A program made the position numbers and the translations under genes. A stretch of 64,000 bases of DNA from Callorhinchus milii (taxonomy: Eukaryota): contig NW_024704748.1 in the NCBI RefSeq assembly GCF_018977255.1, positions 17,732,001 to 17,796,000 on the forward strand. The letters are read 5' to 3'. This document shows, one piece after another, positions 1 through 64,000 of the stretch. Below the pieces are notes generated by a model. It did not search any database. It was not told the DNA's origin and saw only the letters and a program-made list of their open reading frames with translations. How positions within the stretch are numbered: the first letter of the stretch is position 1; each line of letters begins with the position of its first letter.

Positions 1-211
1 GGGATGCAAAGCAGGCCAGTGCCTGCCAAGTTGAAGGGAGTGGGCAGGTGGTAAAAAGCAGTACTTCAAACATTAAAGCACAAAACATAATGTCAGAATT
101 TTTTTTAAAGTATTCTGGAAAGTATGACTGATAAAGACTAAGTCAACTCACATACTCAAAAATCCAGGCAAGTGGAGTATTGTCAATATTGTTGAAAATA
201 GAAGCACTTAC

Positions 212-350
212 CGACAGAATGTCAATGCCGTTGATATCAAGATTTTTAACTTGCGACAAGGTACCTGGTTTCCACTTGGGGAAAGTATTTTTGAAATCTG
301 GCAACGCCTCAACCTCTGGCCACACATCATTATTTGGTGTTCCTAGTGTC
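212..350 (-). CDS. CDK1: CDK1 coding exon 6 ([47 protein letters not shown]); the terminal exon lies outside the window
   Basis: Minus-strand acceptor ttttatag| and donor TCG|gtaagt. The 139-nt exon continues the frame of the previous exon and matches the C-lobe of CDK1. Confidence 0.95.
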
Positions 351-598
351 CTATAAAAGGAAAACACAAGGTTAATAAGATATATCTGTGCAGGGATATT
401 CCTGACCAATACAAGCGATAATTCAACCAACCAATCAATAAATAATCTGAATTATAATCCTCTGTAGTCTAGTCCAGAAATGGTATCATTGAAAGAATCT
501 AATTGCAGAGTTGTAACACACCAACTTCAAAGTCATGACATGATATACAGCAACAATTAAATGCTTCAAAATAATTCCTGAACAGCTGTACACTATAC

Positions 599-762
599 CT
601 GAAAATCCTGAAGAGTTGATCAATTTCAGAATCTCCGTGGAAGAGAGGTCTTTTTGTAGACATTTCTGCAAATATTGTGCCAATACTCCAGACGTCCACA
701 GGAGTAGAATAACGAGCAGAACCCAGTAGTACTTCAGGAGCTCGATACCACAGTGTCACAAC
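599..762 (-). CDS. CDK1: CDK1 coding exon 5 ([55 protein letters not shown])
   Basis: Acceptor aaaag| and donor CAG|gtatag; 164 nt; contains the APE motif and the GDSEIDQ CDK signature. Confidence 0.97.
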
Positions 763-800
763 CTTTTAAAGCAAACCATATCAATCATTAACTTGCAATA

Positions 801-1376
801 GGTGATGTCACCTCCCTCCACAAGCTACAGGTCATCCAGAACTCTGCAGCTCGTGTACTGTCCCGCACCAGACTTCGGGACCACATCACTCCCACCCTCG
901 CTTGCCTCCACTGGCTCCCCATCCCCCAGAGGATTAAGTTCAAGATCCTCATCCTCACCTACAAGGCCATTCACGACCTTGCTCCCTCCTACCTCTCCGA
1001 CCTACTATCCCCCTACCTACCTACCTACCCGTACCCTCCGTTCCTCTGGCTCCGGTCTGCTCCACATCCCCCGCCCCAACCGCCCTAGCATCGGTGGCCG
1101 GGCCTTCAGCGTCTTAGCCCCTAGGCTCTGGAACTCTATCCCCCAGTGCCTTCGCCTTGCCTCCTCCCTTTCCTCCTTCAAGGCCGGTCTCAAGACCTTT
1201 CTCTTTGACCGTGCCTTCAGCTCCCCTCTCAACTCTCTACCCCCTCCTCGCTCCCTCCCTTCCCTCACCCTGACCATTTCCCCCTTGCTCGGGTCCTGAC
1301 CCAACTGTACAGCGCCTTGGGATGTCCTCCCGACGTGAAAGGCGCTCTATAAATGGAATCTTGTTGTTATTGTTGT
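801..1376 (+). mobile_element. L2-clade LINE 3' fragment in a CDK1 intron
   Basis: Frameshifted translation includes LQVIQNSAAR..HITPTL..LHWLP..FKIL and GGRAFSVLAPRLWNS..FKAGLKTFLF. The 3' UTR ends ggcgctctataaat followed by (TTG)n. Confidence 0.9.
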
Positions 1377-1439
1377 CACCTCTATATTGGCAAGCCCCAC
1401 AAAGCAGTTTAATAACTATTTTCATGTCACAAGTTTAAA

Positions 1440-1636
1440 ATAGTTAAAAATAATCCCTCCAAAAAATGTGGTCACTCAACCACCACGACTGTTTGTGGGA
1501 CACTGCTGTTCGCAATTGGCTGCTGCGTTTTGCCCACAAAATACAATCACTCCACTTTACAATATATTCCGTGAAGTGCTTTGAGATGTCTCAATAACGT
1601 GATAAAACCCTATATCAAATATAAAGATTATTATTT
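1440..1636 (+). mobile_element. 5'-truncated tRNA-Ala-derived SINE (body and tail)
   Basis: Shares gactgtttgtgggacactgctg..caattggctgctgcgttttgcccacaaa..gtgaagtgctttgagatgtc..gattattatt with the full-length copies. Confidence 0.8.
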
Positions 1637-2040
1637 CTAATACTCCAATATGATAAGACTCGAGATGAATTGTTTGGAGATGAGTGGATCGGGGGTGGGC
1701 AATTCAACAGAGATTATAAAGAGTGACATTGTCCCCTAAGCAAAACAGTCACTTACTAGAGAACGTGAGGTTGCTCATTTAAAGTGGAAAATGAGACAAT
1801 TGTGCAAAAAGCTTTAGCTGTATGGAGTGCAAAGTACAAATAAAATGAACAGTGTGAAGTTACAGATGTATTCAAAAGCTGCCACTATATACATATAGTG
1901 TATACAACTACCCATACATTAATCAGTTATGACTCAAAATTTTCTCAGAGAGGGAGCTTATTTAATCAAATGCAACTCTGTGCTAAGAGTCTCTTGCCTC
2001 GTCAGTTACTCGCATCAAACAAGACAACAATTGTACTTAC

Positions 2041-2211
2041 TTCATGAGTGTAGACTCTCACAGGAACACCAAAGGCACGGGCAAGTCCAAAGTCAGCCAA
2101 CTTAATAACCCCTTTACTATCTATCAGTAAGTTTTGAGGCTTCAAATCTCTGTGCAGGACTCTTCTTGAGTGACAGAAGGCAATTCCTTGTAGAATTTGG
2201 TATAGGTAACT
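2041..2211 (-). CDS. CDK1: CDK1 coding exon 4 ([57 protein letters not shown])
   Basis: Acceptor ttttcag| and donor GAA|gtaagt; 171 nt; contains [11 protein letters not shown] and the T-loop Thr (VYTHE). Confidence 0.97.
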
Positions 2212-3088
2212 CTGAAAAATACAAGAGCTTGTGAAACTCCAGTTAAATCAGTAAATCAAATTAGATTGCAGATTAAACTGAATTCTTTATTTGCAAAGTA
2301 ATAGATTGCTGGTTAAATGCATCACCACACGTAGCAACAGCCAAACAAGAATCACTGGTTCAAAACCCTAGTCTTTGCTGAGTACACATTTTTTATCCAT
2401 GGTTCTATATCAATCTCCACTTTGGCTTACTAGAAAGAGAATTTAAAAAAATGCAATGTGGATGTGAGGCAAAACCATTAACAGGATTGGTTGTAACCCT
2501 ACAGCCAATTCAATAACCAAAACCTCAATGTCAAGATGCACATGACTAATGGCCACATTGGAAAAATGCCAGATCAATGCATTTACTGCAATCTGTGGCA
2601 GGGAAGAATAAATCAGGAGGGGAGAATATTGGCACAAAGAAAGGGAATCCTTGTTCGACAATAACTGATTGTGTTACTTTGACCAGTGACGAATTAAAAT
2701 CTCAAAAATATTACACCTGCATCTTAAAGAGAATGTACCTACATCAATAAATGCCATCACTTAATGTCTTCACTTGGAGCAATTTAAACTTCAATTCAAT
2801 GGACTTCAGTTAAGTTAAAATATCACAAAACACAACATTAATGCCCATATTTTAAGGCCTTTGATTTCAAGACAATCCCCATCCCACTTCAAATGAAGAA
2901 AAAAAATGAAGTAAACCCTGGAAATAATAATAATGATCCTTGCATTTGATATAGCACCTTATCAAATAAAATGAACAGAATTTCTTGAACTGGTCCAATG
3001 AACTCATGAGTAAAGGCACTGTTCAGTGAGTACCAGTGGATGTAGGAACATGCGGCACAAAAAAGCTTTCAATTCACATTGCAAATAC

Positions 3089-3212
3089 CTTAACTAGCAT
3101 TTGGTCCATCAACTGACCAGCAGGTAAGGAATCCAAATATTTTTTGAGATCCATAGAAAGGAATTCAAATATAAGGTACAACCGAGCATCCTGCATTAGA
3201 ACATCTTGAAGG
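3089..3212 (-). CDS. CDK1: CDK1 coding exon 3 ([41 protein letters not shown])
   Basis: Acceptor ttttag| and donor AAG|gtattt; 124 nt; contains the hinge [11 protein letters not shown] typical of CDK1. Confidence 0.96.
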
Positions 3213-4844
3213 CTAAAATGGAAAAGAACAGTGATTAAAGTGTGCTACATTTTCTCAGGACCACAATTGACCATTCTGTTCAATGCAGCTCAAAAAGTTA
3301 AAACACGATGACAAAAGTTGCTGGATACATTTTATAGCTACCATGCAGATATTTTTCTTAAATTTACATCAAAATGTAAAGATTACCAGACCCCAAAGAA
3401 ATTTGCTCATGGTGCTTTGGGAAGCCAAAAGATGTAATAGGTTTCCAAAGTTGTGGGATGCACCACACAATAAAAACATGTGGTTTCAACACTTTAGAAG
3501 TCAAATCAGTGTGAAACAAGTAGGTCAACTATACCTTAAGGGAAATTCCATGCAGTCTCAAGAATTTCCTTTCCTGTTGAATCAAGACCCCTCTCATATC
3601 AAACAGAAACATGTCACAAACAGAGGACCTTTGAACCCTGGTCTCACTAGCAGTTGTTATTATTACTACTGCAAGGGTAAAATTAGGCCCGGAAAACCCT
3701 CCACAAACCCAATAGTAAATTACTGCTAAACTATATGTGATATGCAACTGGACTGACTCCCTCCATATATCCCTTGTAGTATCCCCAAATATAAAACAAA
3801 AGCTCACCAAATGCAGCAAAATCAATCTTTCACTTGAAGCAATTTTATACTGCTCAATGCAAATAGTTTTATTAATCAAACAGTGAATATTGGTACAAAA
3901 AATATTGATATTCATTCCTTTATTTTCTTCTAAGTAAAAAGATTATATGTACTCTTTATATTGGTTTGATTGGAGTAAACATTTCAATTTAAAAAAAGCA
4001 AAGGCCTAAGTGGATCTATGGGGATTTGAATTCAGAATTTCTAGTGCTGTTCAATTAGCAGTTTAGATTAAGGACATGATTGTCTAACTTAGCATTAAAA
4101 ATAATAATATCCACATTGAGATTATGAAAGGTTAATACAAAAAGATTAAGGATCTATTGACTGTAATTTAAATGAAAATTGGGTGACGTCAATAAGTAGG
4201 AGCTGGCTCTCATCATTCAGGAAACCTGAATCATTCCATGAAAGAAAATGCTTCACCTAGTTCTTAAATAAAGCATGATTTTCAGAGACGTGATCTGAAC
4301 GTTCTGATTTATGTTAATTCACTTTGTTCAGAATATGAATCAAGACTGACCTTGAATGATCACAACTAATCTTAAGTAAATTTTAAACCAGATTATTGGC
4401 ATTATTTCCAGAGATTATTCTCCTGCTTCTGATAAAGTCACTGCACTACATATAAAGATCCTATGTCTATGCCTCTGGGCTAAGGAAGCGGGGGGGGGGG
4501 GGGGGGGGGAAATCAGCTAGGGATTTCACTACAGATCATTACCCAGTGATCCCTATTGGAATGTGCATTTGTGGTCAAGATGAAATGTGGATGCAATCTA
4601 TCTCTTACACCCCCACAATGAAGGGCAGACCATTAAAGATTAAGATGGGAAATAAAAAGTTAAAGTTGGGGGGGGGGGTGCGGAGGGGAGAAGAGAAGGC
4701 ATAATTCCAAATGGAAGGCTTTGACTAGTAACGTACATTGTATTTGCCATTATAACCAATTATCGATATGGTTTTCAAATCCATAACAAAACTATATGGT
4801 CCAAATCAGTGCAGTTATTGGATCTAACATTTAAGTACCACTTA

Positions 4845-5063
<219 letters not shown>

Positions 5064-5746
5064 CTATACAATTATCCTGCATGAAAAGCTATTCTTAAGT
5101 TTCTTTCACAAGACTGATTTTAGAACAAAAAAGAAGAGATCCTCATTGTAATTTATTTAGCCACATGTTCAGCCGGGCTACATTTCCTAGTTGTGTCCTC
5201 AAGTGCAACAAAACATTTGTTGTATTAAATATGTGTTTTGCAACTATTGATGCAATCAAGATATTCAGTCTAAATTGAAATTTTATAGGGATTGTCAGGA
5301 TGGGGGAGATGCATTGAATACCTGTTCTTTTAACACCAAAATGCAACGTGAATATGCTCACAAGTTAGAATGGTAATAGTAAGATGAATAGAATGACATT
5401 GAGATAGATGAACTTATTTTTCTGCAACAGTTCACACAAGATAGTTCTTGGTTTGACCATTGTAAAGGATGGATCCTTAAAAAAATTGCAGGATTCAGAA
5501 CAGTTAATTCTATGTCTGTAAATGGTGTAATCATTAAGGAAAAGGCACCAATAAGAAGGGCATCATTCACCGTTTCCTTTCTATTAAATAGATTCCTGGT
5601 TTTCCAACTACAAGTATTTTTTTCTTGGGCAGATGTGGGGGTGGGGCACTTGAACAGCATTTGCTATAGTGGAGAAATCTATATTGAGTCATGAAATAAG
5701 TGCTCCTGCACTCAAGTTGTTAAAAAATATCTAACGAGTACCTCAC

Positions 5747-5783
5747 CTTCACCAATTTTCTCTATCTTCACATAATCATCCAT
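5747..5783 (-). CDS. CDK1: CDK1 first coding exon (MDDYVKIEKIGE/G); the exon including 5' UTR spans 5747-5804
   Basis: Acceptor tttacag| at 5805/5804, ATG at 5783 in the context agcATGg, 37 coding nt, donor AAG|gtgagg. Confidence 0.95.
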
Positions 5784-6129
5784 GCTAGCTGGTCACACTT
5801 CAGCCTGTAAACTAAATATAAAGAGAATTAGAATTCTAAGCTGCACATAAAATAGCCTTTTCTAACGGTTATTTGAGTTTGACCCATAAGATTTTAATTA
5901 CGAGTAACCTTCAGATGCTTACTAGGCTAGGTTTCTTCAGTTCAATTAGTCCTAAAAATTAACCATAAGCAGTGCATCGCTAAAGTTTCACTGATGAAAT
6001 GGAGCTGCTTTTATATTTGTGTTTAATAACGAGTAGGCAATGTCTATTCAAATTTTCAAGGCTTAACTGTCAATATGATTCATAGACCTGACTAATAAGG
6101 TCTCACTCAAATAAACTTTTACAAACACC

Positions 6130-6356
6130 TTACCATTCTGCCACTCTGCCCCCACCCTCTGGAACTCCATCCCTCAGTCCCTCCGTCTCGCCTCCTTCAA
6201 GTCCCTCCTCTTCGACTATGCTTTCGATTACTCGTTCCCCCCACTCTCTACCCTCTCCAATCCCGACCCCCAGCTCAGGTCCAAAACACTGATTGTCCAG
6301 TGCCATGGAACGTACTCCCGAAGTGAAAGGCGCTATGCAAATGTAATTTTGTTGTT
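6130..6356 (+). mobile_element. L2 LINE 3' end fragment
   Basis: ctctggaactccatccc..ttcaag..ctcttcgac..cccgaagtgaaaggcgctatgcaaatgtaattttgttgtt. Confidence 0.8.
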
Positions 6357-7174
6357 TCAATACAACATATTTATATTTAATCACCAGATGGTCCTATCTG
6401 AACTATCATGAATTCCATTAGCTAGACTTGGGATTTTCAAATTAAACCCAGTAATTGTTAAGTCTGATCATTAATTGCCCATATCATCTCCATTCCTTAA
6501 TTCTGCAATGCTGATGGAAAGGGCCACTCTCACACATGGTGATGGACTTCTGCCCGGCTGACCGAAAAACCTGGAACTCCATGCAGCATTCCAGACGTAG
6601 TCAGATGTACAGCATTCCATGTACAGCCTCAGTTTGGCCTTTAAGATTTAAACTGAATTTATTTGCTAATGTAACCCAGCAGTCCATTTGTTTTATTTAT
6701 TGTGAACTAACACCGTTAGTGAAAATTAACCAAAACATTTTTTCAGCTTTCTCCTTAGCAAGTTCCATCTCACCCACAGAGTACACACATGCCTACTTCT
6801 AATTTACAATATCATGAATTTGTCAGTATCAAATTTCATTTGCCAGAGATTGCCCCTGCTCCAACTTAATATTAGCGAGAATTAATACCTCAGACCAGCA
6901 AATCAAGCTCATTTATGCACACTAGGACAGGTGATGTGAAGCATGAAACTTGACATGTAGAACCAACCAACTCATTAAGGAACCACTTACAGGATCAAGG
7001 GTTCATCTGCATCTCAAAATGAATCAAAAAGACGAGATAGAAACATGGCTGGTTACTGAATCTATCCAATTTCGTAGAAAACTATGAACTTCCTAGAGAC
7101 CAATCAGCCTCAGAGAAGCCCTGCTTCAGTTTCTTACCCCTGCAATTTCAGTACATGGTAACTATGTTATAAAA

Positions 7175-7230
7175 TTTATAATGCAGCCTCTGAGCCATTT
7201 GGCCCAACGGCTCAGAGGCTGCATTATAAA
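7175..7230. repeat. Perfect 22-bp inverted repeat (hairpin) with a 12-nt loop
   Basis: tttataatgcagcctctgagcc / ggctcagaggctgcattataaa. Confidence 0.95.
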
Positions 7231-7574
7231 CAGACTGAAAATATTGCTTACTCAATGGTCATCGGATCGTTTCTACTCAACACTAGAAAACAGGTGCCTG
7301 GCTCCACAATAAACCAACATTATAAGTGAGATAGCACTGTTCCAAAGTTATAACTGGGTTCCCATGTCTTACCAATTGAAAACACCCATTTTAATCCAGC
7401 TCCACCTTTTGATGTTTTCATTTAGGCCATTTGCAGGCTAATTTACTTTTATACCATTCAGACGAGTTATGATGAAATTTAGATTATACAGGAATCTTTG
7501 CAAGGGATTTAGGCAGGCACAAACACACAAGTTTCCACAATGTGAAGCATTTTGGTGGGGGGAGGGGGGGGGGT

Positions 7575-7720
7575 CAGCCAGGTGTCTGACACATGTGGAA
7601 ACCAATTACCATGTTTAAGAATAACCAAACCAAGCTGAGATTTCCATGCATCCCATCTACATATGGAAATTTCAGAGATAGATTGTTGGAATCTATCCCT
7701 GGAGGGATGCATCCTGCTTA
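7575..7720 (+). repeat. Unclassified dispersed repeat (other copies at ~34620-34720 + and ~38640-38750 -)
   Basis: Shared core ggtgtctgacacatg..accatg.ttaa..ata.ccaaacca..ctgaga.ttccatg..ctaca.atggaaat. Confidence 0.75.
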
Positions 7721-8278
7721 CCCAATTCTGGAAAGTATTAGATACAAGATGGCAAAAGCGAAACTTTGGGGATCTCAGAATGTGTGTTCAGTCTAACCAG
7801 CTTACCATTGATATTGCTGTCCGGCAAGCTTTCCTGCTGTTCATACAGCTGGGACCCCCCTACTACATGTTAAGGGTTTGCCTTGCAGGGTTAACAGGAG
7901 CTGCGATGGATGACTCCCTGTCCCCAGCTCCTGTCGATCAGCTAGGCTGGCTGTGCTGTCATCAGCAGTGGCCTGGAATACAGTGGACCACCCAACTATC
8001 CAAAGCATCTTTGGATTAGCTAAGTGGATAATCCTCACATAGTACTACAAATGTAAGCACACTTCACCCTAATATCAGTTTGGCATTTCATCTAAAGGTA
8101 ATCTATGAGATGTGAGACAAGATCTACCCCCTTCTCATACATCAGTCAGTCACTTATTAGGTTACTGTACAATACAGACAGGCTTCTTTTGTTTCTGGTC
8201 ATTACCACTAAGCTGCAGGTCTCCACATTTCATCTTTTCAGTTTTCTGGAAATTTATGTACATTATTCAATAACTACT

Positions 8279-8635
8279 GTCCTGTAACTCAGTGGTTAGA
8301 GCACTCGCCTCGCAAATGAGAGACCTCTGTTCAATTCCCGGCAGGGCGAAATGTTGGGCAAGTTTCCTTATTCCACACTCATGTTTACCTAGCAGTAAGT
8401 AGGAACATGGTTATTAGTCGGTTGGCGGATCGCTTTTCCAGGGATAATAATTTCTTCAAAAAAAAATTGGTCACTTCAATCCATGACTGTTTTGTGGGAC
8501 ACTGCTGTGGGCAATCGGCTGCCATGATTCACCCACAAAATATACAGTCCATTCACTTTACAGTATATTCTGTAAAGCACTTTGAGACATCTCGAATACA
8601 TAAGGCACTGTATCAAGTGCGAGGGATTATTATTA
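8279..8635 (+). mobile_element. Full-length tRNA-Ala-derived SINE
   Basis: Head gtcctgtaactcagtggttagagc (A box), gttcaattcc (B box), body, and an L2-like tail ending in (ATT)n. Confidence 0.9.
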
Positions 8636-9599
8636 GACTCAGCCGGTTCAGTATCTGCACCAGTCTAAACGTTTACTAATAATTCAGCAGTCATTTGCTC
8701 TGGAAACCATTGAAAAATGGTCCCTTGAAAGCTCTCGGGGGGAGGGGAGCGGGGGGGGGAGGGGAGGGGGGGGAGGGGAGAGGTCCATTGACCCAATCAA
8801 GAATCAGAGACTCCCATCATTCCTCACCACTTCGTGGCTTTTATACCCCACTCTTTCAAACCTGTTGCCCTCTCAGCGGCACTGGCGTTCAATGTCATTC
8901 CCCTCGATATCCTACTCAAGAAACCCGAGGTTGTTCTGTACTTTTTTTTTGGCAACAGCCGCAGACAAGGAATACGATTTACTCGCTAACCGAACTAAAC
9001 CAACCAACCAACCAACTAACTCTCCTGACTCCCAAACACCACATCCGGGAGGGACGCCATCATCGAGAAGATGGAGGATCACCACCGTCCGTCTGTCCGC
9101 CCAATGGTGGGAAAAAGAAGGTTACAACCTCGGCGGCTGCGGACACTGACTGGTCACTGCTCCGAAGGGGCCGAGATGTACAGAAACGATTACTTTAAAC
9201 ACAACACTCTTCGGGGAGAGTAACTCCCCTCCTCCCGTTGTACCCCAAAAGAGGGGAAAACGGCCGAGAGGAAGACGGGCCAGAGTTTAAATGGGGGGCA
9301 TTTCCCCCCCCCCCCACACACACACACACCCTCTGCCCACTCCCTCCCTCAAACCCCTTCAGCTCACAACGGCCTCCACCTGAGGCCGAGACCAACGATC
9401 GGCTCAAACGTCCTGCCTGGGGCAGGGGAGGGGAGGGGGAGGGGGGGGGCAGCTCTCGGCGTGGCCGGGAGGCGGCCGCGCACCGGCATCGCTTGCGCTC
9501 CTGCGAGGGAGAGAAGTTCGGGAGGTTAAAAACCGAGTGCGAAGGATAGGATTCATTTTTAAAAAGGGAGGGGTGGGGGGAGAGAAAAAAGAAGTAACT

Positions 9600-9800
9600 T
9601 ATCCACCGCCGAAGCGAGACGCACCAACAGCTCCGCGCAGTCCGGCCACCGTTTGAATTTTCTTTCTCTCTCTCTCGCTCGCGGCCGTTACACGGCTCCC
9701 GATTCAAACCGGGTGCCGCGACTCGGCGACCAATCAGCGGCCGCCGCTTACTTTCAAAGCCGCCAATCAGTGCGCCGCGCGCCGGGGTCCTCACCGCCCC
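9600..9800 (-). promoter_or_regulatory. CDK1: CDK1 core promoter / non-coding exon 1 region with G2/M elements
   Basis: Lies in a CpG island (~9000-10700). CCAAT boxes at 9730-9734 and 9763-9767 (33 bp apart), CHR hexamers TTTGAA at 9703-9708 (-), 9753-9758 (-) and 9652-9657 (+), and a MYB site TAACGG at 9685-9690 (-). Confidence 0.8.
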
Positions 9801-10757
9801 CCTCTGAGGTGTCCGCGGAGAAAGGGCGCGAATGAGCGCCGAGAAGCGGGTGGGCGGGGCGTAAGGGAGAGCGAGAGAGGTGGGGGGGGAGAGAGGAGAG
9901 AGAGAGCGAGCCGAGGCATTTAAACAGTCACTTCACCGTACCCACCTGGCTTTAGGAGCCGAGTTGTGCAATGTGGGTTCACACCGAGCGTGGAGGAGGA
10001 GGAGGAAGATAGAAAAAGCAAAGGCGAAGGGGAGTGGGGTTGGGAGGAGGAGGAGGGGTGGTGTCAGGAACCAAAATAAAGTTGGCGAAAGTCTGTGATT
10101 GTTAATAATCAGCGGTGAGTATTTCTGCTCATCGACTCAACATGACCCAAAGGGTTGCGCGGTTTGACTGGAAAAGCTGAAGTTGTGCAAGGATTGCAAT
10201 TACTCGACCCTTTCCAGCCACACGGCTGCGTTTTTAAACGGCTCTGCCTCCTGAAGGGCATTTGATTGACGTCTTCGCAGCTCAACCGACAGATTAATCC
10301 CTGAGGGTTTTTTTTTTGTGTGCCGATCAATTGATTTCTGCCCTCCCCATCCGGATTTCTTCTTTTTGTTGGCCAGAGAGAGAGAGAGAGTGAGTGAGAG
10401 AAATAGTGATTAAAGCTGCAAAACAATCTGTTTCTCAGAGCAAGTGAGTCTATTGAGGTTTAATAGGGCCCTTTCACTCGCGCGGTGCATGTCGGGCCGA
10501 TCCCGCCTCCATGATTCTCCTATTTTCCTTCCCTGGAGGACAGGAGTGCAAACATAAATAATCCGTACATGTGGACTGTATGAGCTCTGGCATTACCGCC
10601 TCTCGCTTTTACACTGTAAAGTTCCGCAGAGTATTTTAATTCAAGCACATAGATATCACCCCCTTCCTCGCCTGACTCCCACCGGCTTCCCGTCGCACAG
10701 AGGATACAGTTCAAGATCCTCGTAATAATAACTGTGCATAAAACTTATAATTTTAAT

Positions 10758-10920
10758 TACTCAATCCATGACTCTGTGGCAGCCAAATGCGCACGTTTTG
10801 GGCTGCTGCATTTTGCCCAATATACAGTCAATTCACTTTACAGTATATTCTGTGAAGCGCTTTGGGACGTCTAGAAGACGTGAAAAGCGCTATATCGAAT
10901 GCAAGGATTATTATTATTAA
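10758..10920 (+). mobile_element. Truncated SINE (body and tail)
   Basis: tacagtcaattcactttacagtatattctgtgaagcgctttgggacgt..aaagcgctatatcgaatgcaaggattattatt. Confidence 0.85.
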
Positions 10921-11789
10921 ATTATATAAATGCAAGGATTTATGCAATATCTGCCAGTGTAATTTTGTACAGTTGAAAACCGCTGACAAGGTTACATTGT
11001 TTGTGAGGCAGCTGGTATAACCCACACTCGGCATCGGCCTGCATAAAATATGACAGCATGCGGTGATTGATTAAGAAACTTCAAAGAAGAGGCTACACAC
11101 CTTAGCCGAGCTGACGCAACAAGAACTGGAAACAAGAAGTATGAATCTGGCTTTCTACTCCAAAGCCATTCACTCGGGACCTACATTAGTTTCTTTCTTG
11201 CAGAAGAAACTTTGCAAAATCAAAAGTGAATTCTGAGTTTAGCATTTAATGTAATGTGTTGACCATTACCATTAAACTAATGTATTGACCATATCTCAGA
11301 GTTTTAATTATTGCATAATGAGTACATTCCATCTGTCTCTCCATTCCAAATGGCTGCAGAAATTAAGAGGAGACTCTTTAAAGGGACATTCAGGAGAATG
11401 CCACCATTTTCTGATACAGAAGCAATAAATTAAGAGGCAAATAGTGATCAGTCCGTAAAACATAAATATTTTGCAGACCTTAGTACCTGCTAAAGCTCAG
11501 GCTTTCCAACATGAAGAGTACATAAGCAAAGAAAGTCCATATAAAATGATTACAGGTTCAGTTTGAAATGCTGCTGTGGGTTATCAATTGTACAATTTTG
11601 TTTTCTCGACTAAATGTGTTGACCCATACAAATATTTCTGTAATCACCGTTATCTCATTATCACAGTTGAGGTTCATATGTCTTTGAAACAAAATAAATA
11701 CATTTTGATTCATTACGGATGACTTTGATCAGTATTTGAAACGAGTGTAATCTGATATGTGTATCCTTTGCATCATTAACATCCCTTTA

Positions 11790-12005
11790 ACCATCATCCC
11801 CTGTCCTCTATCCCATTTTCTACCTCGTCTTCCTTGCCCTGCCTCCCCCACCCCTCTCTGTTAGTCCTTAAAAGCCTCTCCTTCCCAACATAGCTCAGTT
11901 CTGATGCAAAGTCTTGGGAACCCCAAACATTGACTCACTTTCCTTTCTCCATAGATGCTGCCTGACCTTTGCTGAGTGTTCCCGGCGACTCATGTTTTGT
12001 TTTCC
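11790..12005 (+). mobile_element. Penelope-like element terminal fragment
   Basis: Pyrimidine tract followed by cagttctgatgcaaagtc..aaacattgactc..tttctccatagatgctgcctgacc..gctgagtgttcc, resembling Penelope-type termini common in sharks (recognised from memory). Confidence 0.55.
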
Positions 12006-12159
12006 TGTAATCTGAGATGTGCCTATTAGAGAGAAACCCACAGGTGTGTGCTGGCGTTTCCTGAAATGGAAATGGTTTAAGCATTCATCACACAGAGTAA
12101 CATAAACATCGTGCACGCAGAATTTCACGCCTGCGGTTAAAAAGAGCACGAGAAAGCTG

Positions 12160-12312
12160 TGCAAAGCTGTGCGCAATTGGCTGCCGCGTTCGCCCACAAA
12201 TATACAGTCAATTCACTTTACAGTGTGTTCTGTGAAGCGCTTTGGGACGTCCTCCCGACGTGAAAAGCGCTATATCAAATGCAAGGATTATTATTATTAT
12301 TATTATTATTAT
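12160..12312 (+). mobile_element. Truncated young SINE with an (ATT)n tail
   Basis: gcgcaattggctgccgcgttcgcccacaaat..aagcgctttgggacgtcctcccgacgtgaaaagcgctatatcaaatgcaagg(att)n; CpGs are retained. Confidence 0.88.
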
Positions 12313-12399
12313 TCGTAAAGTTCAGCCCCAGATGCACGGGGGGGGGACTGGCTTCCTGGTGGCAGGTAACGCAAGACCGTTATTCAGGAGTTATCAGTA

Positions 12400-13450
12400 T
12401 CCATTTCGCATCGCGAAAAAAAAACGTATCGATTCAAGGATTGCGGACTTGCACATCGCCCACTCGAGGTTTCCCTATCAATACACGCGTTTATCCGCAC
12501 ACTATTGATCCACCTGAGAGAAGGTGTGTGAAATCGGGCTTCAAAGTCATTCCAGGGAAATAAAACGCAGGCGAGTTCTCCAGAACCCCCCCCACACACC
12601 CCCCCACACCCCACCACACACCCCACACCGCAGCAAACTGGAAGTTTACTTAAATTAACCCGAACATCGATAACGATTACAATCTCAACACCTTGGTTCG
12701 GTTTCCAGGAACACGCCGAGGCGGGGGGGAGGTTTGGTGGGGGAGAGGGGGAGAGAGGGAGAGAGGGGGGTGTCCGGCGAACTCACAATAACCTGTCGGC
12801 TGCAACACGATTTTAGTTTCACTTTTCGTACACGTTTTCGTTGCTGGGAGGGTTTCCCTGGGGAGAGAGATGGTTTATTCCGGCGCTGTGCCGCTGTAGG
12901 GGTCGCGTTTACTGCCGTCTGTGGGCGGCGAAGTGCGCGCAGACCTCACGCACGGCAGCGGCCGCTGTACCTGCCGCAGGTCACCCCGTGGGGCACCAGG
13001 GCACGACTTCCCGAGCGCACCAGCGGGTAGACAACGGGAGGGAAGCCACTGCCCCCGGTGCCGAGGCTCGGGACAGGTCCGACCAGAGAAGCTCCGTCAG
13101 CAGCGAGCAAACAAGTCGTGCCTTCAGACCTGCGAGCACAGCAGCAGCGACATGGCCTCCAGCCCTTCGGGAGGTGGTGACACCGACCCGCAAACCCAAC
13201 AGGTGAGGTGGTTTTTTGTTGTTGTTGTTGTTATCTATTGTAATCTATATATGTTTATATATATATATACGTTTCAGTCGTTTCCTCGCCGGAGCCCCCG
13301 ATGCTGTACGCGGCTCATACACACACACACACACACACACACAAAAAAAAATCACCTTCGCATCCACACACTCGTAACTCGGTAGAAAGCGGCACCGCGT
13401 TCGCTGAACCTTTGGAGAAGTGTTAACGCTGAGCCCTGTAACACAGCAGC
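12400..13450 (+). promoter_or_regulatory. ANK3: Second CpG island: promoter of the ANK3 distal first exon
   Basis: GC- and CpG-rich block that contains the ATG and donor of the exon 1a-like segment. Confidence 0.7.
13152..13202 (+). CDS. ANK3: ANK3 (ankyrin-G) distal alternative first coding exon, exon 1a-like: MASSPSGGGDTDPQTQQ
   Basis: Kozak context gacATGg, 17 codons, phase-0 donor CAG|gtgagg, inside a CpG island. Resembles the recalled human ANK3 isoform N-terminus MASSASSSPAGTEDSAPAQ, and the head-to-head position next to CDK1 matches known vertebrate synteny. Confidence 0.75.
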
Positions 13451-13870
13451 CACCGAGTTTCACTGACGACGAATAACTTTCCCAGACAGGAGTTGCCTCT
13501 GCACTGACTTGCTCAGTCGTTAACTACTACACTTGACCGTATTAAACACTGCACCGCAACTGATTTAATGTCGAGGTACAATGCAAACCCCACCCGACGA
13601 GCTCTTAAAAGTTATTTTTTTAAAAAGATTATTCGGACTTCGGATTTGCATCTGTTGTAAACCTTCGGGATCAGAGATATTAAACACACGCTGAGAGCTG
13701 CAGGAAGACGCGCTTTTTGAAGTGAAACTTAAGTCTTCCAAGTAAAGAGATATCAAACAGTCCACCGACCTGGAAACTCAAGCCGCGGTTTGTCTGTGAA
13801 GGTTAAAGAAAAACACAGAACCGAAGGTATTGATGTGATGTGTAATCTAATCGTTTGGGAATAACGCACA

Positions 13871-13898
13871 ACACACACACACACACACACACACACAC
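13871..13898. repeat. (CA)n microsatellite (another at ~13319-13342)
   Basis: Read directly from the sequence. Confidence 0.95.
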
Positions 13899-14243
13899 GC
13901 GACGTGTTTCAATGCAAGTCCCAGCGTGTGAACTCGGCATTTAGAGGAAGTTAAGTACAACTGTATCTCCAACTTTGATCTGATAACTTCTCTGGGTTTG
14001 GATTCCCGACTGCTTTCAGGAGAGAGAGAGAGTCATCTCAGTTTGGGCAAATCCTGTGCAGTCTGAGCTCAGCAGCAATGTCAAGCATGAAACCCGCGTG
14101 ACAACGGATCCAAAACTTTGGGAGTCGGTTTATATTATTCTGTTTCAGTCTTGGGGGGAATCTGTTGATTTTCCGATTAAAATATTTTAATCTGTTTATT
14201 TTCCTATTAAGAAAGATGCAGGTTTCTGTTGCAACGATACTCT

Positions 14244-14601
14244 GGAGTCCCGCAGCGCATTGGTGGGAGCACTCGCCTCGCAAAGGAAAGGCACCCGGGG
14301 TTCAGTTCCTGGGCAGAGCCAAACCTTAAACAAGTTTTTTTTTGACTCCGCAGAGCTCTGCTTACCTCAGTCAGTCCGAATCCGGTTGTTAGTTCATTGG
14401 CAGATCACATTCCGGGGGTAATGATCTCTCAAATCACTCAGTCGGTGACTGTTTGTAGGATCAATTAATTGGCTGCTGGATTTCGCCCACAAAAACATAC
14501 ATTCAATTCACTTTGTATATTCACTTTGTATATTCCGTGAAGCACTTTGAGATGTCTCGACTACATGATAAGGTGCTGTGTCAACTGCAAGGATTATTAT
14601 T
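14244..14601 (+). mobile_element. Full-length diverged tRNA-derived SINE
   Basis: ggagtcc head, A and B box remnants, body, and tail gcaaggattattatt. Confidence 0.85.
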
Positions 14602-15050
14602 TATCAAATTACACATTTCTGCAATCTTATGAAACCTCACCAAGCAACGTAACCTAACAGAATTTCCACCACACACAAAGGGATTGGCACCATTGTAACG
14701 TTCACTCTTAAGAACCATGTTGGACTTTGGAAGTCCACACTGCATGCACGACTTTACAAAGTACTGGTACAATCTGTGGGGTTTCCTGAAAGATTGGGTG
14801 CTTGTCTATTTAAACAAGGTAATAACGATGCACATGTTATTGATGATGAGCTCATTCAAACTACCACCTGAAAATATTTATTCTGTAGCTCATCAATCAT
14901 GTAAAAAATAATGATTCTTTGTGAGTTGAACCTGAACTAGATGTGAATCTGTGAGAACCTTGAAACCATTTTTACTTGTTGCTTCCTTTCATTGCAAGTG
15001 TTCCTATAACAGATAACACGAGCATGTTTTCTTTTCAAAGCCACGCCAAA

Positions 15051-15373
15051 TAATAATAATAATAATCCTTGCATTTGATATAGCGTTTTTCACGTCAGGA
15101 GGAAGTCCCAAAGCGCTTCACAGAACATACTGTAAAGTGAATTGACTGTATATTTGTGGGCGAACCCGGCAGCCAATTGCGCACAGCAATGTCCCACAAA
15201 CAGTCGTAGATTGAAAATGACCAATTTGTTATTGTTTTTTGGTTTTGGAGGGATTATTATTAGGCTCTGTGTGGAGTAAGGAAACTTGCCCAAGGTTTCG
15301 CCCTCTGCCTGGAATTGAACTCGGGTCTCTCGCTTGCAAAGCGAGTGCTCTAACCACTGAGCTACAGGACTCC
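15051..15373 (-). mobile_element. Full-length tRNA-Ala-derived SINE
   Basis: Reverse strand reads ggagtcctgtagctcagtggttagagcactcgctttgcaagcgagagacccgagttcaattcc; anticodon arm CTCGC-TTTGCAA-GCGAG (TGC). Confidence 0.92.
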
Positions 15374-15714
15374 ACCAGTAATCACAATGCAAACAATCGT
15401 GATCCAGTTTTTGGATGAAAAACTGCAGCGTAGTAGAACAAAGACACAAAATGGATTATCAAATGGATGATGGATACAGAAGTCCAATCCTTATTGTTAT
15501 ACTGTGATTTCTAGCATGTTGCTTATTCCTCACTTTCATAATTGTGCAGTGATGTGTGGGAATGAGTTTTTTTTCTAGAATAAAATAGTCAATGACAGAT
15601 TGGGCATATTTCCATTTCTAAGTTTGTGTGTAGATATCTTCACCGTTAACAAGGCTCACTGCACTTGTCTGTAATTCATCACTGGAGCAGTTGTTATTCT
15701 ATGTGATGCATAGA

Positions 15715-15828
15715 ATTTTGCCCACAAAATATACAGTCAATTCACTTTACAGTATATTCTGTGAAGTGCTTTGAGATGTCTCGAAGACACAATAAGGTGT
15801 TATATCAAATACAAGGATTATTATTATT
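15715..15828 (+). mobile_element. SINE 3' fragment
   Basis: gcccacaaaatatacagtcaattcac..aggattattatt. Confidence 0.8.
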
Positions 15829-17329
15829 ACATATGCAAAACTACTTTCAATATATTTGTGATAAGTGGCATGCCAGGGTATGATAATTACACAAAGAGAC
15901 AGGCTTGTAATTTTTAAAATAAAGTGCATTATATAGTAAGTGAAAATTGGCTTCTGGGTTGTTGGTGCAATATATATATATATATATACACTGAAAATAC
16001 AGGAAATTAAATACTTCATATTAGGATAATGCCACAGGTTGGGAGTCGCACTCAAAATAAGTAACATTTTGAGGGATTTAGATGATTCATAAACCTTGTC
16101 AACATTATTGATATTTGAAAACATTCCTGGTTGCTCATCTTCTATCTGAATACAGAGAACTAGAATATATTACCTTTTAATAAAACAGAAGGTCATGGAA
16201 GGAAAAGTAGTCCAGTTCAAATGATCAGCAAGTGGAGGGTGCTTGTGCGTAGGTTCTTAATGAGGATGGGATGGGTATACGTGTGATGCTTTCCCTGTGA
16301 AGACTCGGACTGCAAGAGTGGACACTTGGGTCAGAATCTGGACGCCTACGAACAACTGTAATACTTCAGCATAAGTTAGTGATAAATGTAGTTTCAGAAG
16401 GTGGTATATCTTGCCTAACCAACCCCAACCAACTAAATTCTAAGTGTACCTATCAATGAATTTTGGACCCTAAAATTAATTGGTTACTTTTGTAAGATTT
16501 TTTCAATTGTAGATTGTGACATTGTGTTCCTTCCTACTCCTGTTTTCTGGCAAACTATATGAAGTCCATATTGACTTGCTGTTAACTTCACGTTTTACAA
16601 AGCAGTTTTTTTGCACTCCGATTGTATAACAGCAAAGAAGCAGAAATTGTTTCATAAGTGAAGTAATCTTAGAAGGGATGCCATATAACCTTATTCTATT
16701 GTACTTCCCTTTGCCAAGCATTCGGGTGTTGGTACAGTGTTTACTAAAACCCCAAAGTGTTCAACAACTTCCTGTTAAAGTATAGTGCCTTTTAATAGTA
16801 AAAGAAACACACCAGAGTCATAGTTCATATATAAGTACAGTTTCCCACTAATGATATTGCTGTAGATATCAGAAAATTGGTGAATGTACAATATTTCTAG
16901 TTATTTGGATAAAAAATGCAACCTATGATTATCAGCAGTGTTAATTAACACAGTATAGTTTGCAATTTTCACACCATAGTCTTAACCCTAAATAATGGTG
17001 GGGCACATAGGTCTACTGTTTTACATTTATTATTTTGGTGACACAAACTAATGTTATTTCAATCGTAACTGTGGATAGTCCACACTCAGATGAGCAACTG
17101 AGATTTTTCAAGGTAAAATGATATGCGTTTTAAATAAGCAAGTGCCTTGACTTGAACAAATATTAGTTCCCACTGAGCTCTTATTCCTAAGATTCCTTCA
17201 GAACTAAAAAGGACACTTTAGAATTGTAACAAATATGAACATTTCTTAAGCAAAGGGACCTTCCACTGTTATTTAAAAAGTGACAACTGGAACGGTGCAA
17301 CTTCGGTATCCACTCAGTTATTTACCTAG

Positions 17330-17550
17330 TGCCTTCAGCCACTACGCCTTTAGATTCTGGAACTCTCTCCCTAATCCCTCCGCCTTGCACCCTCCCTACC
17401 TTCAAATCCCACCTAAAGACTTTCCTTTTTGATCGTGATTAGAGTCACTTCACCCCTCCTCTTCCTCTGGCTTGGGGTCAGACTCTGCCACTGTGAGGCG
17501 CTCTGGGATGCTACCCAGCGTGAAGACCACTATATAAATGCAAGTTGTTA
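17330..17550 (+). mobile_element. L2 LINE 3' fragment
   Basis: gccttcagccactacgcc..tggaactctctccc..ttcaaatcccacctaaagactttcc..tatataaatgcaagttgtt. Confidence 0.8.
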
Positions 17551-19099
17551 TAAACATTGAGCAAAAGTGAAAGACTGATTCCAAGGAAAATCCTGTGAAT
17601 TGCTTTGAGACTTCCTTCTGACATGATAAGGCACTATGACAAATGCATGGATTATTAGTTTAAATAGTGTTCTAGAAGCTTTCTACTTATGCACTTTGTG
17701 TTTGAAAATTCTATTCATTTATATTTAATAATGGGCTAGAAATCATATGGTACTATATGTCTGCAAAAAACATACTTACCGACTACTGTTTTGGTAGCAA
17801 GACTGCTAAACAGTTGTAATGTTGGAGCAGGTTTCTTTTTTAGTTGTGACCTGTCATTTAAAGACTGTAATTTACAATGTTTACATGGTATTCAAAGCCA
17901 TTGAGCTGATGTGTTATTTTCCAGGATTTCATCTACGGTGGTGCATTGAGTTACAGCGATTCTGCACTCAGTGTCACAGCGTCTCAGTTCTGTACTGACA
18001 CATAACTGTACACTCGTATAACTAGAAGCATCCTTCGTTAGACCAGCACAAACCAATGAGCGCAAACAAATTTAACTAAAAACCAGATGCTGCAATGTTT
18101 ATTGTAAAACCTTGTCATTCTTACCCCAATGGAACAGAAGAAGAAAAAAATCAATGTTATGTTGCTTGGATTCATTTTTAACATTTGAAGTATGAATGCT
18201 GGTTGAGCAAACATTTCTCACATTTTTTGGGGGAGGGGGAACAGTAACTCATTGACAGTCACTATCACAGCTGTGTTGGTGCACGTCACAGACCACTGTT
18301 CTAATAAGAAGTATTCAAAGAGAGGGAACATTGATATTTTGTATGCAGAAAGGTTTTTGGTGTCGAATACATAGTTTAATGTATTGATGCAACAAAGTAC
18401 ATTTGTGCAGAAAAGGGCCAGTGTTGTAACAGTGGACCCAGAGTCACAATCCAGTGACTTGAACCCACTTGTACATTTCATCCTCGCTTGTTAAACCATT
18501 CAAATGGAGTGTTACCATTTGGCAGTGTAAGTTTATACTCCCTTTTCTTGTTCTTGCTAAGTAACTGTTGGTATTACAATTTTTTCTTTTTAACCAAAAG
18601 TTATCTAATGTTAATTTGAAAGCAGTTTCAGTTTGTGGAGTCAGTTTTAACTTGTGTTCAGGCAAGATATTTAGATTTGGCTGTGGATGTGTCCTAGATA
18701 ATCAGAGTTTATTCTGAGAATGACTGGACTTTGCTCAACCAGAAAACTATCCAAAACTTTGTAATATTTGGTAAAAGTGTTGTTCTGTCTTTCTGTGCGT
18801 TGTGCAAAGAAGTGAGTTGTAAGTGAGCCATTATTTTAAATTTAAATCTGGTTGTATATTCCCTCCGAAACACTACCCGTGTGAAGGGTGCTATATAAAT
18901 GTAAGTTGTTGTTGTATTCTGTGAGACCATGAACTGATTTTTTTTCAGATGATAGTTTTGTTTGTGGAGGGGAGAAATGACTTTTTTTGAGGAAAAGATT
19001 ATTGGGTTTGTTTTAAAAGTGATGCCAATGTAACAATGAATTGTATCGGAGAACTGTAACTAAATACATTATTGGATTTTCCCAATGGCATTAATGTAG

Positions 19100-19680
19100 T
19101 GCCCTTCATGCAGGGTAGCATCCCGGAGTGCTTGACAGTGGTGAAGTCTGATGCCAAGGGGAGTGGGGTGACAGGGGGAGATGACCATAAGCACGATCAA
19201 AAAGGAAGACCTTTAGGTGGGATTGAAAGTGGGAAGGGAGGGGGGCAAAGAGGAGGGATTGAGGGAGAGAATTCCAGAGTTTCAGGGAGTAGTGGTGATG
19301 GTGGAGCGGAGGGACGAGGGACAAATGGGAGGCCAAAGCCAGCCGAGAGGAGGCAGCAGGTGGTGGAGTGAGGCTTAAGCAGATCGGATAGGTAGGGAGG
19401 TGCGAGGGCATGACAGGATTTGAAAACGAGTGAGAGGATCTTGAAATCAATCTGTTCAGTAGTTGGGAGCCGATGTAGCCTGGCAAGGACTGGTGTGTAG
19501 GGGGTCCCGAGTTTTGTGCGGGTGAGTATACGGACGACAGAATTTTGAATCAATTGAATTTTGTGTATGATGGAGCTGTGGAGACCAGTGAGCGTGACAT
19601 TGGAATAGTCCAGCTGACAAGTGACAAGGGTTTTGGCTGCATAAGTTGTGAGTATGGACGGAGGTGGGAAATGTGACCAT
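19100..19680 (-). mobile_element. L2 LINE 3' portion
   Basis: ORF 19197-19553 reads IQNSVVRILTRTK..TPVLARLHRLP..IDFKIL..LAPPYLSDLL. Confidence 0.88.
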
Positions 19681-20649
19681 TTATATAAAAAAANGTGGAC
19701 TCAATCAATGGAGAATTCTGAGAAACGTATGCACTAGCTGAAGCAGAATTGATGGAGGTGTTTTGATTTCGGAATCTATTCCTGTACTATTCTCCTGCCC
19801 AAGGTTGGTACACTTATCAGTAATGCTAACGATATAGTTTCAGCACCATGTGAAAGATATGTTTAACATTACCCACAGATAAGTGCAGCAGCAGTCCTCA
19901 GATCTGATGTCCAAACCACCTTTTAAGATGTACTTATTAATTGCTTTATTGTTTGCACTGTATTTTAGATTCAGTATACTGTTAATGTAAAGTATGTATT
20001 ACATTTTGGCAAATATTAAGAAAGTTAATACTCTAAACTGAATGATCTCACTGAATGATATAATTTTAAAGTTATTGAATATTCAGCAAAATCAAAGTAA
20101 ACATTTCAAGGGGGATTATGAAATGCTGAGCAGTTTCCATGTATTGATAAAGTGTTGATCGGTTTGGACAGCTCTCAGTGATCTGCAACTGTTGTCATTT
20201 TTTCCACTAGGTTCTGTTAAGCTTGCGGATGCATTAAAGTCTGCAGTCATCAGCACATGCATTAGTGTCCATTGTAGGCAGAACAAAAGAAAATACAATG
20301 ACACTAGAATTTTTATATGAAACATCAGCAAGAATTGAAATGAGCAATGATATTTGGATTTGTACTCAATTTTGTTTGTGATTCATTTGCTTGATTTGGC
20401 AAAATAATATTTGAAAAACAGTCCATATCAATTTCTTACAAATTGTAGTCAGAAGGGTCCGCAATACTCCAAGGCGCTGCTGATCACAGACCAGCCCCCT
20501 TGGCTTGTTGGCAAGAATTGGAGAGGAAGAGTGATTTACTGGCGACAGCAATTCTTCTCAATTGGCAATTCTTCTTAGTTCGGCCCTATTTACACCTGTT
20601 AACCGTGCAACCCAAACATAATGGGTAGGATAACCTAGTACACACTCTG

Positions 20650-21000
20650 GGTACTTATGTCCTCTCCTGCACCAGATTCCGTGATCCCATCAATCCCATC
20701 CTTGTCTGGCTCCACTGGCTTCCAATCCCCCAGAGCATCTAGTTCAAATCCTCATCCTCCCTTCCTCTATAACCTGCTAACCCCATACCGGACTGCAGCC
20801 CCCTCCACTCAGAGGACTCTGGCCTGCTCCATGTCTGCTGCCCTGCTGCCCCTACCATTGGTGGTCTTCAGTCTTTCTTCTCCCACCTTCCCCTTTCTTC
20901 GCCCACCCTTCGGAATTCCATCCTTTGGTCAGCCCCCTGCCCCTCCTGATCCCAACCCCCAGCTTGGGTGTACATCCTTGACTGCTTAGCACTTTGTTGT
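20650..21000 (+). mobile_element. Degraded L2 fragment
   Basis: ctccactggcttccaatcccccagagcatctagttcaaatcctc matches the LHWLP..FKIL region. Confidence 0.7.
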
Positions 21001-21249
21001 TGGTGTCCCTAATCTTTGGCTCTAGCCAACTTGCAATTAGGTAAGCAAGGCGTGTCCCTCCAGGAATAGTGCATATTCCGTTACAGTCACGGGGAAATTT
21101 CTAGAGTCTGTGGCATGAGGATGTGGAGCTGGTTATGTGTATATGATTTGAATACTCATAAGCAGATTAATGGGTTTCAACAAGTGTCAGACACTTAACA
21201 GAAAAAAATGTGTAGCTAGCACCAATTACTTCCTGTAATTTGTAATTTC

Positions 21250-22195
21250 AATAACAACAAAAATACATTTGTATAGCGCCTTCATGTTGGGAGGACATCC
21301 CAAGATGCGGGACAATCAGTGTTTCGGATCTGAGCTAGGGATTTGGGATCAGGGAGGGAGGAAGACAGGGAGGGGAAGGAGGGTGACTGAAGGCACGGTT
21401 GAAGAGGAGGGTCTTGAGATGGGTTTTGAAGGGAGGGGAAAGGCGGACGGACTGAGATGGAGGTGGGGGGCAGAGTGGCTGAAGGCCCGCCCGCCAATGG
21501 TGGGGCAGGAGAGGCAGGGGACTTGGAGCAGGTCGGAGCCCTCTGAGCGGAGGGAGCGAGCAGCTTAGTAGGGGGTTAGGAGGTCCCAGAGGTAGGGGGG
21601 ACCAAGGCCATGGAGGGCTTTGAAAGTGAGGAGCAGGATCTTGAATTATATCCTCTGTGTGATTGGAAGCCAGTGGAGTCGGGTGAGGATGGGGGTGATA
21701 GGGTCACGGAGCCTGGTGTGGGAGAGGACATGGGCTGCAGAGCTCTGGATGATCTGAAGCCTGTGGAGGGAGGAGTTGGGGTGACCCACAAGCAGGGAGT
21801 TTGCGTCGTCGAAACTGGATGTTATGAATGCGTGTATGAGGGTTTCGGGGGCTTGCGCTGTGAGTCATTGGCTGAGCTGGTCGATATTGCGGAGGTGGGA
21901 AAAAGCGGAGCGGCTTATGGCACAGATGTGGGGTATGAAGGATAGTTGAGGGTCAAATAGGAGCTGAGGTTCCTCATCGGCTCTGTGAGATGTAGAGTGC
22001 AGCCATGGAGGGTGATGCTGTCAGCGCCCAAGGTATGAAGGCGCTGATGGGAGCCAAGCAGGAGGGCCTCGGTCTTGTTGACATTGAACTGCAGGAAGTT
22101 AGCTCTCATTCAGGACTTGATGTCCGACCAGCAGTCTGTGAGGACAGCAGTGGTCCTCGAATTGAGTGTGGAGGTAGAGTTGGGGGGTGTGAGGT
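21250..22195 (-). mobile_element. L2 LINE 3' ~950 bp (RT C-terminus)
   Basis: MRANFLQFNVNKTEALLLGS (L2 'LN..KTE' motif), downstream LHWLP/FKIL and GGRAFS blocks, and the 3' tail at ~21250. Confidence 0.9.
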
Positions 22196-22714
22196 ACTTT
22201 AATTTATATCTCTGTATTTTTTTTTAAGTTGGTTCCTAAATACACCTGTTTAGGTTCAACGACTCTAATTTATAAAGTGGTATTGTACTATAAACCCCTC
22301 AGTGTGTGTGTGTGTGTCTCTGTGACAGGCTTGGCATGTTGTATGCTGTGACTAATTCCTAATCTACAAAACCATAGTTGTGAGAAATGAATGGACTCGC
22401 TTTGTTTAATGAGGACCTCATGTTCCCTGGTACTAGTGTAATATATGCTTATTATCGCATTTTAATCTTGATAAATAAGTTATTGTTGTTTGCTATTAAA
22501 ATGGACTTTGTGCTGCTATCTTACAAAAGCAGTGAATATTCTTGTACAAAACTTTGCAAGAAATGCTTTTGGTATTTAATAATTTCCATGATTGCTTTTG
22601 CTTTTTGTATTGCATCACATTGTTCGCCCTTAGGGTATTTTCATTTTATATGTGTCGAGACACCCTTATCATTGCAAACGTCCTATGACACACTCAAAGA
22701 TTTCAATGAAATCC

Positions 22715-23045
22715 TCTTCCACAGGCTCCCTATCTCCCAACGGTTCAGGTTCAAGATCCTTGTCCCAACCTTTAAATCCCTCCATGGTCTTGTCCCACCC
22801 TACCTCTGAAGCCTCCTGAAGCCCTACCCACCAGGCCGCTCCCTCCACTCAGGCACGGCCTGCTTCACGCCTCCGCTCCACCATTGGCAGTTGAGCGTTT
22901 AGTGTATCTGCCCCCACTCTCTGGAGCTCCATCCTGGAGTCCCTTAGAATTACTCCTTTCCTCGCCTCCCTCAAGACTTTCCTCTTTGATTGTGCTTTTG
23001 GCCATCTTTCCCCCCCATTCCATCCACCCAAGCTTGGGTGCAAAT
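22715..23045 (+). mobile_element. L2 LINE fragment
   Basis: HRLPISQRFRFKILVPTFKSLHGLVPPYL at the end of ORF 22387-22809. Confidence 0.82.
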
Positions 23046-24842
23046 CCTGAAATGCAGCACTCATTTTGGACACACTAATGTTTCACAAACAGCCATTAAG
23101 TGAAAAATCAGTTTATCTGGAGGGTTATTGGCCAGGACAACATGATCTTTAATGTCTAACCTAACAGGCATACAAGCTCTACTGTAATGTCTAATCCAAA
23201 AGGCAGCACTTCCAACAATGCAGTTTTCCCCTAGTGAAGGGTCAGCTTAGACTGTGAGCTATTGGCAAACACTAGAGATCAAACCAGTATTTGATTATTA
23301 ATACACTAATGAATAAGGAAAAAAGTTTCACAATCTTATTGATCCATAGTAATTAACTTATAAGATTGAAGGTTCAATTCTTGAAAAGCAGCAGCAAACT
23401 TGCACTGAAGGGTTTTTAGTGAGAGATGCACATTCATAGCATCAGTACACTGCATTTATGTGAATATTAAATATATCTTAAAATAAAGATACACATGAGG
23501 GACTTAATAGATGTCCATAAAGCAGAACTTTGACTTAGAATTAACTGAAACATTTTGAAAGTGCAATAAATAACTGACGAGCTTTTATCAGAGGTCTTAA
23601 TATTACTCAGAAGCATCTTTTGTATGCCTCATCTATTTTTGTTAGTCAAACAGTTTGGTGTTTTGGTGTTTATGCATTTTATAAAGGGTGGTGTAGCTAA
23701 TTTCTAGCCCAATGTGCCAATAATTCAGTTATTCACTTCACTCAATGGAATCTATTTACTTTCTTGCTCATTTTTCTCTTTTACTAAAAACAATAATATT
23801 TCATAGTGTTGTTGGTGATTTGACTGTAAGGTATTGGAGGTAGTGCATCAGGATCTGATCCTGTTCTTACTTGTTATGCATTTTTAATACACGTATTAGT
23901 AATTGGGGGCAGAAATCCTGCTGGTTCATTTGCTCTGCCTCTTTATTTTAGGGGAAGGTGTGGATCAACTGAAATACCCTAATTACTGCTCCAGTTCAGA
24001 CAACATTCCCTGCAACCTTTTGGTTTTCATGACTTACTGCAATATGGACCTTTATCCAACAGACATTTATCCAATAGACCCTTGGAAAAGGTAGAAGAGA
24101 ACTACGTTTGAAGTGTATCAAAAAGCTGTATTTCATTCCAGAGTGACTTCACTGGAGTTTAAGAATAAACATTAGTGAAAAGCTCTTGTATTAATGAAAT
24201 ACAAGATGAAAATGTACCAGTTACTGTAAATTGTTTAGCTACTCAACCATCCTAAACTAGTATGATTGATTGGTTGGAGAAGAATGGAGTTTCTTGAGAA
24301 ATAGTATGTGCATCCAAACTGCACAGCATAGAGAGTGCATTGTTTAGGAAAACACATCTCCACACAAAAATCAAACCACATTGCACAATGCATTTACTCA
24401 CTGAGCCATTCAGTCCAATAGTCCGGATTGTTTTTTAAATACTACTTCCAAATAGCTGTGTGACACTACTTAAAACATCTTGTACCCAACTGCTACAAGT
24501 TTTTCATCAATGTGCTACAAGACATCAATGGAGTAAAACCATACAGAACGTGGCAGGCTGAATTTCTGCCCTCTTATTGAGTCAACTGCTCAGGTGAGGT
24601 AGCAATGGTGGGCAGGATCAGGTGATATTCTTTGTGTTCTAGTATCCATTTGATGAGGTACTAGAGAGTGACTGCCTGTGGAACTACTCCAGCAACAGTT
24701 GTTGATTTCAGGAGGGAAGGAAGGTCCATACTAAACGTATTGTCAATCAACATTGCTTCAGTTGAGTTCAAAGTTGAGTTGTTTCAGAAGGCTAGATCTG
24801 TAGATACATATCGTGGAACATCATTCAAATTAAATGTAACTT

Positions 24843-24995
24843 TCCTGAAGACTTTCCTGTTCGACTGCACTTACCGCCACCTCCCCCCTCAGCCCGGCTT
24901 AGAGTCAGGCTCCGCCACTGTTAAGTGCTCTGAGACGCTACCCTGCATGGAGGGCGCTATATAAGTGCATGTTGTTGTGGGTGGTTGTTGTTGTA
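24843..24995 (+). mobile_element. L2 3' end
   Basis: LKTFLFD plus a tail ggcgctatataagtgcatgttgttg. Confidence 0.78.
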
Positions 24996-25907
24996 GCTGG
25001 AGCCAGTTTATTTCCCTCGCCCCACCAAAAAAAATTAAGTGTGTCATGTTAGGTGGAACACACATTCGATCCAAAGTGTAGTTCTTAGAATATCTCAGTT
25101 AAGGTTTTGCCCATAAATTCCCCTGGTTCCGCCATAATGCAAATGGATTTATTATCTGCTCAGTGCAGTATTTCACTTGGGTGTAAACAGTTCTGCTTCA
25201 GGGCAGAGCCCAAACTTTTATAAATAATTGTTGGAAAAGATGAAATACACCAAAGCCAGATAAAAGTAAGTTATAGTTCAAGTGGAGGCTCCTTCTAATA
25301 GTATCTGAGTCAGACTAGGTGAACTAGGAAAAGAATAGATCTAACTTTGACAGAAAGCAAATTTTCTCTATTCTCATTCATGTGTGGTCCTGCCGTGAGC
25401 TACCCAGATTTCTTACAACACTAAACAGTTGGTTTGTGTTTTTTATATATATATATATATATAATAGCATCATGCTGAAGACAGACAGCATCGTGCAAAA
25501 TCTTTCACAATAACATTACTACAGCCAGTACACAATCAGTGCCTCAGTTTGTTCCTATTTAAATGTACACCAAACTTTTTAACTTGAATTACTTAGGGTC
25601 TTAAGACGGGTCTTGATTGAGTTTCAGAGGGTGGAGGCAGAGTGGCAGAAGGCCCGCTCCCCAGTAGTGGCGCGAGCGAGGCGGGGGACATTAAGCAGGC
25701 CAGAGCCCGCTTCCCATTGCATGATTCTATTTCTCAAATGAGTCCAGTATGCTGGTCTCGATTACACTCACCTGGCAAACCATTTTAGCTGTTGATTTGC
25801 CCTCTGGCTAAAGAAATACTTTATTTTTATCCCCAAATTTCCCTTCACAGCCCACATCCTATGCCTTGTTGTGCTACCTTAGTACATTAAAATATTGTTA
25901 TTGTCTG

Positions 25908-26035
25908 AGGTGCGCAATTGGCTGCTGCGTTTCGCCCACAAAACACACAGTAACTACAGTATATTCTGTGAAGCGCTTTGAGACATCTCGAAGATGTAAT
26001 AAGGTGTTATATCAAATGCAAGGATTATTATTATT
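25908..26035 (+). mobile_element. SINE 3' fragment
   Basis: gcgcaattggctgctgcgtttcgcccaca..caaatgcaaggattattatt. Confidence 0.82.
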
Positions 26036-29000
26036 AATACTTACAGGTTAATCGGTGTCCCAGGCAACATGTTTGTTATTGCCTATTGCCATCCTTCAAA
26101 GAAGTGGTCAATGTTAGAGTGAACTTTTGTCACATGCTACCTCTTAGTGATTCAGCTATGTGAAAATTAACTTAAAATTTATTTTTAGCAGCTCCTTCAC
26201 CTGACTGGCACGTCTTTCAGTATAAGCACTTTATTGACTGGCTGAGCATGAAACAGCCTCACACTAGATCTGCCCAGTTGACTAAGGTGGACATGAACAA
26301 ATTTTGAAACTGGATAGTTTAAATGCAATGTATATTATGTATTATTATATACACAGCTTTATATGAAGCTGTGTTAGGTGCAGTCACACTCGAGTATTGG
26401 AAATTCAAACAATTTAAAAATAAAATATTTTCCAACTATTGAAATTAGAACTTAATACTCACTAGTACTGAGCCTAAGTCTGTGGACCAGCTGGCAAGGG
26501 TTGTATCAGATCAAATCTTTATTTAAATTTTTTTACAATTTCTATTTGATATAAAGTTCACATGATTAAGGTGAACAAAAGATGCATTTGTTTTAATTAA
26601 ATAAATTATTTGGTACCAAGACTTGTAATAGGCTCTCTGGATGATTTAGGGCTGAGAAGTGTCAATTTGTCCATAAGTAGCTGTTGTTGGGAGAGATGCT
26701 GAGATTTCTTAATGTGTCTCTGGTGTTCCTGTAGGTAATAATTCTCCTTTCAGAATCCTATTGACCTGAACTCTTGCTGAACTGATGACATTTCTTCAAG
26801 GGCAAAGTCGTGTTCTCAGTGGAAAAAAAAGAATCAATTTTTAAGAGGCTTTCCACTTGGAAAGTGATTCACTGTTTAGCACAGTTTCTGCGTGAAAAAG
26901 CTTTTGTGAATGCACATGAAGGCCTGGCAGGGGTTATAGTTTATTACCAGTGCAGTTCTGGTAAAAGGATTCTGGCAGTATTGCTACGTGCTTGTGTTCT
27001 CAAGCTGAGAGAAATCGTGACACCCTGGGAATCCTCATCCACTTTGGGTACATCTCCACTCTTTCCCTAACATTGCCATCTCCTTTCTGACTCATATCAG
27101 ACTGCGATTCTTTGTTGACAGTATCTTTCTACTTGTATATCCAATGATATACATGTGCATGGAATTAACTCCCTCCCAATATCTGTGCTCAATCACAGGA
27201 GTGAATGAGCAAGAAAAGATGAACTGCCCCAATAAGTGCAAACAGAATAAATAAAAGGAACACCAGGATCCAATATACAGGATTTCTAATGGAATTCCTT
27301 ATTAAAGAATTGGCCTAGAGATTTCCATTGAACTGTCGAAACCTCACACTGGAAGTAAATTGTATCGTAGGATGTTCCTGTGGGTTTGGGTGATGTACCC
27401 CCGATTACTAATTTCTTCTATGTAATATTACTTGCCCAGTTACTGAAGTACTAAGTCCTTGGACACAACCACTGTGCAAGTCATATCCTGAGAGAGATTT
27501 ACTGGAATATGTCATGAGCAACACCACTTCAAATGGACACAAGCTGTTTTAAGTTGAAAAAGGAGTGCTGGGAAAATCTATTTAGAATGAGTTACCCCAG
27601 ACCATGCTGGGGACATTTCAAAACCTTTCCTCAACCTGCAGGAAATCATTCCTAAACTAAAAATAGAAGTTGGCATTGGCAAATAGAGGAGGGAATAACA
27701 AATTGTAATGGTCACAAAGCATCAGAAGCAGGAGAACAGAACAATCCAACTGGTGAAACAGAGGGTTGGATTGAACCTCTTTGTATTTTGTGCCATTCAT
27801 TTTACATGCTGAAGGACTATTATTTTATATCATTATTAAGATGTGAGAATTTTACAGCTAAGCAAATCACAATGTACATGTACAGTATATTGATTCTGGG
27901 AAAACCTGGATATTTGCTCACTGTGCAAATTTTATTTTGCATGGTTTGGAATGCAACTGCAACTTTCTCTCCCTGGTCAGTATTTTGTACCAATAACAAT
28001 TTTGTTCTAATATATAGGATCATAACCATGGGATCCATTTTTGACTTGGGCAGAGGACACAAAGAGGCCATATATTTCACTGTCCAATTCTTTTTGCCTT
28101 CTAAATTGGGTGTTCACATGTCTTGGTTGTGAGTATTCAATCCTGACTGACAACAATATTATAGTAACTTCCTTTGGAGGAAAGTATGTGAATCTCTTTG
28201 TAGCTCCCAAAATTGACTAATTACGCAACTGCCAGTTCAGATTAATTGTGCATTCTATCACAAGACTTCCAGGAGCACCTTTCCACTCTGCAAAACTGTG
28301 TACGCCTTAGACATACAGACAGACTGACTGACGGGACAAGATTTATGGTGTTTATGATAGGGGAATTTCCCACTGTTTTTGTTAAAACAATCACTATTGC
28401 TGAATGAATTCTCCTTCGCTAGACTTGCAAAAAAAACTTTACTGAGAAGCTGACCACTTTACCAAGACTATACATACCCACGTAATTTAAGCAAATGAAG
28501 CAGATCTCTCCAGAATAGATATTGCTAGTTCCCAGGCAGTAGGAAATCTGACAGACCAACCAACAAGCTGTTGGAATCAGGAGGCTTAGCAATTAGTATT
28601 CAGTATGGTGTTAGTGTTTAAGCACCTTGCTAAAGAAACCACAATATTGTTACCATTTAATTTAATAGTTTTAAAGTGTAGATTTCTCATAAAGTTGATT
28701 TTGTGTATGTCTTTAAAAGTCTGTCCAAATTCTAAAATCTCTAACTTGCTTTGCCATAAAAGGAGTGTGAGCACCATGGAATCTGCTTTCTACTATATGT
28801 TTGTTGAAGCCTGTCTGTGGGTCTGGCAAAATTACTCATTTGGTGTTTGAAGAGAAACATTGTTTAATTCTCTTTGAATGATATGTGTCTTTCAAGAATA
28901 TAATGGTACCAGATTTTAGATGACACCCGTATTTTCTGGTCTACATTATTAAACATCAAAAGTTTGCCGTGGTCAGCAAATGCCTTTTTATTTTGTGAGC

Positions 29001-29469
29001 AGGTACCAAAGGATTTGATAGCTAAACAAGAACTGACAAGAAACTCATTGCTTGCCAGTACTGATATCATCTCTGTTTCTGTCTTGTTTGTCAGCATTTG
29101 ACTGTCTTTCCAGCAGTTTGTATTTCCTGATTGACGGATATGAGAGGTGGATTTCTTTATAAAATAGTTGTGGTATGTCAGCATTTTCCAGGCTTCTAGC
29201 ATCAGAAAAATGGAATAAGCGTGCACAATTTTGATGATGTGATCATAGAAATGAATGGACGTTCTCAGCTGTTTAAGAAATTTGGCTTAATTCCTTCATT
29301 GTGTTCACTGTGAACCAACTCATTGATTTCTCCCACTGAACAAGGTGCAAGCCTCCACCAAGTCTGGTTTCCCTTTTGTATCATTTTCCTTGTTCTATAC
29401 TTTTACAGCTGCTGCTCTATGAGCATTAAATGATCATAGTGTAGAAATTCCAGCTGTTGATTACCCTCC

Positions 29470-29650
29470 AATAATAACAACAACTTGCATTTATATAGCG
29501 GCCCTCACACAGGGTAGTGTCCCAGAACGCTTGCCAATGGCGGAGCACAACGCCAAGCCGGGGGCAGATGATTGTAGGCCCGGTCGAATAAGAAGGTCTT
29601 CAGGCATGACCTGAAGATGGAGAGGAAGGGGCAAGGCGGAGAGAAGGAGG
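29470..29650 (-). mobile_element. L2 3' end
   Basis: caacaacttgcatttatatagcg..aaggtcttcagg. Confidence 0.75.
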
Positions 29651-29791
29651 AAGGATGTTGGATACTTCTTGGAAAGCATTGGGTTTGACTGTGATATCTT
29701 TGCTGAGTTTGACTGTGTTGCCTCTGCTGTAGTCCACTAAAATTAATGTGCCAAATGGCAAGATACTCTTGTTGCCTGTGGAACTATATAA

Positions 29792-30109
29792 AAATAATAA
29801 TAATAATCCTTGCATTTGATATAGAGCTTTTCACATCTTCTCAACATCTCAAAGCGCTTCGCAGAATATGCTGTAAAGTGAATTGACCGTATATTTGTGG
29901 ACGAAACGCGGCAACCAATTGCGCACAGCAGTGTCTCACAAACAGTCGTGGATTGAAAATGACCAATTTATTATTGTTTTTTGTTTTGGAGAGATTATTA
30001 TTAGGCGTGTGGAGTGAGGAAACTTGCCCAAGGTTTCGCCCTGCCTGGAATTGAACCCAGGAGTCTCGCTTGCAAGGCGAGTGCTCTAATCACCGAGCTA
30101 CAGGACTCC
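29792..30109 (-). mobile_element. Full-length tRNA-derived SINE
   Basis: Near-identical to the 15051-15373 copy; ends gctacaggactcc. Confidence 0.92.
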
Positions 30110-32369
30110 AAACAGCATCAGGAAAGAAGCTGCCTCTAGAAATATCCATTTAAGGACTCTTAAACCTTATTTGATCAGGTTGAGTCAAAAACAAATGGCA
30201 AATTGAACTATACAAAGTTTATCTATTTGCTCAGAAGATTGTAAGCTGTAAACAATTATAGTACTTTTTTTTAAAATCAGAAAGCTGACTAAACCTGGAG
30301 TGATGGCTCTTACTTTAAGTGAGTCAAAGCAATTCTCTTGAATACCTCAGGGAGGAAAACTGCCATTAATTTCACCTCCAACAATGGGTTTTGAATCAAA
30401 TGGAATAAAGATTCTGACTTGGTTTCCATTTCTCACCTGTTGACTTATTGCTCAATAGACAGTGGTCATTTTGAAAGAGTTCGGTCTGTGATTCATTGCT
30501 GACCAACCTAGTATTGTGTAGATACTGTGATTTCTCACTCTCCTCAAATATCCACAAATTGATGGATCTTTATTTTTATTCAGCTAGATTGAAATAGAAT
30601 AATTTCTGTATTACACAATGCGCTGTAGGTTTTACTATTTTCAGTTTTCAGAAAGTATTTATTTCCCCCTGGTGCAGCGCCTGATTGTTTACCTCTCATG
30701 GTTCCATCACAGTGTTTGCGTGTGGTTTTATGTCAGAACATTGTGGACATTTTAGATGTACTTTCCTTTCATCCAAATTTAATTTGCATTTGTCATCTCT
30801 ATTTGACCCACTAAGATTAAAAANTGGTGACCCCTAATTTACTTACTTAGCTTACTTACTGAGGCCATAATGTTAAATTCTGTAAAATCTAATAATATAG
30901 GTCAAACACTACATTTTGGTGAAAGTGAGGAAATGCATGAATCCAATTGCAGTCCACATAGGTTTAAGAGTATGAGTACATCCCTTTCTTCAAATTTCCA
31001 CATTTATAGTAGAATCACAATAGAGAACTTGGCTTGGAAAATGTTAACTAAAGTGATTAAAAGCCAGGCCTGATTCTGTGAGTCTCAGATAAACACATGA
31101 TTCTCTGTTTGGTGTAAGCATCAAGCATTGCATTACAAAGGCAAAACGTAAATTAAATTGACAGGGAAATAAAATCATTCGAGTTAAAATCCCTCTGTTT
31201 GTGGCAACAATTTGTGCGGCTCACTGCTCATTACTCCACAACCCATCTAAGCAGACCAAAAATCCTTCACTTTGGAAAGTGAGCCCCTCCGTAGCCTGCT
31301 ATAGTGTTTTCCAAGTAGAAAAATGGGTGTTTGTGTATTTCATTGTGCAGTTAGTGCCTGTGGTGGGAGAATTCACATAGTTAATCTATCAGCATTTCCA
31401 CTGTGCATAGTTGATGTGAAAACAAGGAGGGGGTAGATCTGGCCAATAACTGTTTTTCAAACAGATGCTGAATAAAATGGTTTCATTCTCTTGCAACGAG
31501 ATGTATAGAAGAGGGAACAGCAGGAAGTGCAGCAATGTCCTATCTAATGGTTTAGATGACAGGGCAGTTCCTACATGTCCTCTTAACTCTGAGATTGGAT
31601 TGCTAACTCAAATCTGCTTGCTATTGATTTCTCATAATTCCTACTTTTTTTAAAAAAAATTGTTCAATTTATTCTGCTGCTTTTTGTCTGTCTGGAAAAC
31701 ATGAGGTAAAGAAACTGTGGGTATGTATTCGGTAGAGTGCACTGTTTGTTTTGGTTTTCCTTGTGATACATCACATTTTTAATACTTTTCAGGATTTTGA
31801 AATAAGCTGGTGGTTAGAGGAAAAGGTTTAGAAAAGGTTCAAGGTGGTGAGAAATCATTGTTGCAGACTTGTAGGAAAGTAACCTCAGTGGTCCTTAGTC
31901 ACTGCATAAGCTTGAAGAGTTCACTGGAGGAAAGGTGTCTGAGCTGTTGATTGGGATTTGTGGATTGGGATACCTTACATCTGAGCATGTGTAATATCTA
32001 GAGCAATGAATAACTCCTTCAAATAAAATATTTTAAAGTAAAATATATATATTCTACTTTTAAGATGTTGTTCACTGTACTTTGTGCTAAATTACTGCCC
32101 GTGGGGTGGGTCAAGGGAGGTGCTCCCAACCTCAGCTGCTGCAGTTGTATAATTGGTTCCTGAGGGTCATCCATCACTGACCAAAGGCAATTTACTACTT
32201 GGTGCTAACTTCTCCAATAGATAACTCAGGTGTGGATTTGAAACAGGCAGTGCTTTTTGTGCACAATGTTGTGACACAATGCAGCCAGGTTACTGAATGT
32301 AACAAGACTGTTTGTATTGGCCCTTCAGCACCCAAGAGGAGAGTAGATTTTCAGGGATGGTTACAAGAT

Positions 32370-32524
32370 AATAATAAAAATAATAATCCTTGCATTTGAT
32401 ATAGTGGCTTATCATGTCTTCGAGATGCCTCAAAGCGCTTCAGAGAATATATTGTAAAGTGAATTGACACTATATTTTGTGGGTGAAACGTGGCAGCCAA
32501 TTGCGCACAGAAGTGTCCCACAAA
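32370..32524 (-). mobile_element. SINE 3' fragment
   Basis: aataatccttgcatttgatatag..cagccaattgcgcacag. Confidence 0.82.
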
Positions 32525-32989
32525 GATGGGCCTATTTGAAATTGGTTTCAGAATTTCACAATGTTATGCTTGGGCTGGGGTTTGGAAAGTGGCTTAGCAA
32601 TTTTGCCTGTTAAAAACTGTCTGCTGAAGCATGAATTTTTGAAGTATTTCTTCAGGAGAAGTAATCCCCACCTTGCTCTTTCTACTTGGGGTCTCTGAAA
32701 AGTGGAAGCAGAAGATTATTTTATTGGTCCTAATTGTTGTTTGTTGGCAGACTGCATTCCTGTCCAAGTACTAAAAGGTTACATTTAACTTTTGGGTAGA
32801 TTACTTTATCTGAACATCTGGCTGGTGTAAGAATTCTATTATGGATATGTAATGTCTGCTGGCTACTCACCCTCTCTATTACCAGGGAAATCAAGATGAA
32901 AAGATATTCAGCAAAGTTCCTTTTGAGGGGCAGTAGAAGAATCTTAAAGATTGGGTCTGACACATGTGGTGCAGTGACTCACTGATATA

Positions 32990-33218
32990 CTCCATTCATT
33001 TTGTCATGGTTAATGAACAAAAATGCATTACACTTTCATTGACCCAATGGACTTTTCTACAAATAAAAACAAGCTTGGGTTCTAAAGTACCTTTGCTGGA
33101 GTACCTAGAGTACCAAATTCCTAAGCTAGGACCCAAGCTTGTTTTTTGTAGAAAAGTCCATTGTGTCATTGAAAGTGTAATGCATTTTTGTTCATTAACC
33201 ATGACAAAATGAATGGAG
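32990..33218. repeat. Long near-perfect inverted repeat (~95-bp arms, ~42-nt spacer), MITE-like
   Basis: ctccattcattttgtcatggttaatgaacaaaaatgcattacactttc..aagcttgggt is mirrored by acccaagctt..gaaagtgtaatgcatttttgttcattaaccatgacaaaatgaatggag. The mirror-image ORFs 32964+ and 32996- reflect this. Confidence 0.95.
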
Positions 33219-33280
33219 AATATAGAAATCTTTGCTTCCATTTATTCAGGCAGAGGTTGTGCATTTTGTACAATATTTAG

Positions 33281-33367
33281 AAATGTTAATTTATGTCCAT
33301 TTACTTATATTTTGCAGGTAAGTCCTCTTTGAAAGGATGTTATACTTTAGCTGGAATAACTGTAAGT
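33281..33367 (+). other. ANK3: Candidate recursive splice site (3'ss AG 33316-33317 fused to GTAAGT) and 44-nt RS/poison exon 33318-33361
   Basis: Sequence reads ttacttatattttgcAG|GTAAGTcctctttga...ggaataact|GTAAGT. There is an AG-free zone upstream and an in-frame TGA inside the exon. Confidence 0.7.
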
Positions 33368-35859
33368 ACTGCTTTCCTTGATGCATGAATGAAATTAGAA
33401 TTACATTTGCAGAGTTTCCAGATATTGTATGGAGACAATGTAAATGTAAAAGTTTTAACTACATTAGTAAATGAGGGGTTGAACCTATTGAACCTCTAGT
33501 GAAGCTTTATCTGAGAGTTAATTCAGGACAGACTCTATATAAATCCCAGGCTAAACATACTTGCACCTTGAATTAACTCTAGATGTGTGTGTGTAGCCTT
33601 AGAACGCTGTGCTGAGCTCATGGAAATCCCCCCCTCCCCTCCCTCTCCGCTGTAATATAGGTATTTGTGTAAGGAGAACATGTTGTTACTTGTGGAAAGC
33701 AAAATAAAATACGATGGCTGAAAATGTACAACTTTTGGTTTGGTAATGTTTTAAACATGACATCTGCACAACTATGAGCTTTTAAATCAAACTAAAGGAA
33801 AATTTAATTTCAATAGAGCATTAAAGTTTATTAGTTTGGGATTAATTTTTGTTTTATTGCAGTGAGGATTTTGTGAATGTAATGATATTTTGGCTGCAGC
33901 TTTTATAATTGAATCAGGCATTTGCAACTCAGAGGTGTGCCACAATGCTTTTCAATGGGAATAATATCCCTCATCTTTATATTGAGCGTCTTAATGACTT
34001 TATTTTCCATTGTTGTAATGAGACTTGCTTGCAGTAAATTGATCCAAGATCATTTGGGTGCCTTGGGAACAAATTTGCTCAATGAGACCTGCCATCCTCA
34101 CAGGTCCACTTGCAAGAAACCGATTGCCAACTTAAGGAACAATCCTCCATAGTTGTACTTGGCAAGCCTCAAAATAAATGAACTTGAAACCATGAGGATT
34201 TGCTGAAACAAACCTGCTCCACATTGTTAATAATTGCCCAATTGTAATTTGAGCATGAAAGATGTCAAATGTTCTTTCCAGGTGAAGAATACCCAACCAT
34301 TAGGTGTAAAGAATAAAACAAATTTACTTTCACAAAATGACTATGTGTTACTGGAAACTGAGGGCAATTATTGACATAAGATATACAATTTGGCATCTGG
34401 TGAACAGCCAATTTTCACCTTAGTTTCCATTTAATTGCTTCTTTCTTCTCACTTTGCCAACTCCCGTGTGTTGTCCCTATCAGAAAGGCAGGAGAATGCA
34501 GCCTATATATGGACACATGAAGGATTGTTGCAACTTCGAACAGCAGGAGTCGCACTTGTGATATACAAGCTACTATCCTTGCATGATCACATTTTCTGGC
34601 TGGAACTTTTGTTTTGGTTAGCTGGGTGTCTGACACATGCAGACACCCATCACCATGCTTAACATATCCAAACCAGACTGAGAGTTCCATGTATGTATGC
34701 CTCCTACACATGGAAATGTTCTTGGCCATGATGATTTGACTAAAACTGTCAAAACTCCTTATCTTGTGAATTATGAATATTAATAATGAAGAGGTTTTAG
34801 TGATGTGTCACTGGCCTGCTTTTACTTTTTTTTAACTAAATTAATTAAATTACTTAAATCCAAAATGCTGTGATGACATCGCAAGTTCATCAGCATCTAA
34901 CAGTGAGAAAGGTTAATGCTATAGGAATGATTATTCATCAGAAGTGGGTCTCGGGTATCAACACAGAGCTCCTCTGACTAATCCTGGACTAATTCTGATT
35001 TTAGTAAAAAGCCAGCCAAGAGATTGGCTCATTAGCATCATTATAATCTGTTGCATTTTGCTTAATTAGATGCTTTATCAGAATTGATTGCATTATAATT
35101 GGATTCATCATGCAACTTTGGAGTGAGCTGAATCTTGACTTGATGTTTCTAAAGCTTGACTTGTACTGTATGTTTGATTTATCAACTGAATTGTATGGAA
35201 TTGATATCAATTGGACTATAAATCGGGTATAAAACTGATGCTGATTGATTAGATGTCAGTAGGAGCAGCAGCAGAGCTTACAATTAGTCTCCGTGGCCCT
35301 GGGCTAGGGAGAGCAAATGTGCCTTACTTCTTCACCACTATCTGGTGACCCATGCAGGAAAGTGTGTCTGTGTCTGCGTGTGGAATACAAAATGAGGAGA
35401 AGATCAGACTTGGATGTAGTTTGTGTCCCTGTCACCTGTATTCCCACCCGAATAAACTCAAATATCTTGTGGATTCTTGTTGTCTAGGTTTACATGTGAA
35501 GCTAAAGGAGGGGGAGAAATGGGCGGAATGAAAGTTAATATTTTTTTAAAAGGAATATTGATACTGAATCACCATTGCTGTTTTATATCATTACTCCTCA
35601 CTTTCCATGTCTAAAAAAAATTGGCAGCATTCATGCAAAGCCGATTGCAAAATATTCTACACAAAAAGAGTAATGAATCTGAGTAACCTTTAGGTGTCAG
35701 TATTTTCTATCTTATCACAAAATGATGCTGCTGGATGTGAGGATGAACAAATACCATCTTTTTGTATGTGATTTGATGTTTACCCAGTAAATTCAGAAAC
35801 AGTAATGATCAGGGAAACTGAACAGCAAAACCTGTGTGAATTGTTTCTGTGGTGACGGG

Positions 35860-36320
35860 AAGCTTAACTAAGCCAAACCCATTAACACCATGGCTACAAG
35901 AGCAAGGCAGAGATTAGGTGCTCCTAGAAGAGTGGCTCAGCTCCTAAACCCTCAAGCCTTTCCACCATCTACAAGGCTCAAGTCAGGAGTCTAATGGAAT
36001 ACTAGTGACTTCCCTGGATGGGTGCAGCTGCAACTCAGTCAAAGTTCAACACCATTCAGGAGAGAGCTGTTTGTTTGATCGGCATCCAGACTGCTTGAGT
36101 CAACATCCACTCCCTTTCCCATTAAACAATGGCTGCTGTGTGTCATACTTGTAGAATGAACTATAAGCAACTCGCCATAAATGAGCAAGCTCTCCCAGCC
36201 CTGCATCCTCCACCACCCAGAAGAATAAGAACAATATCATTTTGGGAACACTGTCACTTCCGTTTCCCTCCAAGTTGCACACCATTCTATACTTGGCATA
36301 TATCATTGCTCTTTCCTTTG
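35860..36320 (+). mobile_element. Degraded non-LTR retrotransposon RT C-terminal fragment (family distinct from the L2 and CR1 copies here)
   Basis: LSTIYKAQVRSLMEY..PWMGAAA..FNTIQERAVCLIG-like translation interrupted by stops and frameshifts. Confidence 0.7.
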
Positions 36321-36707
36321 TGATTTCTAGGGTTTTTAATATTATGCTTCTTAGCTGTGGTGATTATGAGGTTCCTCTTAGTTATTTCAATATATTAGAG
36401 GCAAAACAAGGCACTCATTGGCTGATAGTTATATTCACAGGTAGGTTGGGAACTATTTAGCAATGAGGAGTATAGGGTTGAAATGCCAGTGTTGGGGGGA
36501 ATAGCAGGTTGACTAGAGAAAGCTTAAGAGTAATTGGGGTATCATCTGCGATGGCCCCATTTTAAGTTTGGATCTTCTCAAGTGATTAACTTGTTACTTG
36601 AGTGAACTAAGGTTATCAGACAGGATAATAACCACGACAATCAATTTGTTCCAATGTTTATGGTTTATTTTTGATATTGGTTGTTTTGACGCCCCATCTG
36701 ATTTGAA

Positions 36708-36860
36708 TCAACAACACCAAATTACATTTATGTAGCGCCTTTCACGTCAGGAGGACGTCCCAAGTTGCTGGACAGTCAGGGGGTTGGGATCAGGAGGGGT
36801 GTAGGGAGGGTAGAGGTAGGAGAGTGGCCGAAGGCACGGTTGAAGAGGAAGAGGGAAGGG
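36708..36860 (-). mobile_element. L2 3' end
   Basis: tacatttatgtagcgcctttcacgtcaggaggacgtccc..gaaggcacggttgaagaggaa. Confidence 0.78.
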
Positions 36861-38769
36861 GATGTGCATATAAATAGATCTCAAAAGTAAGCTTCCTGGG
36901 TAATTAGCTTAGCTGCCTTGAATGGATCAGTGATTTGCTTTTACCCATGTAACCAATGGGGCAATCTACCTTGAACACTAGTTGTGAAAATGAGCAAGAT
37001 TGAAAGGCCAGTTTAGCAAAGTCCAGGTAAAATGGGACTTCTCTATAATTGTTCCTCCTTGTTTGAAATCTATGATCTAGGTTCATAGCAATCAGTATGT
37101 AAGTGCAGCCTGGAAGAATCATTTACAGTTAAAATGCTAACAATTGGGTATTGAAGATCATATTAATGGTGCAGAATGAAATTGTGATCTTGGCAGGTTT
37201 GTCGATTCAACTCTTGTGGATGGGCATAAAATAGGAATTTTAAAAGAAAATCCTGTAAAGGGATATGTGACATTAACTGATGAATAACATTTTGACTACA
37301 TCTCCTCTGAGAAAAAAACTCTTTAGAACATGTTGTAAATACAAATATAAAAAGACAATTAGAGCAATCGCATCAAAGTTTACATGCAATATCCCTTTTG
37401 ATGAATTCTACGCCATACTATACTTTTCACTGGAGTAATCTACCACCTCTGAGCTATTACATTTATTTAATACTTTCACATTAATTGGCAGTAGCGAGAA
37501 GTAATGCATTTTTGTGCTAGACAGTCTTTAGTGTTTTGTTCTTCTAACATCACATTGCCACTGGCATATATTAGTATTCCCACAGAAGCCTAGTTTCCAT
37601 GGAGAAAGCATGTCGTTGTGCTTTGTTGCCATGGCAGTCTTCCCCTGTGATCTGCCTCCTGCAATTTAACCAGTGCCTTTACTTTCTGACACTCTGGCCT
37701 TGAATGTCAACCACTCAGAGATGTCCTTGGAGGTCTTTGACACAAATAATAGCCTTGCCTACCTGAGGGCAAGACAGTACACCAAGAGTTGATGCTGAAC
37801 ACAGATGTTAAATTGTAATTTCTTCTGTTTTTTAATTTGCTTTTGGCAAAACCTTTTTCATAGGGAGATTCTGAACCTTTCTTTGCAAATGTATGCAATG
37901 TTTAACCAGCAGAAATGTCTCTTTCCAAAGCACGCAACATTATCTTTGTTCCAGTTTACTATGTACAAATGGATTGAGTTCCTTAACTGTTAAATGTTAT
38001 AACATTTGTATGTGCATGCTAACTGCTGTCCAATGAGGATGATCCATCTGATAAATCAGTGGGTAGTACTGGTTGCTCAGGAAGGCAAAGAGTGAAACCT
38101 GCTCATAAAATCAGTTCAATGGCCTTTTCTTTCAATTCACTGGCTCAAAGATCTCAGCTACTGTTCTGCCCTGTCATATTCATGTCAATGTTCCTGCTGT
38201 GTGCACTCTTAATTGTAGGAGAGATGAATTTCAACTAGTTGATTTTATTTGCAAGCTAAACACATTTAGAAGGTGGCAAGCCTACAGAGTTGACAAGTTT
38301 TCAAGAATTCAGTAGTTCACTGGTTTCCCAAATGACAAGCAGTTGGGGACATCACAGGAAGGCGGATGTAAGCAGTGCGCTAACTCATACCCTGTAACCT
38401 ATACTTTCAACAGTAGAATCAGTGAGATTTTGAACCAATGACTAGTTACACTTCATCTCCTCAAGATGTTTACTTGCTTAGGGTGAGTTATGGTTTCAAC
38501 AATTGCCCTCTGTTACTTTGTGCAAGTAGCTGTTATTCATGCGTGAGACAATGAGCGTTGCTAAACTGTTCAATTGTGTTTACTTTCCAGCAGGGATCAC
38601 TGAGGAGACTTTAGAGCTAGTACTTTAGGGTGTGAGTCTGGAGAATATGCATTCCATTCCAACAAGCTATCTCTGAGATTTGCATGTGTAGGTGGCACGC
38701 ATGGAAATCTCAGCTTGGTTTGGATATTCTTAAGCATGGTGATCAGTTGACCCAAAAATAAAAAATTCA

Positions 38770-39090
38770 GTTGGTAGCACTCTTGTTTCTGAGTTACAAG
38801 GTTGTCGGTCCACGGCTCACATCAAGAATTTGAGTTCAAAGTCTAGGTTGCATTGTTGGAGATACTGTCCTTAGGATGAGATGTAAACCGAGGTTCTGTT
38901 TACCTATTTACAGAGACGTTAAAGATTCCATCACTGTTTGTGGAACATTGAGGTGCACATATTGATTGCGATGTTTCCCTATAACTGTGTCATCACTACC
39001 CTCCAGTTCTATTTTTCACATGAAATTCTGTGAATTGCTTTGAGACATTTTAATGTTATAAGCTGCTATTTCATATGCAGGGATTGTTAT
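38770..39090 (+). mobile_element. Old DeuSINE-like element (SacSINE1/AmnSINE1-type core); related copies at ~43290-43500 (-) and ~23125-23260 (-)
   Basis: ggtagcactcttg..ctgag..aaggttg head, then gtccttaggatgagatgtaaaccgaggt..gttaaagattcca resembling the Deu-domain as recalled, and an L2-like tail. Confidence 0.6.
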
Positions 39091-42000
39091 TCTTTCCACT
39101 ATTGTGATTGATACACTCAGTACAAGCCAACAATCGGGCATTCCTGGTCTCTGTCTCTGTACTGAGGTGGACTGGGCAGTATTAGTCCAAGCTGTTGGCA
39201 GTTGATTTTACTACTTGTCTTTCTGTCTTGTCTTTATGTCTTTGTTTGTTTGTTAATTTATGCAAATTTTAGCAAGTGGTGGCAAATTACCCTTTGGTTT
39301 CCTGCTTTTTAATTAGAGGAACAGGAAAAGAATCTGCCACACCTCTATTAGGTAGGTGGATTACGGGCATGCATTTAAGAAAAACCTATAGCCAAATAGA
39401 ATTGATATTAGGCTACATTTTAGTTTATTCTACTCTTTATAATTCAGAATTTAGCACATTCTATGTATGCCCTTTAATGCCTGTTGATTGCTGGATGAGT
39501 AAAAGTCCAGACAATTTGGCAAAAGATTGACGTCACACCTTATTCTTGGATACTAGAACAACATAACAGCTGAAAAAAGTTCATTTAAAAACTGGAAGAG
39601 ATTACCTTTATCTGGTAATTAGTACTGGTGTATTCAAATGAGTAGGAATATCCACATTTGGACAGAAATCTACGGACTGCCTGGAACCGTGGATGTGAAT
39701 CGTAGCGTAGGTGTTGGAAGACACTACTTTTTGGCTTAGGCGTGGATTATCTATTCTTTTCATTGTGATTAAAAATGACAGACTCTTGCTAAATACAAAT
39801 TTGTAAAACCAACTTAAAAGGGCAGGAATCTACCTCTTTATGAACAAGTATTGGATATAAAGATCACATAAAAGAGTATTGACTGCACATTAAAGCAATA
39901 CAATGAAATGTATCTGGATGAATTTTGTGATTGCATTATAACATAAAAGGAAAAAGGGTATGCCATTTAAGAATACTGCTCCCTCTTTTCAGCTTGTTGG
40001 AAACATGCTGTATTTTTTTCTATTGCAGAAATGAGAGTGGTTAAGAACTTAATTTGACCCTGTAAAGGTTCGATTAATTCTTTACATCTGTAACTGCAGT
40101 ATGGCCTATTAGTCTTTGGAGGAGTTGATTTCTTAGATTTCTATGGTGGAACGTTTGCGGTAGGTTGCATGGCCTGCTAGCTTTATGATGTGTGAAATGC
40201 ATTCATGGAATATTGCCACAAAAAAGGGTCAGAAATTGGTTTTGGACATTTTCCAGACTTTTGTTGTCCTCTACCTGCTGCGAGTGTTCTGCTGTGCCCT
40301 TGCCATTCACATAGCTCTGGTTTTATGGCAGGAATGTTAGTCATACAGTGACTCTCTACATAGTGAGCTGAGGGGGGACAAGGGAAGGCAGATGAGGCTG
40401 AGAGAGATTTCAATAAATGTTTAATAAATTGTTGATTGTGGCTAATTCTTTCTAATTATATACTTCTCCACGTATGACCTTTGAAATTCGGTATAAAATG
40501 ACTATGAACCTCAAGTGCATTCTTGTAAACCAGTCGCTGTAACATTAAAAAGTTGGGTGTTCATAAAAATCTGAGTTTTGGATTGCCGAGGCATTGGTAA
40601 AGATTTCTGTGGAACACGATAATTCCACAATGCGTGAATGGTTGAACCACGCTACCTTTCTGTTAGCGCTGCTCTCGTAACTTTTATATTGGCTTTTCTT
40701 TATCTCAACAATAAATTCAACTTTTAGAAATGAAATCAAGAAATGAAAAAGGTTGCCAAACACTTTTTTTATGAAAATGCTACCTACTGTTTCATTGTTG
40801 AAGCCTGATACTTGTGTCAGCTGAATTAAAATTCCAAATGCAGTTTGATGAGAAGCTTTCTAAAATTTGACCATTGCCTATGACTTATGGGAAAGTCATT
40901 CACAAAAGGGAATTACATGAGCTCTTTCTTGGACTCTGTATTTTGCTGCAGCTCTGAAGCTTCGAAATATATCAATGCCTTTAGAATCACTGAGTAATCA
41001 CACTTTAATACCATTTGAGAAAAAAAATGATATTTTGGAGAGTGCTCACTGCACTAAGAATTGATCTTTTATATAATTTTAAAGTGCCCAACTAGCATTT
41101 ATTAATATATCCCATCCATCTCTTTATTTTTTTATAGGCTTTAGGTAGCTGACTAGAGTGTCTTAAATCATCAGGTTTACAGACTAGTCAATATAACATT
41201 TGAACAGATGTTTTGGAGAAGTTGAGTGCTGACACTTGGATTGAGTTATGTAGTTTACGTTACATTTTTATGTGTACTGAGATGTGGTTAGATTTACTCA
41301 TTGACTGGTTTATTCAAAGTTCCAGATCTGACTTGATGATCCAACCTTGATAAAATGCTTTACACTGAAAAGAATAGCTAATATATATAGTTAAAATATG
41401 CAATTAGATATTGATGAATAATATAATTTTGTTTGGGTGAAAAACACCTTTTTTTTCTTGCTTCGTTTCCTCCAAAAAAAAACTGAACATCATTTTATTT
41501 GTGAATTGCCAACTTTACATTAATAAACCACTGCTAATGTTACACAGAAGATGAACTCTTGTTGCTTTTGCTGACTCTGGTGTGTGTCACTGGTGTCTGT
41601 GCTGTGAAACAAGGGATTAATACACTTCTACAAAAGATGTATGTTTTCCCAGTTCTGATTGTAAGTGGTACATGGAGTAGTTCATCCATTTTAGAAATCC
41701 TGTCTGGACCTTATATGATTTACTGTATTTGATGCCTAAAGAGGTTGTAATGACCTTCTTTGTTCCTGTTACAGCTGAACGGGATCCCTGGTTGGGAAAA
41801 TCCACCCAGCACATTTGGTCACATTGTCATAGTTACTGCTCCTTTGGAATCTGCCTCAAGTAGTCACATGGCAATGCTGATGGTGAAATAACTACATTAA
41901 ATTTTGTGCCAATGTTAACTCCACTAGATTGCTGCCACCAAGACTGTAATATATTCAGGATTTTATTTCCCCTCTGCTGAGCTGCTTAGCTGACTGTGGA

Positions 42001-42597
42001 TGAGTAGGATCATCCAAATATAGTAATATAATGCAAATGATAATTATCTATTTTTATTTTGAAGGAATTAATCAACAGCTTCAACTGTTTTTGTTTAGAT
42101 ATATTCTCTGTTCAGTGGGAGTGGGAAAAAATCCTTCTGTTCTCCAGTTTCATTTAAGGTTTGTTCGTTTGAACGTATTCCTTTAGTTATATGCTCCTGT
42201 AAGAGTCACATTTCTTGTTTACATCACCCACATCTGTTTTGTCTGTCTATTGGGATTTTTAAACCCTGGATTATATCTACATCAACCTTCTTTCTCGTAA
42301 TAAACAGTTTCACTTGGTGAACCATTCCTCATTACTTAGAGCCCAAACAACTTTGTTGCCACTCTTTTCTGAAGGTTTTATGATGCATAGATCCATGTTC
42401 TTTTGAAGGGAAGGTATCCCTAATGGCAGAATGTTCTTCTTTAGTTCTGAAGAAATTTTTATGATCACTGATGATTGGGAACACCAGTAAAAGGAAGTAG
42501 ATTGCATTGGGTTTGAGTTCCTGTCAGTCAGGTGGTGCACATGCTAGCCAAAATATTAGCCATATTTAATCAGAATGCACTTTTCTGTCAGTGAATA

Positions 42598-42980
42598 AAC
42601 AACAACAGCTTGGATTTATATAGTGCCCTCCACGCCGGACGGCATCTCGGAGCGCTTCACAGTAACGGATCCCAGGGCCGAGCCAGGGGGAGGAAGATGA
42701 CCAAAGGCGCAGTCGAAAAAAAGGTCTTCAGCTGAGACCTGAAAATAGGAGGAGAGGGGGTGAGGCCAAGGGAGTGAGGAAGGGAGTCCCAGAGCCTCGG
42801 GGCATAGTGGCTGAAGGCACAGCTGCCGAGGGTGGAGCGGAGGACTTGGGGGACAAGGAGGAGGCCAGACTCGGTGGAACAAAGGCAACGGGCACTGTTT
42901 TGAGGAGAGAGGAGGTCAGAGAGGTAGGGGAGTGCAGAGGAGTGGAGGGATTTGAAGACAAGGGTGAGGATCTTGAATAG
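42598..42980 (-). mobile_element. L2 LINE 3' fragment
   Basis: FKILTLVFKSLHSSALPYLSDLL..AFSHYAPRLWDSLP..LKTF. Confidence 0.88.
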
Positions 42981-44924
42981 CACTTATTGGACATATAATG
43001 TGAACTAGTCTAAAAAACGTAGTTTGCAGTCCTCAGCTGTTAGTTTACACAGAAGAAATTTGATACTTATCTCAGTGTAATAGATCAGACGCTGATGAGA
43101 ACAAAAGGAATTTTTACTCCCTTGAAAATCTAGCCCCCAAAATGTATCAAGAATTTAGAGGCACTAAATCAGGTTCAAACACATTTTTATTTCCACAAAC
43201 CACCATGAATTGAATGCCAATTTTAGCTGTAGAGGGGGTTGGGAAAGAGGAAGAGGTGTTGGCTTCTCTTTATGAAGAATGTCCTGAGAATTTTAACATC
43301 CAACTGGGCATTTGGGGCCTCGGTTTAATATCTTATTCGAATGTAGCACCTTTGACAATGCAACAGAGCCCCCAGAACAACACTGGAATGTTAGTAGAGA
43401 CTGTGCGCTCCAGCTTCCGACGTGAGGCTTGAACCCACAACTTTCTGACTCGGGTAAACTACACGGCAAGCACACACACAGTCCAATACCTGACAATGGC
43501 TTTGAATGAGATACCACAGGGCTGTCAATATAACAACCCAGGAAGGATCGCTTAATGCGGAAACATGGCATCATTAGTGAAGAATACAATTCCTCAAACT
43601 GAAACAAATTGCTTTGAAGAAAAGGGCTGTGGGTCAATTTAGATGTCTTTCTTTATGCTAGCACACCCACAAAAGTTTAATAGTCCAGATAAATTTATAT
43701 AAACCTTTGGCAATTGAATTGTTACATTAATGAAAATGTAGGTCCTGCTTCTGGTGGGGGACAAAGAATATCATCAGATATGTAAAGAGCCTTATAATGA
43801 TTCCAACAAGAAAACATTTATTCAGAATACCTCCGGGGCCCGTTTACGCTAACATGAATATAAATTATTTGTTGCTATGGTGATGAAGCTGGTGTCCTGC
43901 TGTGTTATTACCTGGTGGTAGTAAATGCTTCTGCAAATTAAATTGGTAACTGACTCAGTGTTTGTATGTGACCAGCATACAGAATTTGGGGGAATACTTC
44001 ATGTATGGATATTGTTTCTCCAATATAATTGCATAGATTACACTGAAGGTTTTAACATTTCCACGTCTGATCAGAGATGCCCTCTATGAGAAATATATGG
44101 TTAAGCACATTTCCATGTGTTGTACAACAGTCTTGTTTTCAACATAGGGAAATAGTGACTAATTAAAATGTTGGACATGTACATTTGCAAAGCTGACTGT
44201 GGAAAATAGATTATTTCAAATATTTAGACTACTGTCCTGCAATTCAGCTAGTGATTTAAAAATACAAATTCAGTCTCTTTGCAGTTTTCAGATGTGCAGG
44301 TCTCTGGGTTTCATTTTGGTATTATTACCCTGGCATTGACTTTTTGAAATGAAATTAACATCACGTGCACCAGTCACCATGGAAACCGAGAAGACCCAAG
44401 GTATCGGGCAACAGAGATCCTCACTGGAAATAGTGGAGTGAAGCATTCAATAGATCTCAGTGTCAGATTTTCAATCTGTCGGAATCTGATTAATTTTAAC
44501 AGTGATTAATGCCTGAGTGGCAGGTGCTGCCATTGCACAGTTCTATTTCACATCAATAATTCTAACTGCTGAATGTGTTCTCCTCTGTTGCTGTGATAGC
44601 AGCAGAGTAGCAAATCATCTGTGATGGTAAAGTACACAATATCCTAAGTGACAAATACAATAATAGTGACCACTGAATGTAGGTCTCAATTGTAGCCTTT
44701 GTATTGGACACTGACACAATTGCAGAACGTGCCAGAAGGTTCTCTGAGAAGGTGATAAAATTTGACAAGCTTGAACATTTCTGGAATTACAAAATCTATC
44801 TATGTATTTTATAATTATGTCTACATTTTATGATTATTTTTTCATGGAACCTAAGCAATCTGCTTTTGATATTACCAAGATCCCAGAAAGCTATTGTGGA
44901 TCGCAACAAGTATATTGTAATGTA

Positions 44925-45280
44925 TTGGTTAGAGCACTCGCCTCACAAGCAAGAGGAGCTGGTTTTGATTCTCAGTTGTGGCGAAACCTTAGGCAAGTTT
45001 CCTTACTCCACACACGTCTGTTTACCTAGCAGTAAGTGGGAACTGGTGGTTGGTCAATTGGCAGATCGCTTTTCTGGCGACAATAATCCCTTTAGAAAAA
45101 AATAATAATTTGGTCACTCAATCCATGTCTGTTTGTGGGACACTGCTGCGTGCAATTGCCTGCTGCGTTTTGCCCACAAAATATATAGTCACTACATTTC
45201 ACAGTATATTCTGTGAATCTCTTTGCAACATCTTGAAGATGTGATAAGGTGCAATATCAAATGCAAGGATTATTTATTTA
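44925..45280 (+). mobile_element. Near full-length tRNA-derived SINE
   Basis: tggttagagcactcgcc head, body, and tail caaatgcaaggatt. Confidence 0.87.
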
Positions 45281-46944
45281 TAAGTGTATTCACTGCTATT
45301 TTTGCAGTGCTTTAAGCAATTAAAGCTCTCTAGTGATGGAAGAAGCTCTGCTTGGTGGAGTGGTGATTGGCTTCATGGCACAATTCGAATGGTAATTTAA
45401 CAGATGATAGGTCGTGTCTCAGAAAATCAAGCACTTTGATGTGTCAGTGCAGCAAGCCTGTTTTCAGGAGATAGTCCTTTACAGTTGAAGCATAAATATT
45501 GCTGTGCTAATGGTGGGGAAATGCATGTCAGTGCACAATGAATTTATGTAAGGAAAAACCTTAACTCTGACACAGAATAAATTGACTGCAACAAAACCTA
45601 CTTGTGTATGCGTTTCTATTGTTTTTGGCATGAGATGAAGCTGAGTGCTGCAATGGGATCAATGCTATGACAAATATGAGCATAAATATTTTGACTTAAT
45701 TTTTGCCTTTATGAATTTGTTTCACTTTTGCTTTCAATTAACGCTGAGGAAGAACAGCCTACTAGTAATCAGTTTAGTAGAATTCTCTAGCAAACCGCTT
45801 CTTTGTTGAATAACCACATCTTAAAAAAAATGATTGCAACTGCTGGTTCCCATGAAGCGCACATCACATGTAACTAAAGAGATGATGATCTATTCTTGTT
45901 CGAGATTGGTCACCAGGAGGTGCTAGAGAGTTATTTTAGGATTGTCTCTGTAGCTTCTGTTGAACAGTTTCCATTCGTGATTTGGATGAGATACGGAAAT
46001 TCAGTAGAGTTGGGCACATGCCAGCATTTGACCACTGATACTGTGTGCTGATGCTCCAACTGCTCATCACACCCCAACTCCACAAACTTTTAATGCTCTA
46101 TTGTGACGGTTAGTTACAAAGCAATGCAGTCAGTTTGTGTTTTTAGAAGCAGTAAAATAGAACAGTATGATTTACAACCTTTATAAATCATTGCCTTCAG
46201 ATGATGATCCAACATGCTGCTATGTGGGAAAGCGAGAACACAAAAATAAGCTATCTCATGATGAGCCAGGTTTTTATCCAATTTTGACATCAGTTCAGAA
46301 CTGAATTTTATATGTACCTGCACTTTTTACAGTACATTTAAAATAATTAAAATTTGAACAGATTTTACAGGGTCATTACTCGTTGACTTGCTTTATTTGA
46401 GTTCCTAACATATTTCTGATATATGTAGATATGACAGCTCTCACTCTAAACTCTTTTGCTATCCACATCATACCAATATTAGGATTACATTCTGATATTC
46501 GAGCAGTGATTAAGGCAGCTCACATCCTTCCCGTGTTTAGTTGATTAGTAGACTTAGGGTTTAAAACCTCTGAGAAGATTACTTATTGCACACAGTGGGA
46601 ATTCAATCCAGCATTACGTAAGTTCAGTAGTTCACTTTTGAAACTCCCTTTAAAATGAATTTCAGCCCTTAAAGAGGGTGGCACTGATATTGTCAGTGAA
46701 GGATGAAGGTGGTTATAGCACCAGTGAAAAGACCCACTGTAACACACACTTTAAAAGTCGTAGCACCCTAATGAACAATGTGAGTTTAATATTTATATAA
46801 TTAATTTTATAGCCATACTTCAACTAAGCACTTAATATGATATAGCAGCAATGTCATGTATTAACACTAAATATATTATTTTACTTATAGAAGTGATCTT
46901 TTTGAGGTGCCATTTCTCTAGATGCCTTATTCATAATTGGTTTC

Positions 46945-47180
46945 CAACAACAACAACTTGCATTTATGTGGCGTCCTTCACGCGGGGTAATGTCCTGGAG
47001 TGCTTCACAGTGGCAGAGTCCGACGATGAGCCAAGGGGCGAGGGAGCGGGGAGGTGACCATAAGCACAATCAAAAAGGAAAGTCTTTAGGTGGGATTTGA
47101 AGGTGGGGAGGGAGGGAGTTAGGCGAAGGGTCTGATGGAGAGAGTTCCAGAGTTTTGGGGAGTAGTGACTGAGGTCACGG
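46945..47180 (-). mobile_element. L2 3' fragment
   Basis: SHYSPKLWNSL..FKSHLKTFLFDCAY. Confidence 0.82.
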
Positions 47181-48369
47181 CCATTGTGAATGCAATCCAC
47201 TAATGAATGCAACAAGCATTCAAGCTATTTGCATCACAGTATGGGGCATAAATATTTGTTGATAAATTGCACAATGACCACTTGTAGAATTTGTGACTCA
47301 ATCTTGGTCAGACCACTGAACCACCAGGAGAACTGGAGCTATCTGGCTAAAAAGCTAAATTATTAAACCTAAAAGAAAAGTTCTTACAACACAGAGATGT
47401 TTGTGTGAGAAAAACACAATGGGGGAAATAAGATGGAGGCAGTTGTCTTGATCTTTTAAGGCAACTATTTGTAGTAAAACATTTCCCAGTAAATGGCTAT
47501 GTAACTTCCTATAAAAAATGTTTTCCTAAGTATTTGCTTTTAAAAGAAAGGCTGTCTCTATTGTCAGGATGGGTGGGCTTTGTTGCTTCTGTTTTGGAGG
47601 TCAATAGATCTGAAGAAAAAAAATGGAAAGTTAATTAACTACCAAGGGATTGATTAGCACAGCTATTCAACTCCCTGACACCGACACACCATGCTTTCCT
47701 TTCTAATCTTCTAACTGGTGTAAGAAGTGGGATCATATTTAACCATAGTATTAAAAAGAAAGAAAATGCTTATTTTTCCAATTTGTGAAACTAAGGGTCC
47801 TGCAAACGTATAAAGTTACTGGGATTTGCATGCAATACTGACTTTTAGCACTATATGTCAGCAGTGTACTTGGTTATTGTGATGCTGTGCAGTAAAAGGA
47901 GAAAGTATAATACCCATCACAAATTATGTGGACTGGGAATAACTTCCTGTATGAGCAGAAGATATGGTGATCCAAATCATTATTCATGAAATGATACGAG
48001 AACCAACTTGTCACAGGTGTAAATTACATTGACTGCATAAAAGATGGGTAACTGGAAGTTTGAAATATTGCCTCAGTAAAATATTAGTGTTTCACTAAAA
48101 TATATTACGATTATCTTGGGATCTAAAGTGCACCATTTTAATTATGCATTTTTATAATCTTTCGGAAGTCATATCTGAGTGAACACCTAGCATAAGTTGT
48201 ACTGTCAAATGATTGTTACTCTTCTCTTTCACTTGGATGGATCGTGTTTGAAAGTATTCATTGTAAATGATTATGTATGTCATAGAAGTATAATTGCATG
48301 TTGTATGGTATGTTATGAGTCATGATTTGTTGAATACACCGGTGTAATGAAATGCAGTTGAATGTTTTT

Positions 48370-48695
48370 CCTTTATGCCCTGGCACTTTCCTACCTCTCC
48401 GACCTACTTACCCCCACAACCCGCTGCCTCCACTGGACTGGCTACGGCCTTCTGCATGTCCCTCTTGTCCTCCGTTCCACTAGTGGTGGCCGCGCTTTCA
48501 GCCCCGAAACTCTCTATCCTTCCGCCTTGCCCCTTCCTTTCCCATCTTCAGGTCACGCCTGAAGACCTGTCTATTCAACGATGCCTGGGTCACATCACCC
48601 TTCTCCCAGCTTGGTGTCGTGCTCCATTATTGTCAAGCGCTCTGGGACATTACCCAACTTGAGGGGTGCTATATAAATGCAGGTTTTGTTGTTTT
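48370..48695 (+). mobile_element. L2 3' fragment
   Basis: LALSYLSDLL..GGRAFS; tail gctatataaatgcaggttttgttg. Confidence 0.8.
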
Positions 48696-49807
48696 TCATA
48701 AATAACCTCAGTCAGACATCTTTAACCTTGCTTAATCTCCAATATTACATGACATGCCAAAAAACATATTTTTTAAAAAAGCGAGTATTGTATTTTAAAA
48801 TCCAGTACAGGAACTGCGAAACAAGTGTAAACAATATTAACATCGCATTAGTCCCCAGAAGAGGGCATTGTTCATAGCTGCAGACAGTTACAGTGGAAGA
48901 TATTTACGGATAGTATTGGATTGCTCACCCATGAATCTTAATGTTTTAAAACTGTTTATTATTATTAATTTATATCTGAACGTATGCAGCAGTAGAAAAA
49001 ACATGTGATCAATAGTTAATTAGCACTTCATAAAAGAGCAGACAGATTTAATTTAATCTGTTTTTAATTTTTTTTAAAAAATGGTGAGACAGAACCACTA
49101 CAAGGTACTATTTAAATGTCATTAGTTTTGAAAATGCTATCCTATGACTGTTATCTTGAAATGTTACATACAGTCTGAAGGCTTGAGATATGATATTGTT
49201 GACACTTTTTCAACAATAATATTTTGGGTAACTTGTCACCTTCCATTAAGTCATGGAATTACCAGCAGTGGCCTTCTTTAGGTTACTTGTAACCCAATCT
49301 GACACGCTTTCAGGCTTCCTTTTCTCCTAGAAACTGATGCTTGTTTTTAGTATTCTTAAACTAGTGGCAACACCGGAAAATTACAACTGGCTTTCTTGGC
49401 TGTGGAGAGAGAAATTCATTGACTGTGTGCTTCAGGGATTTGTCAGCAATCTGCAGTTAATTTCTGAGTGTAGTTCACCAGCACCACTCAGAAACTGGGG
49501 AGTGGATAAACAAACAAGTAGCTTTTGTCACAGTACTACTGTGCATTATGGAAAAAATATATGATTTTTGGAGAAGAATAATTTCTTGTGAGTAGCCACT
49601 GCCTCCTGTGAAGAGGGAGAAAGGCTCCAGTAATTCTAACCTACTGTGTAACTAGCTGGTGCTCTGCTTAACCAGCAGTCATGCTTTCGTCTGTCCCCTG
49701 AAACGTCATCGGATGGACTGTGGCTTTGATTATTTTGTGATTACATGCAGCAGCTCTGGATGTCGGAATAACAGCAGTGAGCTCCTTTCCTTAATATACT
49801 AAATAAG

Positions 49808-49870
49808 ATGAGCGAGGAAGCAAAGAAAAATGGTACAAAGCCTGCTCACAGAAAGAAAAAGGGGAAAAAG
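49808..49870 (+). CDS. ANK3: ANK3 alternative first coding exon, exon 1b-like: MSEEAKKNGTKPAHRKKKGKK
   Basis: 21 codons with a phase-0 donor AAG|gtaaat. Very close to the recalled mammalian ankyrin-G exon 1b peptide MSEEPKEKNAKPAHRKRKGKK (same length, shared KPAHRK.KGKK). Confidence 0.9.
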
Positions 49871-52800
49871 GTAAATGAAGCAAATGTAAAACTGATTTCT
49901 GTTCTGTTTAGGTTCATGCTGCTATTTTCCTGTTGATCATCAAAAGGAAAGTTTAATGTATCCAATCACTAGGGCAAACAATAGAATTTAAATTCATAAA
50001 GGGAAAGAACTTGCTAGAATGGGAGTTGGTTTGTTTACGCTAGCTTCTGATGGGTGTGTTCAGTGTGGGCTTTAAATGCTTGAACAGCACTCCTGTTCTT
50101 AATACTAGACAATATTAAAGGCTTAACTAAATGGTTAGTTTTGAGTTTCTGACCAGAACAGCACTAATATAGCTTTGTTTTTACCATACGTGTTAATGTA
50201 CTGATGTAAGCTTTTTTTTGACACTATTTGTTTGCTCAATGAACATTTTAACGTAATCAGTTTTATTGATGAGGACCGATGAAACTCTGTAGTTGAATAC
50301 AGCATCCTCCAAATGGTTTAAATAATTGAGCAATGAATAATAAAAAGTGACATTGCAAGCAAAAATCAATATTTAAGAAAAGGCTTTGCTTGTAAAGAGT
50401 TGAATTTCAAACCGCTTATTAAATATTTGGTCTTTGATTATAGGCGCATGAAATTTTTAATGTTAGGTTTTTAAAATCAAACCTCAAATTTACGTTTAAA
50501 ATGGTGTTCGAGAAGCCTCACAGAGACTCCATCTCTACTGTTGTTGATCATTTTCAGCAGACAGTACACAATCTCTATGGCATGCAGGGGTTAAGGATGA
50601 CAGAAGACAGATACAACTGACAGCAAAATTCCATGTTCTTGTTTATTCCGTCTGTGACTGGATTAAGAATGTATTGGGCATTGTGGTTTTGCACTTCATT
50701 ATCAACCTTTCTTAATGAAGCAAATTTCAGTAGTGTTATTTGTCTCTTAATAAACCCTCAAGTATACAAGAAGACTCAGCTGGTAAAATGTTTTTCTCTA
50801 TACACAGTATGTATTCACAAACATAACATTTCTGTTCTTCGGACAAATAAAAACAATATAGGTAAGGAACCACAGAAGAGTTGTGGATAACTTTTAAAGA
50901 TTGTGCTGATATAAGGTTGTTAATGAATAAATGCTATTCTTTACTGTCCTTAAGGAATTGAAAGCCTCACTTTGAATTCTCTGGGGGGATGTGTTTGTCT
51001 TATGTGGCATTATTATCAATCTGTCAAATCTGGTGACGATTTGGAACTCAAGATGTACCATTTTCTTAAAGCGAATGGCAGAAGGAGAATCAATTTTGTG
51101 TGTATTGTGCTCTGTTACAGTTAGTAATTACCACTTTCATTAATGTAGTGGTTATCAAAGCATATAGTATACATCAAACACTTATCTGTTCCCTTCTCTT
51201 CTACACATTTTCTCTGCATTTTGCTGTTGAGATGCAATAAGATGTCCAGTCAGATCTTGATGACAATGTGCTTCGATCTCCATGTATAATCATACACCAT
51301 GTTGTCATCAGTAATGTATCAGTTAATCAATATATTCAGGAGGCGATAAAATCAGGATAATCTATGATGGAAATGGTGTATATGGGGTTATTCTGCTGCT
51401 AAACCCAACAGTGGGTGTGGTTTCAAGACATGGAACCATTTTATTTAACCCTTTGTGTACTACAGTAGCATTTCAGCACCAGAGGGATGTTTATGATTAA
51501 CACTTTGCCCTTTGTGTTTAAAATCCAGAAATGAATTTGCCCTTTTTTTTTATTTCTCCCTTTCCTCTCCACCCCTAGCAAACTGATTTGTTAATTCACC
51601 CAATTTGAAATATAGTCAATACTCCATTTGTCCATTGTAAGTGTCACCATAGGCCACGTAGTCATTTGATAGTACTCCAGATTACTTGTTCAGAAAGAAC
51701 CATTTGTGGGAGTTTCAATCAAGTGTGAGTGAGCAGATTTAAGAGGTGCAAATTACTGGTCTGACCCATGAGTCATGCGTGTTACGTGGGAAATTGCTAA
51801 ATCTTCAATCAGACCTTAATCTGCTGCACCAAGAATAACATTGTGCAGAAACCTTTGGAAATAATGTTGGAAGTGTCACAGAACAAAGAACGTGTTTTAT
51901 ACTGCATATCTACAAATGTAATCTGAACCAGCCATTGACATCATGGACAAAGTGGCTGGATCGTACAACTCGAGACTAGCCAGCTTCAGGAAAACAAGTG
52001 GTAGCACAACAGAGGAGGCAGCAGCAAAAGAAACCTTAGCCAACCCCTTGTGTGTGTAAACCTCCAAACACTCCTGGCTGTCCATCAAAATAACTCAGGA
52101 CTATAATTCAGTTGTCAATAGGATTCCTGCTTGGTTGATAGATTAGTTTTTAGAGAACTGTTGATGGTCCAACAGTGATGGTAACAACATTTTTTATACC
52201 AAACCTGTTATTTTTAAAACTTTACCCCTTAGTTTCTTCTCAATCATTCTGAAGGTGTGAACTCTCGCTGTGATACAGCAGAGAGGTGCCCCGTCAAACT
52301 CCAGCACCTTGAGTAAGTGACCATTATTTCGGACTTTGTTGACCGTTAGTTGCTCTTTCAAAATGGGAGCATGAGAGCAAAGCCCAATCCTATCCTCAAC
52401 CAACATCCATCCATATACGTGTAAATTCACTGTCCAATAACCTTGAGCAAAGGTTTATGATCTCTTAGTGAAATTGCTCATCTGTTAATTGATCTTATTT
52501 TCTCAGTCAGGGTTGTGTATCCAGATAGACTCTCAAACGTGTGATCAGTTGCAGAACCCATTTGAGTGATGAATTTGGAAATTTTAAACCATTTGAGAAA
52601 ATATTTTTGTCAAAACTTTGACACGTTTTGGGTACCATTCTTTCATTGATGCTGAAGATGGGAGAATTGCTTCCAAAGCAATCCTTATTACCCCTCAAGG
52701 AATGTTGATTTTTTTTCAAGATGAGACTGGGGATTCCATTTGTTGCAAGCTGATATGATTTTCATATTCATGTCGATCAATGTAGTTCAGATAATATAAA

Positions 52801-55334
52801 TAGAAGTATTCTGATTCGTTCACTGTATTAAACAAGTTTTTTTTGCATATCTGTTTATCCTAGCTAAAACAAAACAATGTGACGAGTGAATGGAAAAATT
52901 CAGTACAGGTGTTTTGGAATCTACATCAGAGTATAAAAAATGATAATGTGTTTGGTTTCTTGTAATGTTGACCATTTTAAAATCTAACGTATAATGCACC
53001 CCAACAACAAGTGGAATCACTGTTGTGTAGTTCAGACCTAACTAGGCCCTTGAGGGATTTGCCCACAAAAATATACAGTCAATTCACTTCACAGTATATT
53101 CTGTAAAGCGCTGTGAGATGTCTCAAAGACGTGATAAGGAGATATATCAAACACAAGGCTTATTATGTCCAAAAGCGAACTTTTGAAAAAGAACTTAGAA
53201 ACAGATTTATATATGGAATAGCCCAACATTCTTAACTTGTAAAGATAATTCATCAAAATTAAAAATCGACATTCCCAGAAGGGTAGAATAATAATCCTTG
53301 TAGAGTATTTCTTTAAACTTGTACTTTCATATTTTAGAGTGTGATGTTAATTTGATGTCAGAGTAATATGCAGCGAACCCTTCAGTGGACCACAGCACAA
53401 GCTGATTTGCCTGCTGAAGCAGGTTCTGGCTCGTGTCAGCAAATTGATAATTGTGGGCTAATTGACGTACATTTCCAATGAGTCAGAATGACAAACCACA
53501 CTTGGTCAAAAGGGGTCACTTTCTCTTTTCTTCCTCCCATCCCTCAAGTTGCACTCCATTAGGCTATTGGTAATCTTCAACACAATGGAATCAATGAGTA
53601 ATTATTTTATGAATTGCTGTGTAGCAAGTGGTATAACACTGATAAGAAAGCACCACAGAGCATAAGCACAAAATCTATTGCCATATCCAACACCATAGTG
53701 ATGTGGTCCTCAGCAATGTTTTGCACAAATGTGGGGATCGAAAGAATTATTGCAGCACTGACACATTTTAGTGATGGAGCAAAGTTGATGGATAAAATGT
53801 AGTCATGTGCTTTAATTAAATAATAAATAATACTATTACTAATAATTAATTAAAATATTAACAATTACCCATATTATTCATCACCTTGCGGATCCTTGAC
53901 AAAATGTGTATTTGTTATATTGTATTAATATTCATATAATTTGCAATGTGTTTTGAGTCTTCCAACTCTGAGCAATAGGATTCAACACTTACTGTAACTG
54001 GGAAGGTGTGTCAGGTGTTACCACAGTGTTGGCAGGTAACAGATGGCCTAAAGAGAACTAGGATTTAGTTTCATGTTTGCATGATGTGAATTTCTAAACC
54101 GCCTTGAAAGAACCCGGAGTCCACTTAGATCATATTTTTGCAATTTGGAAAGCTATAGTTTGAATATTAAGCTAACCAAAAATAAACTGCTGTACCACTG
54201 AGACTTGTAAATTCAGAAGAATGTTACAGGTTAAACAAGCCAGTTAGGAGCAATGCAGTTGCATAATAACCGATTCATAGACAATGTTTGAACCAATGTC
54301 TGTTTCTCATTACTGCTTTTTAAGAAAAAAAAATACAAAATAATACAGAAAGAGATGAGGACCTCAATTATATGCGATTATAATGCAACAATTTTCACTG
54401 CTTGGGTTAGATAGGAATGCTGGTCACTTTGGTTCTACTCATTGTAGAACATTCTGGGCTTGTGTGATGAGAATTTTAGAGGAGTAATGTTGTCAATTTG
54501 AACTGGGTTCAAATCCAGGTTCGACAGTTTTTCTCTGCCTCTTTCATCTGGAAGGCTCCCAAGTGAAATTAGTTTTTTTGCAGTTTAATTTAGTGCCCAG
54601 CGGGCATGAGGCCACCTCAACAATTGCAGTTGTTTTCAGAGAATTGCAGTGGGAAATGCATTGATTGGGAATCTGATTCAGAGAGAGAGTATAAAGTTGA
54701 TTCCTGTACAGAAGGAAGGATGTCAGAAGGTGATAATCTACTAAAGCTGTTTCATTTTCTATCACTGACAAACTCACTTTTGAGTCACTGAAGAGGGAAT
54801 TTGCCGTCAATCGCAATACTTCTGAGCCTCTATTTAACATGTAGAGCTGACTTGTCAGTGAAGTGGTAATGCCAAGAATGATAGGTTCTGGACCCCCCCC
54901 CCCCCAACTCCCATCCAATGGGTGACCATTCTAAAAGGAACCAAATACGATAAGGTTAGATATTGATACCGCGGTGCTTTACAATTACTACCGTGGTGAT
55001 GCATTGCATCATTTATCTCTGTATATGCTTCAGAAATGAACGTTTTCCTCTCTCTAGAAACTATATTTCCATGCTATTTATTCAGATTTTATTTCTGATG
55101 GGAAGCATTCGTGATTCTGAAACATGAACAGCCCATTGCTCTTGAATCCGAGTTCTCACATATGCTGAAAAAGACCAGCTAAAGGGGCAATTGTTGCTGT
55201 ACAGAACATTTATTTTAAGTTGGACTATCAAGATTGAAAGAAGGCGGGTGAACTGTTTCTCAGCGCTTTGCCACTTCTATCTGCCCACTTGAGGTATACA
55301 AGAGCATTGAGATCCATTCCTTCTAATTGCAGGG

Positions 55335-55545
55335 ATAACAACACTTGCATTTATATAACATCCTTCATCCAGGGTAGTGTCGCGGAGCGCCTATCAGTGG
55401 TGGGTCTGACCCTGAGCCAGGGGGAGAGGAAAGGGGGAGGTGACCGTAAGCGCGATCAAAAAGGAAGGTCTTTAAGCAGGATTTGAAAGTGGGGAGAGAG
55501 GGGGCAAGGTGGAGGGATTGAGGGAGAGAGTTTCAGAGAGTCAGA
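55335..55545 (-). mobile_element. L2 3' fragment
   Basis: acttgcatttatata..gatcaaaaaggaaggtctttaag. Confidence 0.78.
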
Positions 55546-55804
55546 GGGATTGTGTCCATTTGGTGCGTGTTGAAAATTTCCTTTGTGGAGAAACGGGCAT
55601 GAAAGTATTAATTATCTATTGTAGTAATGGATGACTTGTTTGCAATTAATTTCAATCTGAGTGTATTTTATTTTGAGTATGTAAATTGGACTGAAAAGAT
55701 TGCTCTTTAAATGATCCAGCACAGACACAATGGGCTAAATAGCCTTCTTCTGTGCTGTAAATATCCATGGCTTTATTATATTACCAAGACGTATTGCAGG
55801 TGTG

Positions 55805-56064
55805 TGTAAAGCGCTTCACAGAATAAGCTGTAAAATGAATTGACTGTATATTTGCGGGCGAAACACAGCAGCCAATTGCGCACAGCAGTGTCCCATAAAC
55901 AGTCATGGATTGAAAATGACCAATTTATTATTGTTTTGTTTTGGATGGATTATTATTTGGCGTGTGGAATAAGGAAACTTTCCCAAGATTTTGCCCTGTC
56001 TGGAATTGAACCCAGGTCTCTCGCTTGCAAGGCGAGTGCTCTAACCACTGAGCTACAGGACTCC
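55805..56064 (-). mobile_element. tRNA-derived SINE
   Basis: Body plus a head ending actgagctacaggactcc. Confidence 0.88.
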
Positions 56065-56775
56065 ACAATATGGGACATTGGACTTGATTTATTCTTATTT
56101 GCCAAACAGCTCATATTGGGGTACGTGGACTGAGGATTAAAGCTTTCCCTAGGAATATTGACCCGAAATCTATTGGACTAACCAAATGGAATATTTTTTG
56201 TCACTTTGCAAACATTTCTCATTTTAAAGGTATTGAATGTTGCTTAGCTACCCAGAATATCAGAGGATTTTCTTTCAAGAAAATATAAGATTTTGATGAT
56301 TTTTATGTCCAACGCAACGCAGAGGCAAAACAAAGCTGTATTTTGGTAAGCATTGTGAATAGTATTTTTAAAGTCTGAAGGTGATTCAAAGTAATGGAAC
56401 ATTGTGCCCTGACAAAGGAATACCAAAGGAATGACACGTAATCAAAGGATTGAATATACCAAAGCACTATAGAAGCTATGAACTCCTTATAAATTATATA
56501 TCTATTTAATGTTTTATTTTATAGTGTGGCTATAGGCTCCAGAATGATAAAATAAGATGCAAATGCCAGCAATGTATTTGTTATCCAAATGTTTTACAAT
56601 AATCTCAGAAAGGTGTATTTTCATTCCACACAAGGTTATATTCTAAACAACAACAAAATTATATTTGTATAGCAGGTTATCTCAGAAATCTACAGCTTGG
56701 TTATTCCCAAAGCAACTGCAAAACATTCCGTCCACCTTTGTTGCTGCTGCTCTGTGTTGTGCACAACACTTGTTA

Positions 56776-58340
56776 CATTTGCATTTGATATTGCGCCTTA
56801 TCACGTCTTCGATATGTCTCAAAGCACTTCACAGAATATACTGTAAAGTCAATTGACTGTATACGTTGTGGGCGAAACGTGGCAGCCAATTGCGTACAGC
56901 ACTGTCTCACAAACATAACATAACATGTAGGAGCAGGAGTAGGCCATTCGGCCCTTCGAGCCTGCCCCACCATTCAATCATGGCTGATCTTCTAATCTAA
57001 CTCCAGCTAATAACCTGACCCTGCCTTATCCCCATATCCCTTAATCCCTTTTGCAATAAGAAATCTATCTATCTCAGTCTTGAATATGTTCAAGGACTGA
57101 GCGTCAACAGCCCTTTGGGATAGTGAGTTCCATACATTCACCACCCTTTGAGTGAAGAAGTTCTTCCTCAACTCAGTGCGAAAGGGCTGGCCTCTGATTT
57201 TAAGGTTGTGACCCCTGGTTTTAGTTTCTCCAACCAGGGGAAACAATCTCCCACTATCTACTCTATCATGCCCTTTGATGATCTTATAGGTTTCTATAAG
57301 ATCTCCTCTAATTCTTCTATATTCTAGAGAATATAGGCCCAAATTGGTCAGCCTATCCTCGTAACTCATCCCCTTCATCCCTGGTACTAATCTAGTAAAT
57401 CTACGCTGCACCCCCTCCAAGGCAAATATATTCTTCCTTAAATAAGGAGACCAAAACTGCACACAGTATTCCAGGTGTGGTCTCACTAGGGCCCTATACA
57501 GTTGCAGCAAGACTTCCCTACTCTTATACTCTAATCCTTTCATAATGAATGCTAACATACCGTTCGCCTTCCTAATTGCTTGCTGCACCTGCAGACTAAC
57601 TTTCTGTGATTGGTGTACAAGGACACCCAAGTCCCTCTGGACGCTAACACATTCCAATCTCTCCCCTTCTAAAAAATAACCTGCTCTACCTACGTGGATG
57701 ACTTCGCACTTCCCTACGTTATACTTCATCTGCCACCTACCTGCCCAATCACCTAACCTATCTATGTCTCGCTGCATTTTTTTAATGTCGTCTTCTGTGT
57801 TGACACTTCCTCCTAGTTTTATGTCATCCGCGAATTTAGATATATTAACTTCGATGTCCTCATCTAGATCATTGGTGAATAGCTGAGGCCCAAGGACTGA
57901 TCCTTGTTGCACTCCACTAGTCACATCCCGACGATCTGAAAAGGACCCGTTTATCCCTACTTTTGTTTCCTACCCGTTAACCATTCCCCAATCCACGTTA
58001 ATATGCTCCCCCCAATTCCATGGGTCCTTATCTTTTGGACTAACGTTTTACGCGGCACCTTATCGAATGCCTTCTGGAAGTCCAAATAGACCACATCCAC
58101 TGATTCACCCTTATCTAGTTTACTGGAAATATCCTCAAAAAACTCTATGAGATTTGTCAAACATGACTTCCCTTTTGTAAAGCCATGTTCACTCATGGAT
58201 TGAGTGAATTTTTTTTAAGGAAATTATTACCTCCAGAAAAGCGATCTGTCAATTGACTAACAACCGGATTCCTACTTACTGCTAAGTAAACAGAAGCATG
58301 TGGAGCAAGGAAACCTGCCCAAAGTTTCGCTCTACTGGGT
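56776..58340 (-). mobile_element. SINE split by the CR1 insertion (tail 56776-56913, 5' part 58193-58340)
   Basis: Consensus cacaaacagtcatggattgagtg is broken into ..cacaaaca | CR1 | tcatggattgagtg.. Confidence 0.8.
56914..58192 (-). mobile_element. CR1-clade LINE, 5'-truncated (~1.3 kb), RT domain and 3' UTR
   Basis: ORFs 57957-58196 (HGFTKGKSCLTNL..VYLDFQKAFDKV) and 57007-57924 (SGVQQGSVLGPQLF..SKFADD..LVRPHLEYCVQFWSP..TRGHNLK). The 3' end reads ggccgaatggcctactcctgctcctac(atgtt)n. Confidence 0.95.
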
Positions 58341-59499
58341 GAAATATGTTGTTAGATGTTGATTGTTTTGCTCTCTCCTTGTTGTGGTGAAGTTTTATTC
58401 TTATAGCCATGTGCAAAACATTTGTATGTGTTTCTGTTTGTCAGAGGAACATGGAAGCCAAAAATTCCATGCCATTCTAATGAGAAAAAGATTCCTGTTG
58501 AGAGGACTTCGGGAACAGAATTTAGTATTGTTTGAAGAACAAAATGCCTTTCCATAGTTATATCAGCACATCTAAAGGAGACAGTGTTATATACCATAGC
58601 CCGTAAAGTACGGTAAAATATACTACAGAAAATCTCTGGAGTCAGCAGAGCTGAAAAGCTGAATACTAACGGTAGTGATTTTTAATTAGCTCAGAATTCA
58701 GTTCCAATTCAGTTATGAGTCAATTAAGACATCTGGTTGGTTAGCAAACTGATCCTAATCCCTGGTAATGTGACACATTGTTAAAAGCTCATTTCCATTT
58801 CAAAGTAGTGCATGTATTGGAAACTGTCCACTCATGAAATATTTTGAATATGTAACCTTAGGCTGGTTTGAGCTGTTGGCGAGTACAGAGCCTAGGTACG
58901 CCATGTACTTGGTTGACAGCATGAAAATTAATACTGCAATGTGTTCAATTTTCCAATGCCATAGATTTTGCTCAGCATGAAAATGGAGCATTTGAGTTAC
59001 GACATAAGAGCTTAGTATCGTTTATTTAAAGATGAGAATAGTGCTTAGTTTCAAAAATCTTTGCTGTGAAGGTTTAAACCTTAAAATCTGAACCAGTATG
59101 TGCTCTTTATGTAAAAACATCCAGGATTTCATAGGTCTTTTAGGTGTTAAGAATCTAAAACAAGGTAATGTAGCGGAGACTAATAAAATTTGTCTTTAAA
59201 GATTACTGATGCATTATTCTAATTGGCCTGGTTTGATTTTGTCCAGTGTTTTTTCTGCCTGTCAGTAATAGGCTAGTTAATGTAATTTCTTTGTCTATGT
59301 GCTAAAGGCAAAAGTGAAGTAACTGAACCCACTGGCAGAATGCTGAGTGGTGGCAAAGGCTCCTCAAAGTACAATCTGCACCTGAGTCAACTCATATTCT
59401 CTTGGACAGTGGTTCAATAAGCCATATTTGTTGGGAAGCAGGTTAACTGTCCTTCCTGAGTCAGAATGGGGCGAGATACAGTGCAAAATAACATAAAAC

Positions 59500-59900
59500 A
59501 GTGCTCCTCTGATGGCTCACTGGGTCAGTGCATCATGTAGTATAGGTTGGATTCCCATGGATCTGGAAGAACCCAGATTTGATCCCAGATCCGTGCTGAA
59601 TTACTTAATCTCATTTTATTGGCAGTGAATGCAACCATTGCCTCAGTGTTGCTGAACAACAGAATGGGAAAAAATTGTCAGTTTCTATTGCTTCACTGCT
59701 ATCCCTCACTGGAAAATGATGTATGTGTAAAGTGTTGGGTCATGATAGGATTGGACAAGGCATTGATGTCCCCAAGGTTGAGTAGTGTTCAGTACCCACA
59801 ATTTGGGCTCAGTCAACAGGTAATCTTTGGTGAGGTAGTGGAGGCTTGCTGGTTCTCATGAAACTACAGTATATAAATGCATGAGTCACTTAATCACTTC
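59500..59900 (+). repeat. Ancient SINE-like repeat; related pieces at ~4460-4640, ~35270-35500 and ~52330-52420 (-)
   Basis: Degenerate head atggctcactgggtcag..gatttgatccc, and loosely shared blocks (gggcta.gga.., gtgaccc.tg..ggaa.gtg.., gga.aggattgg). Confidence 0.45.
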
Positions 59901-62900
59901 TATCAGGTGAGAAGAAATAATAAGAGAAAATCACAGGGAAAGTGAAAAGAATAGCACATAATTGAATGCACAATTCTTTTTGAACAGTTTGTACTGACCG
60001 TGACTCTTGCACTGTAATTCTGTTTCACACTCTGTTTGCTTTGAAACATTTTTCCATTCAGTTTATTGTCTTAACCTTTTCTTTAACTCCTAAGCATTGT
60101 AGGTATTCCCATTGCCTATGGGAATTGGGTGCTTTTAGCCTTGGTGATACCAAAAAAACTTCAGTACATTTAGATTGTTATCCTTTAACTTCTGAACTAT
60201 TGAGTGAATTTCAGATAACAGTTTTACCGCAAAATTCAATAACATAAATATACATGAGGAGCTGTTATATGTAAGGTGTGCTGTTCAATCAAGTGATAGA
60301 AGTGACTCATGCATTGATATCAAGTGATTGAACAGTAAATTCTTCACAATGTGCCAGTTTGAGGAAATTAATAGTAAAAATCCTATGCTGCAGCATTTGG
60401 TATTTTAAAAATCTCAATTATTAAATTGTTTAAACTCCTATTCAATTGTATCAAATGTTGCAGAACATGTCAATTTTCCTAATTCTTTTCATCTGTTATA
60501 TTCATATAAAAAAAATTTCTATAGTTTGGAATTGTACATTAATTTGGACTGATGTGATGAGATGAGGCTTACCGAGTGCAGATACAGAATGAAGCCACTA
60601 TCTTAGGAATGGCCGATTAAGCCTTAAAGGCCAATGCTTGCTGTTGTGGAAGCTGTGAGTATTTCACTATTTATATATAGGCTACTTTGCAGTATTAGCA
60701 GCCAAGGCTTTGAGATGTCTCGAAGACTTGATAAGATGCTATATCAAGTGCAGGGATTATTATTATTATTAAATAATGTTAGTTCTATTTAAGACTCATT
60801 TTTGCAACCAACTAAAAGACAAATTGATGTTTGAACTTTGTTCTTCTCTTACTTAAAAATAGAACCATGAAAATGTATAGCACAAAGGGAAGTCATTTGA
60901 TACATTGTGTCTTTGTTAGCTTTTAAGAGCTATAATTTTGGTCCTATTTACCCATCCTTTCCCCATACCTCTCAAGTTTACTCGTTTAACCTAACCAGTT
61001 AATTTGCTGTTTTAGGTCTTCTGAATAAGATTGCAAGTTTAATGTCAACTATGAACAGTGTAACTGCCAAATTATGAACAGATTTTTATTGAGGACTTTC
61101 ATCCACTGGGAAATTGGTAGTGACATCGCAAATTTATTACACTTGGGCAATAGCCATCCAAGCGAAAAGATTCTTAAGCCATCAATTTAAGGTGGATTCA
61201 GCACCACTGAGGGGTGGAGTGACAGTACTTATCATAACCCAGTTCGCACCACTTTCCTCTCCTCAAGCACCCCGTTAGTTATTCTCAGTCCTGGTAGTGA
61301 ATAGTCTCACAACGTCCTCATGAAAGGCAATATTATTATTCTCCACTTACATTATTACAAGATAGTTTTATTGCCCTTGAATATTTGTGATCAGAAATGA
61401 CTAGAAATACTTCATTTATGTTTTGGGGCAACCAACATTAATATGATAATGAGCAGTTTTAATACAAATCAAGTAAACTATTCTCCTCAGAGTTGAGGAT
61501 TGAGCCCTTCCTGAATCTGAATTTCATTCAATATGAATGATGAATTCACATCAGTTACCATCTCCACATGTTCCAGTTGAATGATGATACATATCTACAG
61601 CTGTGTCTCAAATCTACCACAAGAAATGTCGACATTTCCAAACAGCAGCTGAGATCAGCGTTTGAGTTTGTGATAAATTAACACAAAGCTGCTCAGCCAT
61701 AACAGGTAAAACATTACATTGGTATGTTTACATCTCTATTTAACAAGCCACCAGCTGTTTCCTACATCACTCAACCAAAACTATCGGAACAATGTTAAAA
61801 AACAGAGTTAAGTTTCTTTAACATAGAAGTGTGAATATAGGAAAGCAATTTACCACGGTATTTATACATCCCAAATTAGGATTGCTCTTAATTTATAACC
61901 TGCAGAGGTGGTTTGGAGAATGCACATCAAATAATGGATTACTGGGAGGCAGTTCCAAGAATAAACCCAGTCAAGGAGTTTCAGATAACCCAGACAATGT
62001 GAGAAGGCTTGCAGAATTGATGAATACTTGATGAGGAGGTATCAGACATGAATACTGTCTGACACCTCTTCCTCCTTCTCACAATTGCAAGCATTTAGCT
62101 TCTTCCCCAGTACAGATTGTACAATTTCATATCATCAATCTATAGTTCAAAATGTTCACTGTGAGATTATTGACTCACAAGCATTGATATTTGTTTAGTT
62201 CAGTGGAGATTTTTTCCCATGAACAGGCAACAGAACAGTGCAGTGACATTGAATGCAAATATTTCATTTATAAGTGACTGTCTGTTCAAGGGGCCTTAAA
62301 GATCCCTAAATGCTATTGCTGACTCAAAAGAAGTTTCTCTCAGAATCCTCCAGCTAATACAATCTTCCAGTTAATTGAATTATTCACTTCATTTGTGTTT
62401 GTAGGACCTTGCTCCGTGCAAATTGGTTGCCTATAGATCCAGTCACTACACTTGACAGCAATTATCTGTAAAGCACTTTGAGTCCTTTTGACAATTGTAG
62501 GTGCTAGATCGAATGCAAGGATTATTTATTTATTAATGTTAAGTGCTTGCTTGCCCATTTCATTTGTCATCTTTAACTGAAAATGAAGGCTGTCAAAAGT
62601 CTCCTTTGATTGTCGAGGCAGAGGTTTGGCTTTACTGAGAAAGCATTTAAAAAATATTGCTGTAAAATACTTTAAGCCCATATAAGTCATGCCAAACCAA
62701 TCTTCCCTTCACCACTCCAACTCCCACCGAGTTCATCTTAAGGAGTATCAAACAAGATCCATTCCATTTGTCCCTACTTTGCTTCTGATCTTTTATTTGT
62801 GAAACCAAATATGTTCTTTTCTCCAAATTGTAAGATGGACGCTTCAATTCTCTCTTTTATTGCTATTTATTATCCTTGTTATACTGGATTCTTCACTTCT

Positions 62901-64000
62901 AGTATTAACCTTTAAAATGGTCATTGTACAAAAGCATTTCTGGTGTTTAGTGTTGTTGTTTATTTTACTGCATTGAATTATATGGCTTTTATTATTTCAA
63001 TATGCTATAATAGTAATAATAAATATTATATCATTATCTTTCCCTCCCCTCTCCAACCACCTTCAGCTTAGACACAAAGCCTGGTCTGTTAAAAACTTGA
63101 GTCGTCTCCATGAAGCAGTGAGCCTCTGTATTAATGATGTTTTTTTTTAAAAATTAAAATCATTTGATCACCTTCTTGAACTAAACACATTTAGCAAAAC
63201 CCGAGCAAAAGGAGTTAAAAAAAACTTCTTATATAATTTTTTTCTCCACTCATTATCTCCCTGTTCTTAGCCCACCACTAGGATAATTTGAAGGTGTTGT
63301 TCCAGGGGAACCTAATTTTGAAGCAGGCAAGAAGAGGCTTGTTTTTAAAATCTTCTCACTTGGAGCCTCACACTTTTACATGGTGTTGATCAAATTTCTT
63401 TCAAATTCACCCAAATTAAACCAGCAAGTCTGAGCAACTGGTAGCCTTGGGGCTGGAATGTGAAACCTGTTGGCTCGGACGGGGCAATCGCAATACGTTC
63501 TAACATTGCTTTTTATATATATTTATATTTTAATTATGCTTACTCTTAAAATTATTTTAAGAAATTCTCTCAGTATTTTATGCATTACAAATAATGAAAT
63601 GGTTTCAAATATTTGTATTTGTTGTAGAGTTATGCATGATAGTGAGTTGGGGAAGAATAGTAAGCTCTGATTGATCTTCTAAATTATTGCTACTTACAGT
63701 TTAAAGCTTTGTACAGGATACCAAATTCATGTCACATACACAGAAAGAGAACGGAAACTCCTGAAAAGCTTTGGGTCATGTTGTCCACTCATATTGTTTG
63801 TTGCCCTTCTCCAGACCTCCCAGAACGCCATCTGTAAATTGATGTGAAATATGCAGTTGTCCACTTTCTTTATTGTACAGGATTATGTGTGGATTCAGGC
63901 AATCTATAGTTTCTTTTTTGCTGTGGACTCCCAGCTCAAAGTTGCAGCTCACCATGTCAAAGTTAGCCGTCATGGCAGTGGACAGCATTTCCCAGGATAT

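Follow-up and report, generated by a model that had tools for sequence, protein, structure and literature searches.

The window, that is, the whole 64,000-nucleotide stretch of Callorhinchus milii DNA analysed here (G000:C7:17732001-17796000), holds two alternative first exons of a gene whose numbering we carry on past position 64000 as "extended" coordinates. The sequence-only reading had named this gene ANK3, and this was borne out by a downstream ankyrin exon that is 100% identical to C. milii proteins named ankyrin-3 and by the exon-by-exon mapping of an ankyrin-3 protein onto the DNA neighbouring the window, with the ankyrin exons starting about 87 kb past its end. Along the extended coordinates, exon 1a is followed by the flagged site (site 1), the MSEE first exon, a second site of the same type (site 2), the MAHAA first exon and exon 2 (Table 1), and the donor of exon 1a is separated from exon 2 by a 138-kb intronic region, which places site 1 in the long 5' intron of a long gene; mouse RS introns exceed 51 kb. 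It was by likeness to bird MASSS…Q first exons and to mouse exon 1a, with its 57-nt CDS ending AGCAG (PMC4449188, Table 2), that exon 1a was identified. A search for an in-frame shark protein starting with this exon found none, being a weak test with a single candidate, and the splicing of exon 1a to exon 2 in C. milii is a presumption. Head to head with ANK3 lie minus-strand coding exons (143-5063), which we take to be CDK1-like from their motifs, and the ANK3 intron contains a minus-strand reverse-transcriptase fragment (57007-58214), presumably of LINE type, again from its motifs. In the mouse Ank3 table, the order is exon 1a, 85 kb, exon 2a (39 nt), 50 kb, exon 1b (63-nt CDS), 173 kb and exon 1c (114-nt CDS), and mouse brain makes only minor use of exon 1a as a start (PMC4449188).

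Table 1. Features of the shark ANK3 5' region and of related loci (window numbering, extended where marked; C1 and C7 denote contigs).
Feature	Position	Strand	Remarks	Basis
ANK3 exon 1a, coding part	13152..13202	+	51 nt, 17 codons, phase 0, ends CAG|GTGAGG	sequence
Exon-like unit using CAG|GTAAGT as donor (rival reading)	33250..33317	+	68 nt; acceptor 9.8 + donor 11.1	
Candidate branch point TGTTAAT	33284..33290	+	A at 33289, 29 nt from intron end	sequence (presumed use)
AG-free pyrimidine tract and 3' splice site (CAG)	33291..33317	+	acceptor score 10.1	
Site 1, CAG|GTAAGT, acceptor directly abutting donor	33315..33323	+	G at 33318; rank 2/512 sense AGGT sites	
Candidate cryptic RS-exon	33318..33361	+	44 nt; stop at fifth codon	sequence
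Downstream donor ACT|GTAAGT	33359..33367	+	G at 33362	
ANK3 second first exon (MSEE…), coding part	49808..49870	+	63 nt, ends AAG|GT; corresponds to mouse exon 1b	bird isoforms and mouse table
Site 2, AG|GTAAGT	C7:17809706 = extended 77706	+	13.7 kb past window end, 27.8 kb below MSEE donor; rank 1/512	
ANK3 MAHAA exon	extended 99378-99494			
ANK3 exon 2	extended 151179			
PDE4D AG|GTAAGT sites	C1:122004045, 122159517, 122191368	+	top three by score	
ANK2 RS-type unit, CAG|GTAAGT	C1:33517034	-	62 nt; score 24.2, best of 1,453; in-frame start MSTMLQK	

Site 1 had been flagged as a candidate recursive (ratchet) site, and every sequence feature claimed for it is present, in the architecture known from vertebrate recursive sites. 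No AG occurs between 33280 and 33316, which leaves a 36-nt AG-free zone, and the acceptor beats 35 of the 46 real ANK3 acceptors on a matrix trained on this very gene, so that by our own matrix site 1 joins the AG|GT motif to a strong 3' splice site. The tract itself is only moderately pyrimidine-rich (15/20 nt) and weaker than most of the 20 mouse recursive sites compared, whose tracts range from 12/20 to 20/20 pyrimidines (PMC8797253, tabulated sites). Read in frame 0, the 44-nt unit gives V-S-P-L-stop, which is the premature stop described earlier, and its GC content (34%) is close to that of the intron after it (30%), a resemblance also reported for RS-exons (PMC6110456). The donor that closes the unit is weaker than the donor that would be rebuilt at the junction with exon 1a: MaxEnt values taken from a published table (PMC8797253, S4) are 10.86 for CAGGTAAGT (rebuilt) vs. 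8.59 for ACTGTAAGT (downstream), and the donor matrix trained on ANK3 gives 11.1 vs. 4.6, in agreement with the earlier expectation that CAG|GTAAGT would outcompete ACT|GTAAGT. The downstream donor is in itself less remarkable, since a donor scoring as well as ACT|GTAAGT on our own matrix follows 61% of random positions, while an exact GTAAGT occurs 30-200 nt after 4.3% of them.

The rarity of the signal was assessed by scoring every AGGT site in the stretch from exon 1a to exon 2 with acceptor and donor matrices trained on 46 acceptors and 45 donors of ANK3. On these matrices, which carry the caveat of having been trained on ANK3 itself, site 2 scored 22.6 and site 1 21.3, with the next of the 512 sense sites at 17.4 and the best of 462 antisense sites in the same 138 kb at 17.8. 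Among antisense controls, none of 4,274 AGGT sites in 1.19 Mb reached 19, and in control regions of 400 kb around three paralogous genes, on both strands, none of 2,799 reached 21.2 and one reached 19 (20.5), which makes 0/7,073 control sites as high as site 1. We suggest keeping in mind that site 1 was singled out by a reader scanning many windows, and that one comparison site, in PDE4D, was reached via a pattern search. A genome-wide pattern tailored to site 1 gave 11 matches, with 20 for the reversed control. That site 1 is a strong but unused splice-like sequence, arisen by chance in an AT-rich intron, is a reading we consider unlikely. In its favour count the Markov backgrounds, with 0.02-0.05 sites as strong as site 1 expected per 138 kb (an estimate from only 1-2 events in 6 Mb), the ceiling of about 0.2 per 138 kb that the controls allow (rule of three, 0 in 1.99 Mb of strands), the single control site at 20.5, the eleven tailored matches, and the absence of a mammalian counterpart of site 1 from the tables of PMC8797253 and PMC6110456; what speaks against it is the setting of site 1, on the sense strand of a 5' intron in a gene that belongs to the few known to splice recursively, together with its branch-point-like motif, its AG-free zone and the exact GTAAGT that recurs 44 nt farther down.

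The same CAG|GTAAGT may also be read simply as the donor of an upstream cryptic exon, the 68-nt unit that ends where the putative recursive acceptor ends. Its score of 20.9 is the joint top among 624 exon-like units and its frame 0 is open, but its GC content is 28%, the branch-point and tract motifs would fall inside it, and it would shift the frame against the phase-0 exon 2, all of which leads us to regard this reading as quite improbable. Farther up, a single-copy long inverted repeat (32985-33223), with near-perfect arms of about 100 nt and a predicted long hairpin, ends 95 nt above the site 1 acceptor.

It was in the matter of orthology where the sequence-only reading failed, as it had taken site 1 for the orthologue of the ratchet point already described in ANK3. 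The human ANK3 recursive site lies at hg19 chr10:62,268,383, with the donor at 62,332,222 found 63.8 kb upstream of it and exon 2 found 229 kb downstream (PMC6110456, S2), and the mouse Ank3 site at mm10 chr10:69,595,048, 60.8 kb below a donor ending AAG, with a 79-nt RS-exon (PMC8797253, S3/S4). The distances in the mouse exon table point to exon 1b (the 63-nt MSEE exon) as the one whose donor precedes the published site, which would put the published site between exons 1b and 1c. Site 1, at 33318, is instead upstream of 49808, 16.5 kb above the MSEE start codon, and therefore outside the interval that the first exons MSEE (1b) and MAHAA (1c) enclose, while site 2 falls within this interval, which runs from 49870 to extended 99378. 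The published site and site 1 have in common the gene, AG|GTAAGT, a pyrimidine tract, a weaker donor shortly downstream, and a long 5' intron, and of these the same gene and the same motif are the points in favour of true orthology. The published site, though, lies below the MSEE exon and is used mainly by it: PMC6110456 gives 91 human junction reads at 60 min and at 120 min from the MSEE donor vs. 0 and 8 from the upstream donor, and a 39-nt exon at 62,374,943 also feeds into it at lower counts. With site 1 on the wrong side of the exon whose transcripts give most of these reads, and with site 2 in the right interval, we hold it very improbable indeed that site 1 is the true orthologue of the human and mouse site.

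Site 2, by contrast in position, is the likely orthologue of the published human and mouse site, the match being positional. As a fraction of the distance from MSEE to exon 2 it stands at 0.27 vs. 0.22 for the human site, and the gap is larger when the 1b-to-1c fraction alone is taken (about 0.56 in the shark vs. 0.35 in the mouse). It is also one of the 10 genome-wide matches to Y12-N-YAG|GTAAGT, for which the reversed control gave 42. Candidate donors below it are found at +86 (AAG|GTTTCA) and +158 (ATG|GTAAGT). Three bird ANK3 proteins open with a lone M before exon 2, and an exon ending ATG, as at the +158 donor, would yield such a start. Identity to mouse Ank3 over the 20-nt tract does not discriminate between the two sites (11/20 for site 1 and 12/20 for site 2), and over the last 14 nt, a window chosen post hoc, site 1 matches at 9 and site 2 at 12 positions, with real acceptors at 10 or fewer (n=47). 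Site 1 bears no significant sequence likeness to site 2 or to the ANK2 site.

A second ANK3 site is absent among the 84 mouse candidates tabulated in PMC8797253 and from the three human ANK3 rows with junction reads in PMC6110456, and neither ANK3 nor ANK2 appears in the four supplementary files of PMC10156609. Conserved human AGGT sites listed as unused stand at 62,445,122, 62,444,762 and 62,364,412 (PMC6110456, S1). Our search of a literature made up mostly of openly available papers found, among the papers listed, no report of shark recursive sites or of a second ANK3 site. The work of Sibley in 2015 is said to hold a list of 435 putative sites with a conservation analysis, and this list could contain a counterpart of site 1.

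The same scoring brought out further sites of this type elsewhere in the shark genome. One of the genome-wide matches precedes the PDE4 exons of a gene that, by its catalytic exon, comes nearest to PDE4D (144 bits vs. 113.5 for PDE4B). In 600 kb of this locus, AG|GTAAGT is the motif of each of the top three among 2,253 sense sites, the first having come from the pattern search and the other two unprompted, by score. One of them separates two first exons, whereas the other two follow the later of these exons and precede the shared acceptor, and this 1+2 layout is also that of the human PDE4D recursive sites (58,981,769; 58,764,261; 58,678,237) in the rows of PMC6110456 and of the mouse sites in the tables of PMC8797253, with relative positions of 0.53, 0.45 and 0.58 vs. 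0.45, 0.32 and 0.55. Across the ANK3, ANK2 and PDE4D regions there are six sense AG|GTAAGT sites scoring at least 18.9, and four of the six, namely ANK3 site 2 and the three PDE4D sites, match published sites by position; the fifth is the 62-nt unit of ANK2 and the sixth is site 1. Being the only one of these six top sites without an independent meaning, site 1 gains in its odds of being functional.

The ANK2 unit resembles site 1 in belonging to a paralogous gene, in its CAG|GTAAGT, and in lying between the MASS… and MAHAA… first exons, but differs from it in having an in-frame start and a relative position of 0.42, nearer to site 2 (0.47) than to site 1 (0.15). The likeness of this unit to site 2 is not significant, as 101 of 1500 random stretches reach an equal value, and no matching second site was found in ANK2, where the next site scores 19.5 and lies upstream of the ANK2 exon 1a. 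ANK2 and ANK3 share the MASS…/MAHAA… first-exon layout. As for the 10 genome-wide matches to Y12-N-YAG|GTAAGT, two are those in ANK3 and PDE4D, and for seven of the 10 no candidate host gene emerged from searches in which the I-set was dominated by one large Ig-repeat locus and the C2-set named none. The match at C7:14509840 is followed by same-strand exons coding for ZU5, and the one at C4:6428674 has a CCG|GTAAGT donor 51 nt on. The earlier proposal that the mechanism dates to early jawed vertebrates thus receives its support through site 2 and PDE4D, and not through site 1 as had been supposed; on the former, the jawed-vertebrate ancestor likely already had the recursive sites seen in mammals. 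Zebrafish conservation had been reported before for cadm2a, according to secondary sources, so the present step is incremental.

Site 1 also invites comparison with published RS-exons and with a small coding exon of amniotes. The cryptic RS-exons of CADM1/2, NTM, OPCML, LSAMP, PDE4D, HS6ST3, NCAM1 and ROBO2, as listed in PMC8797253 S4, have a rebuilt donor stronger than or near their own donor, as site 1 does, and the lengths in the same list, from 42 to 348 nt, include that of the shark 44-nt unit. Those published exons are backed by junction reads, saw-tooth coverage and conservation, whereas site 1 is a candidate from its sequence. Amniote ANK3 exon 2a, for its part, is a 39-nt exon (mouse ag/GGTGA…AAAAG/gt in PMC4449188 Table 2; human chr10:62,374,943-62,374,982), present in some bird isoforms and absent in others, in frame and coding. 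Like the 44-nt unit, it is small and lies between exon 1a and the MSEE exon, but the shark unit has 44 nt, runs into a stop and bears no protein likeness to it, and it was accordingly not assigned to exon 2a. Among 17 in-frame, stop-free candidates for a coding orthologue in the region, none resembles the bird peptide. A 39-nt exon-like unit at 40029-40067 (+), with an acceptor of 12.9 and ending AAG|GTTCGA, contains in-frame stops and lies 0.73 of the way from exon 1a to the MSEE donor, as human exon 2a does (0.73; 0.63 in the mouse).

These comparisons bear on the reading in which the acceptor of site 1 is real and its main product is an included exon, either a 44-nt cassette that stops at codon 22 and lowers or truncates the ankyrin-G made from exon 1a, or a last exon that terminates close to the AATAAA at 33703, and which could be the shark counterpart of amniote exon 2a. 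Amniotes do carry a 39-nt cassette exon in this interval, starting with Val or Ile in the bird proteins compared, and the EJC can keep RS-exons in (PMC6224609). On the other side, the donor rebuilt at the junction is close to the maximum strength, the 44-nt unit does not resemble the bird exon at the protein level, and both length and position make the unit at 40029-40067 the better fit to exon 2a. Sequencing runs also touch on this point: contigs of four of 12 runs (X1, X8, X6 and X9, taken to be RNA by guess) were placed on 30500-50400 at 85% likeness, where repeats dominate. Among the matches listed for this stretch, neither 33318 nor 33361 carried a junction or a loose end. X9 has a mean depth of 7.7 in the single-copy bin 33156-33819 and 0 in the next one, and X1 shows no repeat excess there, which would favour an included exon; this depth nevertheless holds for the bin as a whole, X9 is taken as RNA by guess, and a like signal (33.3) is given by X8 in the unrelated, single-copy intronic bin 45772-46435. 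X1, with a depth of about 10-20 in most repeat-free bins and flat across site 1, looks like DNA, X6 has no placements on 30500-50400, and the bin of the MSEE exon is uncovered in both X8 and X9. All told, we rate the included exon as unlikely.

Most likely, at a probability of roughly 0.58, site 1 is an additional, unreported recursive splice site, predicted for transcripts starting at exon 1a only. The acceptor and the ACT|GTAAGT donor would first define the 44-nt unit as an exon, and exon 1a would then be joined to 33318, with 20.1 kb removed; this join would rebuild CAG|GTAAGT, which is expected to outcompete the donor of the unit, so that the 44 nt would be removed as well, and the rebuilt donor could be spliced to site 2 (44.4 kb on), where the same donor would be rebuilt once more and joined to exon 2 (73.5 kb on). 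The 138-kb intron would in this manner be cut into 20, 44 and 73 kb. Such a course follows the model of exon definition and donor competition, in which skipping requires that the rebuilt donor exceed the exon's own donor (PMC6224609 and PMC6110456). The minor use of exon 1a in mouse brain could account for the lack of such a report from the mouse. Against this additional site counts its distance of 20 kb from exon 1a, shorter than the upstream exon-to-site distances of the mouse table, which run from 61 to 519 kb (PMC8797253, S4). To the same side belong its weaker tract, the absence of a second ANK3 site from the mouse and human rows and of a matching one in ANK2, the want of likeness to site 2 and to the ANK2 site, the sequencing matches listed above, and the caveats on how site 1 was scored and picked out.

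A minority of transcripts would be expected to retain the 44 nt and to stop at codon 22. Stops very near the start codon can escape NMD, and no further in-frame Met comes before residue 147 of the mapped ANK3 isoform, so that "poison", the term used in the sequence-only reading, may here mean truncation instead of decay: the stop is there as described, and decay by NMD is uncertain. Taken together, site 1 is a real and unusual sequence and the right type of element, assigned to the wrong orthologue, with a putative recursive use.

Why a few long neuronal genes retain recursive sites is still an open question (bioRxiv 10.1101/2025.08.14.666599). The four shark counterparts of mammalian sites sit in intervals of about 0.3 to 0.65 times the human length, and their presence in cartilaginous fish in these shorter intervals argues that they are retained for a reason other than sheer intron size. 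As a tentative possibility, the 138-kb first intron of ANK3 would be removed via two serial ratchet points, the upstream one specific to exon 1a and either ancestral, and then lost or made into the coding 39-nt exon 2a in mammals, or still there but missed since exon 1a is minor in brain; with site 2 and the three PDE4D sites in their mammalian layout, the vertebrate set of recursive sites would by then have been fixed in the jawed-vertebrate ancestor, surviving large differences in intron length. The reason for such retention might be, to offer one example, control over which first exon yields a productive transcript, and an extra site open to one promoter only would be a clean test of this idea.
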